A stretch of 64,000 nucleotides of DNA, from assembly GCF_003918875.1 (NCBI RefSeq), contig NW_025766525.1, forward strand, positions 1,178,001 to 1,242,000, in the 5' to 3' direction. Shown here one piece after another: positions 1-64,000 of the stretch. The position numbers were made by a program, and so were the translations under genes. The stretch's first letter is position 1, and each line of letters begins with the position of its first letter. Source of the DNA: Haliotis rubra (taxonomy: Eukaryota). The notes under the pieces were generated by a model. It made no database searches. It saw nothing but the letters and a program-made list of their open reading frames with translations, and had not been told where the DNA came from.

Positions 1-505
1 ATCCCTGCATGCACCCATACGCGAGGCTCTGTCAGCCCCCCCTGCATGCACCCATACACGAGGCTCTGTCAGCCACCCCTGCATGAACCCATACACGAGG
101 CACTGTCAGCCACCCTGCATGCACCCATACACGAGGCTCTGTTAGCCACCCCTGCATGCACCCATACCCGAGGCTCTGTCAGCCATCCCTGCATGCATCC
201 ATACACGAGGCTCTGTCAGCCACCTCTGCATGCACCCATACAAGAGGCTCTGTCAGCCACCCCTGCATGAACCCATACACGAGACTCTTTAGCCACCCCT
301 GCATGCACCCATACACGAGGCTCTGTCAGCCACCCCTGCATGCACCCATACACGAGGCTCTGTCAGCCACCCCTGCATGCACCCATACACGAGGCTCTGT
401 CAGCCACCCCTGCATGCACCCATACTCGAGACTCTGTCAGCCACCTCTGCATGCACCCATGCACGAGGCTTTGTTAGCCACCTCTGCATGCACCCATACC
501 CGAGA
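1..505. repeat. 37-bp minisatellite (GCATGCACCCATACACGAGGCTCTGTCAGCCACCCCT), ~13 copies, runs off window start
   Basis: Direct periodicity; explains ORFs 46..270 and 156..722. Confidence 0.95.
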
Positions 506-520
506 CTATGAAGTACTCCT

Positions 521-1462
521 GGATTCACTGATTCACTGCACTCACTTCCCTGGGGCAGGACACCAGCACACAGATTCACTGCACTCACATCCCTGGGGCT
601 GGACTCACTTCCCTGGGGCTGGACATCAGCACACAGATTCACTACACTCACTTCCCTGGGGCTGGACACCAGCACACAGATTCACTACACTCACTTCCCT
701 TGGGCTGGACACCAGCACATAGATTCACTACACTCACTTCCCTGGGGCTGGACACCAGCACACAGATTCACTGCACTCACTTTCCTGGGGCTGGACACCA
801 GCACACAGATTCACTTCCCTGGGGCTGGACACAAGCACACAGATTCACTACACTCACTTCCCTGGGCCTGGACACCAGCACACAGATTCACTGCACTCAC
901 TTCCCTGGGGCTTGTCACCAGCACACAGATTCACTGCACTCACTTCCCTGAGGCTGGACACCAGCACACAGATTCACTGCACTCACTTCCCTGGGGCTGG
1001 ACACCAGCACACAGATTCACTACACTCACTTCCCTGGGGCTGGACACAAGCACACATATTCACTACACTCATTTCCCTGGGGCTGGACACCAGCACACAG
1101 ATTCACTGCACTCACTTCCCTGGGGCTGGACACAAGCACACCTATTCACTACACTCACTTCCCCGGGGCTGGAGCCCTAGCACACAGAGTCACGGCACTC
1201 ACTTCCCCGGGGCTGGACACCAGCACACCTATTCACTACACTCACTTTCCCCCTGGGGCTGGACACCAGCACACAGAGTCACGGCACTCACTTCCCTGGG
1301 GCTGGACACCAGCACACAGATTCACTACTCACTTCCCTGGGGCTGGACACAAGCACACCTATTCACTACACTCACTTCCCTTGGGCTGGACACCAGCACA
1401 CAGATTCATGGCACTCACTTCCCTGGGGCTGGACACCAGCACACTGATTCACGGCACTTCCC
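521..1462. repeat. 43-bp minisatellite (ATTCACTGCACTCACTTCCCTGGGGCTGGACACCAGCACACAG), ~22 copies
   Basis: Units at 531, 574, ...; merges into next array through shared CTTCCC at 1457-1462. Confidence 0.95.
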
Positions 1463-4400
1463 AATGTAATAGAGCGTCAACCTGTGCAGCATCCTAGAGC
1501 CTTCCCAATGTAATAGAGTGTCAACCTGTACAGTATCTTTGAGCCTTCCCAATGTAATAGAGTGTCAACCTGTACAGTATCTTTGAGCCTTCCCAATGTA
1601 ATAGAGTGTCAACCTGTGCAGTATCTTTGAGCCTTCTAAATACAGTTGAGTGCCAACCTGTATAGTATCTTTGAGCCTTCCCAATGTAATAGAGTATCAA
1701 CCTGTGCAGTATCTTTGAGCCTTCCCAATGTAATAGAGTGTCAACCTGTGCAGTATCTTTGAGCCTTCCCAATGTAGTAGAGCGTCAGCCTGTACAGTAT
1801 CTTTGAGCCTTCCCAATGTAAGAGTGTCAACCTGTACAGTATCTTTGAGCCTTCCCAATTTAATAGAGTATCAACCTGTACAGTATCTTTGAGCCTTCCC
1901 AATGTAGTAGAGCGTCAGCCTGTACAGTATCTTTGAGCCTTCCCAATGTAAGAGTGTCAACCTGTACAGTATCTTTGAGCCTTCCCAATTTAATAGAGTA
2001 TCAACCTGTACAGTATCTTTGAGCCTTCCAAATACAGTTGAGTGTCAACCTGTGCAGAGACCTTGAGCCTTCCCAATGTAACAGAGAGTCAACCTGTGCA
2101 GAATCTGTGAGCCTTCCCAATGTAGAAGAGTGACAACCTGTGCAGAATCTGTGAGCTTTCCCAATGTAATAGAGAGTCAACCTGTGCAGAATCTGCGAGC
2201 TTTCCCTATGTAATAGTGTCAAACTGTGCAGAATCTGTGAGCTTTCCCAACGCAATAGAGTCAATCTGTGCAGAATCTGTGAGCCTTCCCAACGTAATAG
2301 AGTGTCAACCTGTGCAGAATCTTTGAGCTTTCCCAATGTAGTAGAGCGCCAATCTGTGCAGAATCTGTGAGCTCTCCCTATTTAATAGAGCGTCAATCTG
2401 TGCAGAATCTGTGAGCTTTCCCAATGTAATAGAGTCAACCTGTACAGTATCTTTGAGCCTTCCCAATGTAATAGAGTATCAACCTGTACAGTATTTTTTA
2501 GCCTTCCCAATGTAATAGAGCGTCAACCTGTGCAGTATCTTTGAGCCTTCCCAATGTAATAGAGTGTCAACCTGTACAGTATATTTGAGCCTTCCCAATT
2601 TAATAGAGTGTCAACCTGTGCAGTATTTTTAGCCTTCCCAATGTAGAAGAGTGACAACCTGTGCAGAGACCTTGAGCCTTCCCAATGTAATAGAGAGTCA
2701 ACCTGTGCAGAATCTGTGAGCCTTCCCAATGTAGAAGAGTGTCAACCTGTGCAGAATCTGTGAGCCTTCCCAATGTAATAGATAGTCAACCTGTGCAGAA
2801 TCTGTGAGCCTTCCCAATGTAATAGAGAGTCAACCTGTGCAGAATCTGTGAGCCTTCCCAATGTAATAGAGAGTCAACCTGTGCAGAATCTGTGAGCCTT
2901 CCCAATGTAGAAGAGTGTCAACCTGTGCAGAATCTGTGAGCTTTCCCAATGTAATAGAGTCAACCTGTGCAGAATCTGTGAGCTTTCCCTATGTAATAGA
3001 GTTTCAACCTGTGCAGAATCTGTGAGCTTTCCCAACGCAAGAGTCAATCTGTGCAGAATCTGTGAGCCTTCCCAACGTAATAGAGCGTCAACCTGTGCAG
3101 AATCTTTGAGCTTTCCCAATGTAGTAGAGCGTCAATCTGTGCAGAATCTGTGAGCTCTCCCTATTTAATAGAGCGTCAATCTGTGCAGAATCTGTGAGCT
3201 TTCCCAATGCAATAGAGTCAATCTGTGCAGAGTCTGTGAGCCTTCCCAACGTAATAGAGCATCAACCTGTGCAGAATCTTTGAACTTTCCCAATGCAGTA
3301 GAGCGTCAACCTGTGCAGAATCTGTGAGCTTTCCTATGTAATAGAGTGCCAGCCTGTGCAGAATCTTTGAGCCTGCCCAATGTAATAGAGCGTCAACCTG
3401 TGCAGAATCTGTGAGCCTTCCAAATGTAATAAAGTGTCAATCTGTGCAGAATCTGTGAGCCTTCCAAATGTAATAAAGTGTCAATCTGTGCAGAATCTGT
3501 GAGCTTTCCCAATGTAATAGAGCGTCAACCTGTGCAGAATCTGTGCCCTCCTAATGTAGTAGAGTGTCAATCAATCAATTTGTATTTACAGTACTGACAA
3601 GGCCATAGGCCTATAGTACAACAGTAGCAGAGGGTGCAATAGAAATGGATATATCGTAAGTAATATCACATCTGTAATGCAGAGGATCTGATATTCATTG
3701 CATGGTATATATACATTGCAAGGTATTTTGTGACTGATTTTGGGATGACAAGAGGGTAGAATTTGTCTATTCGGGGGTTCAAATAGAAATGTTTCTTTAT
3801 GTATTCTTTTCTGGTATTCGCATACAGCGGACAAACAAGCAAGAAATGGTATTCATCTTCTACCTCCTGATAAGTACACTATTTACACAATCGGTTTTCC
3901 CGTGGTATCCCTAAATGTCTACCTTTTTCTATCAGAAGATCATGAGAACGACATCTGAAACGGGCTAGTGCTGTTCGGAATTTCTTAACATTAATGTCTA
4001 GAAGATATGTTTCAGTAGGAATGAATGATATAAAACAGGAGTAATGGTTTAACTTATTGTGTAAACATAGTGAAGAGTACCACTTTTGAAATTACATATC
4101 TTTTAGTCTGTTACATTTTGCTCACTCCAGATGTAATCATAGTCGCAAGACTGAAGTATCTTTGGAGAATCTGGTACGTGGCAGTTTAAGCAATTACTTT
4201 TATACAACTAAATACATACATAGGGTATCTCCCACATCCCCCATAAACTGTAACATTTGGGGTGTTGGAGTTTACTCCTAAAAATCTTACACGCATATAG
4301 ATGTACCTTCTCTAGTGCGTCATAGATACTTCTGCACCATAGAGTAGAATAGGATTAATCCTAGTCCTAGATTTTGAAAAAGGTGTCAAAGGTGATGTTT

Positions 4401-4980
4401 GGCAGCGGTTCCTGGGTACAATGCCTATTACAATCTGTTTGGCCTGCAGTGCTGCCTTATTGCAGTGCAATGACCAAGTTACTCGATTTGTAAAAAGTAC
4501 ACTCAAGTATTTGTAACTTCATACAACCTCAAATCTTTCACCTTTATAAAATCATTTTTCCCGTTTTGATAATTACCCTCCATTTTAAAAAAATTAAAGT
4601 AGAGTGTCAACCTGTCCAGAATCCGAGCCTTCCTAATGTAGTAGAGTGTCAACCTGTGCACAAACTGTGAGCCTTCCAAATGTAGTAGAGTGTCAACCTG
4701 TGCAGAAACTGTGAGCCTTCCTAATGTAGTAGAGTGTCAACCTGTGCAGAAACTGTGAGCCTTCCTAATGTAGTAGAGTGTAAACCTGTGCAGAAACTGT
4801 GAGCCTTCCTAATGTAGTAGAGTGTCAACCTGTGCAGAAACTGTGAGCCTTCCAAATGTAGTAGAATTTCAACCTGTGCAGAAACTGTGAGCCTTCCAAA
4901 TGTAGTGGAGTGTCAACCTGTGCAGAAACTGTGAGCCTTCCTAATGTAGTAGAGTGTCAACCTGTCCAGTAACTGTGATT
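1457..4980. repeat. 44-bp minisatellite (CTTCCCAATGTAATAGAGTGTCAACCTGTRCAG...GAGC), interrupted by a LINE at 3571-4597
   Basis: Units at 1501, 1545, ...; resumes at 4598. Confidence 0.95.
3571..4597 (-). mobile_element. 5'-truncated, decayed non-LTR retrotransposon (RTE-X-like 3' end)
   Basis: Minus-strand peptides PILLYGAEV, CGRYPM, SHDLLIEKGRHLGIPRENRLCK*C, VEDEYHFLLVCPLY; (TTGA)n tail; 13-bp TSD AGTAGAGTGTCAA at 3558-3570 and 4598-4610. Clade call is from remembered motifs. Confidence 0.85.
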
Positions 4981-5262
4981 AAGATTTAGAACATTAGTTC
5001 CTGTGATGGCACAGTAATAACAACATCAGACAGATCAGTGTGATATCAGGCTGACTGACGCTCTGTCAAGGTATATCGGAAACACAGGTGTTCCTCAATA
5101 CAGAACAGTTCAACCTATACTTCACATTAGTGCGACACTGATGGGCTGATCTGTCAACTCACACCCAAGTTTATTGATATTAATGGGAATTGGAGCAATT
5201 AGACTACATTAGTCATGAAAGATAAACTAAGAAGCAAGCTTCAGAGCCTCTGTTGCTTTGAA

Positions 5263-5553
5263 ACTGTCCGGTGGCCTTGGGGAACACGTGGAGCGTTGTC
5301 TGTCCAGTGACCTTGGGGAACACGTGGAGCGTTGTCTGTCCGGTGACCTTGGGGAACACGTGGAGCGTTGTCTGTCCGGTGACCTTGGGGAACACGTGGA
5401 GCGTTGTCTGTCCAGTGACCTTGGGGAACACGTGGAGCGCTGTCTGTCCGGTGACCTTGGGGAACACGTGGAGCGTTGTCTGTCCGGTGACCTTGGGGAA
5501 CACGTGGAGCGTTGTCTGTTCGGTGGCCTTGCGGAACACGTGGAGCGTTGTCT
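5263..5553. repeat. 36-bp minisatellite, ~8 copies
   Basis: GGAACACGTGGAGCGTTGTCTGTCCRGTGACCTTGG at 5281, 5317, ...; gives 12-aa repeat ORFs in five frames. Confidence 0.95.
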
Positions 5554-5693
5554 GCAACTGCTGAAAACAATCAAAATACGAGGAGAAGAACAATTGTGTA
5601 TTGCTTCCAGAATTCAAGCGGTCAGCCCCTAGCGTCAACAATCTTTGTCTGAACTGTATGTCCTGCATTTCCAGCACTTCTTTCTAACCGGTA

Positions 5694-6086
5694 AATCTGT
5701 GGTCCACAGTAGTGACACACCTGGAATCAGATCAGCACCAAACACTGGGGTCTGACGACCAACGGGTTAATCTGTGGTCCACAGTAGTGACACACCTGGA
5801 ATCAGATCAGCACCAAACACTGGGGTCTGACGACCAACGGGTTAATCTGTGGTCCACAGTAGTGACACACCTGGAATCAGATCAGCACCAAACACTGGGG
5901 TCTGACAACCAACGGGTTAATCTGTGGTCCACAGTAGTGACACACCTGGAATCAGATCAGCACCAAACACTGGGGTCTGACAACCAACGGGTTAATCTGT
6001 GGTCCACAGTAGTGACACACCTGGAATCAGATCAGCACCAAACACTGGGATCTGATGACTAACGGGTTGATCTGTGGTCCACAGTA
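5694..6086. repeat. 75-bp minisatellite, ~5 copies
   Basis: 25-aa periodicity in ORF 5712..6062; near-identical units. Confidence 0.95.
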
Positions 6087-6499
6087 GGGACTTATCAAAA
6101 CTAAATACCAGAACATTTTCTTGCAAAACAACACCTAAATGCATATATATCTTTGTTACAAACTAATAATGAAAATATTCTTGTCTTAATATATAAAACA
6201 TGCATTAGCAAAAAGAGATCTTCTTATAAAACGAATTGTATACCCTTAAATATATATGTAAATATCCAAAATATCCCTTTATCACTGTAACTCTCATGTA
6301 ACATCTTTTGACTTTTGACTTTGACCCCATGGACGACTTACTGCTGTGAAATGATTGGACAAATGTCCAAACCCGTGTTCACCTACAAATCACCCACCCA
6401 CAAATCAATTATGGCAAATGAAACACCCTTGTGATATCTGCCTTCACAAGCATCTTTTACTGGTTATGAAAAACATATAAACAAAATCTGCACCTAAAG

Positions 6500-6955
6500 G
6501 TATCACTGCATGAGTGAGTGAGATCGTGCATCAAGGGACAACTGGATGTTACCTGCTTCTATAGCCTGAGAAAACCTTTTAATGTGTAACTGCATGAGTG
6601 AGTGAGATCTTGCACCAAGATACAACTGGATATTAGCTGCTTCTATAGCCTGTGTCCTTCAATGTATCACTGCATGAGTGAGTGAGATCTTGCACCAAGA
6701 TACAAATGGATATTACCTGCTTCTATAGCCTGAGAAGACCTTTTAATGTATAACTGCATGGGTGAGTGAGATCGTGCACCAAGGGACAACTGGATATTAG
6801 CTGCTTCTATAGCCTGTGTCCTTCAATGTATAACTGCATGAGAGAGTGAGATCTTGCACCAAGGGACAACTGGATATTAGCTGCTTCTATAGCCTGTGTC
6901 CTTCAATGTATAACTGCATGAGTGAGTGAGATCTTGCACCAAGGGACAACTGTAT
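6500..6955. repeat. 80-86-bp tandem repeat, ~5.5 copies
   Basis: TGCATGAGTGAGTGAGATC...CTATAGCCTG recurring. Confidence 0.9.
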
Positions 6956-7711
6956 GAGGAAACCTATTGTTGCACATTCTATAAGAAAAGGGTAATACTT
7001 GTCGAGATTAGCCTTTTGAACTTGTTATCAACCCCTGTGTGATTTTAAAACTTCAGGATGTTTTAGTTTTTAAGAAAATCGACTTCTTCCTGGCATAAGA
7101 ACAGCCAAGACTGGCAGAGTAATCACCTGGTTAGTGATTCGCGACCCCTGCTGGACGATACAATAGTTCCTGCCCTTGGCAGAACCAGCTGTAGCAGGTA
7201 ATTCAGTTTCAAGCAAAACAATCTGTCTGAGTGCCCCTGCAAGACTATTATTCTCTATTTTTGATAAGTTTCTATCTTGATTGTGCTCAAATAGAACCAT
7301 AAATAGTGTGGTTTCTCTCCCCAACATGGCAGTTAATTTGTTATTATACTTGCCTCAGCAAGGGATGCCATGAATAAAAGATGTTTCTGTCTACCACTGC
7401 TATGGTACTTTCTAATGATTGCAGCCATGTTGAAGAGGTAAAGGCACCATTAGAGCTGCCTCCAGGCCAGATGCCACATGGGGTGTACTTCCTAACATAA
7501 TAGAAACATTCTCTGAAAACATCATGTCATCTTTTCATTATATCAGAAAATAAGAACTGACTGATTTTCGTGATGTCCCTCCATCTAACATGACCAGTGC
7601 TATTTGTAACTTTTTAGGAAGTTTATAAAACAATGTGGCAAGGCAATATGGATGTGTATTTTCAGTTCAGAGTGTACCTCAATCTTCAACACAGAGGCTT
7701 ATAGAATTATT

Positions 7712-8865
7712 TACCTATACACACCTGTATGATGTTACTGTATACGTATACACATCCATACAGTGTTACGGTGTGTTACATCCCTATACACACCTGTATG
7801 ATGTTATTGTATACTTATACACAACCATACAGTGTTACGGTGTGTTACATCCCTATACACACCTGTATGATGTTATTGTATACTTATACACTACCATACA
7901 GTGTTACGGTGTGTTACATCCCTATACACACCTGTATGCTATTAGTGTATACTTATACACAATCATACAGTGTTACGGTGTGCTATATACCTATACACAT
8001 CTGTTGTCTATTATTGTATACTTATACACAACCATACAGTGTTACGGTGTGTTACATCCCTATACACACCTGTATGATGTTATTGTATACTTATACACTA
8101 CCATACAGTGTTACGGTGTGTTACATCCCTATACACACCTGTATGATGTTATTGTATACTTATACACTACCATACAGTGTTACGGTGTGTTACATCCCTA
8201 TACACACCTGTATGCTATTAGTGTATACTTATACACAATCATACAGTGTTACGGTGTGCTATATACCTATACACATCTGTTGTCTATTATTGTATACTTA
8301 TACACAACCATACAGTGTTACGGTGTGTTACATCCCTATACACACCTGTATGATGTTATTGTATACTTATACACAACCATACAGTGTTACGGTGTGTTAT
8401 ATACTTATACACAACCATACAGTGTTACGGTGTGTTACATCCGTATACACACCTGTATGATGTCACTGTATACTTATACACAACCATACAGTGTTACGGT
8501 GTGCTATATACCTATACACACCTGTATGCTATTATTGTATATTTATACACAACCATACAGTGTTACGGTGTGTTACATCCCTATACACACCTGAATGCTA
8601 TTATTGTATACCTATACACAGCCATACAGTGTGTTATATACCTATACACACCTGTATGCTATTTATGTATACTTATCGACAACCATACAGTTTTACAATG
8701 TATTATACCTATACACACCTGTATGATGTTACTGTATACTTATACCCAACCATACGGTGTTACGGAGTGTTACATCCCTATACACACCTGTTTGCTATTA
8801 TTGTATACCTATACACAGCCATACAGTGTGTTATATACCTATACACACCTGTTATATACCTATAC
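7712..8865. repeat. 69-bp minisatellite with a 276-bp higher-order duplication
   Basis: 23-aa periodicity; same variant pair recurs near 7930-8010 and 8205-8290. Confidence 0.9.
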
Positions 8866-9178
8866 AGCTAACTGTGTCTCCAAGACGGGTGACCAGATGG
8901 GCTACACAGTTAACTGTACCTCCAAGACAGGTGACCAGATGGACAACACAGCTAACTGTGCCTCAAAGACAGGTGACCAGATGGGCCACACAGCTAACTG
9001 TGCCTCCAAGACGGGTGACCAGATGGGCTACACAGCTAACTGTGCCTCAAAGACGAGTGTCCAGATGGGCTACACAGCTAACTATGCCTCCAAGACAGGT
9101 GACCAGATGGGCCACACAGCTAACTGTGCCTCCAAGACAGGTGACCAGATGGGCCACACAGCTGACTGTGTGTCCAAG
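8862..9178. repeat. 42-bp minisatellite, ~7.5 copies
   Basis: ACACAGCTAACTGTGCCTCCAAGACAGGTGACCAGATGGGC(C/T) recurring. Confidence 0.95.
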
Positions 9179-9277
9179 AGCTACTTCACGCAGGTGTCTC
9201 TGTTGCTCCACAGGCCTGCGATGTGTGATGAGTAATGCCACGCACAGCAGGCCCAGAAATAACAGCCTGTACTTCAT
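9047..9277 (-). other. Candidate exon/ORF with signal-peptide-like N-terminus, running into the 42-bp array
   Basis: MKYRLLFLGLLCVALLITH; acceptor-like TTCCTTTTATTTTCAG ending at 9314; no homology recognised. Confidence 0.3.
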
Positions 9278-9654
9278 TGAACTGCAGAACTCCAGATTAT
9301 ATTACTGAAGGAACTGAAAATAAAAGGAACCGAAACATTTTATTAATGACTTCATCATGATGTCTCCTATGTCAAGATACTCTCTAACTTTAGAACAAAG
9401 CTATGAGAATTAATAAATCATAAACCATCCCTGAAGAAGATGCTTCCTGTTTCAGATGTTGGAGGAGACATCCCATGATGCTGACTATGATAAAGGGACA
9501 GGATATGTTTGATTGAATTGTACATGGGAGCTGTGGTTTTATTGCACCATTCATCATCATGGCGACACCTATCCTACAGTGCTACATTAATCAACCACTG
9601 AGCCTGGTAGCACACTAGCAATTAACTTCAATAAAATGGATACCGCAGCAAGAC

Positions 9655-9750
9655 AGATCACTAATGTCACACATGGGTACATCAGTAGATCACAGATGTC
9701 ACACATGGGTACATCAGTCAGATCACAGATGTCACACATGGGTACATCAA
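9655..9750. repeat. 33-bp tandem repeat, ~3 copies
   Basis: AGATCACAGATGTCACACATGGGTACATCAGT recurring. Confidence 0.85.
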
Positions 9751-9921
9751 GGTCATGAAGAGCAGAGGAAGGCTATGAAGGCCTCATGGCTACCTTATTC
9801 CAACCTAACACTAATCATATATCTGACATTGCATCTCTCTCATAAAGTGGCACCTTCCGAAGAGGATGGATTTTCATTTATTTACCTTTTTCCATTATTT
9901 ATTACCCTTGGTTGCTAGCAA

Positions 9922-12468
9922 CATGTCAGCATATTGGTATAGAGCCACAGTCAAGGCCCCAAATATTCCTCCACTGCCAGCATATTGGCATAGTGCCACA
10001 GTCAAGGCACCAAATATTCCTCCACTGTCAGCATATTGGCATAGTGCCACGGTCAAGGCACCAAACATTTCTCCACTGTCAGCATATTGGCATAGTGCCA
10101 CGGTCAAGGTCCCAAACATTCCTCCACTGTCAGTATATTGGTATAGTGCCACGGTCAAGGCACCAAACATTCCTCCACTGCCAGCATATTGGCATAGTGC
10201 CACGGTCAAGGTCCCAAACATTCCTCCACTGCCAGCATATTGGTATAGTGCCACGGTCAAGGCACCAAACATTCCTCCACTGTCAGCATATTGGTATAGT
10301 GCCACGGTCAAGGCACCAAACATTCCTCCACTGTCAGCATATTGGTATAGTGCCACGGTCAAGGCACCAAACATTCCTCCACTGTCAGCATATTGGTATT
10401 GGCATAGTGCCACGGTCAAGGCACCAAACATTCCTCCACTGCCAGCATATTGGTATAGTGCCATGGTCAAGGCATTCCTCCAAACATTTCCTCCACTGTC
10501 AGCATATTGGTATAGTCCTCCCACAGTCAAGGCACCAAACATTCCTCCACTGTCAGCATATTGGTATAGTGCCACGGTCAAGGCTCCAAACATTCCTCCA
10601 CTGTCAGCATATTGGTATAGTGCCACGGTCAAGGCACCAAACATTCCTCCACTGCCAGCATATTGGTATAGTGCCACGGTCAAGGCACCAAACATTCCTC
10701 CACTGCCAGCATATTGGTATAGTGCCACGGTCAAGGCACCAAACATTCCTCCACTGCCAGCATATTGGTATAGTGAAACAGTCAAGGCACCAAATATTCC
10801 TCCACTGCCAGCATATTGGTATAGTGCCACGGTCAAGGCACCAAACATTCCTCCACTGTCAGCATATTGGTATAGTGCCACGGTCAAGGCACCAAACATT
10901 CCTCCACTGCCAGCATATTGGCATAGTGCCACGGTCAAGGCACCAAACATTCCTCCACTGTCAGCATATTGGTATAGTGCCACGGTCAAGGCACCAAACA
11001 TTCCTCCACTGTCAGCATATTGGTATAGTGCCACGGTCAAGGCCCCAAACACTGTCAGCATATTTCCACTCCACTGCCAGCATATTGGTATAGTGCCACG
11101 GTCAAGGCACCAAACATTCCTCCACTGTCAGCATATTGGTATAGTACGGTGCAAATTCCTCCACTGTCAACGGTCAAGGCACCAAACATTCCTCCACTGT
11201 CAGCATATTGGCATAGTGCCACGGTCAAGGGCCCAAACATTCCTCCACTGTCAGCATATTGGCATATGCGGTCACGGTCATTCCTCCACTGTCAAACATT
11301 CCTCCACTGTCAGCATATTGGCATAGTGCCACGGTCAAGGCACCAAACATTCCTCAACTGCCAGCATATTGGCATAGGCCACGGTCAAGGCACCAAACAT
11401 TCCTCCACTGTCAGCATATTGGTATAGTGCCACGGTCAAGGCACCAAACATTCCTCCACTGTCAGCATATTGGTATAGAGCCACAGGTGCCACTCAACTG
11501 TCATTCCTCCACTGTGGCATAGTGCCACGGTCAAGGCACCAAACATTCCTCCACTGCCAGCATATTGGCATATTAGAGCCACAGTCAAGGCACCAAATAT
11601 TCCTCCACTGCCAGCATATTGGTATAGAGCCACAGTTAAGGCAGCAAATATTCCTCCACTGTCAGCATATTGGCATAGTGCCACGGTCAAGGCACCAAAC
11701 ATTCCTCCACTGCCAGCATATTGGTATAGTGCCACAGTCAAGGCACCAAATATTCCTCCACTGCCAGCATATTGGTATAGTGCCACAGTCAAGGCCCCAA
11801 ACATTCCTCCACTGCCAGCATATTGGTATAGTGCCACGGTCAAGGCCCCAAACATTCCTCCACTGCCAGCATATTGGTATAGTGCCACAGTCAAGGCACC
11901 AAACATTCCTCCACTGTCAGCATATTGGTATAGTGCCACAGTCAAGGCACCAAACATTCCTCCACTGCCAGCATATTGGTATAGAGCCACAGTCAAGGCA
12001 CCAAACATTCCTCCACTGTCAGCATATTGGTATAGAGCCACAGTCAAGGCACCAAACATTCCTCCACTGTCAGCATATTGGTATAGTGCCACGGTCAAGG
12101 CCCCAAACATTCCTCCACTGCCAGCATATTGGTATAGTGCCACAGTCAAGGCACCAAACATTCCTCCACTGCCAGCATATTGGTATAGTGCCACGGTCAA
12201 GGCACCAAACATTCCTCCGCTGCCAGCATATTGGTATAGTGCCACAGTCAAGGCACCAAACATTCCTCTACTGTCAGCATATTGGTATAGTACCACAGTC
12301 AAGGCACCAAATATTCCTCCACTGCCAGCATATTGGCATAGTGCCACGGTCAAGGCACCAAACATTCCTCCACTGCCAGCATATTGGTATAGTGAAACAG
12401 TCAAGGCACCAAATATTCCTCCACTGCCAGCATATTGGTATAGTGCCAGTCAAGGCACCAAATATTCC
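9922..12468. repeat. 54-bp minisatellite, ~46 copies
   Basis: GCCACGGTCAAGGCACCAAACATTCCTCCACTGYCAGCATATTGGYATAGT core recurring; source of the 320-490 aa repeat ORFs. Confidence 0.93.
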
Positions 12469-13218
12469 TAAACACATTAAACATTAATTTCACTCAATAT
12501 CAAACTGATGGTGTATGACCTTTGTAAAGGTACAGCAGGAAGGCCAGTACAGCTGTTTGTGCCCATGTTGATAATCATCCTTCTTTGTTTGCATATGGAC
12601 CAAAAAGTGCAGTAACCAAGCTCCGACAAACATTGTTTCCAGTTCCAATCTTACAAATCAACACGTTCAACAATATACAAATTTGCACACTGCCCTCATC
12701 TTCCTTGTAGGTAGACGTCTTCTCGCAAACTCTTTCTCATCTCTCATTGCCACGAGGTGCATAGATCATAGCAGACTTGTCAAAACTGACACAGCGGCCT
12801 CCACAGGAAGACTGTAGACTTAATATTTCTCCAACCTAATAAAGGGAGCCATTTGAAGCTTTGGGGCTAATTAAAGCTGCCCTATGAGGACAGGTTGTAG
12901 GACATATTATCTGTTCAACAGAAGTCAAGTCCTGACCTGTCGTCATCAATAATTGATTCTACAATTGGTTATCACTGTAAACGTGGAGCAAAGGAAGTGG
13001 TAGAGTGCTGTGTAAGTTCGGCAGACAGAAGGGTGATTATCGTCTGGCTGTTTTTAGAGAGGAAGGGTGACTTGTCTTGCTATGCAGAAATGGTCTGTCT
13101 TCAACCATACCACTCGCTCATGGCTAACCATCCTGATTTTAGTCTGTATATTTTACTTTAGCAGTTGTTCCTAACAAAGAACTGAAACAATCTGACATGC
13201 TAATGAGTGAGTGAGAAC

Positions 13219-13219
13219 T

Positions 13220-13290
<71 letters not shown>
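13219..13290. repeat. (TACA)n(CA)n(TA)n compound microsatellite
   Basis: Direct inspection. Confidence 0.95.
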
Positions 13291-13291
<1 letters not shown>

Positions 13292-13294
13292 TTA

Positions 13295-13835
13295 TACACT
13301 AATAAAAGCCAAATTTATTTTAAAGAAACATAATTTATCAAATCCTACTGTGTCTAGATTCAACAGAGGTAACTGTGGAACGTGTCGACATATTGCTGAA
13401 GGACACTCTGTAACTTTCACGAGACACGGAGAATTCTATGTAAAACAGAATTTTTACTGCTCTTCCAAAAACATAATATATGTCATAACATGCACAGGCT
13501 GTAATGAACCCGAGTTCGTGTCCACAAACAACAAATAAAGTGTCCTGAAACCCGATGTATCCCACTGAGTGAACATCTAGATGTCTGTGCGAAAGGAAAC
13601 CATATTAAATTTACAATATTTCCTTTTTATCAAGTACAAAATTCGGACAAAGTAAAACGAATTTTAAATGAACACTACTTCATAGACAAGTTCAAACCAA
13701 TGCTAAACCATTGCAAGCTGTGACCTTGTCGCTCTAGAATTTTGTCCATATTGTGACGTCACAATATATATGTAATGACGTCATACTGTAACTGCTACAA
13801 TCTCCCTGAAGAGAAAAAGAACGAAACATATCAGT
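13295..13835 (+). mobile_element. Penelope-like element 3' fragment: GIY-YIG endonuclease remnant plus 3' terminal region
   Basis: CGTC...FYCSSKNIIYVITCTGCNE, then after a deletion/frameshift RVRVHKQQI...SEHLDVC...FTIFPFY...EHYFIDKFKPMLN ending TGA 13721-13723; flanked by microsatellites. Confidence 0.8.
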
Positions 13836-13945
13836 CTGTGTGTGTGCTTGTGTGTGTGAGTGTGGTGAGAGAGAGTGTGTATAATTTCTACAAAGTTGTA
13901 AGTTTTGGTTAACATCAGTGGTGTTACATTGGTAAATCTGTATGT

Positions 13946-15598
13946 TTTGAATGTCCTGACAGATTCCTGTATCTGGCGGACCTTCCACTGGACTGTTGAA
14001 TGTCCTGACAGGCTCCTGTATCTGGTGGACCTTCCACTGGACTGTCGAATGTCCTGACAGATTCCTGTATCTGGTGGACCTTCCACTGGACTGTTGAATG
14101 GCCTGACAGACTCACGTATCTGGCGGACCTTCCACTGGACTGTTGAATGTCCTGACAGACCCCTGTATCTGGCGGACCTTCTACTGGACTGTTGAATGGC
14201 CTGACAGACTCCTGTATCTGGCGGACCTTCTACTGGACTGTTGAATGTCCTAACAGATTCCTGTATCTGGTGGACCTTCCACTGGACTGTTGAATGTCCT
14301 GACAGACTCCTGTATCTGGTGGACCTTCCACTGGACTGTTGAATGTGATGGCAGATTCCTGTATCTGGTGGACCTTCCACTGGACTGTTGAATGTCCTGG
14401 CAGACTCCTGTATCTGGCGGACCTTCCACTGGACTGTTGAATGTCCTGACAGACTCCTGTATCTGGTGGACCTTCCACTGGACTGTTGAGTGTCCTGACA
14501 GGCTCCTGTATCTGGTCGACCTTCCACTGGACTGTTGAATGGCCTGACAGACTCCTGTATCTGGCGGACCTTCTACTGGACTGTTGAATGTCCTGACAGA
14601 TTCCTGTATCTGGTGGACCTTCCACTGGACTGTTGAATGTCCTGACAGATTCCTGTATCTGGTGGACCTTCCACTGGACTGTTGAATGTCCTGACATTCC
14701 TGTATCTGGCGGACCTTCCACTGGACTGTTGAATGTCCTGACAGACTCCTGTATCTGGTGGACCTTCCACTTGACTGTTGAATGTCCTGACAAACTCCTG
14801 TATCTGGTGGACCTTCCACTGGACTGTTGAATGTCCTGACAGGCTCCTGTATCTGGTAGACCTTCCACTGGACTGTTGAATGTCCTGACAAACTCCTGTA
14901 TCTAGTGGACCTTCCACTGGACTGTTGAATGTCCTGACAAACTCCTGTATCTAGTGGACCTTCCACTGGGCTGTTGAATGTCCTGACAGACTCCTGTATC
15001 TGGCGGACCTTCCACTGGACTGTTGAATGTGATGGCAGATTCCTGTATCTGGTGGACCTTCCACTGGACTGTTGAATGTCCTGACAGACTCCTGTATCTG
15101 GCGGACCTTCCACTGGACTGTTGAATGGCCCGACAGACTCCTGTATCTGGTCGACCTTCCACTGGACTGTTGAATGTCCTGACAGACTCCTGTATCTGGC
15201 GGACCTTCCACTGGACTGTTGAATGGCCTGACAGACTCCTGTATCTGGCGGACCTTCCACTGGACTGTTGAATGTCCTGACAGACTCCTGTATCTGGCGG
15301 ACCTTCCACTACACTGTTGAATGTCCTGACAGACTCCTGTATCTGGTGGACCTTCCACTGGACTGTTGAATGTCCTGACAGATTCCTGTATCTGGTGGAC
15401 CTTCCACTCGACTGTTGAATGTTATGGCAAATTCCTGTATCTGGCGGACTTTCCACTGGACTGTTGAATGTCCTGACAGACTCCTGTATCTGGCGGACCT
15501 TCCACTGGACTGTTGAATGTTATGGCAAATTCCTGTATCTGGTGGACCTTCCACTGGACTGTTGATTATCCTGACAGACTCCTGTATCTGGTGGACTG
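13946..15598. repeat. 49-bp minisatellite, ~33 copies
   Basis: TTGAATGTCCTGACAGACTCCTGTATCTGGYGGACCTTCCACTGGACTG. Confidence 0.95.
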
Positions 15599-16125
15599 TG
15601 GATACCTGTAGCTCCTGGACTGTATATCTGTAGATCCTAGACTGCATATCTGTAGCTAGAAAAACTGTATATCTGTAGCTCCTAGACTGTATATTTCAAG
15701 ATCCTAGACTGTACATCTGTAGCTCCTAGACTGTATATCTGTAGCTCCTAGACTGTATATCCATGTATATATGTGTATATCCTTGTCAATATCTGTGTAT
15801 CCTTTTATACATATGTATATCCTTGACTACATCTGTATGTCCTTTTTTATATCTGTATATCCTTGTCTATATCTGTATGTCTTTCTATATCTGTATATCC
15901 TTGTCGATATCTGTATATCCTTGCCAATATCTCTATATCCTTTTCTATATATTTATATCCTTGTCTATATCTGTATATCCTTGTCTATATCTGTATATCC
16001 TTGTCTATATCTCTATATCCTTGACTATATCTCTATATCCTTGTCCATATCTTAATGTGCTTGTCCATATGTCTGTAGATCTTGTATATATCTGTGTATC
16101 CAAGTCTGAATATCTGTATATCCTG
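15598..16125. repeat. 22-bp repeat (TGTATATCTGTAGCTCCTAGAC) grading into 20-bp repeat (TATATCTGTATATCCTTGTC)
   Basis: Direct periodicity; transition near 15762. Confidence 0.9.
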
Positions 16126-16288
16126 GTCAAGAGACATATTTCAGTCCTTTCGGTTAGCCTGATCAGAACAACCAGGATATCCAGACAAATTGGTCACCTA
16201 CTTTCTGAAATATACAACAAATACCTTTCTAACCTGACTTCCCACGGTAGAACACTGCAGTCCACCATATTCCACCTACATCCCAATC

Positions 16289-16349
16289 AAAAGTACTAGA
16301 ATCTGTACTTAACTGAGAAAGTGTAATCCCAAATATAACACATGTTAGA
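16289..16349 (+). repeat. Fragment of the dispersed tRNA-related repeat also at 41063-41455 and 52813-52917
   Basis: AAAGTACTAGAATCTGTACTTAACTGAGAAAGTGTAATCCCAAATATAAC is the reverse complement of ~41348-41397. Confidence 0.85.
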
Positions 16350-16839
16350 TCCCAATCAGTCCATAATACAAGCCAGTGATGTACAGCATGAGCATCAGTT
16401 GGCACCATCAGGTCATGATGACCCACAATCTGACAGGTCATGATGACCCACTATCTGACAGATCACACTACAACACAGGCCTACTACACATGTCAGTGTG
16501 CACACAACACAGATAACATCTCCAGGGACAAGTAAGGAACACAGACTGGTGGCTGTCCCACACCATGATCACTGACACACTGATATCAGCAGCTTATGTG
16601 CATGTCTGGTAGAGGTGTTTCAAGGGTACATATGTATTGAATTTGCTGTGTGTAGGGTGGGTGTGACTATTTATATCATGGACTATATCAGCCAACTCAA
16701 GATATGCACGGGGCATGGGAAAGTAAAGCTTAAGTCCCAGCCTTGGCCACATACAGCAAACATCCAGTTGAATACAAGCTTCATTCTCAAACCATCAAGT
16801 TGTCAAATTGTCAGCTATATGACACAATAATACATGCAT

Positions 16840-18340
16840 GCACATAAACACACCGACACAGACACAGACACAAACACACAGACACGGACATAACACACAG
16901 ACACAGACATAAACAATCAGACATAAACACACAAACAGAAAAACACACACAAACATAAACAAACACACAGACATAACACACAGACACAAACACACAGACA
17001 TAACACACAGACACAGACATAAACACACAGACACAGACACGAACAAACACACAGACACAGACATAACACACAGACACAGACACGAACAAACACACAGACA
17101 TAAACACACAGACACAGAAATAAACACACAGACACAGACATAACACACAGACACAAACACAGACATAACACACAGACACAAACACAGACATAACACAAAG
17201 ACACAGACATAAACACACAGACACAGACACGAACAAACACACAGACACAGACATAACACACAGACACAGACATAAACACACAGACACAGACACGAACAAA
17301 CACACAGACATAAACACACAGACACAGACATAATGCAAAGACACAGACATAAACACACAAACACAGACATAAACACACAGACATAAACACACAAACAGAA
17401 AAACACACACAAACATAAACAAACACACAGACACAAACACAGACATAACACACAGACACAGACACGAACAAACACACAGACATAAACACACAGACACAGA
17501 AATAAACACACAGACACAGACATAACACACAGACACAAACACAGACATAACACACAGACACAGACATAAACACACAGACACAGACACGAACAAACACACA
17601 GACACAGACATAACACACAGACACAGACATAACACACAGACACAGACATAAACACACAGACACAGACACGAACAAACACACAGACATAAACACACAGACA
17701 TAACGCACAGACACAGACATAAACACACAGACACAGACATAAACACACAGACACAGACATAAACACACAGACATGAACACACAGACACAGACATAAACAA
17801 TCAGACACAGACATAAACACACAGACATAAACACACAAACACAGACATAAACACACACAGACATAAACACACAGACATGAACACACAGACACAGACATAA
17901 ACAATCAGACACAGACATAAACAATCAGACACAGACATAAACACACAGACACAGACACAAACATGAACACACAGACACAGACATAAACAATCAGACACAG
18001 ACATAAACAATCAGACACAGACATAAACACACAAACACAGACATAAACACACAGACATAAACAGATAAAAAAAAATATTAAAAAATAAGAAAAACAAAAC
18101 AAAAACAAAACACATAGACATAAACAAACAAACACAAACACTCAGACACAAACTCACAGACACAAACACGGACATAAACACACAGACACAGAGAAACACA
18201 GACATAAACACACACACACATACATAAACACACAGACACAGACAAACACACAGACACATGCACATACAAAATCACACTAATAGACATACACACAAGCATA
18301 GACACACATAAACACACATCACACAGTCAGCACATAAACA
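16840..18340. repeat. Complex CA/GACA/TAAA-rich microsatellite
   Basis: Low complexity; source of the Cys/Val-rich ORFs. Confidence 0.95.
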
Positions 18341-18579
18341 CAAACCACACAGTGCAGCATACAAGATGAAAGTCTCCAAAGGACTTTGCTTTGTTTACCC
18401 AAAAGGTAATAACAGTTCATCAATTTAATGGTTTGTAACTCAAAATGACTTTTGCTTTGATAATGATTGCACCATGAAGGTACCATAACAGTTGAATACA
18501 AGTTTTCTTAGTTTTGTATCTTGTACAATCATGTAAATGATACCCATGCTTTCAGATAGGTCACTCTTCATCATGGTAA

Positions 18580-19716
18580 CAGACCTGACCATGAAGTTAC
18601 AGTAGGTGTCCATCAGAACATGTTCACAGGACAACAGACCTGAACGTTTTTCAGTAGTTTTGTCCAGGTACAGATCATGTAAATGATACCCAGGAGGAAC
18701 ATACCAGAATGTGTGTACACTTCATCATGGTCAGATCAGACCTGAAGCGTGACAACAGTAGGTGTCCAGGTCAGAAGGTGTCCACAGGACAACAGACCTG
18801 AACGTGCTACAGTAGGTGTCCAGGTCAGAACATGTCCTCAGGACAACAGACCTGAACGTGCTACAGTAGGTGTCCTGGTCAGATCATGTCCACAGGACAA
18901 CAGACCTGAACGTGCTACAGTAGGTGTCCTGATCAGATCAACAGTAGGTGTCCAGGTCAGATCAACAGTAGGTGTCCTGGTCAGGTCAACAGTAGGTGCA
19001 GGTCAACAGGTGTCCTGATCAGATCAACAGTAGGTGTCCAGGTCAGAACATGTCCACAGGACAACAGACCTGAACGTGCTACAGTAGGTGTCCAGGTCAG
19101 ATCATGTCCACAGGACAACAGACCTGAATGTGCTACAGTAGGTGTCCAGGTCAGATCATGTCCACAGGACAACAGACCTGAACGTGCTACAGTAGGTGTC
19201 CTGGTCAGATCATGTCCACAGGACAACAGACCTGAAGTACACAGTAGGTGTCCTGGTCAGATCATGTCCACAGGACAACAGACCTGAACGTGCTACAGTA
19301 GGTGTCCAGGTCAGAACATGTTCACAGGACAACAGACCTGAATGTGTTACAGTAGGTGTCCAGGTCAGAACATGTCCACAGGACAACAGACCTGAACGTG
19401 TTACAGTAGGTGTCCTGGTCAGATCATGTCCACAGGACAACAGACCTGAACGTGCTACAGTAGGTGTCCTGGTCAGATCATGTCCACAGGACAACAGACC
19501 TGAATGTGCTACAGTAGGTGTCCTGGTCAGATCATGTCCACAGGACAACAGACCTGAACGTGCTACAGTAGGTGTCCTGGTCAGATCATGTCCACAGGAC
19601 AACAGACCTGAACGTGCTACAGTAGGTGTCCTGGTCAGATCATGTCCACAGGACAACAGACCTGAATGTGCTACAGTAGGTGTCCAGGTCAGATCATGTC
19701 CACAGGACAACAGACT
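18580..19716. repeat. 54-bp minisatellite (ACAGTAGGTGTCCWGGTCAGATCATGTCCACAGGACAACAGACCTGAAYGTGCT) with shortened internal units
   Basis: 18-aa periodicity. Confidence 0.95.
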
Positions 19717-19731
19717 ATATAGGTAATAAAA

Positions 19732-20705
19732 ATATGTTAACAACCCACATCAACTATATAGCTATGATTACAACCCACATTAATAAAAATAACTATGTTT
19801 ACGATCCACATCAACATTATAACTATGTTTACAATCAACATCAACATTATAACTATTGCAACCAACATCAACAATATAACTATGTTAACAACTGTATCAA
19901 CAATAAAGCTATGTTAACAACCATGTCAACAATGTAACTATGTTAACAACCTACACCAACAATATAACTATGCTAACAACCCCCATCAACAATATAACTG
20001 TTAACAACCACACCAACAATATAACTATGTTAACAAACCACATCAACAATATAACTATGTTAACAACCGTATCAACAATATAGCTATGTTAACAACCATG
20101 TCAACAATGTAACTATGTTAACAACCAACTATATAACTATATACTATAACTATATATAACAATATAACTATGTTAACAACCACATCAACAATATAACTTA
20201 TAACAACCACATCAACAATATAACTATGTTAACAACCCACATCAACAATATAACTATGTTAACAACCATATCAACAATAGAACTGTTAACAACCATGTCA
20301 ACAATGTAACTATGTTAACAACCCACATCAACAATGTAACTGTTAACAACCACATCAACAATATAACTATGTTAACAACCCACATCGACAATGTAACTGT
20401 TAACAACCATGTCAACAATGTGACTATGTTAACAACCCACATCGACAATGTAACTGTTAACAACAATGTCAACAATGTAACTATGTTAACAATCCACATC
20501 AACAATATAACTATGTTAACAACCATATCAACAATATAACTGTTAACAACCATGTCAACAATGTAACTATGTTAACAACCCACATCGACAATGTAACTGT
20601 TAACATCCCACATCAACAATATAACTATGTTAACAACCCACATCGACAATGTAACTCTTAACAACCATGTCAACAATGTAACTATGTTAACAACCCATAT
20701 CAACT
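19732..20705. repeat. AAC-rich 27-30-bp minisatellite
   Basis: AACTATGTTAACAACC(C)ACATCAACAATAT variants. Confidence 0.9.
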
Positions 20706-21169
20706 GTGAAAACGATACAAAATAAAATATAATTGCACCTTTGATTTGGAAAGAAAAGTTTACCAACATAAAAAATGCTTTGTATACATACTTTTATCTT
20801 GATATACCAAATGTTCTTATAATAGTGAAAACAGTTTTTGAGAAATTCTTTCATTCTTTCAAATGCCAGTGAGATCAAAGTGATGTCTTCAATATCATAC
20901 CTTTGACTAAGTGTGTATAGATAACACTCAGCAGTTTCAGGCTGCTAGAAGACTCCACACATGGGTTTGGGGGCCTGGGTCTAGCATGGGGAAACTCAAA
21001 AACAGACAAACAGGAAGATCAATAATTACTGATTCATGTCATATGCAGTTCTGTTCACTGAGAAATGTGAAATTGAATGAACATGTTACTTAGAAGTGTA
21101 TGAATGAGTTCTGTACAGTGCATGAATATCTTCCTTACAATGCATGAATATGTTTCTAACAGTCAGTTG

Positions 21170-23325
21170 TTTTGTTGAATATATTTCAATTCAGTGGTAT
21201 TGATTGTCAAAGAGTAAGGACCTAAACCATCAGAACCTCAATGGTTTGATAATGAATGTAAACATGCAAAAACCCCACAAATACACATTTTTAAACCATT
21301 TCAGGAAATACCCGCCAACAAGCAATCTAAAAGCATACCAGATAGCAAAGAATAGATTAAAAAATATGTGTGACAAGGAACAAAAATATTACAAGGAAAA
21401 CGTAAGCAAAACCATTTTTCGCGCAGCCATCAATAATGATTGTAAAGGGTTTTGGAAAGTTCTAAAGAGTCATTCATCTAGGCAACATGATAAGGATAAT
21501 AGTTTACCAGAAACATGGCATACATAGTTTAAAGATTTATTAATCCTGTATCACGTGATGACTGTGACCAGGAGTGGGATGCTTATATTGGAAACTATAT
21601 TCCTGAACATAGTTATGAACATTATACTGATTGTGTAAATGATGAACTGTCTTATGATATAACAATCCCAGATGTTATATCTGCAATAGACGATGCTAAA
21701 CTGAATAAGTCACCAGGAGACAACGGTATTCCAACAGAATTTTGAAAGAAAATTAAGGATATAACTGCACCCTGCCCAATGATTAATTGTTTTCAAAAAT
21801 ATTATCGCATTTCCCAGCTGCATGGACTACTGTTATCATAATACCAAAATATAAAAAGGGAAGTAATAACGAACCTAGTAACTATAGGGGCATATCCTTG
21901 TGAACTTTTGTGTAAATTACTCACAACTATGATAAACAAGAGAACTATTACCTTTGTTGAGAATGAAGGTGTAATTGGTGAATTATAACCAAGGGGGCAC
22001 TAGAAAACATCATTAAACAGTTGCTTACATGTTCATTCTTCAATCTATTGTTCAAAAGCATATATAACTTGAAGAAAAGGCAGATTCTACTGTGCTCTCG
22101 TGGATTTCAAGAAAGCATTCGATATGGTTAACCAAAATTAATTACTTTATCGTCTTTTAGGAAATGGTATCTATGGAAATATATTTTGTGTTCTTCAACA
22201 TTTATATGACAATGTGAAGTCTTCAATGCTGTAGTTTAGATGAAGGGAGAAAACTATCTGATTATTTTGATTGTTCCACTGGTGTTAGACAAGGATGTCC
22301 ACTTAGTCCTTAGTTGTTCTCCATATTTATCAAAGAATGAATCTATGAGCAGTTATTTAAGTAATGGCATCTTTATATCAGATACTAGGTATAATATATT
22401 ATATTTCTACTTGCTGATACCCCAATTAAGTTGCAGGAATGATTAGTCTATTCTCATCAATATTGTCTTAAATGGGATATGGAAATGGATACGTATAAGA
22501 CAAAAATAATTGTTTTTCGAAACGGAGTACCTTTATCCAAATTTGAGAAACGGACTTGTAATAGAACTGATATTGAAGTAGTTAGTGTTTACAATACCTA
22601 GATTAAAGACAACACCAAACCTGGTTTGGAGCAAAGCATGTACAGCCCTAGCACAACAAGCAAATAAAGCCCTATTATACGATCACTCACAAGAACATTT
22701 TACATATGTCTAAAAGATGCTTTTAAGATATTTGATTTAAAGATTGTACCTATACTGATGTATGGCAGTGAAATATGGGGTTCTAAAAAAATGCAATAAA
22801 TTGAAATTGTAGAACAATTATTTTGTAAATCTGTTTTAAATGTTGGTAAATCATTTCTAAACATTGCAATATATGGAGAATGTGGTAGATATCCTCTTTA
22901 TGTTAAATATTTTACAAACTGTATACAATATCGGATAAGACTTGTTACAATGCCTTCATATTGATATCCAAAACAATGTTATTTCATGTTAAATGAAATT
23001 TGTAATCGCAAACGCCCTTATTGGGCAACCTACATAATGAAATTGTTATTTATATATGGGTTAGGCAATGTTTGGTAGTATCAAGGTGTCGGAAATGGAA
23101 ATGTTTACTCAAAGACTGTCATCGACTGTGCGAATCAAAACTGGCATTCTGAACTACTAGAAAAGAATTTTTTATGTTTTTATTCATCCATTATAACAGT
23201 ATTTAATCAAGAATTGTATATTAATGCTGTGAAGAACCAAAAATACAGAAGGTCATTACTTCTGTTTAGAACAAATTTTAATCGTTTAAGAGTACAAAAT
23301 GTTAGAAAAGGTTTTTGTAAACATC
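21170..23325 (+). mobile_element. Decayed RTE-X-like LINE (RT region and C-terminal part)
   Basis: Broken peptides PQWFDNECK, NKSPGDNGIP, PSNYRGISL, RFYCALVDFKKAFDMV, GVRQGCPLSP, PILMYGSEIWG, YGECGRYPL; many stops and frameshifts. Confidence 0.85.
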
Positions 23326-23334
23326 AGTGTCAGG

Positions 23335-23689
23335 AATATGTTCATTACACTATATGAATATGTTCTTCACTGTATGAATATGTTCTTCACTGTATGAATA
23401 TGTTCTTCACTGTATGAATATGTTCTTCACTGTATGAATATGTTCTTCACTGTATGAATATGTTCTCCACTGTATGAATATGTTCTTCACTGTATGAATA
23501 AGTTCTTCACTGTATGAATATGTTCTTCACTGTATGAATATGTTCTTCACTGTATGAATATATGTTCTTCACTGTATGAATATGTTCTCCACTGTATGAA
23601 TATGTTCTTCACTGTATGAATATGTTCTCCACTGTATGAATATGTTCTTCACTGTATGAATATGTTCTTCACTGTATGAATATGTTCTT
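23335..23689. repeat. 20-bp minisatellite (TGAATATGTTCTTCACTGTA); other pieces at ~21100-21160 and 30626-30735
   Basis: Direct periodicity; related units on the far sides of both neighbouring insertions. Confidence 0.95.
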
Positions 23690-23885
23690 GGGATCGGATG
23701 TGACGTCACATGGGCTGGACGTGTTTTGGATCGCTGAGAATATCAAGGTCAGTTTTTCGACGAAATATTGAAGAAACCCAATGGGTACAGGTTCTAAATA
23801 TGAAAAGTATGTAAGATAAACATTTCTGTTGTATAGCTGCGTCCTGAAAATAGATGAACTCTAAAAAAGTGGATTTTTATGGATT

Positions 23886-24434
23886 GTGCTTACTACTGTA
23901 TGGGACTCTGAACTGACATTACGACCCAACTTCAAACTTCCACAATGTTCCCCTCTCGTATGTTATATTGATACCAATTCGATTAAAAGAAACAGAGGAG
24001 ACGTGTTTACTTCGCCGGATACAGAAAATAAGAGACAACTATGTTGTTCGGCCCATGTGGAACAAAATGCGACGATGTAGTTGGTTCGTGTGGGGCAAAC
24101 CACGAATTTGTTGGTCGACATCTTGTCTAGGCTGGACAAGGACGATGACGACTTTTCCCCTCTCAAAGAACTCCAGGAGGAAATAGAAAACGTCGAGGAG
24201 GAGCAAGAAGAGACCCATCTGGATATCCAGAAGGTGCGGCAGATGCTAGAATCGATGTAAAAGTGGACCTACCTTTCGATAGCCGCCGTGTTTCTCTGGA
24301 AGGTCGTCTACAAGACCTGGAAGCACAGCACATCCCTGGCCGACAGACCATTCAACAGACAGGCCAACGAGAAGACAGAAATGCCCAAACCTGTTTCCAA
24401 GGTCTACTCCGGGCATCCCCACTACATGCAGTAG
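23886..24434 (+). pseudogene. Decayed ORF: acidic coiled coil, hydrophobic segment and Pro-rich tail (virus/Polinton accessory-like; N-terminus may be LINE ORF1)
   Basis: One frame through stops at 24078-24080 and 24258-24260: ...LLVDILSRLDKDDDDFSPLKELQEEIENVEEEQEETHLDIQKVRQMLESM*KWTYLSIAAVFLWKVVYKTWKH...PKPVSKVYSGHPHYMQ*. Confidence 0.5.
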
Positions 24435-24592
24435 AAAAAAAAATAGAGAGAGAGAGAGATGCGATACATTTTCTTGCAATTGGAATATATATATTTTGTA
24501 CATCGGTTTCGAAAAGCATCGTGTGTGTGTGTGTTTTTTGGGGTTTTTTTTGCGATAGAAGCTTTTCCCGCCCGAGGTCTGGGAGCAGCAAC

Positions 24593-25766
24593 TCAACTTC
24601 TCGATTGTCTTTCCTTTTCGATATGGACGAGTAGCAGATTTTGCCGAGCCTGCTCAGAAACGGTCCACCCACCAACCATAGGTGTCTCTATTCCGCCGGC
24701 GTCTCGAATCGTTTCTCGTATATTGCAGCCGTAGACTGGAATCATTTCTCCAGTTGGCAAATCGAGAAGCAGCAACAGTCAGTTCTTCCCTTCCTATTTC
24801 GCTACGGCAAACTTTTTGCATGTGTAGATTACTTCTGGAACGTCTACGGCTTTTCGGTGTTCGCTGCACGGAGGGACTGCCACTTCCATATCCTTGGGCC
24901 TGCCGTAGTTGGGCAAAGGGGTATGCCATATATTGCTCCGTCCCTGTGGTAGCTCTGCTTTTCCCGATAGCTGTCGGAAGACACAAGAATCTTTCTTCTT
25001 GCACGGACAATTGTCCACCAATTTGTCGAGGAGGAGTGTGTACCGTATGCTCCAGAAAGCGCAGGCGTCGTCGTACAGGTTCTCTATGTTCGAGAAACAA
25101 CCGTCGAACACGATTTCTTCTGGAACCTCGAATGGGAGTCGTTCCTTGGGTGTGTAGTCTATCGCTTTCTTTTTCAAGAGAACGCATTTCTTGCTGTCGA
25201 AGCAGTGGTCGATGGCGCCACACTTGCATGTAGAGTTGTCAGGTCCGAAGAGAGTGGGGAGTTCTGATAGAGCGGCGAGGCAGTCGATGCATCGGTTGTG
25301 TCTGTCCTTGGGGTCCAGGTAGTAGTCGTCGGCGAGAACAATTCGGAGTTTGCCTGCTGCGGGTAGAAATTGGTGGTATGAGTAGATGTAGACGAAATCG
25401 ACTATTTTGCCGTCTTCTACGAGTGGGCTAAAGCACAGCAAATAGAGTTCCAGAAACTGGCGAGGGATTTGGTAGCGGTCGTAGAAAGTGTGTCCCGATT
25501 GCTCCAGGATTTGTTTCTCTCGGTCGGAAAGCAACATAGGGCGACACTTCTCCAGCAGGGTCGAAGAAGAAGGTCTTGAAGACTTCTGCCATGTTGGGAG
25601 TTCTCGTCGTCTGTGGCTTGGGGTCTATACCATCTCGGATTCGTGTATATCTGGTTTGCGATATGTGGTACTTTCTCTTCGCTTCCCGAAGGGACAAACG
25701 ACCTGATCAGATCTCGGTATAGGCTTCACGCGAGAGCTTGGTTCCTGGCATTTTCTCTATATCCAT
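24593..25766 (-). pseudogene. Decayed ~390-aa intronless gene: N-terminal HTH-like segment plus Cys-rich unknown domain
   Basis: MDIEKMPGTKLSREAYTEI*SGRLSLREAKRKYHISQTRYTRIRDG; overlaps the open upstream frame of ORF 24794..25537, which continues in frame past two stops into ORF 24593..24775. Confidence 0.6.
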
Positions 25767-26079
25767 ACACCTGCATAGCTCTAATTGGAGTGCACTTGCA
25801 CTGGGAGACGAAAAGTGGTCTTATCGAAGTTTTGTGCAAAACACTCATTTGTGGGTGGCTGTGGGAGCGGAATTAGCCAGTATGGAAGCTTCTAGGCAGG
25901 GTGCACCTATGCTACTTTTTCTCCCCACTACTATACTACTTTTGATTGGCAACATCTACAGATTTGTTGTTGATAATGCTGTGCTATATCTAACATAACA
26001 CATGAATGACTCATTATCAATCAACATGACTGAATTGACCATATGTACGAAACATGCCCATCCTATATGTGCAGAACAT

Positions 26080-26340
26080 TGTGTGTGTACATACTTAATG
26101 TACACTGAGGACCATATAGTCCATAATTATGTGTGTGTACATACTTAATGTACACTGAGGATCATATAATCCATAATTATGTGTGTGTACATACTTAATG
26201 TACACTGAGGATCATATAGTCCATAATTATGTGTGTGTACATACTTAATGTACACTGAGGATCATATAGTCCATAAGTATGTGTGCGTACATACTTAATG
26301 TACACTGAGGATCATATAGTCCATAATTATGTGTGCATAC
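26080..26340. repeat. 50-bp minisatellite, ~5 copies, inside the composite block
   Basis: GTGTGTGTACATACTTAATGTACACTGAGGATCATATAGTCCATAATTAT. Confidence 0.95.
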
Positions 26341-27458
26341 AAATCGCTGTCTGCAAGTAGATGATGCGTAAAATACAAACATGCAGAAACACAAACATGT
26401 GAATGCCAACATATCTCTATTGTCAGTTATTGTCATTTTTCTTGCACCAAGTTATATCCTGATAATATATTAATATACTCTACTCCAAAGATTTGATAAT
26501 CCAAATGATGAACTAGCCCATGCATACTTTACTTTGGGAAATTGTTGTCTTGCACTAAAAGTGCAGTATACTCTTCTGAATGTGATATATATATGATTGG
26601 CTTCTCATTATATTTCACAAAGTGTGTAATATTCTCTCTGAATTTTATATATATTTCTTTAGCTTAGTATAGTACACAAAGGGCTGATACCTTCCCTTGA
26701 AAGCAGTATATATATATACTTGCTTATTATACTACACCAAGAGTGTAATATTTTCCTTTAATTGTGTTTGCCGCATCATACTTCATTACAATCCAGATAG
26801 TGACGATCAGACTGTTTGTGCCTGCTATATTACTACAATAGTCATATAAAAGATTAGAATATGGGTTTGCATTTTCTGTTAACAGATAATCATTTTAAAT
26901 TGAATTGGATCCGTTATCTTAATTGACATTTTCGCTTACTATCACCCACATATATGACAAGTTATAAACTAATATTTACAGTATTCTTTGCCTCACAAGT
27001 TGGGGTATCCAACTATCCACTGCTCAAACACCGGTCACAACCTGTTAGGAAATGTACAACATGTGAACGTAACGCACGTGCAGAACGTGTCTCTCATGAC
27101 TCGCGTGTTTCACCAGCGACTGCGCTATACTTGATGTAATTTTGATTCAATATTTTCATATTTATGTCCACTTTCAGTAACTGGTTCTAAATTTAGTGAT
27201 TTACTTATTTGGTAATTTAAACCCGTGGGTTTCAAACCTTTTTGGTTTTAAAAACTCAATGAGTATTATCATTTTATTATTTTTTCTTTCTTTTTGTGTT
27301 TATTTTGTAAAAACTTTCTTTGAAAAATATGACCAATTTTCAACAAAACATTTTCACAATTATCATATTTCACGTGCACGTGTGCTTGATGACTTTTTGG
27401 TTTCACAATGTGATCCCACTGGCGGCTTTTCTAAATCTGTTGTGGATACATACGTAAC

Positions 27459-30394
27459 ATGTCTGTTGACATAACGCAGTACAGGCAGGCAGTGGGATGC
27501 TGTGCAGTTACACTTCATGCAAGAAGTGCATATAATCGTCAGATCTATATATTTCATTTTAACTTTAGATGTTTGTATCAACCGTCTATTTCCATATTTA
27601 TCACCATCTTTTACTTTGTTGCGGAGATATTCACCCGAACCCGGGACCAAATAATGATAGAAACTACAGATAATACACTCAATGTCAGAAGTCTCAAAGA
27701 TAAAATTGACATCATTCATGCAGAGATTTTAGACTGTGATGTGACATGTTTAACAGAAACCTGGCTGAATGATAATATTAATAGTAATGATATACTAATT
27801 CCAGGTTTTCACATTCCATTCAGGAAAGACCGTTTAACACGAGGCGGCGGCGTGGCCATTTATGTTAAGCAATACTTATGTCTGTAGAGAGTATGGAAGC
27901 TTTAGACATTGTGGGTCTTGAAGCGTTATGGGTAAAAATAAAATGTAAAGCTAGAAATTATCTCATAGGTACATTTTACCACGCTGACAAAAGTGAACAA
28001 TACTTGGATTTGATTGTTCAATCAATTGATATGGCGATTGATTTAAACATGTTTACTGTTAATATAGTTATTCAAAATGAAAGCAACATTAAAATTGAAA
28101 CGCTAAAACGTTTGTATGGGATAAACCAGATCGTAAATGCACCAACACGAATTACGCATAGCTCTAGGACTTTAATTGATTTGCTTTTTGTTACCCATGA
28201 AAATAGCATGCTTAGCTCAGGCATACTCGATCCCATATGCAGTGATCATTGTCCAATTTTCTTAACGGTAAAAGATAAAATTACCAAAACTGATGTTGTT
28301 ATTAAAAGACTCGTGTACGATTTTAAATCTATGGATAAAGAGTGTTTTCAAAGACATCTTAACGAAATTGATGAAAAAGAAATATTTTCCTCTTGTAATA
28401 TTGACACTGCAGTAGAAATCCTAATGGAAAAAATAAAGTACATATTAAACATCAGTACACCAAACAGACTGGTCAATGTTAGAGCTAAAGATCCCTTATG
28501 GATGAATAGTGAAATCCGTTCTGCAATGCGGAAGTATAACCGTTTTCCTAAAAAAGCTAAAAATCGAAACCGTCGTTCCGATTGGGCTAATTTCCGATTA
28601 GTCAGAAACAAAGTTGTCAACTTGCACTGGGAGAGACGAAAAGACATGGCGAAAAGTTTAGCTCCTCTATTAACAAAATTATTTAACTTGTCTCTTCAGA
28701 AATTCACGTTTCCAGCCGTCTGGAAGGAAGCGTCAGTCATGCCTCCCCATTAAAAAAATAGTGTAAATGAACGTTCCAATTACCGACCGGTCGCACTGAC
28801 GAGCTGTTTGTCTAAAGTTTTGGAAACATGTGTTTTTAAACATGTATTTAATTACTTTAGAGAGTCACACAATGATATTTTAACCAATTTACAATCGGGT
28901 TTTATGCCAGGCGACTCTACCGCTAACCAATAAACTTATTACTATGATTTTATAGCGAAAGGACTTGATGAAGGTAAAGAGGTCAGAGCTGTTTTTTGTG
29001 ACATTAGTAAGGCATTTGATAAGGTATGGCACAAGGGCATCATTTCTAAACTTAAAAACTATGGCATTGGTGGATCACTTTTGAATTGGTTTGAAAGTTA
29101 TTTACAAAACAGATCACAAAAAGTTGTCATTAATGGATACAGTTCCGATTATAAACCTGTGCTGTTGCTGGCGTCCCACAAGGTTCTGTATTGGGATCCT
29201 TACTTTTTATTATATACATAAATGATTTAGTAGATGGTATAAAGAGCCACATATGTTTATTTGCTGACGACACCTTACTTTACGTAATTGTAGATGATCA
29301 CGATACTGCCGCATCCTGTCTGAATGATGATTTAAACCGTATATCTAGCTGGGCAGACAAGTGGCAAGTTACCTTCAACCCTGATAAATCCCGAAACAAT
29401 AAATTTTTCTCGTAAACATAAAAATGACACAATTCCAACCTTGAACATGAACCAAACCCTGATACAAGAAGTGGAAAGTCATAAACACCTAGGTATAACC
29501 CTACAGAGTGATTGTGGATGAAAAAGTAATATTGAGGACATTGTTAAAAAAGTTAGCCCCATGATAAATTGTCTCCAAAGTTTTAAATATCGCCTCTCCA
29601 GAAAAAACGCTATGAAACCATGTTAAAATCGTTTGTGATGCCGATATTTGACTATTGTTGTCATATCTGGGATAATTGTACAAATGATCAGTCCCTCATT
29701 CTTGAATGGTTACATCTAGATGCACTTCGTACAACATGCGGCGCAGTTCGTGGCACTAGTCATCATAGGTTAAATAGGTTCCAAACCCCTAAAAGAAAGA
29801 AGGTGCGACATTACATTAATAATTGTTTACAAGATGAATAACGATCTCGCACCTGACGACCTCTGTGACCTTGTCCCTAACTTTGTCTCTGAAAACAGTC
29901 AATATAATCTCTGTAATAAACTTAAGTTACAAACAATAAATTGTAGGACTAAAATATATGAAAAATTGCTCCTACCTGACACAATTAAAATTTGGAATTC
30001 ATTACCTGATAATTTAGTATTCGCTAACTCAATCAGTGAATTCAAATCTCTGCTTAAAAATGATGAATCAAAAAATTATCTAGATCTAAATTATGGCAGT
30101 CGATTCTGTCAGATCGTACACTGTCGACTTAAGCTCGGCTGTAATGATTTGAATGCGGATAAAGTAAATAGACACATTTCTAACAACCCTGAATGCGCTT
30201 GTGGATACCACAATGAAGATACTGTTCATTATCTTTTTACATGTAAGTTATATACTGCTGTTAGAAATAATACCTACTTCTATGTAAATAGCCACAATCT
30301 CCAAACTGTGTTATATGGAATACCTCTGGCAAACAACAATGTCAATAAGAACATAATAGAGTCTCTGCACCAATACATCTTTAAATCAAAATGA
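27459..30394 (+). pseudogene. CR1-like LINE ORF2 (APE endonuclease plus reverse transcriptase), frameshifted and internally deleted
   Basis: LNVRSL, CLTETWL, RKDR...GGGVAIYV, SDHCPI (APE); NYRPVALTS, FCDISKAFDKVWH, GVPQGSVLG, LFADDT (RT); C-terminal CACG...HYLFTC; linker deletion near 28630. Confidence 0.92.
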
Positions 30395-31271
30395 TTTGAT
30401 AAATTATTCTAGACAATTATATGCAATCAATTAATGAAGTGTAGCTGCAAGCTCAAGGTTTTATAAGCACCTACAACGCACATATATGATTTAATTTGTC
30501 GTTTTTTGTATCCAGTTCCTGTGTATTTTGTTTAAATGATATACATACTGGTGAGGTATTGATATAAGCAGAGTTCTGCTTGTTTACCAAACCAGATTCT
30601 CTAGAAATAAAAATATGTTTGAACCAATATTTTCTTCACTGTATGAATATTTTCTTCACTGTATGAATATGTTCTTTACAATACATGAATATGTTCCTTA
30701 CAGTATAAACATGTTCCTTACACTGCATGAATGTTCAAAGCCCATCCTGGAACTAACTCCGCTGAGAACTGTCAGAGATACTGAGTCATTAAACATCCCA
30801 CACACAACACAGATGACTAAACTCCGCACACTGAGACAAATTTATATCACTCATTTCTAAGGAAATGCATAAAAAATACAACAGAAAGTGATATAAATAC
30901 CATTATTTCTTCATTAAAGGCATTGAAGTAATAATTAACAAAGCTGTTCCTGTTCTTGCCAGTTTAGAATTCCCTCCAAGGTTGTGAGGTGTAAATGGTT
31001 TTCAATCAATTTTTCAAAAGTATATAATTGGTCAGGTGAGTGAAACATAGAAATTGTATTCTTTAAAAGAGGAAAGGGAGCTAACAAGACCTTGCATTAT
31101 TTATTTTAATATATTGCATGACTGAATTTCTGTAAAGAGGGAAAATAAAGACAGTTCTCAGGACATTGATATGGTAAAATTTGTGCAGGCAAATTCATAA
31201 TCCACAATACAATAAAACAATGAAATTTAGCTGAACTAACTAGAACTGGGTGGTAACAGGCTAAGCAGTAA

Positions 31272-31577
31272 GACACATGGGGATTGTTAACATTGTGCAT
31301 GGTTCTCAAATGATGACACATGGGGATTGTTAACATTGTGCATGGTTCTAAAATGATGACACATGGGGATTGTTAACATTGTGCATGGTTCTCAAATGAT
31401 GACACATGGGGATTGTTAACATTGTGCATGGTTCTCAAATGATGACACATGGGGATTGTTACCATTGTGCATGGTTCTCAAATGATAACATAGTGCATGG
31501 TTCTCAAATGGGCATTGTTAACATTGTGCATGGTTTCTCAAATGCATGTTCTAAAATGATGACATTGTGCATGGTTC
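31272..31577. repeat. 43-bp minisatellite, ~6 decaying copies
   Basis: GACACATGGGGATTGTTAACATTGTGCATGGTTCTCAAATGAT. Confidence 0.9.
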
Positions 31578-31965
31578 CTGCCCATTTCCTCCAAATAGAA
31601 TATGATCATCCAAACCTGGCGTCCACAGGAAATATGTGAATGTGACATCATCACTTACGTGACAATCAAAACCTGGTTATATCATGAAGGCTGAAATAAA
31701 CACCTTGAAAACATGTGGCCAGATACCTGAGACAAATGTGTAGGTCATGTACAATAATAGAATATCTCCTCCACTGATCCCTGTCTCATGATGGTGGACA
31801 TTTGGCAGATGTGATATTCAACATTTCAACCCAGTCTCTCACAGTCACTGGCAGATGGATTGATTTTGTGTCATTGACAGCAAAGAATTTAATTATTCTA
31901 CAAACATCTGTGTCATTTTTAATAAAGTTTGCAGAGACACAACAAATCTTTATTACTGTGTATGC

Positions 31966-32224
31966 ACCCATGAAGGTCCGGGTTAGAATGAACCTTCAGT
32001 AACCCATGCTTGTCGTAAGAGGCGACTAACGGGATCGGGTGGTCAGGCTCGCTCACTTGGTTGACACATTGGTTCCCAATTCCGCAGATCAATGGTCATG
32101 CTGTTGATCACTGGAATGTCTGGTCAAAAGACTCACTGACTCACTGTGTATTTATAGACCGCCGCCATATAGCTGGAATATTGCTGAGGTGTCTATTGGC
32201 AGTGTAAACATAAACTCTCTCACT
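31966..32224 (+). mobile_element. 5'-truncated Nin-domain-type SINE
   Basis: Core CCTTCAGTAACCCATGCTTGTCGTAAGAGGCGACTAA (Nin-like, from memory); 3' GCTGGAATATTGCTGAG tail; 20-bp TSD ATCTTTATYACTGTGTATGC at 31946-31965 and 32225-32244. Confidence 0.8.
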
Positions 32225-32770
32225 ATCTTTATCACTGTGTATGCTTCCGATATATACCAAGGTGTTCATTGTTCTATCTTTATCAGGCAGTGTATGCTTC
32301 CATACACCACACACCCTGCCAAGGTGTCTATTGTTCTATCTTTATCACATACACCACACATATGCCTTGTTCTATCTTATATTGTGTATGCACATACACC
32401 ACCCTGCCTAGGTGTTCTATTTTATCATTGTGTTTCTATCTTTATCATCTCAGTGTATGCTTCCATACACCACACATACCCTGCCAAGGTGTCTATTGTT
32501 CTATCTTTATCACTGTGTATGCTTCCATACACCACACATACCCTGCCAAGGTGTCTATTGTTCTATCACTATCACAGTGCATGCTTCCATACATCACACG
32601 TACCCTGCCAAGGGGTCTATTGTTCTATCTTTATCACTGTGTATGCTTCCATACACCACACATACCCTGCCAAGGTGTCTATTGTTCTATCTTTATCACA
32701 GTATATGCTTCCATACACCACACGTACCCTGCCAAGGGGTCTATTGTTCTATCTTTATCTACTATCTTTG
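32225..32770. repeat. 62-bp minisatellite starting at the SINE's right TSD
   Basis: TCTATCTTTATCACTGTGTATGCTTCCATACACCACACATACCCTGCCAAGGTGTCTATTGT. Confidence 0.9.
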
Positions 32771-33095
32771 TTTCCAACATCACTGATCAAGGATGTAAAC
32801 ACTGTTTCCAACATCTATGATCAAGGATGTAAACACTGTTTCTAACATCACTATATGATCAAGGATGTAAACACTGTTTCTAACATCACTATATGATCAA
32901 GGATGTAAACACTGTTTCCAACATCACTATATGATCAAGGATGTAAACACTGTTTCCAACATCACTATATGATCAAGGATGTAAACACTGTTTCTAACAT
33001 CACTATATGATCAAGGATGTAAACACTGTTTCTAACATCACTATATGATCAAGGATGTAAACACTGTTTCCAACATCACTATGATCAAGGATGTG
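32770..33095. repeat. 38-bp minisatellite, ~8 copies
   Basis: TGATCAAGGATGTAAACACTGTTTCYAACATCACTATA. Confidence 0.95.
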
Positions 33096-34884
33096 TACGC
33101 TGAATTACAATGATCAATTGTATAAACACTGTGTACACACTCTGACAACTGCAACCAGGAGTGACAGTTCCGTGGAACAATTCACTGACCAATTATAGAT
33201 CACGTAGTAATAGAATTTACTCATGTCAGCCAGGAGAGACGGATTGCTGGAGTCGGGAAACAAGTGTATGAAGAAACAGAGAAACGGTTTGAACGACTGA
33301 AGACTGGTGCTCAGTGCTGGAGGAATCAGGGCCTGGAACTGATTGAAGGGAACGGTGATTGCAGCCATTGATGCGATTTGAGCAGCAGATGTGTCCTGAT
33401 CAACACACAACTAAAGAAACATGGAAGGAGTAATCACGATGGCTAATCAATAGCAGACGGCAGTAGACAAGTCCCCCTTCCCTGACTCAGACTTCTCCTG
33501 CAAGTCGAGACCCTCCTGCCATGGAATATGCTCCATCCTCCACTACCCGCCATGCCTGATAGCCAGCAGTCTAAGAATGGCAGAATGTATTGAACTGGTG
33601 CCGAGCCGCGATGGCAGACGGGCATACATTATGAGGATAAGCCATGATGCTTCATGTGTTGCCTGATCCGTGATGTATGTTATTGTGTGGATACCATGTG
33701 TGTTTATGCCCAAGTGTATAGAAAACAATGTCAAGGGGGATTCCTGACTGGTTCTGCTTGAGTGAACAAAGCGAGTGAACCATATTGTCTGCAGTGCCTT
33801 TGAAACAGCTCATTGAATTAACAAATTGTGGTGTGGATTTACTTGTGGCTCAATCTAATGTGTGAGTTGCATGTCGTGTGACAGTGGACATACAGATCAA
33901 TGAGAATTTGCTGGTAATCCTGTTCTGAGGATGGAGAGATCGTGTGGATGTCCAGTTCCATTCATACATCAGGCAGTGTCGCGTCTTGTGCTGAAGACAA
34001 TGGAACAGCCTCGCTAGCAGTCTCACAACACTCACTAGCATGGGAACAAAAGCCAGCTTCCTCAACACAATTAGGACCGCAGAAATTCAGCAGGGCTTGC
34101 ATGGGCAGTGATGATGTTTGTCTGTACTCCGTTTCCATAGATGCTGTTGCCGATGCTGGCTGACACTGCAGGATATGCTGTCATGAAGATGCTGTGATGT
34201 GGGTCTGCCGTCATCCGTTGTGTGGAGACACCGGGCCACTGTTGTGCCACAACACGACAACACAATCTGATCATCATGACATGAACTGAGGCCTCAGCAG
34301 TCCTGTGTGATGTGTCATAGTACCACTAGTGGACATTATTATCACTAACTCTGTAGTGCCAACCCCAGCAATAAGTGGTCTGTGTTCTCCCTACACCCTG
34401 CTGCAGGGGCTCTAGTAGTCAGCTGATTGTCAGGCGGAACCACTGTACACTACTGGTGCAGGACTACTCACTGGCAGGATCAGCATTCACTATACATGAG
34501 GTAAGTGTTGCCAGCCGTCACCTTTAACCAGCTTCATACACCACGACACGATACATGCTATTCCGTATCCATGTGTTGATGCATGTGTCTGTATAGTAAT
34601 GATTATTGAAGTACTATATTATTTGAGAGCTGTGCCTGATAACTTCCTCGTCACGCGGTGCTCACTACATACCAGGACATATGTAACAGGGAATCAGTAG
34701 AAACCTGGAACTCAATCTGTGCTTTACTAAGAAAGAGAAATCCTAAATATAACATATGTAACATATAATCAGTGTAGAAAACCATCACCACCAACTACAC
34801 TTAACCAGTCATTCATCTTAAACATGAACAGAATAAAGAGAGGATATCCCAGGAACAGGGTGGATTTCATGGGCAAGCATCTCG

Positions 34885-37800
34885 ATATGTATCTGTGACA
34901 ATACACGTCCTGACATACCCTGGCCTATAAGCTGTACACAGAATATGTATCTGTCACAATACACGTCCTGACATACCCTGACCTATATGCTGTACACAGA
35001 ATATGTATCTGTCACAATACACGTCCTGACATACCCAGGGCTATAAGCTGTTTAGTACACAGAATATGTATCTGTCACAATACACATCCTGCCATACCCA
35101 GGCCTATATGCTGTACACAGAATATGTATCTGTCACAATACACATCCTGACATACCCAGGCCTATAAGCTGTACACAGAATATGTATCTGTCACAATACA
35201 CATCCTGACATACCCAGGCCTATAAGCTGTTAGTACACAGAATATGTATCTGTCACAATACACGTCCTGACATACCCTGGCCTATATGCTGTACACAGAA
35301 TATGTATCTGTCACAATACACGTCCTGACATACCCTGGCCTATAAGCTGTTAGTACACAGAATATGTATCTGTCACAATACAAGTCCTGACATACCCAGG
35401 CCTATATGCTGTACACAGAATATGTATCTGTCACAATACACGTCCTGACATACCCTGGCCTATAAGCTGTACACAGAATATGAATCTGTCACAATACACA
35501 TCCTGACATACCCTGGCCTATATGCTGTACACAGAATATGTATCTGTCACAATACACATCCTGACATACCCTGGCCTATATGCTGTACACAGAATATGTA
35601 TCTGTCACAATACACGTCCTGACATACCCTGGCCTATAAGCTGTTAGTACACAGAATATATATCTGTCACAATACACATCCTGACATACCCTTGCCTATA
35701 AGCTGTTAGTACACAGAATATGTATCTGTCACAATACACATCCTGACATACCCTGGCCTATATGCTGTACACAGAATATGTATCTGTCACAGTACACGTC
35801 CTGACATACAGGCCAGCTGTACACAGAATATGTATCTGTCACATAAGTCCTGACATACCCACAGAATATGTATCTGTCACAGTACACATCCTGACATACC
35901 CAGGCCTATAAGCTGTACACAGAATATGTATCTGTCACAATACAATGACATACCCAGGCCCTGACATACCCTGGACATACCCAGGCCTATAAGCTGTACA
36001 CAGAATATGTATCTGTCACAATACACGTCCTGACATACCCTGGCCTATAAGCTGTACACAGAATATGTATCTGTCACAATACATGTCCTGACATACCCTG
36101 GCCTATAAGCTGTCACACAGAATATGTATCTGTCAATACACTGCGTCCTGACATACCCTGGCCTATAAGCTGTACACAGAATATGTATCTGTCACAATAC
36201 ACGTCCTGACATACCCTGGCCTATAAGCTGTACACAGAATATGTATCTGTCACAATACACGCCCTGACATACCCTGGCCTATAAGCTGTACACAGAATAT
36301 GTATCTGTCAGCAATACACGTCCTGACATACCCTGGCCTATAAGCTGTACACAGAATATGTATCTGTCACAATACACGTCCTGACATACCCTGGCCTATA
36401 AGCTGTACACAGAATATGTATCTGTCACAATACACGTCCTGACATACCCTGGCCTATAAGCTGTACACAGAATATGTATCTGTCACAATACACGTCCTGA
36501 CATACCCAGGCCTATAAGCTGTACACAGAATATGTATCTGTCAGCAATACACGTCCTGACATACCCTGGCCTATAAGCTGTACACAGAATATGTATCTGT
36601 CACAATACACGTCCTGACATACCCTGGCCTATAAGCTGTACACAGAATATGTATCTGTCACAATACACGTCCTGACATACCCTGGCCTATAAGCTGTACA
36701 CAGAATATGTATCTGTCACAATACACGTCCTGACATACCCAGGCCTATATGCTGTACACAGAATATGTATCTGTCACAATACACGTCCTGACATACCCTG
36801 GCCTATAACTGGTACACAGAATATGTATCTGTCACAATACAGTCCTGACATACACCGGCCTATAAGCTGTACACAGAATATGTATCTGTCACAATACATG
36901 TCCTGACATACCCTGGCCTATAAGCTGTACACAGAATATGTATCTGTCACAATACACGTCCTGACATACCCTGGCCTATAAGCTGTACACAGAATATGTA
37001 TCTGTCACAATACACGTCCTGACATACCCAGGCCTATAAGCTGTACACAGAATATGTATCTGTCACAATACACGTCCTGACATACCCAGGCCTATAAGCT
37101 GTACACAGAATATGTATCTGTCACAATACATGTCCTGACATACCCAGGCCTATAAGCTGTACACAGAATATGTATCTGTCACAATACACGTCCTGACATA
37201 CCCAGGCCTATAAGCTGTACACAGAATATGTATCTGTCACAATACACGTCCTGACATACCCAGGCCTATAAGCTGTACACAGAATATGTATCTGTCACAA
37301 TACATGTCCTGACATACCCTGGCCTATAAGCTGTACACAGAATATGTATCTGTCACAATACACGTCCTGACATACCCTGGCCTATAAGCTGTACACAGAA
37401 TATGTATCTGTCACAATACACGTCCTGACATACCCTGGCCTATAAGCTGTACACAGAATATGCCTATATCTGTACACAGAATACATCTGTCACAATACAC
37501 ATCCTGACATACCCAGGCCTATAAGCTGTACACAGAATATGTATCTGTCACAATACATGTCCTGACATACCCAGGCCTATAAGCTGTACACAGAATATGT
37601 GTCACAATACACGCCCTTGACATACCCTGCCTATAAGCTGTACACAGAATATGTATCTGTCACAATACACGTCCTGACATACCCTGGCCTATAAGCTGTA
37701 CACAGAATATGTATCTGTCACAATACACGTCCTGACATACCCTGGCCTATAAGCTGTACACAGAATATGTATCTGTCACAGTACATGTCCTGACATACCC

Positions 37801-38171
37801 AGGCCTATAAGCTGTACACAGAATATGTATCTGTCACAATACACGTCCTGACATACCCTGGCCTATAAGCTGTACACAGAATATGTATCTGTCACAGTAC
37901 ATGTCCTGACATACCCCGGCCTATAAGCTGTACACAGAATATGTATCTGTCACAGTACATGTCCTGACATACCCTGGCCTATAAGCTGTACACAGAATAT
38001 GTATCTGTCACAATACACATCCTGACATACCCAGGCCTACATATCCTGTACACAGAATATGTATCTGTCACAATATCCTGACATACCCTTGCCTATAAGC
38101 TGTACACAGAATATGTATCTGTCACAGTACATGTCCTGACATACCCTGGCCTATAAGCTGTACACAGAATA
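34885..38171. repeat. 58-bp minisatellite, ~56 copies
   Basis: GAATATGTATCTGTCACAATACACGTCCTGACATACCCWGGCCTATAAGCTGTACACA. Confidence 0.97.
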
Positions 38172-38597
38172 AAAGCCTGTAGGGTTTGAAACCTGCTGCA
38201 TGTAATGCAACACTCTACCTTCAGAATTGGGAGATAAATTAAATGGACTATATCAAGTACAGTATTTTTTATTCTTATTATTTCAACTTGGCCTCAGCAG
38301 ACTCTGCGGTGTGGTTTGTAATGAATACTTTACACATTGTTCCTCCCCTGTGTTGAGCAGTGAGTAGGTCACTGCTGTATCTGTTGATGACAATTATTTG
38401 GGGGCAGTTAGTATGTAAGTTGATAAGGATGCAGATTGTGCAGCACTTTATTTAAAGCCACAACAGGTCCATCTGGTCTTCGAATGGCATTTACATATGA
38501 TGCATGTAAGGGAGAGAATTTTATGGATGTCAACTTCTTTATTATGAGGAACACAATGTTTCACAGCATATACATACTCCTTTAGCAGGTGATGAAG

Positions 38598-38672
38598 TGA
38601 GTGAGTGAGTTGGGTTTTACGTCGCTTTTAGCAATATTCCAGCAATATCACGGCTGGGGACATCAGAAATGT
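38598..38672 (-). mobile_element. Short 3' fragment of tRNA-derived SINE, (ACTC)n tail
   Basis: Matches 3' part of the 40784-40948 copy; 12-bp TSD CAGGTGATGAAG at 38586-38597 and 38673-38684. Confidence 0.85.
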
Positions 38673-38978
38673 CAGGTGATGAAGGCATAAGTCTACACTC
38701 CAAAACGTTAGGTCCAATTGTATTTTCTAGCATAGCGTAAAGGTGGACAGTGTGTTAAAAGTGTGTTTAGTACTTCTTACAGAGATATTTTGTGGCAGGT
38801 ACCAAAATATTTGTTCCTGGTTATTTTGCATCATGTTGTGCGAGATGGTGTCCGAGATGGCCATTATATAAATCAAATAAATATTGCTGAGTGCTGTGTT
38901 AAACAATAAAGAAGTAAAGAGAACAAGGGTTATGATGGGTTATGACAAGGGGTTGACTCCGGCTGACCATGTGGCCAT

Positions 38979-39114
38979 NNNNNNNNNNNNNNNNNNNNNN
39001 NNNNNNNNNNNNNNNNNNNNNNNNNNNNNNNNNNNNNNNNNNNNNNNNNNNNNNNNNNNNNNNNNNNNNNNNNNNNNNNNNNNNNNNNNNNNNNNNNNNN
39101 NNNNNNNNNNNNNN
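38979..39114. other. Assembly gap (136 N)
   Basis: Run of n. Confidence 1.
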
Positions 39115-39579
39115 TGTAGCTGTGTCTTACATTAGAACGTATTGTACCTAGAATTCTCCTGGTGTTGTGATCCAGTCAGCAGATACAGCAGCCATTTCGT
39201 GTGCATGACCTTCATATACTCACACTAATTAGTGCTGTACTCTACACAGCAGAATATGCTGTACTCTCTGACTACGCATGACTGAAGGCAACAAGGATTT
39301 GATGTGGCCATCCATCACTCTAAGGTTCTCAGGTACAGAGTGGAACTGCAGGCAAATATTGATAGCAATCAATAGATCAGTGTCACCACTTATAACAAGA
39401 ACCATGACTGACCTTTCAACACATCTCCCACCATTCTGAGAGCAGTGACCTCAGCTCCACCTATGATTGTGAGACATGATACCAGGAGAAAGTCATGTTT
39501 GATTACGTTGGGGGTATGTTCTGTTAATATCTCCTTTCTTTCAGTTGTTACTAACAAATACTTTGTCTTCTTAATCTGT

Positions 39580-39706
39580 GCCGAAGGCCCGGGTTCGATT
39601 CCCCACATGGGCACAATGTGTTAAGCCCATTTCTGGTGTCCCCCGCCGTGATATTGCTGGAATATTGCTAAAAGCGGCGTAAAACTAAACTCAGTCAGTC
39701 AGTCAG
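39580..39706 (+). mobile_element. 5'-truncated tRNA-derived SINE, (TCAG)n tail
   Basis: B box GGTTCGATTCC; 11-bp TSD TCTTAATCTGT at 39569-39579 and 39707-39717. Confidence 0.92.
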
Positions 39707-39964
39707 TCTTAATCTGTTGTAAAGACACAACACACAGCTGGAAGAACAGGTCTCCATGACGTATCTTACTGTAGCCTTACCACACTATCGATTGAATATC
39801 AACATAAGTGAAAATATCTGTTAAACAATTGCAGCAGTAACTCCTGCAAGCACTGACCTGGATTAGAGATTTGGGGAAAGTGGGAAACCCCAACACAGAC
39901 CCTATACTCAAACTACATCCTTATACAGAGGAGATACGGAATGACCAAGGTTGACTAGATCAAG

Positions 39965-40577
39965 TGCTGCCATGTAGGTGTCCTGTACACATAGCTGCCA
40001 TGTAGGTGTCTTGTGGACAATGCTGCCATGTAGGTGTCCTGTACACATAGCTGCCATGTAGGTGTCCTGTGGACAATACTGCCATGTAGGTGTCCTGTAC
40101 ACATAGCTGCCATGTAGGTGTCTTGTGGACAATGCTGCCATGTAGGTGTCCTGTACACATAGCTGCCATGTAGGTGTCTTGTGGACAATGCTGCCATGTA
40201 GGTGTCTTGTGGACAATGCTGCCATGTAGGTGTCTTGTGGACAATGCTGCCATGTAGGTGTCCTGTACACATAGCTGCCATGTAGGTGTCCTGTACACAT
40301 AGCTGCCATGTAGGTGTCCTGTGGACAATGCTACCATGTTGGTGTCTTGTGGACAATGCTGCCATGTAGGTGTCTTGTGGACAATGCTGCCATATAGGTG
40401 TCCTGAGGACAAAACTGCTATGTAGGTGTCCTGTGGACAATACTGTCATGTAGGTGTCCTGTGGACAATACTGATATGCAGTTGTCCGGTGGACAATACT
40501 GCTATGTAGGTGTCTTGTGGACAATGCTGCCATGTTGGACAATACTGTCTTGTGGTGTCCTGTGGACAATGCTGCCA
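39965..40577. repeat. 28-bp minisatellite with two interspersed unit types
   Basis: GCTGCCATGTAGGTGTC followed by TTGTGGACAAT or CTGTACACATA. Confidence 0.93.
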
Positions 40578-40783
40578 GAGAGAAGTAACAGACTGGTATG
40601 CTGCCTACATTACTAGTGTTGATGAGATAGATCACTAGGAAAGTGATGCCTTTCATAATTTGTCTACATTCAAAATATATTGAACAGAAGTGCTGTTATG
40701 ACATTGGAGTGGTGTGAATTTGGTAAAGAATGTAACTAACAGTTAAATTAGCATTATCAGATGGATAAACAGATGCTGATGGA

Positions 40784-40948
40784 CTGACTGACTGAGTTTG
40801 GTTTTACGCCGCTTTTAGCAATATTCCAGCAACATCACGGCGGGGGACACCAGAAATGGGCCTCACACATTGTACCCATGTGGGGATTCGAACCCGGGTC
40901 TTCGGCGTGACGAGCGGACGCTTTAACCATTAGGCTACCCCACCGCCC
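40784..40948 (-). mobile_element. Full-length tRNA-derived SINE
   Basis: A box TAGCCTAATGG, B box GGTTCGAATCC, (TCAG)n tail; 14-bp TSD CAGATGCTGATGGA at 40770-40783 and 40949-40962. Confidence 0.95.
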
Positions 40949-41062
40949 CAGATGCTGATGGAACAACATATAACACACGTATACCTGGAGAGATACAGAG
41001 AGGTTTACATATTCTGTCGGGAAATACCCCAGAAGCAGAACAGTACAACACTCACGTAACAT

Positions 41063-41455
41063 AGGTTATATTTGGGATTATGCTTTCTCAGTAAAGTACA
41101 CATTCTAGTAACTTTTTTCTTGGGTTGAGTCCCATCGAACCCACACCCTCAGAGTCGGGCACCTAATCGCCAGCACACAAAGTCAGCTGCCAAACCCACT
41201 CAGCCACTGTGGCTTCCACAAAAATGACAACTGGTGGTCTAGGCTGCGGACTTTGTGTAAGCCTATGATACATACAAACTGGTACAGCTCCCACGACCGA
41301 AAGCTATGGATACACAATGCCATTTAGGAAGTAGTCAAATGTAACATGTTATATTTGGGATTACACTTTCTCAGTAAAGTACAGATTCTAGTTCCTTTTT
41401 AGTTGGGTTGAGTCCCATCCGGGACTCGAACCCACAACCTCAGAGTCAGGCACCA
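41063..41455 (-). repeat. Tandem (~285-bp period) tRNA-related repeat with Pol III boxes
   Basis: Minus-strand A-box TGGCTGAGTGG (41196-41206) and B-box GGTTCGAGTCC (41422-41432); GTTATATTTGGGATTA...GGCACC present twice. Confidence 0.7.
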
Positions 41456-41814
41456 AATAAGTACCTTAGACCACTTTCTAAACATCGCTGATGATTTAAA
41501 GCAAGGAAATAGCCCACACAGTTCAGTGTATTTCCTCCATGATATCTTGTTAACTGTTACATTAATATTTGATAGGTAATGATCTTTAGCCTCATGAATA
41601 AAATAAAAAAACTGCCTTAATCAATAAATGAGTGAATCAAGTTTCATGCAGCTGCCAGCAGTGAGCGTCCTCCAGTACCTGACACTGTACCATGATGCCA
41701 CATGCTACCCCCGGGTTATATATGTAAAAACATAAAAACCAATTGTTTTTCAACAATCTCTAAATATTTGTTTTTGGAACTGTGTCCTTAAAGATGCCTG
41801 TAACACAGCTAAAG

Positions 41815-44800
41815 AGCCCACAGCCTACAACTGACTACACAGCCTACAGCATCTCACTACAACAGCCTACATTGCACTATGATGCCTACAACTGACTACA
41901 ATGATTCGCACTATGATAGGCTACAACTGACTACATCACACTACAATAGCCTACAACTGACTATATGGCTCTGTGATAGCCTACAACTGACTACATATCA
42001 CTATGATAGCCTACAACTGACTACATCACACTATGATAGCCTACAATGGACTACATCACACTATGATAGCCTACAACTGACTACATATCACTATGATAGC
42101 CTACAACTGACTACATCGCACTATGATAGCCTACAACGGACTACATCACACTATGATAGCCTACAACTGACTACATCGCACTACGATAGCCTACATCTGA
42201 CTACATCGCACTACAATAGCCTACAACGGACTACATCACACTATGATAGCCTACAACTGACTACATCGCACTATGATAGCCTACAACTGACTACATCACA
42301 CTATGATAGCCTACAACTGACTACATCACACTATGATAGCCTACAACTGACTACATCACACTACAATAGCCTACAACTGACTACATGGCTCTGTGATAGC
42401 CTACAACTGACTACATCGCACTATGATAGCCTACAACTGACTACATCGCACTATGATAGCCTACAACTGACTACATCGCACTACAATAGCCTACAACTGA
42501 CTACATCGCACTATGATAGCCTACAACTGACTACATCGCACTATGATAGCCTACAACTGACTACATCGCACTTCAATAGAGTAGAACTTAATACATCACA
42601 CTACAATAGCCTACAACTGACTACAACACACTATGATAGCCTACAACTGACTACATCGAACTACGATAGCCTACAACTGACTACATCACACTACGATAGC
42701 CTTCAACTGACTACATCGCACTACAATAGAGTAGAACTGACTACATCACACTATGATAGCCTACAACTGACTACAACACACTATGATAGCCTACAACTGA
42801 CTACATTGCACAACGACAGCCTATAACTGACTACATCACACTACGATAATCTACAACTGACTTAAAGTAACATCGCACTACAATAGATTAGAACTGAATA
42901 CATCACACTACAATAGCCTACAACGGACTACATCGCACTATGATAGCCTACAACTGACTACATCGCACTATGATAGCCTACAACTGACTACATCGCACTA
43001 TGATAGCCTACAACTGACTACATCACACTATGATAGCCTACAACTGACTACATACATACATACATACAAATACTTGTATAGCGCTAATATCCGTAATCCG
43101 CTCAAAGGCGCTCTGGCTCTAAGATGGTCTAGATATCACATAGAGTTCAAATGCTTCAGCAAAGAGACACGTCTTCAGATTTGAATTAAAAACAGCTAAA
43201 TCTGGTTGTGTTCTGAGGTGAGATGGAAGATTGTTCCAGAGATGAGGGCCAGTCGTCTCGAGTGACCTGTCACAATATGTTTTTGTCCTTGTCACAGGAA
43301 TTGTCAAAAGACACTGGTCATTTGATCGGAGTGAACGTACAGGAGTATAACGGTGGAACAGATCACAGAGGTACTGAGGAGCTAGACCATGTAAACTTTT
43401 GAAAACAAGGAGTAGAGTTTTATATTTTATGCGGTAGTGGACGGGAAGCCAATGAAGTGAGTGAAGAACGGGAGTAATGTGGTCTGATTTCTTTGATTGA
43501 GAGACCACTCTGGCTGCAGTATTCTGCACCTTCTGAAGCTTGTGTACAAGATAATTTGGGAGGCCCACAAGAAGCGCATTACAGTAGTCAAGATGAGATG
43601 TTACATATGCCTGAATAAGAGATGCTGTAGTCTTGACGTCCAGGTATCGTCGAATCATGCCGATGTTGTGAATGTGGTAGTACGCCCTTCTACAGATGTT
43701 ATTGATGTGTGGCTCCATGGACAGTGAAGAATAAAAAATAACTCCCAAGTTTCGTACCTCATGGTTTGGCTGAATCTCACACTGACCGATGCTGAATTTA
43801 GGAAGAGAGATACTGGGTTGGAGACGCTTAGGGTGGAAAACTATGAGTTCAGTTTTATCATCATTCAGTTTGAGGTAGTGTGACGACATCCAGATTTTGA
43901 TGCAGCTGACACACTCTTCAATGGTGAGAAATGAAGACACAGCTGATGAAGAAAGTAAGGGTTTGAATGATATATAAATTTGAGTGTTGTCAGCATATAA
44001 ATGCAGTCCAAGGTTGAAGGATCTGACGATATCACCTAGAGGAGAAGTATAAACAGTGAAAAGTAGAGGTCCAAGAACCGATCCCTCGGGCACGCCATAA
44101 GCAAGATCCTTAGGACTGGAGATGTGACCATCAATGATCACCGATTGATGACTATCTGCTATGTATGACTCAAACCACTGAAGAACAGTTCCTCTAATAC
44201 CCATCCTGGTCTCAAGTGTATGCATCAGAATAGTATGGTCGATAGTATCGAAGGCACTACTCAAATCAAGTAGAACCAATACTGCAGCACCATCTTTGTC
44301 GCACTACGATAGCCTACAACTGACTACCTCACTATGATAGCCTACAACTGACTACATCGCACTATGATAGCCTACAACTGACTACATCACACTACAATAG
44401 CCTACAACTGACTACATGGCTCTGTGATAGCCTACAACTGACTACATCGCACTATGATAGCCTACAACTGACTACATCGCACTATGATATCCTACAACTG
44501 ACTACATCACACTGCGATAGCCTACAACTGACTACATGGCTCTGTGATAGCCAACAACTGACTACATCGCACTATGATAGCCTACAACTGACTACATCGC
44601 ACTATGATAGCCTACAACGGACTACATCGCACTATGATAGCCTACAACTGACTACATCGAACTACGATAGCCAACAACTGACTACATCACACTATGATAG
44701 CCTACAACTGACTACAACACACCATGATAGCCTACAACTGACTACACCACACTGCGATAGCCTACAACTGACTACATCACACTGCGATAGCCTACAACTG

Positions 44801-47800
44801 ACTACATCACACTGTGATAGCCTACAACTGACTACATCGCACTATGATAGCCTACAACTGACTACATCACACTATGATAGCCTACAACTGACTACATCAC
44901 ACTACAATAGCCTACAACTGACTACATGGCTCTGTGATAGCCTACAACTGACTACATCGCACTATGATAGCCTACAACTGACTACATCGCACTATGATAG
45001 CCTACAACTGACTACATCACACTGCGATAGCCTACAACTGACTACATGGCTCTGTGATAGCCAACAACTGACTACATCGCACTATGATAGCCTACAACTG
45101 ACTACATCACACTATGATAGCCTACAACTGACTACATCGCACTACGATAGCCTATGATAGCCTACAACTGGCTACAACTGACTACATCGAACTACGATAG
45201 CCTACAACTGACTACATCACACTACGATAGCCTTCAACTGACTACATCGCACTACAATAGAGAAGAACTGAATACATCACACTATGATAGCCTACAACTG
45301 ACTACAACACACTATGATAGCCTACAACTGACTACATTGCACTACGATAGCCTATAACTGACTACAACGCACTATGATAGCCTACAACTGACTACATCGA
45401 ACTACGATAGCCTACAACTGACTACATCACACTATGATAGCCTACAACTGACTACATCACACTACGATAATCTACAACTGACTTAAAGTAACATTGCACT
45501 ACAATAGATTAGAACTGAATACATCACACTACAATAGCCTACAACGGACTACATCGCACTATGATAGCCTACAACTGACTACATCACACTACAATAGCCT
45601 ACAACTGACTACATCGCACTATGATAGCCTACAACTGACTACATCGAACTACGATAGCCTACAACTGACTACATCACACTACGATAGCCTTCAACTGACT
45701 ACATCGCACTACAATAGAGTAGAACTGAATACATCACACTATGATAGCCTACAACTGACTACACCACACTATGATAGCCACAACTGACTACATTGATAGC
45801 CTACAACTTGTGATAGCCACAACTGACTACATCGCACTATGATAGCCTACAACTGACTACATCGCACTATGATAGCCTACAACTGGACTACATCACACTG
45901 AGCCTACACTCGACTACTCACACGATATAGCCTACAACTGACTACATCACACTATGATAGCCTACGAACTGACTATGATAGCCTACAACTGACTACACCA
46001 CTATGATAGCCTACAACTGACTACATCGCACTATGATAGCCCACAACTGACTACATCGCACTATAGCCTACAACTGACTACATCACACCGCGATAGCCTA
46101 CAACTGACTACATCACACTGTGATAGCCTACAACTGACTACATCGCACTATGATAGCCTACAACTGACTACACATCGCACTATGATAGCCTACAACTGGA
46201 CTACATCACACTATGATAGCCTACATAACTGACTAACTCACGATGGCCTACAACTGACTACATCACATTTGATAGCTCTCATAAACCGACTACATCGCAC
46301 CATGATAGACTACTACAACTGACTACATCGCCTTACAACTGACTACATTCATGATAGCCTACAACTGACTACATCACACTCTGATAGCCTACAACTGACT
46401 ACACTACGATAGACTACTGACTATCGACTAAGAATGGAATACATACTATGATAGCCTACAACTGATTACACACACTATGCCTACAACTGACTACATCACA
46501 CTATGATAGCCTACAACTGACTACATCGCACTATGATAGCCTACAACTGACTACATCGAACCACGATAGCCTATAGCCTACAACTGACTACATCACACTG
46601 ACTACATCACTGCCTACAACTGCATTTGAACTACACATCACACTACAATAGCCTACATCGGACCACTTTATGATAGCCTACAACTGACATCCACACTACG
46701 CCATACAACTACAATATGAGCCTAGAACTCGAATACATCACACTACTGGAGAAGCCTACAAACTGACTACATCACACTATGATAGCCTACAACTGACTAC
46801 ATTGCACCTATGATAGCCTATAACTGACTACATCACACCACGATAATCTACAACTGACTTAAAAGTAACATAAAGTAACATTGCACTACAATAGATTAGA
46901 ACTGAATACATCACACTACAATAGCCTACAACGGACTACATCACACTATGATAGCCTACAACTGACTACAACACACTGTGATAGCCTACAACTGACTACA
47001 TCACACTATGATAGCCTACAACTGACTACATCACACTACACCTACAACTGATACATCACACTATGAAGCCTTCAACTGACTACATCACACTACAATAGAG
47101 TAGAACTGAATACATAGCTATGATACAACTGACTACATCACACCGCGATAGCCTACAACTGACTACATCACACTATGATAGCCTACAACTGACTACATCA
47201 CACTATGATAGCCTACAACTGACTTGACTACATCACACTACAATAGCCTACAATTGACTACATCAACACTACTCGCATGCTGATAGCCTACAACTGACTA
47301 CATCACACTATGATAGCCTACAACTGACTACATCACACTATGATAGCCTACAACTGACTACATCACACTATGATAGCCTACAACTGACTACATCACACTA
47401 TGATAGCCTACGCCTACATCACACTGTATAGCCTACAACTGACTACATCACACTGCGATAGCCTACAACTGACTACATCACACTATGATAGCCTACAACT
47501 GACTACATCACACTACAATAGCCTACAACTGACTACATCACACTATGATAGCCTACAACTGACTACATCACACTGCGATAGCCTACAACTGACTACACCA
47601 CACTGGGATAGCCTACAACTGACTACATCACACTGCGATAGCCTACAACTGACTACATCACACTATGATAGCCTACAACTGACTACAACACACTATGATA
47701 GCCTACAACTGACTACATCACACTACGATAGCCTACAACTGACTACATCACACTATGATAGCCTACAACTGACATCACATGCGATAGCCCACAACTGACT

Positions 47801-48180
47801 ACATCGCACTATGATAGCCTACAACTGACTACATCACACTACAATAGCCTACAACTGACTACATCACACTATGATAGCCTACAACTGACTACATCACACT
47901 GCGATAGCCTACAACTGACTACACCACACTGCGAAAGCCTACAACTGACTACACCACACTGCGAAAGCGTACAACTGACTACACCACACTGCGATAGCCT
48001 ACAACTGACTACATCACACTATGATAGCCTACAACTGACTACACCACACTGCGATAGCCTACAACTGACTACATCACACTATGATAGCCTACAACTGACT
48101 ACAACACACTATGATAGCCTACAACTGACTATGACAGGCTACATCTGATGACAAAGCCCACACCTGACTACAACACACTC
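41815..48180. repeat. 30-bp minisatellite (CTATGATAGCCTACAACTGACTACATCRCA), ~170 copies, interrupted by a LINE
   Basis: 10-aa HYDSLQLTTS periodicity; noisy zone ~45780-47300. Confidence 0.97.
43054..44298 (-). mobile_element. 5'-truncated L2-like LINE; uninterrupted 386-aa RT C-terminal ORF (43119-44279)
   Basis: VLLDLSSAFDT, GVPEGSVLGP, YADNTQ, LKLNDDKTE, LDYCNALL, HITPVLHSLHWLPV; (ATGT)n tail. Confidence 0.95.
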
Positions 48181-48519
48181 ATTGATAACGTAGGAATCTA
48201 GTGGTGAACTTGGTGAATATATGACATCAGTATTCAGTGTGTAGAGACTTCATTGCATATGATATGTATTGATGAACATTTATCCGTATGTAGTAGTCAT
48301 ATCATGTATTGTGGACCGACAGTTCCTGGATATCATTGCCTATATGTGCCTGGTGTTAAGTTAATCAGTTGTCTACTGATATTCAAACTGTATCCTATAT
48401 GACAGTGAAGGACAAATACTTTGTCAGAGATATAATGTAAGAAGCAGTACAGAACCGGCAACAGTTTGACTTAAATAACAAAAGTATGTAGCAATACTAA
48501 TGTACACATTCCTGCTTAT

Positions 48520-49400
48520 TCCTCACTCGTGATAATACAGGGTCGATATTTCAATATCTCCTCACTCGTGATAATACAGGGTCGATATTTCAATATCTCC
48601 TAACTCAAGATGATACAGGGTCGATATTTCAATATCTCCTCACTCATGATAAATACAGGGTCGATATTTCAATATCTCCTCACTCATAATAATACAGGGT
48701 TGATATTTCAATATCTCCTAACTCAAGATGATACAGGGTTGATATTTCAATATCTCCTCACTCATGATAAATACAGGGTCGATATTTCAATATCTCCTCA
48801 CTCTAGATAATACAGGGTCGATATTTCAATATCTCCTCACTCAAGATAATACAGGGTCGATATTTCAATATCTCCTCACTCATGATAATACAGGGTTGAT
48901 ATTTCAATATCTCCTCACTCATGATAATTCAGGGTCGATATTTCAATATCTCCTCACTCATGATAATACAGGGTCGATATTTCAATATCTCCTCACTCAT
49001 GATAATACTGGGTTGATATTTCAATATCTCCTCACTCAAGATAATACAGGGTTGATATTTCAATATCTCCTCACTCATGATAATACAGGGTCTTTATTTC
49101 AATATTTCCTCACTCATGATAATACAGGGTTGATATTTCAATATTTCCTCACTCAAGATAATACAGGGTCGATATTTCAATATCTCCTCACTCATGATAA
49201 TACAGGGTTGATATTTCAATATCTCCTCACTCTAGATAATACAGGGTTGATATTTCAATATCTCCTCACTCTAGATAATACAGGTTCTTTATTTCAATAT
49301 TTCCTCACTCATGATAATACAGGGTTGATATTTCAATATCTCCTCACTCAAGATAATACAGGGTTGATATTTCAAAATCTCCTCACTAATAATACAGGGT
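48520..49400. repeat. 39-bp minisatellite, ~22 copies
   Basis: GATAATACAGGGTYGATATTTCAATATCTCCTCACTCAT. Confidence 0.95.
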
Positions 49401-49404
49401 TTAC

Positions 49405-51657
49405 TACAGGGCAGTGTGTACCAGTCCCCAGGGCCAATATTGTTATAACGCATCACTGATGTTAAGGCAGGGTGTACCAGTCACTAGGGCCAATATTGTT
49501 ATAATGCATCACTGATGTTAAGGCAGGGTGTAAAAGTCACTTGGGCCAATATTGTTATAATGCATCAGTGATGTTAAGGCAGTGTGTACCAGTCACTAGG
49601 GCGAATATTGTTATTATGCATCAGTGATGTTAACGCAGTGTGTACCAGTTACTAGAGCCAATATTGTTATTATGCATCAGTGATGTTAACGCAGGGTGTA
49701 CTAGTCACTAGGGTCAATATTGTTATTATGCATCACTGATGTTAGGGCAGGGTGTACCAGTCACTAGAGCGAATATTGTTATTATGCATCACTGATGTTA
49801 AGGCAGTGTGTACCAGTCACTAAGGGCCAATATTGTTATTATGCATCACTGATGTTAAGGCAGTGTGTACCAGTCACTAGAGCCAATATTGTTATAATGC
49901 ATCACTGATGTTAAGGCAGGGTGTACCATTCACTAGGTTCAATATTGTTATAATGCATCACTGATGTTAAGTCAGTGTGTACCAGCCACTAGGGCCAATA
50001 TTGTTATTATGCATCAGTGATGTTAAGGCAGTGTGTACCAGCCACTAGAGCCAATATTGTTATTATGCATCAGTGATGTTAAGGCAGTGTGTACCAGCCA
50101 CTAGAGCCAATATTGTTATTATGCATCACTGATGTTAAGGCAGTGTGTACCAGGCAATTGGGCCAATATTGTTATTATGCATCACTGATGTTAAGGCAGG
50201 GTGTACCAGTCACTAGGGTCAATATTGTTATTATGGCTCACTGATGTTAAGGCAGTGTGCACCAGTCAATAGAGCCAATATTGTTATTATGCATCACTGA
50301 TGTTAAGGCAGGGTGTACAAGTCACTAGAGCCAATATTGTCATTATGCATCACTGATGTTAAGGCAGGGTGTACCAATCACTAGGGTCAATATTGTTATT
50401 ATGCATCACTAATGTTAAGGCAGGGTGTACCAGTCACTAGGGTCAATATTGTTATTATGCATCACTGATGTTAAGGCAGGGTGTACCAGTCACTAGGGTC
50501 AATATTGTTATTATGCATAACTGATGTTAAGGCAGGGTGTACCAGTCATTAGAGCCAATATTCTCACAATGCATCAGTGATGTTAAGGCAGGGTGTACCA
50601 GTCACTAGGGCGAATATTGTTATAATGCATCACTGATGTTAAGGCAGGGTGTACCAGTCACTAAAGCCAATATTGTTATTATGCATCACTGATGTTAAGG
50701 CAGGGTGTACAAGTCACTAGAGCCAATATTGTCATTATGCATCACTGATGTTAAGGCAGGGTGTACCAATCACTAGGGTCAATATTGTTATTATGCATCA
50801 CTGATGTTAAGGCAGGGTGTACCAGTCACTAGGGTCAATATTGTTATTATGCATCACTGATGTTAAGGCAGGGTGTGCCAGTCACTAGAGGCAATTTTCT
50901 CATAATGCATCACTGATGTTAAGGCAGTGTGTACCAGTCACTAGAGCCAATATTCTCATAATGCATCACTGATGTTAAGGCAGTGTGTACCAGTCACTAG
51001 AGGCAATATTCTCATAACACATCACTGATGTTAAGGCAGTGTGTACCAGTCACCTCAGCCAATATTCTCATAACACATCACTGATGTTAAGGCAGTGTGT
51101 ACCAGCCACTAGGGTCAATATTCTCATAACACATCACTGATGTTAAGGCAGTGTGTACCAGTCACTAGGGTCAATATTCTCATAACACATCACTGATGTT
51201 AAGGCAGTGTGTACCAGTCACCTCAGCCAATATTCTCATAACACATCACTGATGTTAAGGCAGTGTGTACCAGTCACTAGAGCCAATATTCTCATAACAC
51301 ATCACTGATGTTAAGGCAGTGTGTACCAGTCACTAGGGTCAATATTCTCATAACACATCACTGATGTTAAGGCAGTGTGTACCAGTCACTAGGGTCAATA
51401 TTCTCATAACACATCACTGATGTTAAGGCAGTGTGTACCAGTCACCTCAGCCAATATTCTCATAACACATCACTGATGTTAAGGCAGTGTGTACCAGTCA
51501 CTAGGGTCAATATTCTCATAACACATCACTGATGTTAAGGCAGTGTGTACCAGTCATCTCAGCCAATATTCTCATAACACATCACTGATGTTAAGGCAGT
51601 GTGTACCAGTCACTAGGGTCAATATTCTCATAACACATCACTGATGTTAAGGCAGGG
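49405..51657. repeat. 56-bp minisatellite, ~40 copies
   Basis: GTGTACCAGTCACTAGRGYCAATATT...CATCACTGATGTTAAGGCAGK. Confidence 0.95.
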
Positions 51658-52480
51658 TTTGTCGTGGTGTGAGAACTGCTGAGTGCCTCCAGGCAAAACC
51701 ATAAACACAGACGGAGTGATGCAACTGTGTGAATGGTGGGTGTCACCAGTAGGCAAGACATGTATTCCTAGTTTGCAAACTCCTGTTGTCATCCGTCACC
51801 TACCTGTAAATAATTTTCTCCACTGTTCATTACAAATAGAATCTGTTTCAGCAGATAATCGAGAATTTACACCTTCACAATATCATGTGACAGTTAACTG
51901 ACTGCCAACCGTGGAGAATATATGCAAATGACTGTCACTGCTTATTATTCCACTGACTTCTTTCTTGTCCACAGACATATCAGCCATGGTGCTCACACAA
52001 TTACACATCCATCTATCACTTCTATGACTAATACATGAAAGTCACTGACAAATGCAAGCTTCAAACAAACAGTGGGTTCAGAGTTCATTGATCAAAAGCA
52101 GAAATGAGGGAAAATAATATACCAAGTGGTAATAAATTTAGTGACATTTACAATGTTGTATGACATGATTTAGTGGCATGTGCAGCCAGACATTGTGTAG
52201 ACTACTACAGTGTCACATGGACACCATGGCAAGTACATATGACCGCTGTCATAGACACCTGGTGTTACTACGACATGGGGGGGGGGCTCACGCTAGCCTG
52301 TTATAAACATTGTGTAGACTACTACAGTGTCACAACGACACATTGGCAAGTACACATGACAGCATGAAACTCACCCTAGCCTGTTATAAACACTGTGTAT
52401 ACTACTAGACTACTACAGTGTCATATCGACAAGTACACATCACTGCTGTCATTGACATCTGTTAAAATATGATTACATAA

Positions 52481-52788
52481 GGAACCATTAATAATTTATG
52501 GCTAGGGGGTGATGATGATTTTTATGGCAAGCATGTACAATGTGAATGACCCCCACCCCCACCCCCATGCATGTACAAAGTAAGTGGCCCCTCCACGTGT
52601 CATGTACAAAATTAATGACCCCCCCATAATTTTTAAGCATATTTCAACAACATTTTTATGTACAAAATTGCTGACCCCATTCCTCTCCGCAAGTTCAAGT
52701 TTACAAAACTGACGAACCCCCCTACCTCCCATCTTAATATCATCACCCCATCCACCCCACCCCCACGCCATAGATAATGAACAGTCCC
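52481..52788. mobile_element. PIF/Harbinger (Tourist-like) MITE
   Basis: Imperfect TIRs GGAACCATTAATAATTTATGGC / GCCATAGATAATGAACAGTCCC; TAA on both sides (52478-52480, 52789-52791); no ORF. Confidence 0.75.
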
Positions 52789-52812
52789 TAAGTGAAGTAA
52801 AATATTAAACAC

Positions 52813-52917
52813 TTGGGATTACACTTTCTCAGTAAAGTACAGATTCAAGTACTTTTCTGAGAAAGTGCAATCCCAAATATAACATGTTACATTTGACCAC
52901 TTCCTAAATGGCATTGT
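52813..52917. repeat. Fold-back copy of the tRNA-related repeat (28-bp arms, 8-nt loop)
   Basis: Arms 52813-52840 and 52849-52876 with 2 mismatches; right arm continues as reverse complement of ~41316-41365. Confidence 0.85.
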
Positions 52918-55184
52918 ATACTGATGTATATGAAGGATGCAAGAAACTATAAACTAAATACAAATAATGCATTCATGTTGAAAACAGAAGCAATGTGTTT
53001 ACTGGTGTAGTCAACCTACAGTTGGTTGCCTTGCTAAACGACGGAGCTGCTGATTAATTCAGCACAGGAAACACCCAGGTCACGGCTTCAAGTGTGCTCA
53101 GCCTGCATAGTTAGAAATCTCTCACTTGAAACAATAGACTGGTAACTTTTGCAAGTAGTTTTAGTCCTGATAAAAATAAAATACAGCAGATTTTCATAGA
53201 TTTATTAAATTTACTGAAAATTATCACTTAAATAAATTGCAGAGTCTAACTGTAAATTGTCTGCAACATCACTGCATATGAGGCAGTTGATTCAGAATGA
53301 GCTGAGATTCAGGTAAACACCAGGACATCATGGTGAGCTGCAGAAACAGAAATCTTCACTTTCGCTGGTCAGTATGCAAATCAGCTATCTGAGAATATGC
53401 CTGAAGCACAACTAGCCTCCTACAGTCTGAAGTGATCAAATCAGGAGACCACCACAGGGGAAGTCCCACGACAATGTGTGGAAGCTGGTTCCGGCTCTGA
53501 TTGGTCCAGCCTCAATTGTCTGCTACGCAGGTGACAGGGGGGACCACACCATATAAAGTTAATGAACACACCAGAAGGAGGCCTCTAAGTGGAGGGACGT
53601 CTTTAGCAGCATGTGCTGCTCATGTGGGTAATTGTGCTGTCCCAATATTGAATGTCTTCCACTTATACAACAGCAGCTAGAGAATTATAGCAGTGTACAT
53701 TATTAATGAAGGGAAGTTTCAAGCTTGCTTCTACCACCACATTGCCACAGCCTGTAGCCAGTTGTTTGTGATCTCCTAAACCTGAGGACCTGATGCTAAC
53801 ATTACAGAGTCAAGTCAATGATCTGGAGCTTGAGAGAGAATATAGTGGTGTGTTATAACACAGCATCACTGAAACAGAAGTAAAGATCAGTGACAATAGC
53901 CAGTTGATATGCCAGCTTCATCCATGTAAATGATTTTACTATTTTTGGCCAATGAGGAGTGGATGAATTATACTAACCCCTTATGATGAAGTAACTGTTT
54001 TTGTTGAAATTATGTTTTTTGTATAACTTTCAGAACTTGAACCAATTTTCTGTGATGATTTTACTGATTTTCTGTGAATTACTGTGAATTTATCAATTGA
54101 TGAGAGAAAACAACCATTAAGAAAAAGACAAAATCCCCGCACTTCAGCATGCCATCTCATGAATCTTGCAGGATTCATAACGTCTCTCTGCCTCAAGCAG
54201 ACAGTTTCAAACAAGCTGTGACAGACAAACCTGAGGACTAAACAAGCAGAAAGCCTTCAACAGAGGCATGCCTGGTTTATAGCTCTTATCAAGGCAGTAA
54301 ACGTGCTACAGATTTACTGTGATACAGAGTCCACACTCGTTCAGTGAGGGAGGGAGTGAGGGACAGCGCTGTCTGCTTCCTCCAATACGGCTTCTCCAAG
54401 TTGGACAGTTGGAACACCTGTGAGTAGGTGACGTGAGCCTGTCGTTGGCAGGCACGAGGTGCTTGTTGGGAGAGTCAGGAGGCTGGTGTTGGATGTACAC
54501 GGAGTAACGGAGCAGCCTCCTGAAGGTAGGGGAGGACCCAATGTAGATTTGAAATTTTTCCTTTTATAAAGAGCAGAAAAATGTATATTTTGTTCATATC
54601 TAATTTGATGTTTTTTTCTGAAACATTGTATGACAAAGGATACATATATTTTCCTAAAGAATATTCAAAATATACAATCATTTTTTTCATGATGTATTTT
54701 TTAAATATTGATATGTCTGTGGATCTGCAATAACTAAGCAATTGTATTGGTATACTGCTTTAGTAGGAAATACCTGACTGATATAGCACCATATGTGACT
54801 AAGAGGATGACAGAAGGATTTTAAATGCAACAGTAACAGCAGAGAAATGCTGTAATTAATATTTTGTTGTGTCAGTACAATTCCATACAGGGAAGAACTG
54901 CAGGAAGTAAACTGATGTTATTCAGTATATGTATTCCTAATGAAACAAACCAATTCTATTTCCACATACAGCCAAACAGAAGTCGTTTGTCATGTTCCAT
55001 TGGAATTAACACATAGTTAAATATTAACATTGGCCAAATGGCAGAATCAATATAAGTGAAACTGTATCTTACGGGTAATAGCACGATGTTGTCTCTTCCA
55101 ATTCTCTGTGTCCCCTGCTTGTTGCTATACACAGTGAATTTTACCTACACCACCAGAAAGACAGGAATCACAACACTTCAAGAC

Positions 55185-55995
55185 AGGGGGCACCTGTCAG
55201 GGGCAGAATGGAGAGTAAGGGGGCACCTGTCTGGGGCAGAATGGAGAGTAAGGGGGTACCTGTTGGGCAGAATGGAGAGTAAGGGGCACCTGTCTGGGGC
55301 AGAATGGAGAGTAAGGGGGCACCTGTTGGGCAGAATGGAGAGTAAGGAGGCACCTGTTGGGCAGAATGGAGAGTAAGGGGGCACCTGTTGGGTAGAATGG
55401 AGAGTAAGGGGGCACCTGTGGGGCAGAATGGAGAGTAAGGAGGCACCTGTCTCGGGCAGTGTGGAGAGTAAGGGGCACCTGTTGGGTCAGTGTTGAGAGT
55501 AAGGGGGCACCTGTTGGGGCAGTGTGGAGTGTAAGGGGGCACCTGTTGGGGCAGTGTGGAGAGTAAGGGGGCACCTGTTTGGGGCAGTGTGGAGAGTAAG
55601 GGGGCACCTGTTGGGGCAGTGTGGAGTGTAAGGGGGCACCTGTTGGGGCAGTGTGGAGAGTAAGAGGGCACCTGTTTGGGGCAGTGTGGAGAGTAAGGGG
55701 CACCTGTTTGGGGCAGTGTGGAGAGTAAGGGGCACCTGTTGGGAGTGTGGAGAGTAAGGGGCACCTGTTGGGGCAGTGTGGAGTGTAAGGGGGCACCTGT
55801 TGGGGCAGTGTGGAGAGTAAGAGGGGCACCTGTTTGGGGCAGTGTGGAGAGTAAGAGGGCACCTGTCAGGGGGCAGAATGGTGAGTAAGGGGGCACCTGT
55901 CTGAGGCAGTGTGTGGTATAAAGGGGCACCTCTCTGGGGCAGTTTGGAGAGTAAGGGGTGCCTGTTTAAGATGCAGGCATAAGGGGGCTCCTGTT
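55185..55995. repeat. G-rich ~35-37-bp minisatellite
   Basis: GGGGCACCTGTTGGGGCAG(AA/TG)TGGAGAGTAAG. Confidence 0.93.
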
Positions 55996-56406
55996 TAGTT
56001 TATCACTATCAAACAGTGATGATATCATGTGTTCTTGTATAACTGTTAAAAGCCTTGATAAACCCAACTGACTCACACATCTCATCAAAACCAGAGAATG
56101 CATTGATCTGCTCCTTGTTGAATCATATTAGAGCCTTTCCCTTCCGTAATTCATCAGACTCTTTGGTGCAAGTGGATGCATATATACTTGGCAACAACTG
56201 GGTACACCTACTTACCACTGCGGCGCCATAACGCCTCATTGTACATATGAACCACACTAATCTCTAATGAGAAATATTTTCCTTCATGTACCTCTGATGA
56301 GGACAGACTCTTAAGACTTGCAGAATTTCTGTCAACTGTAAACTTTTGATCTTTTCTAAACTGCATCCCATTCTGTGACTAATCTGTTCTCACTTATACT
56401 AGGTAT

Positions 56407-57458
56407 AGCTATATCGTGTGATGGTGACAGTTTTTGTGTATCTGAACTCACCAATACTGGCTACAGCTGTATCCTGTGATGGTGACAGTTTGTGTGTATC
56501 TGAACTCACCAATACTGTCTACAGCTGTATCGTGTGATGGTTACAGTTTGTGTGTATCTGAACTCACCATTACTGTCTACAGTTATATCCTGTGATGGTG
56601 ACAGTTTGTGTGTATCTGAACTCACCAATACTGTCGACAGCTATATCCTGTGATGGTGATGATTTGTGTGTATCTGAACTCACCAATACTGGCTACAGCT
56701 ATATCCGGTGATGGTGACAGTTTGTGTGTATCTGAACTCACCAATACTGTCTACAGCTGTATCGTGTGATGGTTACAGTTTGTGTGTATCTGAACTCACC
56801 AATACTGTCTACAGCTGTATCCTGTGATGGTGACAGTTTGTGTGTATCTGAACTCACCAATACTGTCGACAGCTATATCCGGTGATGGTGATTTGTGTGT
56901 ATCTGAACTCACCAATACTGGCTACAGCTATATCCTGTGATGGTGACAGTTTGTGTGTATCTGAATTCACCAATACTGTCGACAGCTATATCCGGTGATG
57001 GTGATGATTTGTGTGTATCTGAACTCACCAATACTGGCTACAGCTATATCCTGTGATGGTGATAGTTTGTGTGTATCTGAACTCACCAATACTGTCGACA
57101 GCTATATCCGGTGATGGTGATGATTTGTGTGTATCTGAACTCACCAATACTGGCGACAGCTATATCCGGTGATGGTGATGATTTGTGTGTATCTGAACTC
57201 ACCAATACTGGCTACAGCTATATCCTGTGATGGTGATAGTTTGTGTGTATCTGAACTCACCAATACTGGCTACAGCTATATCCTGTGATGGTGACAGTTT
57301 GTGTGTATCTGAATTCACCAATACTGTCGACAGCTATATCCGGTGATGGTGATGATTTGTGTGTATCTGAACTCACCAATACTGGCGACAGCTGTATCCT
57401 GTGATGGTGATGATTTGTGTGTATCTGAACTCACCAATACTGGCTACAGCCATATCCT
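56407..57458. repeat. 58-bp minisatellite, ~18 copies
   Basis: GCTATATCCKGTGATGGTGACAGTTTGTGTGTATCTGAACTCACCAATACTGKCTACA. Confidence 0.95.
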
Positions 57459-57544
57459 TATATCATGAACAAGGAAATTTATTCCCACATAAAGGACATG
57501 TATGATACTGCAGTCATTGAATATTACTTCCCACTATGTGGCGG

Positions 57545-58573
57545 TCCCTCTGTTTGCCTGGCTATCTGTCGGGTGACTTCCCAACTTGCCTGACATGGGG
57601 CTGGGAGTATCACCTGACTGATGCCAGCAGTGTTGGGCCCTCTGTTTGCCTGGCTATCTGTCGGGTGACTTCCCAACTTGCCTGACATGGGGCTGGGAGT
57701 ATCACCTGACTGATGCCAGCAGTGTTGGGCCCTCTGTTTGCCTGGCTATCTGTCGGGTGACTTCCCAACTTGCCTGACATGGGGCTGGGAGTATCACCTG
57801 ACTGATGCCAGCAGTGTTGGGCCCTCTGTTTGCCTGGCTATCTGTCGGGTGACTTCCCAACTTGCCTGACATGGGGCTGGGAGTATCACCAGACTGATGC
57901 CAGCAGTGTTGGGCCCTCTGTTTGCCTGGCTATCTGTCGGGTGACTTCCCAACTTCCCTGACATGGGGCTGGGAGTAAGTATCACCTGACTCATGCCAGC
58001 AGTGTTGGGCCCTCTGTTTGCCTGGCTATCTGTCGGGTGACTTCCCAACTTCCCTGACATGGGGTTGGGAGTATCACCAGACTGATGCCAGCAGTGTTGG
58101 GCCCTCTGTTTGCCTGGCTATCTGTCGGGTGACTTCCCAACTTGCCTGACATGGGGCTGGGAGTAAGTATCACCTGACTGATGCCAGCAGTGTTGGGCCC
58201 TCTGTTTGCCTGGCTATCTGTCGGGTGACTTCCCAACTTGCATGACATGGGGCTGGGAGTAAGTATCACCTGACTGATGCCAGCAGTGTTGGGCCCTCTG
58301 TTTGCCTGGCTATCTGTCGGGTGACTTCCCAACTTGCCTGACATGGGGCTGGGAGTATCACCAGACTGATGCCAGCAGTGTTGGGCCCTCTGTTTGCCTG
58401 GCTATCTGTCGGGTGACTTCCCAACTTGCCTGACATGGGGCTGGGAGTAAGTATCACCTGACTGATGCCAGCAGTGTTGGGCCCTCTGTTTGCCTGGCTA
58501 TCTGTCGGGTGACTTCCCAACTTGCATGACATGGGGCTGGGAGTATCACCTGACTGATGCCAGCAGTGTTGGG
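57545..58573. repeat. 92/96-bp tandem repeat, ~11 copies
   Basis: Units at 57546, 57638, 57730, ...; a 4-bp AAGT insertion defines the 96-bp variant. Confidence 0.95.
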
Positions 58574-58669
58574 AACACACTGGTTGTTGTTTTCAATGAT
58601 ATTCAGTTATTTAAGTGTCTCAGTTTGGGAGGAAATCCTAATGTGTCAAATGTCTTCAGTGTATATATA

Positions 58670-60111
58670 TACTGAGTCAAAAAAGAAACTTCACAAAATG
58701 TAATTTGAAAAATAATGAATATTTTTTCTCTGATGATACATCTATGTATCCGAAATGGGATCCCTATCTTTCGACTCTAGAAAAATGTTAGCAAAACCCA
58801 CTCAAACCCATCCATTCGTCGTGCAAATGACGTTAGTGCCAAATCAGGTTTTGCACGTGCAGTTGATCACGTGATCTTTGCATCAAAGTTTTCTTCATAT
58901 GCACGTGTTTGCATTGGCCGCAAGAATTGAAAAAACACTTTTAAGCCACAGTTCTAACGGTACTTGAAATGCCACGATTGTCAAATGTGCAACGTGAACG
59001 TGCCGTTTGCATGTTGCAAGCGGGAAGATCAGTTATTGACGTCGCAAGAGCAATGGGATGCAGCCGTCATACTGTGTATGACTTGCAAGGTCGTCTACAA
59101 CAAACTGGCACCACTTCTGATCGCCCAAGGTCGGGTCGTCCACGTGTGACGCCACGAGCAGAAGACCATCAAATCGTCCTACGCCACCTACGTGACAGAT
59201 TTCTGCCGGCTACACGAACCAGGGCTGAGATGTTTAGAGGTTGACTGTCCTCACAGACCATTCAAAATCGGTTGCGGGCTGCCAATCTCCATTCTCGACG
59301 TCCATATCGTGGGCCAATATTGACGCCGTTTCATCAACTTCAACGTCTGCTGTGGGCCCAACATCACCTCCGATGGACCCAGAGAGACTGGAATCGAGTC
59401 GTCTTTAGCGATGAATCCAGGTTTACCCTCAGATTCGCGGACGGCAGGCATAGAGTCTGGAGACGACGTCGTGAACGGTATGCCCATTGTTGTGTACAGG
59501 AAGTCGACAGATTCGGGGGCGGAAGTTGCATGGTGTGGGGTGCTTTCTGTGGGAACAACCGTTCCCGACTTCTGGTCATCTGTGGAAACCTCACAGCTGC
59601 TACTTACCGCGACCAGGTGCTCACCCCTGAACTCGTTCCTTTCATGGCGGCTCATGGCCCAGGTCTACAGTTCCAGCATGATAATGCTCGGCCGCATACC
59701 GCAATGTTGACACGAAAATTTCCTTCAAAACGCTGGAATCAACGTCATGGACTTTGCAGGAACTTGGCGCTGCCTTGCAAGAGCAATGGCGCAGAATCCC
59801 CAACCACGTGTTCACAAGCATCAGGCAGTCGATGAGGAGACGGTGTTTGGCAGTGGTGAATGCGCGGGGGCGGCCATACACGATATTGAACTGAGAAATT
59901 TCGCATTTTTATTCTTGTGACTTGACATTCTGTATACCCATGTTTTGGAATGGCGGTGTAGCCTAATGGAACTGATTATGGCACTGTCAGTGTATCGTGT
60001 ACATCACACAGATCTCAGCAATGAAATTATAACAATTTAACCATCTTACCATCTCTTGTTCTTTTATAGTGCCCTGAAGAAAGAATGTGAAGTTTCTTTT
60101 TTGACTCAGTA
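58670..60111 (+). mobile_element. Tc1/mariner DNA transposon with both TIRs
   Basis: Perfect 25-bp TIR ACTGAGTCAAAAAAGAAACTTCACA (58671-58695 / 60086-60110); (TA)n on both sides. Confidence 0.97.
58969..59889 (+). pseudogene. Tc1-family transposase pseudogene
   Basis: Paired HTH, GRPR, FSDESRF, MVWG, FQHDNARPH; in-frame TGA 59242-59244, frameshift ~59718, deletion ~59752 removing the SPDLNPIE motif, GGHTRY* end. Confidence 0.95.
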
Positions 60112-60427
60112 TATATATACACACAACAGCTACCGATATCTACTAATATATACAAAACATTAACCACACCCAAACAATACCTAACAATATTTGATATGTA
60201 TTTAACCAATGATATTTGACCTGTACCAGCAGGGGTGTACGGCCGACTCAGGCAGTTATGGGGTATGGGGATCTATTCTACAACATAACCACAACCTTAC
60301 ACTTTCAGGAACTGTGTACATAAGGAAACTACTTTATACTTTAATGCATGTTAATCACAAATTCCAGGTGTTCTGCACACTGGGCCATGTGTTGATGGAG
60401 TGTGCACATTTGCTGATAATGTGTGGC

Positions 60428-62279
60428 GATGTGAAGCATCCATTAACTCTGTCCTGGGTGTAGCTGGTGAGTCCCTGCAGGTGATGTGAAGCATCCATTA
60501 ACTCTGTCCTGGGTGTAGCTGGTGAGTCCCTGCAGGTGATGTGAAGCATCCATTAACTCTGTCCTGGGTGTAGCTGGTGAGTCCCTGTGAGTCCCTGCAG
60601 GTGATGTGAAGCATCCATTAACTCTGTCCTGGGTGTAGCTGGTGAGTCCCTGCAGGTGATGTGAAGCATCCATTAACTCTGTCCTGGGTGTAGCTGGTGA
60701 GTCCCTGCAGGTGATGTGAAGCTTCCATTAACTCTGTCCTGGGTGTTGCTGGTGAGTCCCTGCAGGTGATGTGAAGCATCCATTAACTCTGTCCTGGGTG
60801 TTGCTGGTGAGTCCCTGCAGGTGATGTGAAGCATCCATTAACTCTGTCCTGGGTGTTGCTGGTGAGTCCCTGCAGGTGATGTGAAGCATCCATTAACTCT
60901 GTCCTGGGTGTTGCTGGTGAGTCCCTGCAGGTGATGTGAAGCATCCATTAACTCTGTCCTGGGTGTGAGCTGGTGAGTCTGTCCTGCAGGTGATGTGAAG
61001 CATCCATTAACTCTGTCCTGGGTGTTGCTGGTGAGTCCCTGCAGGTGATGTGAAGCATCCATTAACTCTGTCCTGGGTGTTGCTGGTGAGTCCCTGCAGG
61101 TGCATCCATTAACTCTGTCCTGGGTGTTGCTGGTGAGTCCCTGCAGGTGAAGCATCCATTAACTCTCCTGTTGCTGGGTGTCCTGGGTGTTGCTGGTGAG
61201 TCCCTGCAGGTGATGTGAAGCATCCATTAACTCTGTCCTGGGTGTTGCTGGTGCTGGTGAGTCCATTAACTCTGTCCTGGTGTTGTGAGATGTGAAGCAT
61301 CCATTAACTCTGTCCTGTCCTGGGTGTTGCTGGTGAGTCCCTGCAGGTGATGTGATGTGAAGCATCCATTAACTCTGTCCTGGGTGTTGCTGGTGAGTCC
61401 CCTGCAGGTGATGTGAAGCATCCATTAACTCTGTCCTGGGTGTTGCTGGTGAGTCCCTGCAGGTGATGTGAAGCATCCATTAACTCTGTCCTGGGTGTTG
61501 CTGGTGAGTCCCTGCAGGTGATGTGAAGCATCCATTAACTCTGTCCTGGGTGTTGCTGGTGAGTCCCTGCAGGTGATGTGAAGCATCCATTAACTCTGTC
61601 CTGGGTGTTGCTGGTGAGTCCCTGCAGGTGATGTGAAGCATCCATTAACTCTGTCCTGGGTGTTGCTGGTGAGTCCCTGCAGGTGATGTGAAGCATCCAT
61701 TAACTCTGTCCTGTGTTGCTGGTGAGTTGCAGGTGATGTGAAGTCTCTGTCCTGGGTGTTGCTGGTGAGTCCCTGCAGGTGATGTGAAGCATCCATTAAC
61801 TCTGTCCTGGGTGTTGCTGGTGAGTCCCTGCAGGTGATGTGAAGCATCCATTAACTCTGTCCTGGGTGTTGCTGGTGAGTCCCTGCAGGTGATGTGAAGC
61901 ATCCATTAACTCTGTCCTGGGTGTTGCTGGTGAGTCCCTGCAGGTGATGTGAAGCATCCATTAACTCTGTCCTGGGTGTTGCTGGTGAGTCCCTGCAGGT
62001 GATGTGAAGCATCCATTAACTCTGTCCTGGGTGTTGCTGGTGAGTCCCTGCAGGTGATGTGAAGCATCCATTAACTCTGTCCTGGGTGTTGCTGGTGAGT
62101 CCCTGCAGGTGATGTGAAGCATCCATTAACTCTGTCCTGGGTGTAGCTGGTGAGTCCCTGCAGGTGATGTGAAGCATCCATTAACTCTGTCCTGGGTGTT
62201 GCTGGTGAGTCCCTGCAGGCAATGTGAAGCATCCATTAACTCTGCCCTGGGTGTTGCTGGTGAGTCCCTGCAGGTGATC
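60428..62279. repeat. 55-bp minisatellite, ~33 copies
   Basis: GATGTGAAGCATCCATTAACTCTGTCCTGGGTGTWGCTGGTGAGTCCCTGCAGGT. Confidence 0.97.
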
Positions 62280-62809
62280 CGTGCCATCGAGACCCAACTT
62301 TTATCCAACAGTTATAGCAGGTGGTTTAATGAGCATGTTATGCCTTGTGAGGAATATTTCAGCTAAACCTGGTTATAAATATTTTGGTCTGAGAAAGGTA
62401 AATTGATGGTTGTTAGCAGGAACAACGATCCCGCCCAAAGGAGTTAAAAATCAGGCAATGGAGTGGTAGATAGCAGAAGGAATGGTCCATGGGTTACAAT
62501 GTCAGGAATGCATTGTGGACAATTTGAGCAATGGTCCTGCCTGTAGCTGTACAATCTCAGGTAAATATCATGAGCAGAGATCTACCACATGAGGCATTAT
62601 GCCCCATTAATCCAAAACACATCTTATGAACACTTAATTTAGTTGGTTGTGGTGACAAGTATGGGGCAGCAGAGACCAATGATGGACTCACCATGTTCAA
62701 GGGGATTGTCCCGTCCTTAGGTCCATCTGCTGACATTCATGGTGAACATATGACCGATTCTTACCAGGAACTCCCAAAGAGATTAAATCAGAAATTTCAT
62801 TTACATGCT

Positions 62810-62940
62810 AACAGCCCCATCAATGGCTCATGGAAGAGTAGTAGCCCCATCAGTGGCTCATAGTAGAATAGTAGCCCCATCAGTGGCTCATAGTAGAATA
62901 GTAGCCCCATCAGTGGCTCATAGTAGAATAGTAGCTCCTC
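62810..62940. repeat. 30-bp tandem repeat, ~4 copies
   Basis: GTAGCCCCATCAGTGGCTCATAGTAGAATA. Confidence 0.9.
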
Positions 62941-63154
62941 AATAGTTCACAGTAGTAGCTGACTGTGTTTTTCTCGACTATCTAAGGGGATTTAACGTTT
63001 TGACATTTTGGTCGTACAGATGAAGGACAGAGGTGAATAACAAACCTTTTGCACACAACACCAGCTAAAGGTTCAAGAGTGAATTTTAAAAAATAGCACA
63101 TATACATGCGCATGACACTTGAGGAATGTTTCTTGTTAATGTCTAATCCAACCT

Positions 63155-63513
63155 TCCTGGGCTCTGTACAACCTCAGCTCCCTGGGCTCTGTACAACCTC
63201 AGCTCCCTGTACAACCTCAGCTCCCTGGGCTCTGTACAACCTCAGCTCCCTGGGCTCTGTACAACCTCAGCTCCCTGTACAACCTCAGCTCCCTGGGCTC
63301 TGTACAACCTCAGCTCCCTGGGATCTGTACAACCTCAGCTCTCTGAACTCTGTACAACCTCAGCTCCCTGAACTCTGTACAACCTCAGCTCCCTAGGCTC
63401 TGTACAACCTCAGCTCCCTGGGCTCTGTACAATCTCAGCTCCCTGGGCTCTGTACAACCTCAGCTCCCTGTACAACCTCAGCTCCCTGGGCTCTGTACAA
63501 CCTCAGCTCCTGG
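63155..63513. repeat. 25-bp minisatellite with 18-bp deletion variants
   Basis: CTCCCTGGGCTCTGTACAACCTCAG. Confidence 0.95.
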
Positions 63514-64000
63514 ACTCCTGTAGCTATCTGTGTTGTGCTATAGGCTCAACATGAATATAAGAGACCCTTCAACATATCTTTCTCAATGTAAAGACATACT
63601 TTCACAAACTTCCCAAGTTGGGTTTTGATGGACTTTTTCAAATCCTCCCTTATCTACTTAAATCTTGAAATGAGTGTGACAAGTACACTTGAAAGCCTCA
63701 CTGGGGACATAGAGCCAGGAGGCACAGAGGCAAGAGGACCACACATCTTTCATTATATTGGTATTAGCTCTGTGGGATGGCAAACTGTTATTCTTACAAA
63801 AACACACAACAGCTAGAATAGAGAAAGAACACTTTCAAAAGTCACATATGAGTGTTGTGTCTGTCAGCCTATTGAGACATCTCATGTCAAGCAAACACCA
63901 CTATTTACCGTCTCTCATAATCCATTCAGGTAGTTAATTATTGGATGGCGTTTGTGAGAATCCTTCACGGTCCTGCCAAAAGACGGAGTATCAGAGATAC

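What the first reader, a model, noticed from the sequence alone, without database searches (positions are those of the whole stretch)
23690..30625. CR1-like retrotransposon apparently carrying a virus-like two-gene cassette in place of ORF1
Seen: a single block with a candidate 11-bp TSD (one mismatch). It starts with palindromic ATGTGACGTCACAT and GGACGTGTTTT, contains two convergent intronless CpG-rich pseudogenes (~24000-25770) with a 158-bp spacer, and ends with CR1 ORF2 and its tail. No canonical LINE ORF1 C-terminal domain is recognisable. Inference: a LINE captured a DNA-virus/Polinton-like segment (template switch or recombination), or this is an undescribed cargo-bearing CR1 family. 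A later nested insertion is the alternative, but I see no TIR or TSD around the cassette.
Basis: partly seen in the sequence, partly recalled or inferred. Interest (0 to 1): 0.8.

Follow-up and report, generated by a model that had tools for sequence, protein, structure and literature searches.

The report
LINE fused to unclassified two-gene element
A 6.9-kb insertion in a satellite array joins a decayed single-ORF LINE retrotransposon to a decayed two-gene fragment of an unannotated element family from marine invertebrate genomes. The fragment is not part of the LINE's design, but its family is interesting in its own right.

Summary
Bases 23690-30625 are foreign DNA interrupting a 20-bp satellite. 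They contain two convergent, intronless, GC- and CpG-rich pseudogenes 158 bp apart, followed by an endonuclease/reverse-transcriptase LINE.

- The missing ORF1 needs no replacement. The LINE has a 2A-like motif just upstream of its endonuclease, the mark of mollusc LINEs that normally have one ORF.
- The cassette belongs to an independent, rare family. The same gene pair occurs in Haliotis rubra and in other marine contigs, never next to this LINE.
- Relatives are often inverted dimers, carry short tandem arrays upstream of the large gene, and in intact copies have a third gene.
- No gene matches Pfam or PDB by sequence. Predicted folds suggest a helix-turn-helix plus weakly supported OB-fold DNA-binding protein, and a lysine-less RNA-ligase-fold protein. 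The small gene reads as a coiled-coil membrane protein.
- No polymerase, capsid, ATPase, integrase or transposase was found beside any relative.
- The 11-bp "TSD" cannot be told apart from a 9-bp target loss.

One-off co-mobilisation by the LINE (about 0.45) and independent neighbouring or nested insertion (about 0.3) cannot be separated without the host genome.

The parts
23334..23689 (.). Left part of the interrupted 20-bp satellite (unit AATATGTTCTTCACTGTATG)
   Evidence: TRF (17.6 copies, 95% match). Pattern search.
23679..23689 (.). Left copy of the 11-bp candidate target-site duplication (partial satellite unit)
   Evidence: The array stops 11 bases into a unit.
23690..24030 (+). Unassigned 5' segment. 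It starts GGG and carries a CRE-like palindrome at 23698-23711. No relative was found. It could be the promoter or leader of the small gene, or the LINE's 5' end.
   Evidence: CpG o/e 1.03. No blastn or tblastx match to any related locus.
24031..24434 (+). Small gene, broken by one or two premature stops. It reads as an acidic coiled-coil stretch, a hydrophobic (probably membrane-spanning) stretch and a short tail. The N-terminal helix-turn-helix part seen in relatives is not recognisable.
   Evidence: tblastx to L002, L004 and L006. Alignment A6. No Pfam family.
24435..24592 (.). 158-bp spacer between the two convergent genes, with GA and GT microsatellite runs
24593..25766 (-). Large gene, broken by three premature stops and at least one frameshift. 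It has an N-terminal helix-turn-helix, a Cys-rich middle and a C-terminal beta-barrel domain.
   Evidence: A model of the intact relative P0003 gives weak tandem OB-fold matches. No Pfam or PDB sequence match.
25767..25940 (-). Upstream region of the large gene, still alignable with the Haliotis rubra copy
   Evidence: (blastn match to 25912).
26019..26391 (.). 50-bp tandem array (5-6 copies) upstream of the large gene. An array of 44-66-nt units occupies the same position in every related locus, though the unit sequences differ.
   Evidence: window; L002; L004; L006, L008.
26392..27568 (+). Unassigned AT-rich stretch. It is either the outer end of the cassette element, the LINE 5' UTR, or both.
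   Evidence: No coding signal and no relative. CpG o/e 0.54 for 25941-27458.
27569..30394 (+). LINE open reading frame: 2A-like leader (motif at 27623-27649), AP endonuclease, reverse transcriptase and C-terminal region. It is broken at least seven times by stops and frameshifts.
   Evidence: Pfam Exo_endo_phos, Exo_endo_phos_2 and RVT_1. 2A-like motif. Nearest proteins are 48-68% identical.
30395..30625 (+). LINE 3' UTR and tail. AATAAA lies about 15 nt from the end and there is no poly(A) run.
30626..30736 (.). Right part of the satellite. It restarts at phase 0 of the unit, and its first 11 bases (30626-30636) are the right copy of the candidate duplication.

Best explanation
The block is a composite of two unrelated, decayed selfish elements.

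Its 3' part (from about 27569, perhaps from about 26400, to 30625) is an APE/RT LINE of the single-ORF type. Its ORF opens with a 2A-like peptide, so it never had an ORF1 to lose.

Its 5' part (at least 24031-26391) is a truncated copy of an unclassified compact element of marine invertebrate genomes. The conserved core of that element is a large DNA-binding protein gene (helix-turn-helix, Cys-rich region, OB-fold-like barrels). This gene converges on a small coiled-coil membrane-protein gene, and a short tandem array lies upstream of the large gene.

The most likely way the two became one block is a single LINE-mediated event. In this scenario a source LINE lay downstream of a copy of the element. 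An RNA that began in or upstream of the element ran through into the LINE, or the LINE's reverse transcriptase switched template at the LINE's 5' end. The chimeric RNA was then copied into the satellite by target-primed reverse transcription.

Shown here: the two parts, their homologies and the interruption of the satellite. Inferred: the joint, one-off mobilisation.
For: - The block is foreign DNA in one gap of a satellite with no satellite unit inside.
- The LINE sits at the 3' side with its tail directly on the satellite, as expected for target-primed reverse transcription.
- The block starts with GGG, which fits a capped RNA 5' end (the link to capping is my own knowledge of L1 full-length insertions).
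- The array restarts with an 11-bp overlap.
- CpG o/e is raised across the whole block (1.03, 0.92, 0.54 and 0.80, against 0.19-0.37 in the flanks). Break density is similar in the cassette and the LINE. Both suggest similar residence times.
- A 2A-like motif lies upstream of the endonuclease, and published evidence shows that such mollusc LINEs mostly lack ORF1 (PMC3708506).
- The cassette gene pair recurs without this LINE in H. rubra (L002), in long ENA contigs (L003, L004, L005, L008), in Tara contig L001 and, intact, in L006/L007.
- The cassette copy here lacks the family's defined outer terminus and its third gene, so it is a fragment rather than a transposed whole unit.
Against: - No second copy of the composite and no source locus could be looked for, because no eukaryotic genome collection was searchable by DNA.
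- The LINE's true 5' end is unknown. The nearest LINE proteins are only 48-68% identical.
- The 11-bp duplication cannot be told apart from a 9-bp loss. Its single mismatch matches the neighbouring unit, which mildly favours no duplication.
- A CRE-like palindrome 8 nt from the block start would also suit an internal LINE promoter. That reading would make 23690-24030 LINE sequence and the cassette a nested insert.
- 1.1-1.5 kb between the cassette and the LINE ORF is unassigned.
Confidence: 0.45

Rival explanations
1. Two independent insertions. Either a fragment of the cassette element landed in the 5' UTR of a LINE already sitting in the satellite, making 23690-24030 and about 26400-27568 both LINE 5' UTR. 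Or the two elements inserted next to each other, with some loss of target DNA.
For: - The CRE-like palindrome at +8 of the block would suit an internal LINE promoter.
- Related loci show that the cassette family inserts on its own and is surrounded by other transposons.
- Tandem repeats in a LINE 5' UTR are not unusual (own knowledge).
- The TSD evidence is weak.
Against: - No TSD, TIR or family terminus is seen at either edge of the cassette.
- The 50-bp array sits where every relative has its own array, so at least 24031-26391 belongs to the cassette element rather than the LINE.
- Side-by-side insertion needs two hits at the same point of the satellite.
- CpG o/e of 23690-24030 (1.03) resembles the cassette more than 25941-27458 (0.54), though the segments are short.
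Confidence: 0.3
2. One reading: a LINE family that carries the two-gene cassette as a standing part of the element (cargo in place of ORF1) and has spread as such.
For: - There is one block, one gap in the satellite, and the LINE is at the 3' end.
- The cassette's small gene has the same orientation as the LINE.
- In L003 an unrelated endonuclease fragment lies about 550 bp outside the outer terminus of a cassette relative, pointing away from it as here. It has no similarity to this LINE.
Against: - The absence of ORF1 is explained by the 2A-type design.
- None of the fetched cassette relatives is linked to this LINE or to the segments flanking the cassette.
- There is no second copy in the 64-kb window.
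- The cassette is a fragment with one gene antisense to the LINE.
- Both parts are dead.
Confidence: 0.1
3. The cassette is not a mobile element but a fragment of a DNA virus or episome captured into the genome (an endogenous viral element). Its relatives in other genomes would then be further captures of the same lineage.
For: - The genes are compact, intronless and convergent, with GC and CpG content far from the host's.
- Intact three-gene copies sit on short contigs from two independent samples.
- Inverted-dimer forms occur with a small non-palindromic centre.
- Iteron-like arrays are present.
- Fold matches of the large protein include viral single-strand DNA-binding proteins such as LEF-3, though weakly.
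- The family is rare and patchy: 30 hits among 1.84 billion representatives.
Against: - No capsid, polymerase or packaging gene is found in or near any copy.
- Copies within one assembly are 94-99% alike, share an exact outer terminus and sit at different loci, which is how a genomic repeat family behaves.
- The third-gene family also occurs on Mb-scale contigs and on 70% GC prokaryote-like contigs.
Confidence: 0.25
4. The cassette is an ordinary host gene pair, or a decayed duplicate of one.
For: One relative is annotated as part of 'fibropellin-1-like' in H. rubra.
Against: - That gene model is a chimera. Only residues 179-241 match, the EGF-like part is unrelated, and the locus is a 3.2-kb inverted duplication of the cassette.
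- The relatives are multi-copy, mostly broken and patchily distributed.
- Composition is unlike the host's.
Confidence: 0.05

Closest known systems
APE-type non-LTR retrotransposons with an N-terminal 2A-like sequence and a single ORF (CR1, L2, Rex1, Crack and Ingi clades; Odon et al. 2013, PMC3708506)
   Same: A 2A-like motif lies immediately upstream of the AP endonuclease, followed by the RT. There is no ORF1. The host looks like a mollusc. There is no poly(A) tail.
   Different: The motif has His where the consensus has Glu (GDIHPNPGP against GD(V/I)ExNPGP), so activity is unknown. The clade (CR1 or another) was not placed by phylogeny. This copy is dead.
LINE 5' transduction and template-switch chimeras, such as L1 5' transductions, U6-L1 chimeras and LINE-mediated capture of non-retroviral sequences (own knowledge)
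   Same: Foreign sequence is joined to the 5' side of a LINE. The composite sits in one target gap, with the LINE's 3' end at the junction.
   Different: Here the passenger is 2.7-3.7 kb and is itself a fragment of another selfish element. Neither the source locus nor a firm TSD could be shown.
Foldback and long-TIR DNA transposons, such as Drosophila FB and Galileo (own knowledge)
   Same: Relatives of the cassette occur as long inverted repeats with internal tandem arrays. One copy has a possible 4-bp flanking duplication.
   Different: In L004 the whole element, genes included, is the palindrome. No DDE or other transposase is detectable. The window copy is a single truncated arm.
Ambisense small DNA viruses (densovirus-like) and hairpin-ended linear replicons whose replicative dimers are palindromes (own knowledge)
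   Same: The genes are compact and convergent, inverted-dimer forms have a short asymmetric centre, and repeat arrays lie near the ends.
   Different: No NS1/SF3 helicase, capsid or polymerase is present. Copies behave as dispersed genomic repeats. No terminal hairpin is seen in the window.
ATP-dependent RNA ligases (T4 Rnl1, archaeal Rnl3, fungal Trl1 ligase domain), as the nearest fold for the family's third gene, which is absent from the window
   Same: The predicted fold matches with Foldseek probability 1.0 and E down to 4e-7.
   Different: There is no sequence-level match. The motif-I position holds no conserved lysine in 42 relatives, so classical adenylyl transfer is doubtful.

Membership tests
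CR1-clade LINE | AP endonuclease followed by a reverse transcriptase in one long ORF | tested here: met
   Pfam Exo_endo_phos 7.5e-6, Exo_endo_phos_2, and RVT_1 2.3e-7 on pieces of 27459-29412.
CR1-clade LINE | ORF1 with PHD or esterase-type domains upstream of ORF2 | tested here: not met
   There is no coding signal in 25941-27568. This is expected for the 2A-type single-ORF subgroup.
CR1-clade LINE | RT phylogeny placing it in CR1 rather than L2, Rex1, Crack or others | not tested
   No named reference set was at hand, and the nearest proteins are unnamed. 'CR1-like' therefore stands only as 'CR1/L2-group-like'.
CR1-clade LINE | 3' end with a short microsatellite or hairpin instead of poly(A) | tested here: inconclusive
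   There is no poly(A) and no clear microsatellite. AATAAA lies about 15 nt from the end.
2A-bearing single-ORF APE-type non-LTR (Odon et al. 2013) | GD(V/I)ExNPGP motif in the N-terminal region of ORF2p, just upstream of APE | tested here: met
   GDIHPNPGP lies at 27623-27649, directly before the endonuclease. It deviates at one position, H for E.
Polinton / Maverick or adintovirus-like element | Protein-primed PolB, retroviral-type integrase, double and single jelly-roll capsid proteins, FtsK-type ATPase, protease | tested here: not met
   There are no Pfam hits in the cassette genes, their intact relatives or the genes next to relatives. The fold of the large protein is HTH plus OB-like.
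Parvovirus / densovirus-like ambisense element | NS1 with SF3 helicase and a VP capsid gene between terminal hairpins | tested here: not met
   No Parvo_NS1 or capsid family was found. No terminal inverted repeats occur in the window.
Cut-and-paste TIR DNA transposon | A transposase (DDE or other), terminal inverted repeats and a TSD | tested here: not met
   No transposase domain is seen in any of the three genes. The window has no TIR or TSD around the cassette. Relatives show whole-element palindromes, and one possible 4-bp duplication (CTTG) occurs at L004 only.
LINE 5' transduction / template-switch chimera | A single TSD enclosing passenger plus LINE | tested here: inconclusive
   An 11-bp overlap of the satellite phase is present, but it is equivalent to a 9-bp loss. 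Its mismatch is shared with the next unit.
LINE 5' transduction / template-switch chimera | A source locus with the passenger upstream of a progenitor LINE | not testable with these tools
   No eukaryotic genome collection could be searched by DNA. The window's own proteins are not in the protein collection.
Unclassified three-gene element family (defined here by L004 and L006) | A large HTH/Cys-rich/OB-like gene converging on a small coiled-coil membrane gene | tested here: met
Unclassified three-gene element family (defined here by L004 and L006) | A short tandem array upstream of the large gene | tested here: met
   Window 26019-26391. The same layout occurs in L002, L004, L006 and L008.
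Unclassified three-gene element family (defined here by L004 and L006) | A ligase-fold third gene and an inverted-dimer arrangement | tested here: not met
   Neither is present in the window. The window copy is a single truncated arm.

The most novel reading that the evidence does not exclude
The cassette is a fossil of a so far undescribed kind of compact, self-propagating DNA element of marine invertebrates, which could be a transposon or an episome/virus-like replicon. Its gene set would be a helix-turn-helix/OB-fold DNA-binding protein, a lysine-less RNA-ligase-fold protein and a small membrane protein. It would carry iteron-like arrays and tend to exist as inverted dimers, with none of the hallmark enzymes of known transposon or virus classes. 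This locus would additionally record its capture and movement by a LINE.
Probability: 0.25. Interest if true: 0.8.

Novelty: new variant of a known kind. Interest (0 to 1): 0.55.

Why it matters
The composite itself is probably an ordinary outcome of LINE biology: a passenger picked up at the 5' end, or a neighbouring insertion. It does not show a new cargo-carrying LINE design.

The greater interest lies in the passenger. Its genes have no Pfam or PDB sequence match, and the large-gene family is rare, with 30 hits in 1.84 billion representative proteins. Intact copies exist. Copies recur as inverted dimers with defined ends. No known transposase, polymerase or capsid is encoded.

If the family propagates by itself, it does so by a mechanism not covered by current transposon and virus classes. 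A ligase-fold protein without the catalytic lysine, together with an OB-fold DNA binder, are the obvious candidates for that mechanism. For annotation, the work also shows that a 'fibropellin-1-like' model in H. rubra is a chimera with such an element.

Tried and rejected
- **Sequence-level family searches.** Pfam, PHROGs and PDB sequence searches of both cassette genes and of intact relatives found nothing meaningful.
- **Other copies in the window.** I searched for other copies of the block within the 64-kb window and found none apart from its internal 50-bp array.
- **Finding the LINE's 5' end.** I tried to locate it through close LINE relatives. The best proteins are only 48-68% identical and sit on short contigs, too distant to compare UTRs.
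- **TIRs or direct repeats around the cassette.** Only chance-level short matches turned up. The 14-nt inverted pair at 23707/24046 is within chance expectation for 4 kb.
- **A conserved link to LINEs.** An endonuclease fragment lies beside the L003 copy, but tblastx shows no relation to the window's LINE.
- **An RNA-virus ambisense segment captured by the LINE.** I rejected this. Relatives are DNA-level repeats with tandem arrays, palindromes and exact termini, and no RdRp is present.
- **Rfam and tRNA scans of the window.** Both were empty.
- **Literature.** Searches for a described family with these features, and for the sample accessions, found nothing relevant beyond the H. rubra assembly papers.
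- **Structure quality.** The model of the large protein is only partly confident (mean pLDDT 61). The Cys-rich middle is unresolved, and the OB-fold assignment rests on weak Foldseek scores.
- **Viral contig collection.** I did not scan it. No hit for the large gene in the 15-billion-protein collection comes from JGI/IMG, so the expected yield was low. Any hit might also have been an animal virus.

Full report
**1. The observation**

The window region 23334-23689 is a clean 20-bp satellite (unit AATATGTTCTTCACTGTATG, 17.6 copies). The same satellite resumes at 30626 and decays by 30736. A search for the unit with up to three mismatches finds it only on these two sides and nowhere inside 23690-30625. 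The block is therefore foreign DNA in one gap of the array.

The left flank stops 11 bases into a unit, and the right flank restarts at base 1 of a unit. In a 20-bp periodic array, however, an 11-bp duplication and a 9-bp loss give the same picture. The mismatch (T for G) is also carried by the next unit to the right. The right-hand copy may therefore simply be an original T-variant unit. The TSD is possible but not diagnostic.

The quoted motifs are present: ATGTGACGTCACAT at 23698-23711 and GGACGTGTTTT at 23717-23727.

**2. The cassette is real**

Composition sets 24031-25940 apart. Its GC is 0.49 and its CpG o/e is 0.92. The flanks have CpG o/e of 0.19-0.37 and the whole window 0.33.

- **Large gene.** It lies on the minus strand at 24593-25766. 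Its longest piece (247 aa) finds a 289-aa protein from a Tara Oceans contig at E 9e-53, and part of a Haliotis rubra gene model.
- **Rarity of the family.** A profile search of 1.84 billion representative proteins finds only 30 relatives. One of them is an intact 511-aa protein, P0003, with which the window gene is collinear.
- **Breaks in the large gene.** It carries three premature stops and at least one frameshift.
- **Small gene.** It lies on the plus strand at about 24031-24434. It is homologous to a 198-aa protein in L006, a 259-aa protein in L004 and the H. rubra copy. It reads as an acidic coiled-coil stretch followed by a hydrophobic stretch, probably a membrane span, and a short tail. 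It has one or two premature stops. The helix-turn-helix N-terminus seen in distant relatives is not recognisable here or in H. rubra.

**3. What the cassette belongs to**

The same convergent gene pair recurs in several places.

- **H. rubra, contig QXJH01001127 (L002).** Identity is 75-77% at the DNA level. Two inverted copies of the large gene (arms of about 1.26 kb, 90-95% complementary) flank a single small gene. The 'fibropellin-1-like' annotation there is a chimeric gene model: only residues 179-241 come from the element.
- **L004, a 624-kb ENA contig.** The element is a 6.6-kb, 97-99% perfect palindrome (9294-15869) with a 154-nt non-palindromic centre. Each arm holds tandem arrays, the large gene, and the small gene converging on it.
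- **L003, from the same assembly.** This is a single partial arm that starts at exactly the same terminal sequence. The family therefore has a defined outer end and several copies per genome. L004 may be flanked by a 4-bp duplication (CTTG), but that is a single case.
- **L006 and L007, short contigs from two independent samples.** All genes are intact, and a third gene of 524 aa lies upstream of the small gene. The contig ends in 21-nt repeats and the start of an inverted copy.
- **Upstream array.** In all five loci where the upstream region of the large gene is present, an array of 44-66-nt tandem repeats sits there. The unit sequences are unrelated. The window's 50-bp array (26019-26391) occupies this position, so the element copy in the window reaches at least to 26391.
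- **Limits of homology.** Detectable similarity to relatives is confined to 24031-25940. Nothing matches 23690-24030 or 25941-27500.

**4. What the genes look like**

No gene of the family has a Pfam, PHROG or PDB sequence match.

- **Large protein.** An AlphaFold model of P0003 has mean pLDDT 61. The N-terminal helix-turn-helix and two C-terminal beta-barrel domains are confident, and the Cys-rich middle is unresolved. Foldseek's best matches are tandem OB-fold DNA binders: Teb1, RPA70, POT1, HIN-200, baculovirus LEF-3 and phage SSBs. All are weak, with E between 1e-3 and 1e-1. I read this protein as DNA-binding, probably single-strand-binding, with moderate confidence.
- **Third gene.** It is absent from the window. 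Its model is very good (pLDDT 89.8, pTM 0.88). It matches ATP-dependent RNA ligases (T4 Rnl1, archaeal Rnl3, Trl1 ligase domain) with probability 1.0 and E down to 4e-7. At the motif-I position, however, none of 42 relatives has the nucleophilic lysine.
- **Distribution of the third gene.** Its family is larger, with 63 hits on contigs from 2 kb to several Mb. One look-up (P0068) returned loci L011-L014. They are 70% GC, densely coding, almost without Pfam hits, and occur as the same contig in several metagenomes. Only the ligase-fold gene is shared with the element. I could not tell what those contigs are (prokaryote, plasmid or large virus). After that one comparison I left them alone.
- **Hallmark genes.** No polymerase, capsid, packaging ATPase, integrase, protease or transposase was found in or beside any copy.

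**5. The LINE**

Pieces of 27459-29412 hit Exo_endo_phos, Exo_endo_phos_2 and RVT_1. Just upstream of the endonuclease, in a third frame, the sequence reads ...LLLCCGDIHPNPGP (motif at 27623-27649).

This is the 2A-like signature GD(V/I)ExNPGP with His for Glu. Odon et al. 2013 (PMC3708506) found such motifs in the N-terminal region of ORF2p of APE-type LINEs of molluscs and other invertebrates, in the CR1, L2, Rex1, Crack and Ingi clades. They noted that most such elements have no ORF1. The missing ORF1 is therefore a family trait and not a sign of replacement.

The ORF is broken at least seven times. There is no poly(A) tail, and AATAAA lies about 15 nt from the end. The clade was not placed, so 'CR1-like' should be read as 'CR1/L2-group-like'. 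The closest proteins in the collection are 48-68% identical and unnamed. I could therefore not fix the LINE's 5' end, and 26392-27568 remains unassigned.

**6. How the two parts came together**

None of the cassette relatives shows any similarity to this LINE. The window holds no second copy. A standing cargo-bearing LINE family is therefore not supported by what could be checked.

Three histories remain:

- **(a) One LINE-mediated event on a chimeric RNA,** by read-through from an upstream cassette copy or by template switch. This needs no coincidence of insertion sites. It fits the LINE's tail lying on the satellite, the GGG at the block start, the single gap in the array, and the similar CpG retention and break density of both parts.
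- **(b) A nested insertion of a cassette fragment into the LINE's 5' UTR.** This would make the CRE-like palindrome at +8 an internal LINE promoter.
- **(c) Side-by-side insertions.**

I put (a) at about 0.45, (b) and (c) together at about 0.3, and a true cargo family at about 0.1. The remainder is unassigned uncertainty.

The nature of the passenger is a separate question. I put it at about 0.25 for virus- or episome-derived, about 0.05 for a host gene, and most of the rest on a genomic mobile element.

Only the host genome and its long reads can decide between the histories. No eukaryotic genome collection was searchable by DNA, and the window's own proteins are not in the protein collection.

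**7. Comparison with known systems**

The LINE fits the published 2A-type single-ORF group. The junction fits known LINE 5' passenger events, but this is not proven.

The passenger fits none of the classes I could test:

- Not Polinton-like: no PolB, integrase or capsid.
- Not parvovirus-like: no NS1 or VP.
- Not a classical TIR transposon: no transposase, and no TIR in the window.

Its inverted-dimer forms, iteron-like arrays and DNA-binding and ligase-fold proteins resemble features of foldback transposons and of hairpin-ended replicons. These are resemblances only.

Noticed in passing
window 18000-20704, 31272-31490, 32434-33094, 34885-35944: The block lies in a very repeat-rich stretch. 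At least six different tandem arrays (periods 20-120 nt, up to 1 kb long) lie within 6 kb on either side of it.
   Followed up: no
window 43122-44279 (minus strand): A second reverse-transcriptase ORF (RVT_1, 5.8e-17) belongs to another retroelement. It has no DNA similarity to the LINE of the finding.
   Followed up: partly
L002 10001-25726 (Haliotis rubra QXJH01001127): The annotated 'fibropellin-1-like' protein is a chimeric gene model. Its EGF-like exons are spliced to a piece of a decayed copy of the cassette's large gene.
   Followed up: partly
L004 9294-15869; L002 23663-26881; L006 5168-5794: Relatives of the cassette occur as large inverted duplications in three independent assemblies (HiFi-type, nanopore hybrid, short-read). 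In L004 the whole 6.6-kb element is a 97-99% palindrome with a 154-nt asymmetric centre.
   Followed up: partly
L006 3655-5229 (protein P0044) and 62 relatives: This large unannotated protein family has a confidently predicted ATP-dependent RNA-ligase fold. It has no conserved lysine at the motif-I position.
   Followed up: partly
L011-L014 (JGI and ENA metagenome contigs up to 273 kb): These contigs are 70% GC and densely coding. Almost no Pfam hits are recorded (ERCC4, weak Gad2). The same contig was recovered from several samples, and each carries a relative of the ligase-fold gene. What these contigs are is unknown.
   Followed up: no
L005 11558-11936; proteins P0016, P0026, P0028: A second, more distant protein family shares only the C-terminal barrel domain of the large gene. 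In L005 a member lies next to a decayed copy of the large gene.
   Followed up: no
L003 5126-6889 and 7991-8641: A piggyBac-type transposase gene (DDE_Tnp_1_7) and an unrelated endonuclease fragment lie just outside the outer terminus of a cassette relative.
   Followed up: partly

What the first reader, a model, noticed from the sequence alone, without database searches (positions are those of the whole stretch)
24593..25766. Reconstructable ~390-aa unknown protein: HTH plus Cys-rich domain
Seen: three track ORFs (25428..25697, 24794..25537, 24593..24775) join with one frameshift and three stops (25707-25709, 24794-24796, 24779-24781). The N-terminus EI(R)SGRLSLREAKRKYHIS resembles Psq/CENP-B-type HTH motifs. 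The body has CIDC, CKCG...HC...C and CPC...C clusters suggesting metal binding. I recognise no transposase or polymerase motif. Best candidate for an undescribed protein family.
Basis: partly seen in the sequence, partly recalled or inferred. Interest (0 to 1): 0.7.

Follow-up and report, generated by a model that had tools for sequence, protein, structure and literature searches.

The report
Dead copy of orphan virus-linked gene

Summary
Window 25751-24577 (- strand) is a pseudogene. Its pieces match residues 1-401 of an intact 511-aa natural homologue (P0003; tblastn E 4e-82). There are two frameshifts, not one.

The family is small: 18 representatives among 1.84 billion proteins. It has no Pfam, NCBIfam, PHROG or PDB match. 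It has an N-terminal three-helix, HTH-like domain (sub-threshold Psq matches), 11 invariant Cys/His and a beta-rich C-terminus.

The gene is not alone. On the + strand, 24081-24437 is a remnant of a convergent 198-aa partner gene with a paralogous HTH, a coiled coil and a membrane anchor. On intact 4.2-5.8 kb contigs the pair is followed by a 524-aa gene. That gene's confident model (pLDDT 90) matches African swine fever virus M448R (Foldseek E 3e-34) and the abalone asfa-like virus homologue.

The whole thing is a roughly 2 kb GC-rich island among satellites and retrotransposons. My best reading is a decayed fragment of a cassette derived from or associated with a giant virus. No copy of the 511-aa or 198-aa family has been found in any viral genome. 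Function is inferred only.

The parts
23900..25950 (.). GC-rich island (about 0.43-0.53 GC) between AT-rich flanks (0.25-0.36) that carry tandem repeats. It holds both pseudogenes.
   Evidence: Composition profile. Tandem arrays at 23334-23689 and 26080-26335. No inverted terminal repeats around it.
25779..25788 (-). Upstream motif CCAATTAGAG, 28-37 nt before the ATG at 25751. The same 10-mer lies 54-74 nt upstream of the start codon of the homologous gene on contigs L002, L003, L005 and L004.
   Evidence: one match in the window, 0.1 expected by chance; aligned upstream regions.
25623..25751 (-). N-terminal segment of the 511-aa-family pseudogene (aa 1-43 of P0003): HTH-like domain, interrupted by a stop at 25707-25709.
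   Evidence: tblastn, 70% identity. Translation. Alignment A6.
25561..25622 (-). Zone that contains the first frameshift, in a poorly conserved linker.
   Evidence: HSP ends at 25623 and 25588 in different frames. Translations.
24797..25588 (-). Body: conserved helical region and Cys/His clusters (CxDC, CxCG..HC..S..C, C..W..R, CPC....C). It ends at the stop 24794-24796.
   Evidence: tblastn aa 49-365. phmmer E 4e-58. Invariant Cys/His columns.
24686..24793 (-). Same frame as the body after two stops (24794-24796, 24779-24781): start of the beta-rich C-terminal domain.
   Evidence: Translation. Alignment with P0003 and P0001.
24682..24686 (-).
   Evidence: tblastn HSPs 25588-24686 (frame -1) and 24681-24577 (frame -2). 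Translations.
24577..24681 (-). Last homologous segment (aa 367-401 of P0003), in a third frame. Homology ends here.
   Evidence: tblastn, 49% identity. hmmsearch with the family profile, E 7e-8.
24438..24576 (.). Spacer of about 140 nt between the two convergent gene ends. It now holds poly-A/C, (CA)n and (TC)n runs. The intact contig L002 has 172 nt between the two stop codons.
   Evidence: Sequence. Gene coordinates on L002.
24081..24437 (+). Remnant of the convergent 198-aa partner gene: coiled-coil part, membrane helix and natural C-terminal tail. There are stops at 24078-24080 and 24258-24260. The N-terminal HTH half (aa 1-91) is absent.
   Evidence: tblastn aa 92-168, E 4e-12. Read-through translation shows the membrane helix and tail in register with the L003 protein. 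BLASTP.

Best explanation
The locus is a decayed fragment of about 1.7-2 kb of a compact, intron-less gene cassette that entered a mollusc-like genome. The most likely source is a large DNA virus of the asfarvirus-related kind, or an element that travels with such viruses.

In intact form the cassette has three genes. (a) A 414-511-aa protein with an N-terminal Psq-like helix-turn-helix, a helical region, two conserved Cys/His clusters that probably hold zinc, and one or two beta-rich C-terminal domains. (b) A convergent 198-aa protein with a paralogous helix-turn-helix, a coiled coil and a C-terminal membrane anchor. (c) A 524-aa protein with the RNA-ligase fold of ASFV M448R.

Inferred mechanism: (a) is a sequence-specific DNA-binding protein, either a regulator or a genome-binding factor. 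It reads DNA with the HTH, and the zinc module and beta domains add nucleic-acid or protein contacts. (b) recognises related DNA through the same type of HTH and ties it to a membrane.

What is shown: the gene structure, the homology, the conservation of Cys/His, the gene linkage, and the fold of (c). What is inferred: DNA binding, zinc binding, and the viral origin of (a) and (b). The window copy has three stops and two frameshifts and its partner has lost its N-terminal half, so nothing here is functional.
For: The pseudogene matches one intact ORF. The (a)+(b) convergent pair recurs in three diverged lineages: L002/L003/L005, the window at about 45% aa identity, and L022. (a) and (c) lie together on L002/3/5, and a fragment of (a) lies 3.5 kb from (c) on L011. 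The two HTH N-termini are paralogous (tblastn E 2e-4; profile E 1e-3). The model of (c) has pLDDT 90. Foldseek matches it to ASFV M448R at E 3e-34 with TM 0.73/0.85, to the abalone asfa-like virus homologue at E 1e-19, and to T4 Rnl1 in the PDB at E 4e-7. Relatives of (c) sit on 135-270 kb IMG/VR giant-virus contigs and on 14-34 kb contigs beside a poxvirus/mimivirus-type poly(A) polymerase. Copies of (c) on Mb-scale eukaryote-like contigs form one group nested among the viral ones. On intact contigs the cassette is compact (172-176 nt spacers), intron-less, has all three ORFs open, and carries one shared 19-nt motif upstream of (b) and (c). The window copy is a GC-rich island in AT-rich, repeat-filled host-like DNA. 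For the HTH. For the invariant Cys/His.
Against: No relative of (a) or (b) was found in any viral genome. This covers IMG/VR pattern scans, the 10 kb on each side of the M448R-like gene on 13 viral-looking contigs, and JGI metagenomes. Many genomic copies of (a) are solo: homology stops at the ORF ends, with no (b) or (c) nearby (L009, L010, L023). Within L002, (a) has about 0.50 GC and (b)+(c) about 0.60-0.65, which hints at different histories. The cassette's copy of (c) sits on a long branch outside the clade of genome-embedded copies. The structure model of (a) is poor (pLDDT 55) and found no fold match, so the function rests on sequence features. The intact contigs may themselves be pieces of an animal genome rather than of a virus.
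Confidence: 0.55

Rival explanations
1. The 511-aa protein is the DNA-binding or transposition protein of an undescribed DNA transposon of molluscs. That element sometimes carries the 198-aa gene and a captured giant-virus M448R-like gene. The window holds a dead, partial copy.
For: There are many dispersed, independently decayed copies on Mb-scale contigs of one assembly, often solo. The N-terminal Psq-like HTH is typical of pogo/Tc1-type transposases. A short upstream motif is conserved. Short-read contigs of the intact cassette break at the same points next to repeats, as happens with multicopy elements. L022 has tail-to-tail duplicated copies.
Against: There is no DDE/RNase H, tyrosine- or serine-recombinase, HUH or polymerase signature by Pfam or by fold search. 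No terminal inverted or direct repeats flank the island in the window or lie on L003/L005. Homology between copies ends at the ORF, so no element ends can be defined.
Confidence: 0.2
2. It is a pseudogene of an ordinary lineage-specific host gene family (a zinc-finger/HTH regulator) of molluscs, and its adjacency to the M448R-like gene is coincidental or secondary.
For: The family is seen only in mollusc-associated data: a Haliotis rubra gene model, contigs binned with lucinid-clam symbionts, and Mb-scale contigs. It was not found in any viral collection.
Against: The gene is intron-less and forms a GC-rich island unlike its flanks. The convergent pairing with the 198-aa gene recurs at about 40-50% protein identity, and linkage to the M448R-like gene was seen twice. 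Nearly all genomic copies are broken. The only annotated instance is an exonised fragment inside an unrelated EGF-like gene model.
Confidence: 0.15
3. The apparent protein is a chance run of ORFs in a GC-rich stretch.
For: Stops and frameshifts interrupt it.
Against: Matches to independent sequences from other samples reach E 4e-58 to 4e-82 and are collinear over about 400 residues.
Confidence: 0.01

Closest known systems
Endogenous viral elements from Nucleocytoviricota (giant-virus inserts in eukaryote genomes), especially asfarvirus-related ones (ASFV; abalone asfa-like virus)
   Same: A foreign, intron-less, compositionally distinct island in host repeats, carrying disabling mutations. In intact relatives the neighbouring gene has the fold of ASFV M448R and of its abalone-virus homologue. 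Genome-embedded copies of that gene are nested among giant-virus copies.
   Different: The two genes actually present in the window have no detectable homologue in any virus genome searched. No hallmark giant-virus gene (capsid, polymerase, packaging ATPase) lies near any copy. The unit is only about 4 kb, not the tens to hundreds of kb usual for such inserts.
Psq/CENP-B/pogo-type helix-turn-helix DNA-binding domains (Pfam HTH_psq PF05225, HTH_28, HTH_23)
   Same: An N-terminal three-helix unit of about 35 residues, with recurrent weak matches to these models.
   Different: Every match is below Pfam's threshold. No DDE transposase domain follows, and the rest of the protein (Cys/His clusters, beta domains) matches nothing.
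ASFV pM448R / T4 Rnl1-type RNA ligases (this applies to the linked 524-aa gene, which is absent from the window)
   Same: The same fold with high confidence. The literature also describes pM448R as Rnl1-like with unproven ligase activity (PMC13386975).
   Different: In 47 aligned family members no lysine is conserved at 90% or more, and the position of the motif-I lysine before the invariant D-G-T is hydrophobic. Canonical covalent nucleotidyl transfer is therefore doubtful.

Membership tests
Pfam HTH_psq / homeodomain-like HTH | Significant match to the family profile | tested here: inconclusive
   4 of 10 N-termini match HTH_psq with best E 0.013, and 2 of 10 match HTH_28 with best E 0.0062. 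All are below the gathering score.
Pfam HTH_psq / homeodomain-like HTH | Three-helix bundle with a recognition helix | tested here: met
   The AF2 model of P0003 has helices 8-16, 21-28 and 32-39 at pLDDT 72-84. The rest of the model is poor.
pogo/Tc1-mariner or other DDE transposases | RNase H-like DDE catalytic domain after the HTH | tested here: not met
   No Pfam match at E up to 10. Foldseek found no integrase or transposase match better than E 0.45.
DNA transposon (any superfamily) | Terminal repeats and target-site duplication bounding the copies | tested here: not met
   No inverted repeats flank the island or lie on L003/L005. Homology between copies ends at the ORF. Target-site duplications are not assessable without defined ends.
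Known zinc-finger/zinc-ribbon families (THAP, CxC of KDZ transposases, C2H2 and others) | Profile match to the Cys/His module | tested here: not met
   No Pfam, NCBIfam or PDB-profile match. The 11 invariant Cys/His residues are.
Zinc-binding protein (generic) | Bound metal | not testable with these tools
   Only the conservation of the ligand pattern is shown. The model is disordered in this region.
Endogenous viral element | Homologue in an exogenous virus genome | tested here: not met
   This holds for the two genes in the window: none was found in IMG/VR or near M448R-like genes on viral contigs. The feature is met only for the linked 524-aa gene.
Endogenous viral element | Host-type flanks and disabling mutations | tested here: met
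   Satellites, a LINE-type RT and a Tc1-like fragment lie in the window. There are three stops and two frameshifts.
ASFV M448R / Rnl1-like ligase family (the linked gene) | Shared fold | tested here: met
   Foldseek E 3e-34 with TM 0.73/0.85 to P0CAH4, and E 4e-7 to T4 Rnl1.
ASFV M448R / Rnl1-like ligase family (the linked gene) | Catalytic motif-I lysine | tested here: not met
   There is no Lys among the invariant or 90%-conserved columns of 47 sequences. The residue two places before the invariant Asp is V, M or I. I did not check whether ASFV M448R itself has the lysine.

The most novel reading that the evidence does not exclude
The three-gene unit is a small, self-contained mobile or satellite-like genetic element of marine molluscs, or of their giant viruses. 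Its parts are an HTH-zinc protein, a membrane-anchored HTH protein and a lysine-less RNA-ligase-fold protein. Its own proteins are all undescribed, and the HTH-zinc protein would act as its DNA-recognition or integration factor by a chemistry not yet known.
Probability: 0.15. Interest if true: 0.8.

Novelty: new variant of a known kind. Interest (0 to 1): 0.5.

Why it matters
The window copy is dead, so it does nothing for its carrier. Its value is as a pointer in three ways.

First, it leads to an undescribed protein family with intact natural members that can be expressed and tested.

Second, it leads to a recurring gene cassette that ties that family to a gene otherwise typical of asfarvirus-like giant viruses. 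Known viruses of that kind include the abalone asfa-like virus, proposed as the cause of abalone amyotrophia (PMC7067878). If the cassette is viral, it marks past infections of molluscs by viruses not yet isolated, and it adds two new genes to their repertoire.

Third, it flags annotation errors. A fragment of the family is exonised in a Haliotis rubra 'fibropellin-1-like' model. Members are also filed under bacterial symbiont MAGs of lucinid clams.

Tried and rejected
- Pfam on the window pieces and on six homologues found nothing above threshold.
- NCBIfam and PHROGs found nothing, apart from a chance-level holin match for the 198-aa protein.
- PDB by sequence and by family profile found nothing.
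- The AlphaFold2 model of P0003 with a 23-row alignment was poor (pLDDT 55). Foldseek of it against the PDB gave no match below E 0.1. The top rows include several tandem OB-fold or HIN DNA-binding domains, but at probabilities of 0.14 or less, so this is only a lead.
- Scans for the family in IMG/VR (three queries) and in JGI metagenomes (two queries) found nothing. One call failed because the alignment was too gappy.
- Profile search of six-frame translations around M448R-like genes on 13 viral-looking contigs found nothing.
- Rfam on the whole window found nothing.
- The search for terminal repeats or circular overlap on the intact contigs found none. The 133-nt perfect inverted repeat at the end of L002 may be an assembly artefact.
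- An internal repeat of the C-terminal beta domain is only weakly supported (E 0.024).
- The literature has nothing on this cassette.
- I considered and dropped an intron between the HTH and the body. The intact homologues read straight through.

Full report
**1. What is in the sequence**

The window is repeat-rich eukaryotic DNA. It holds many minisatellites, a LINE-type reverse transcriptase (43119-44279) and a Tc1-like fragment (59272-59835). It has no Rfam match. The finding lies in a GC-rich island of about 2 kb, at roughly 23900-25950. The island has 0.43-0.53 GC and its flanks have 0.25-0.36. Tandem arrays border it at 23334-23689 and 26080-26335.

**2. Is it one gene?**

Yes.
- The 247-aa body alone finds 18 representatives among 1.84 billion proteins, with best E 4e-58.
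- One hit, P0003, is an uninterrupted 511-aa ORF.
- tblastn of P0003 against the window gives three collinear pieces: 25751-25623 (aa 1-43), 25588-24686 (aa 49-365) and 24681-24577 (aa 367-401). They lie in three frames, with joint E 4e-82.

So there are two frameshifts, not one.
- The first lies in a weakly conserved linker, somewhere in 25561-25623.
The second half of ORF 24593..24775 is therefore out of frame. The true continuation is in the frame of ORF 24352..24675.

Homology ends at about 24577. P0003 and the copy on L009 have about 110 further residues. The Tara Oceans homologue P0001 and the clam-associated P0026 and P0027 do not. The window copy may therefore be complete for its own lineage.

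**3. The protein family**

No Pfam, NCBIfam, PHROG or PDB match exists, by sequence or by profile.

- N-terminus. It is highly conserved (alignment A6). It is modelled as three short helices at pLDDT 72-84. Its most frequent sub-threshold Pfam matches are HTH_psq (4 of 10 members, best E 0.013) and HTH_28.
- Cys/His clusters. Eleven Cys/His are invariant in seven diverged members. In P0003 numbering they are C148, C151, C171, C173, H178, C179 and C185, then C227, C245, C247 and C252. That is enough for two or three metal sites.
- C-terminus. It is beta-rich, and in P0003 it is weakly duplicated (E 0.024).
- Whole-protein model. It is poor (pLDDT 55), and Foldseek against the PDB found nothing significant. 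The function of the middle and C-terminal parts is therefore inferred from sequence alone.

**4. The surroundings: a partner gene**

The intact homologue lies on three short contigs, L002, L003 and L005 (4.2-5.8 kb). The biosample of L005 is a marine-biofilm metagenome.

All three contigs have the same three genes:
- the 511-aa gene;
- a convergent 198-aa gene, 172 nt away;
- a 524-aa gene, 176 nt upstream of the 198-aa gene on the same strand.

The 198-aa protein starts with an HTH paralogous to that of the 511-aa protein. A coiled coil, one membrane helix and a short tail follow.

The window carries this partner too. On the + strand, 24081-24437 reads through one stop (24258-24260). It matches the coiled-coil part, the membrane helix and the natural C-terminal tail, in register with the L003 protein. 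The partner's N-terminal half is missing. The spacer between the two gene ends is about 140 nt and is now filled with microsatellite.

The same convergent pairing recurs on L022, in a third lineage. A 10-nt motif, CCAATTAGAG, lies shortly upstream of the 511-aa gene's start in the window and on L002-L005. On L002 a different 19-nt motif precedes both the 198-aa and the 524-aa genes.

**5. The third gene points to giant viruses**

The 524-aa protein has a large family with no Pfam domain: 63 hits. With 47 sequences AlphaFold2 gives a confident model, pLDDT 90 and pTM 0.88.

Foldseek finds the following:
- in the PDB, the T4 Rnl1, archaeal Rnl3 and Trl1 RNA-ligase fold (E 4e-7);
- in BFVD, African swine fever virus 'putative RNA-ligase' M448R (E 3e-34, TM 0.73/0.85, 27% identity);
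- in BFVD, the 'PM448R homolog' of abalone asfa-like virus (E 1e-19).

A 2026 paper likewise describes pM448R as Rnl1-like, with unproven ligase activity (PMC13386975).

Relatives sit on IMG/VR giant-virus contigs of 135-270 kb. They also sit on 14-34 kb contigs next to a large unannotated gene on the opposite strand and a mimivirus/poxvirus-type poly(A) polymerase. From my memory of the ASFV map this resembles M1249L-M448R-...-C475L. I could not verify that here.

In a quick IQ-TREE, the 12 copies from Mb-scale eukaryote-like contigs form one group (SH-aLRT 99). The group is nested among copies from viral and 10-270 kb contigs, and the viral-looking L008 copy is its sister. This fits virus-to-host transfer. 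The tree is unrooted and is the quick version, because the careful search did not finish.

No lysine is conserved in this family, and the motif-I lysine position is hydrophobic. Canonical ligase chemistry is therefore doubtful.

**6. What speaks against a simple 'viral insert'**

- Neither gene present in the window has a relative in any viral data I could search or in JGI metagenomes.
- Many genomic copies of the 511-aa gene are solo, with homology confined to the ORF.
- Within L002 the 511-aa gene is about 0.50 GC and the other two are about 0.60-0.65.
- No terminal repeats bound the island.

I therefore keep a transposon-like reading and a host-gene reading as rivals.

**7. Where the family lives**

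The named hits are:
- a Haliotis rubra gene model, 'fibropellin-1-like', which contains an exonised fragment (65% identity over 63 aa);
- proteins filed under bacterial symbionts of the lucinid clams Ctena and Codakia, on 1.5-2 kb contigs. I take these for host DNA binned by mistake.

The rest come from Tara Oceans, marine biofilm and one assembly with Mb-scale contigs rich in retrotransposons. I infer that the carrier of the window is a mollusc. I did not establish which one.

**8. Verdict**

The window copy is a dead fragment. It is half of a convergent gene pair, and that pair belongs to a three-gene cassette linked to an asfarvirus-type gene. Viral or virus-associated origin is my best explanation, at confidence 0.55. 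DNA and zinc binding are inferred.

**9. Constraint kept**

The locus may derive from a relative of an animal virus. For that reason I built no mended, consensus or ancestral version of the broken gene and do not say what would mend it. All folding and searching used natural intact homologues or the separate pieces by reference.

Noticed in passing
window 24081-24437 (+): Remnant of a second gene of the 198-aa family, convergent with the finding. Its membrane helix and C-terminal tail are conserved. It has in-frame stops at 24078-24080 and 24258-24260, and its N-terminal HTH half is missing.
   Followed up: yes
window 25779-25788 (-); L002 1065-1074 and 1112-1121; L003 16-25; L004 4370-4379; L005 92-101 and 139-148: The 10-mer CCAATTAGAG is conserved 28-74 nt upstream of the start codon of the 511-aa gene, in lineages only 45-65% identical in protein. 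It may be a promoter element.
   Followed up: partly
L002 3497-3519 and 5264-5286, and the same sites on L003 and L005: A shared motif of about 19-23 nt (core CTCTCTAGATGTGGGAAAG) lies just upstream of both the 198-aa and the 524-aa genes. Beyond it L002 has a 21-nt repeat array and a perfect 133-nt inverted repeat (5168-5300 / 5662-5794) that re-copies the start of the 524-aa gene. This could be a true palindrome or an assembly artefact.
   Followed up: partly
alignment A3 (47 members of the M448R-like family); P0028 residues 164-169: The family has the RNA-ligase fold, but no lysine is conserved at 90% or more. The residue at the motif-I lysine position is V, M or I. The family may be a pseudo-enzyme or use another chemistry.
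   Followed up: partly
L006 676-16413, L007, L008: Contigs of 14-34 kb carry, in order, a large (1493-aa) gene without Pfam hits on the opposite strand, the M448R-like gene, and further on a poly(A) polymerase (PF19244, fused to a TTL domain on L006). From memory, the order recalls ASFV M1249L-M448R-...-C475L.
   Followed up: partly
P0002 (Haliotis rubra 'fibropellin-1-like'), residues 179-241: An annotated EGF-like gene model contains an exonised fragment of this family and then runs into unrelated sequence. This is probably an annotation artefact.
   Followed up: partly
P0027 and P0047 (NCBI MAG proteins of lucinid-clam symbionts): Members of the 511-aa and M448R-like families are filed under gammaproteobacterial symbiont MAGs, on contigs of 1.5-2.1 kb. 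In the tree P0047 is almost identical to copies on Mb-scale eukaryote-like contigs, so this is likely host DNA in the bins.
   Followed up: partly
L022 7464-9971: Two copies of the 511-aa gene lie tail to tail. A piece of the 198-aa gene's membrane helix and tail is fused in frame to the first copy (gene model P0012).
   Followed up: partly
L002 1201-5400: GC content steps up inside the intact cassette: about 0.47-0.53 over the 511-aa gene against 0.56-0.67 over the other two genes.
   Followed up: no
window 1-20000, 32000-33000, 39900-42900, 48700-49500, 55100-55900: Very long minisatellite arrays give spurious ORFs of 150-490 aa on both strands. Much of the window is tandem repeat.
   Followed up: no
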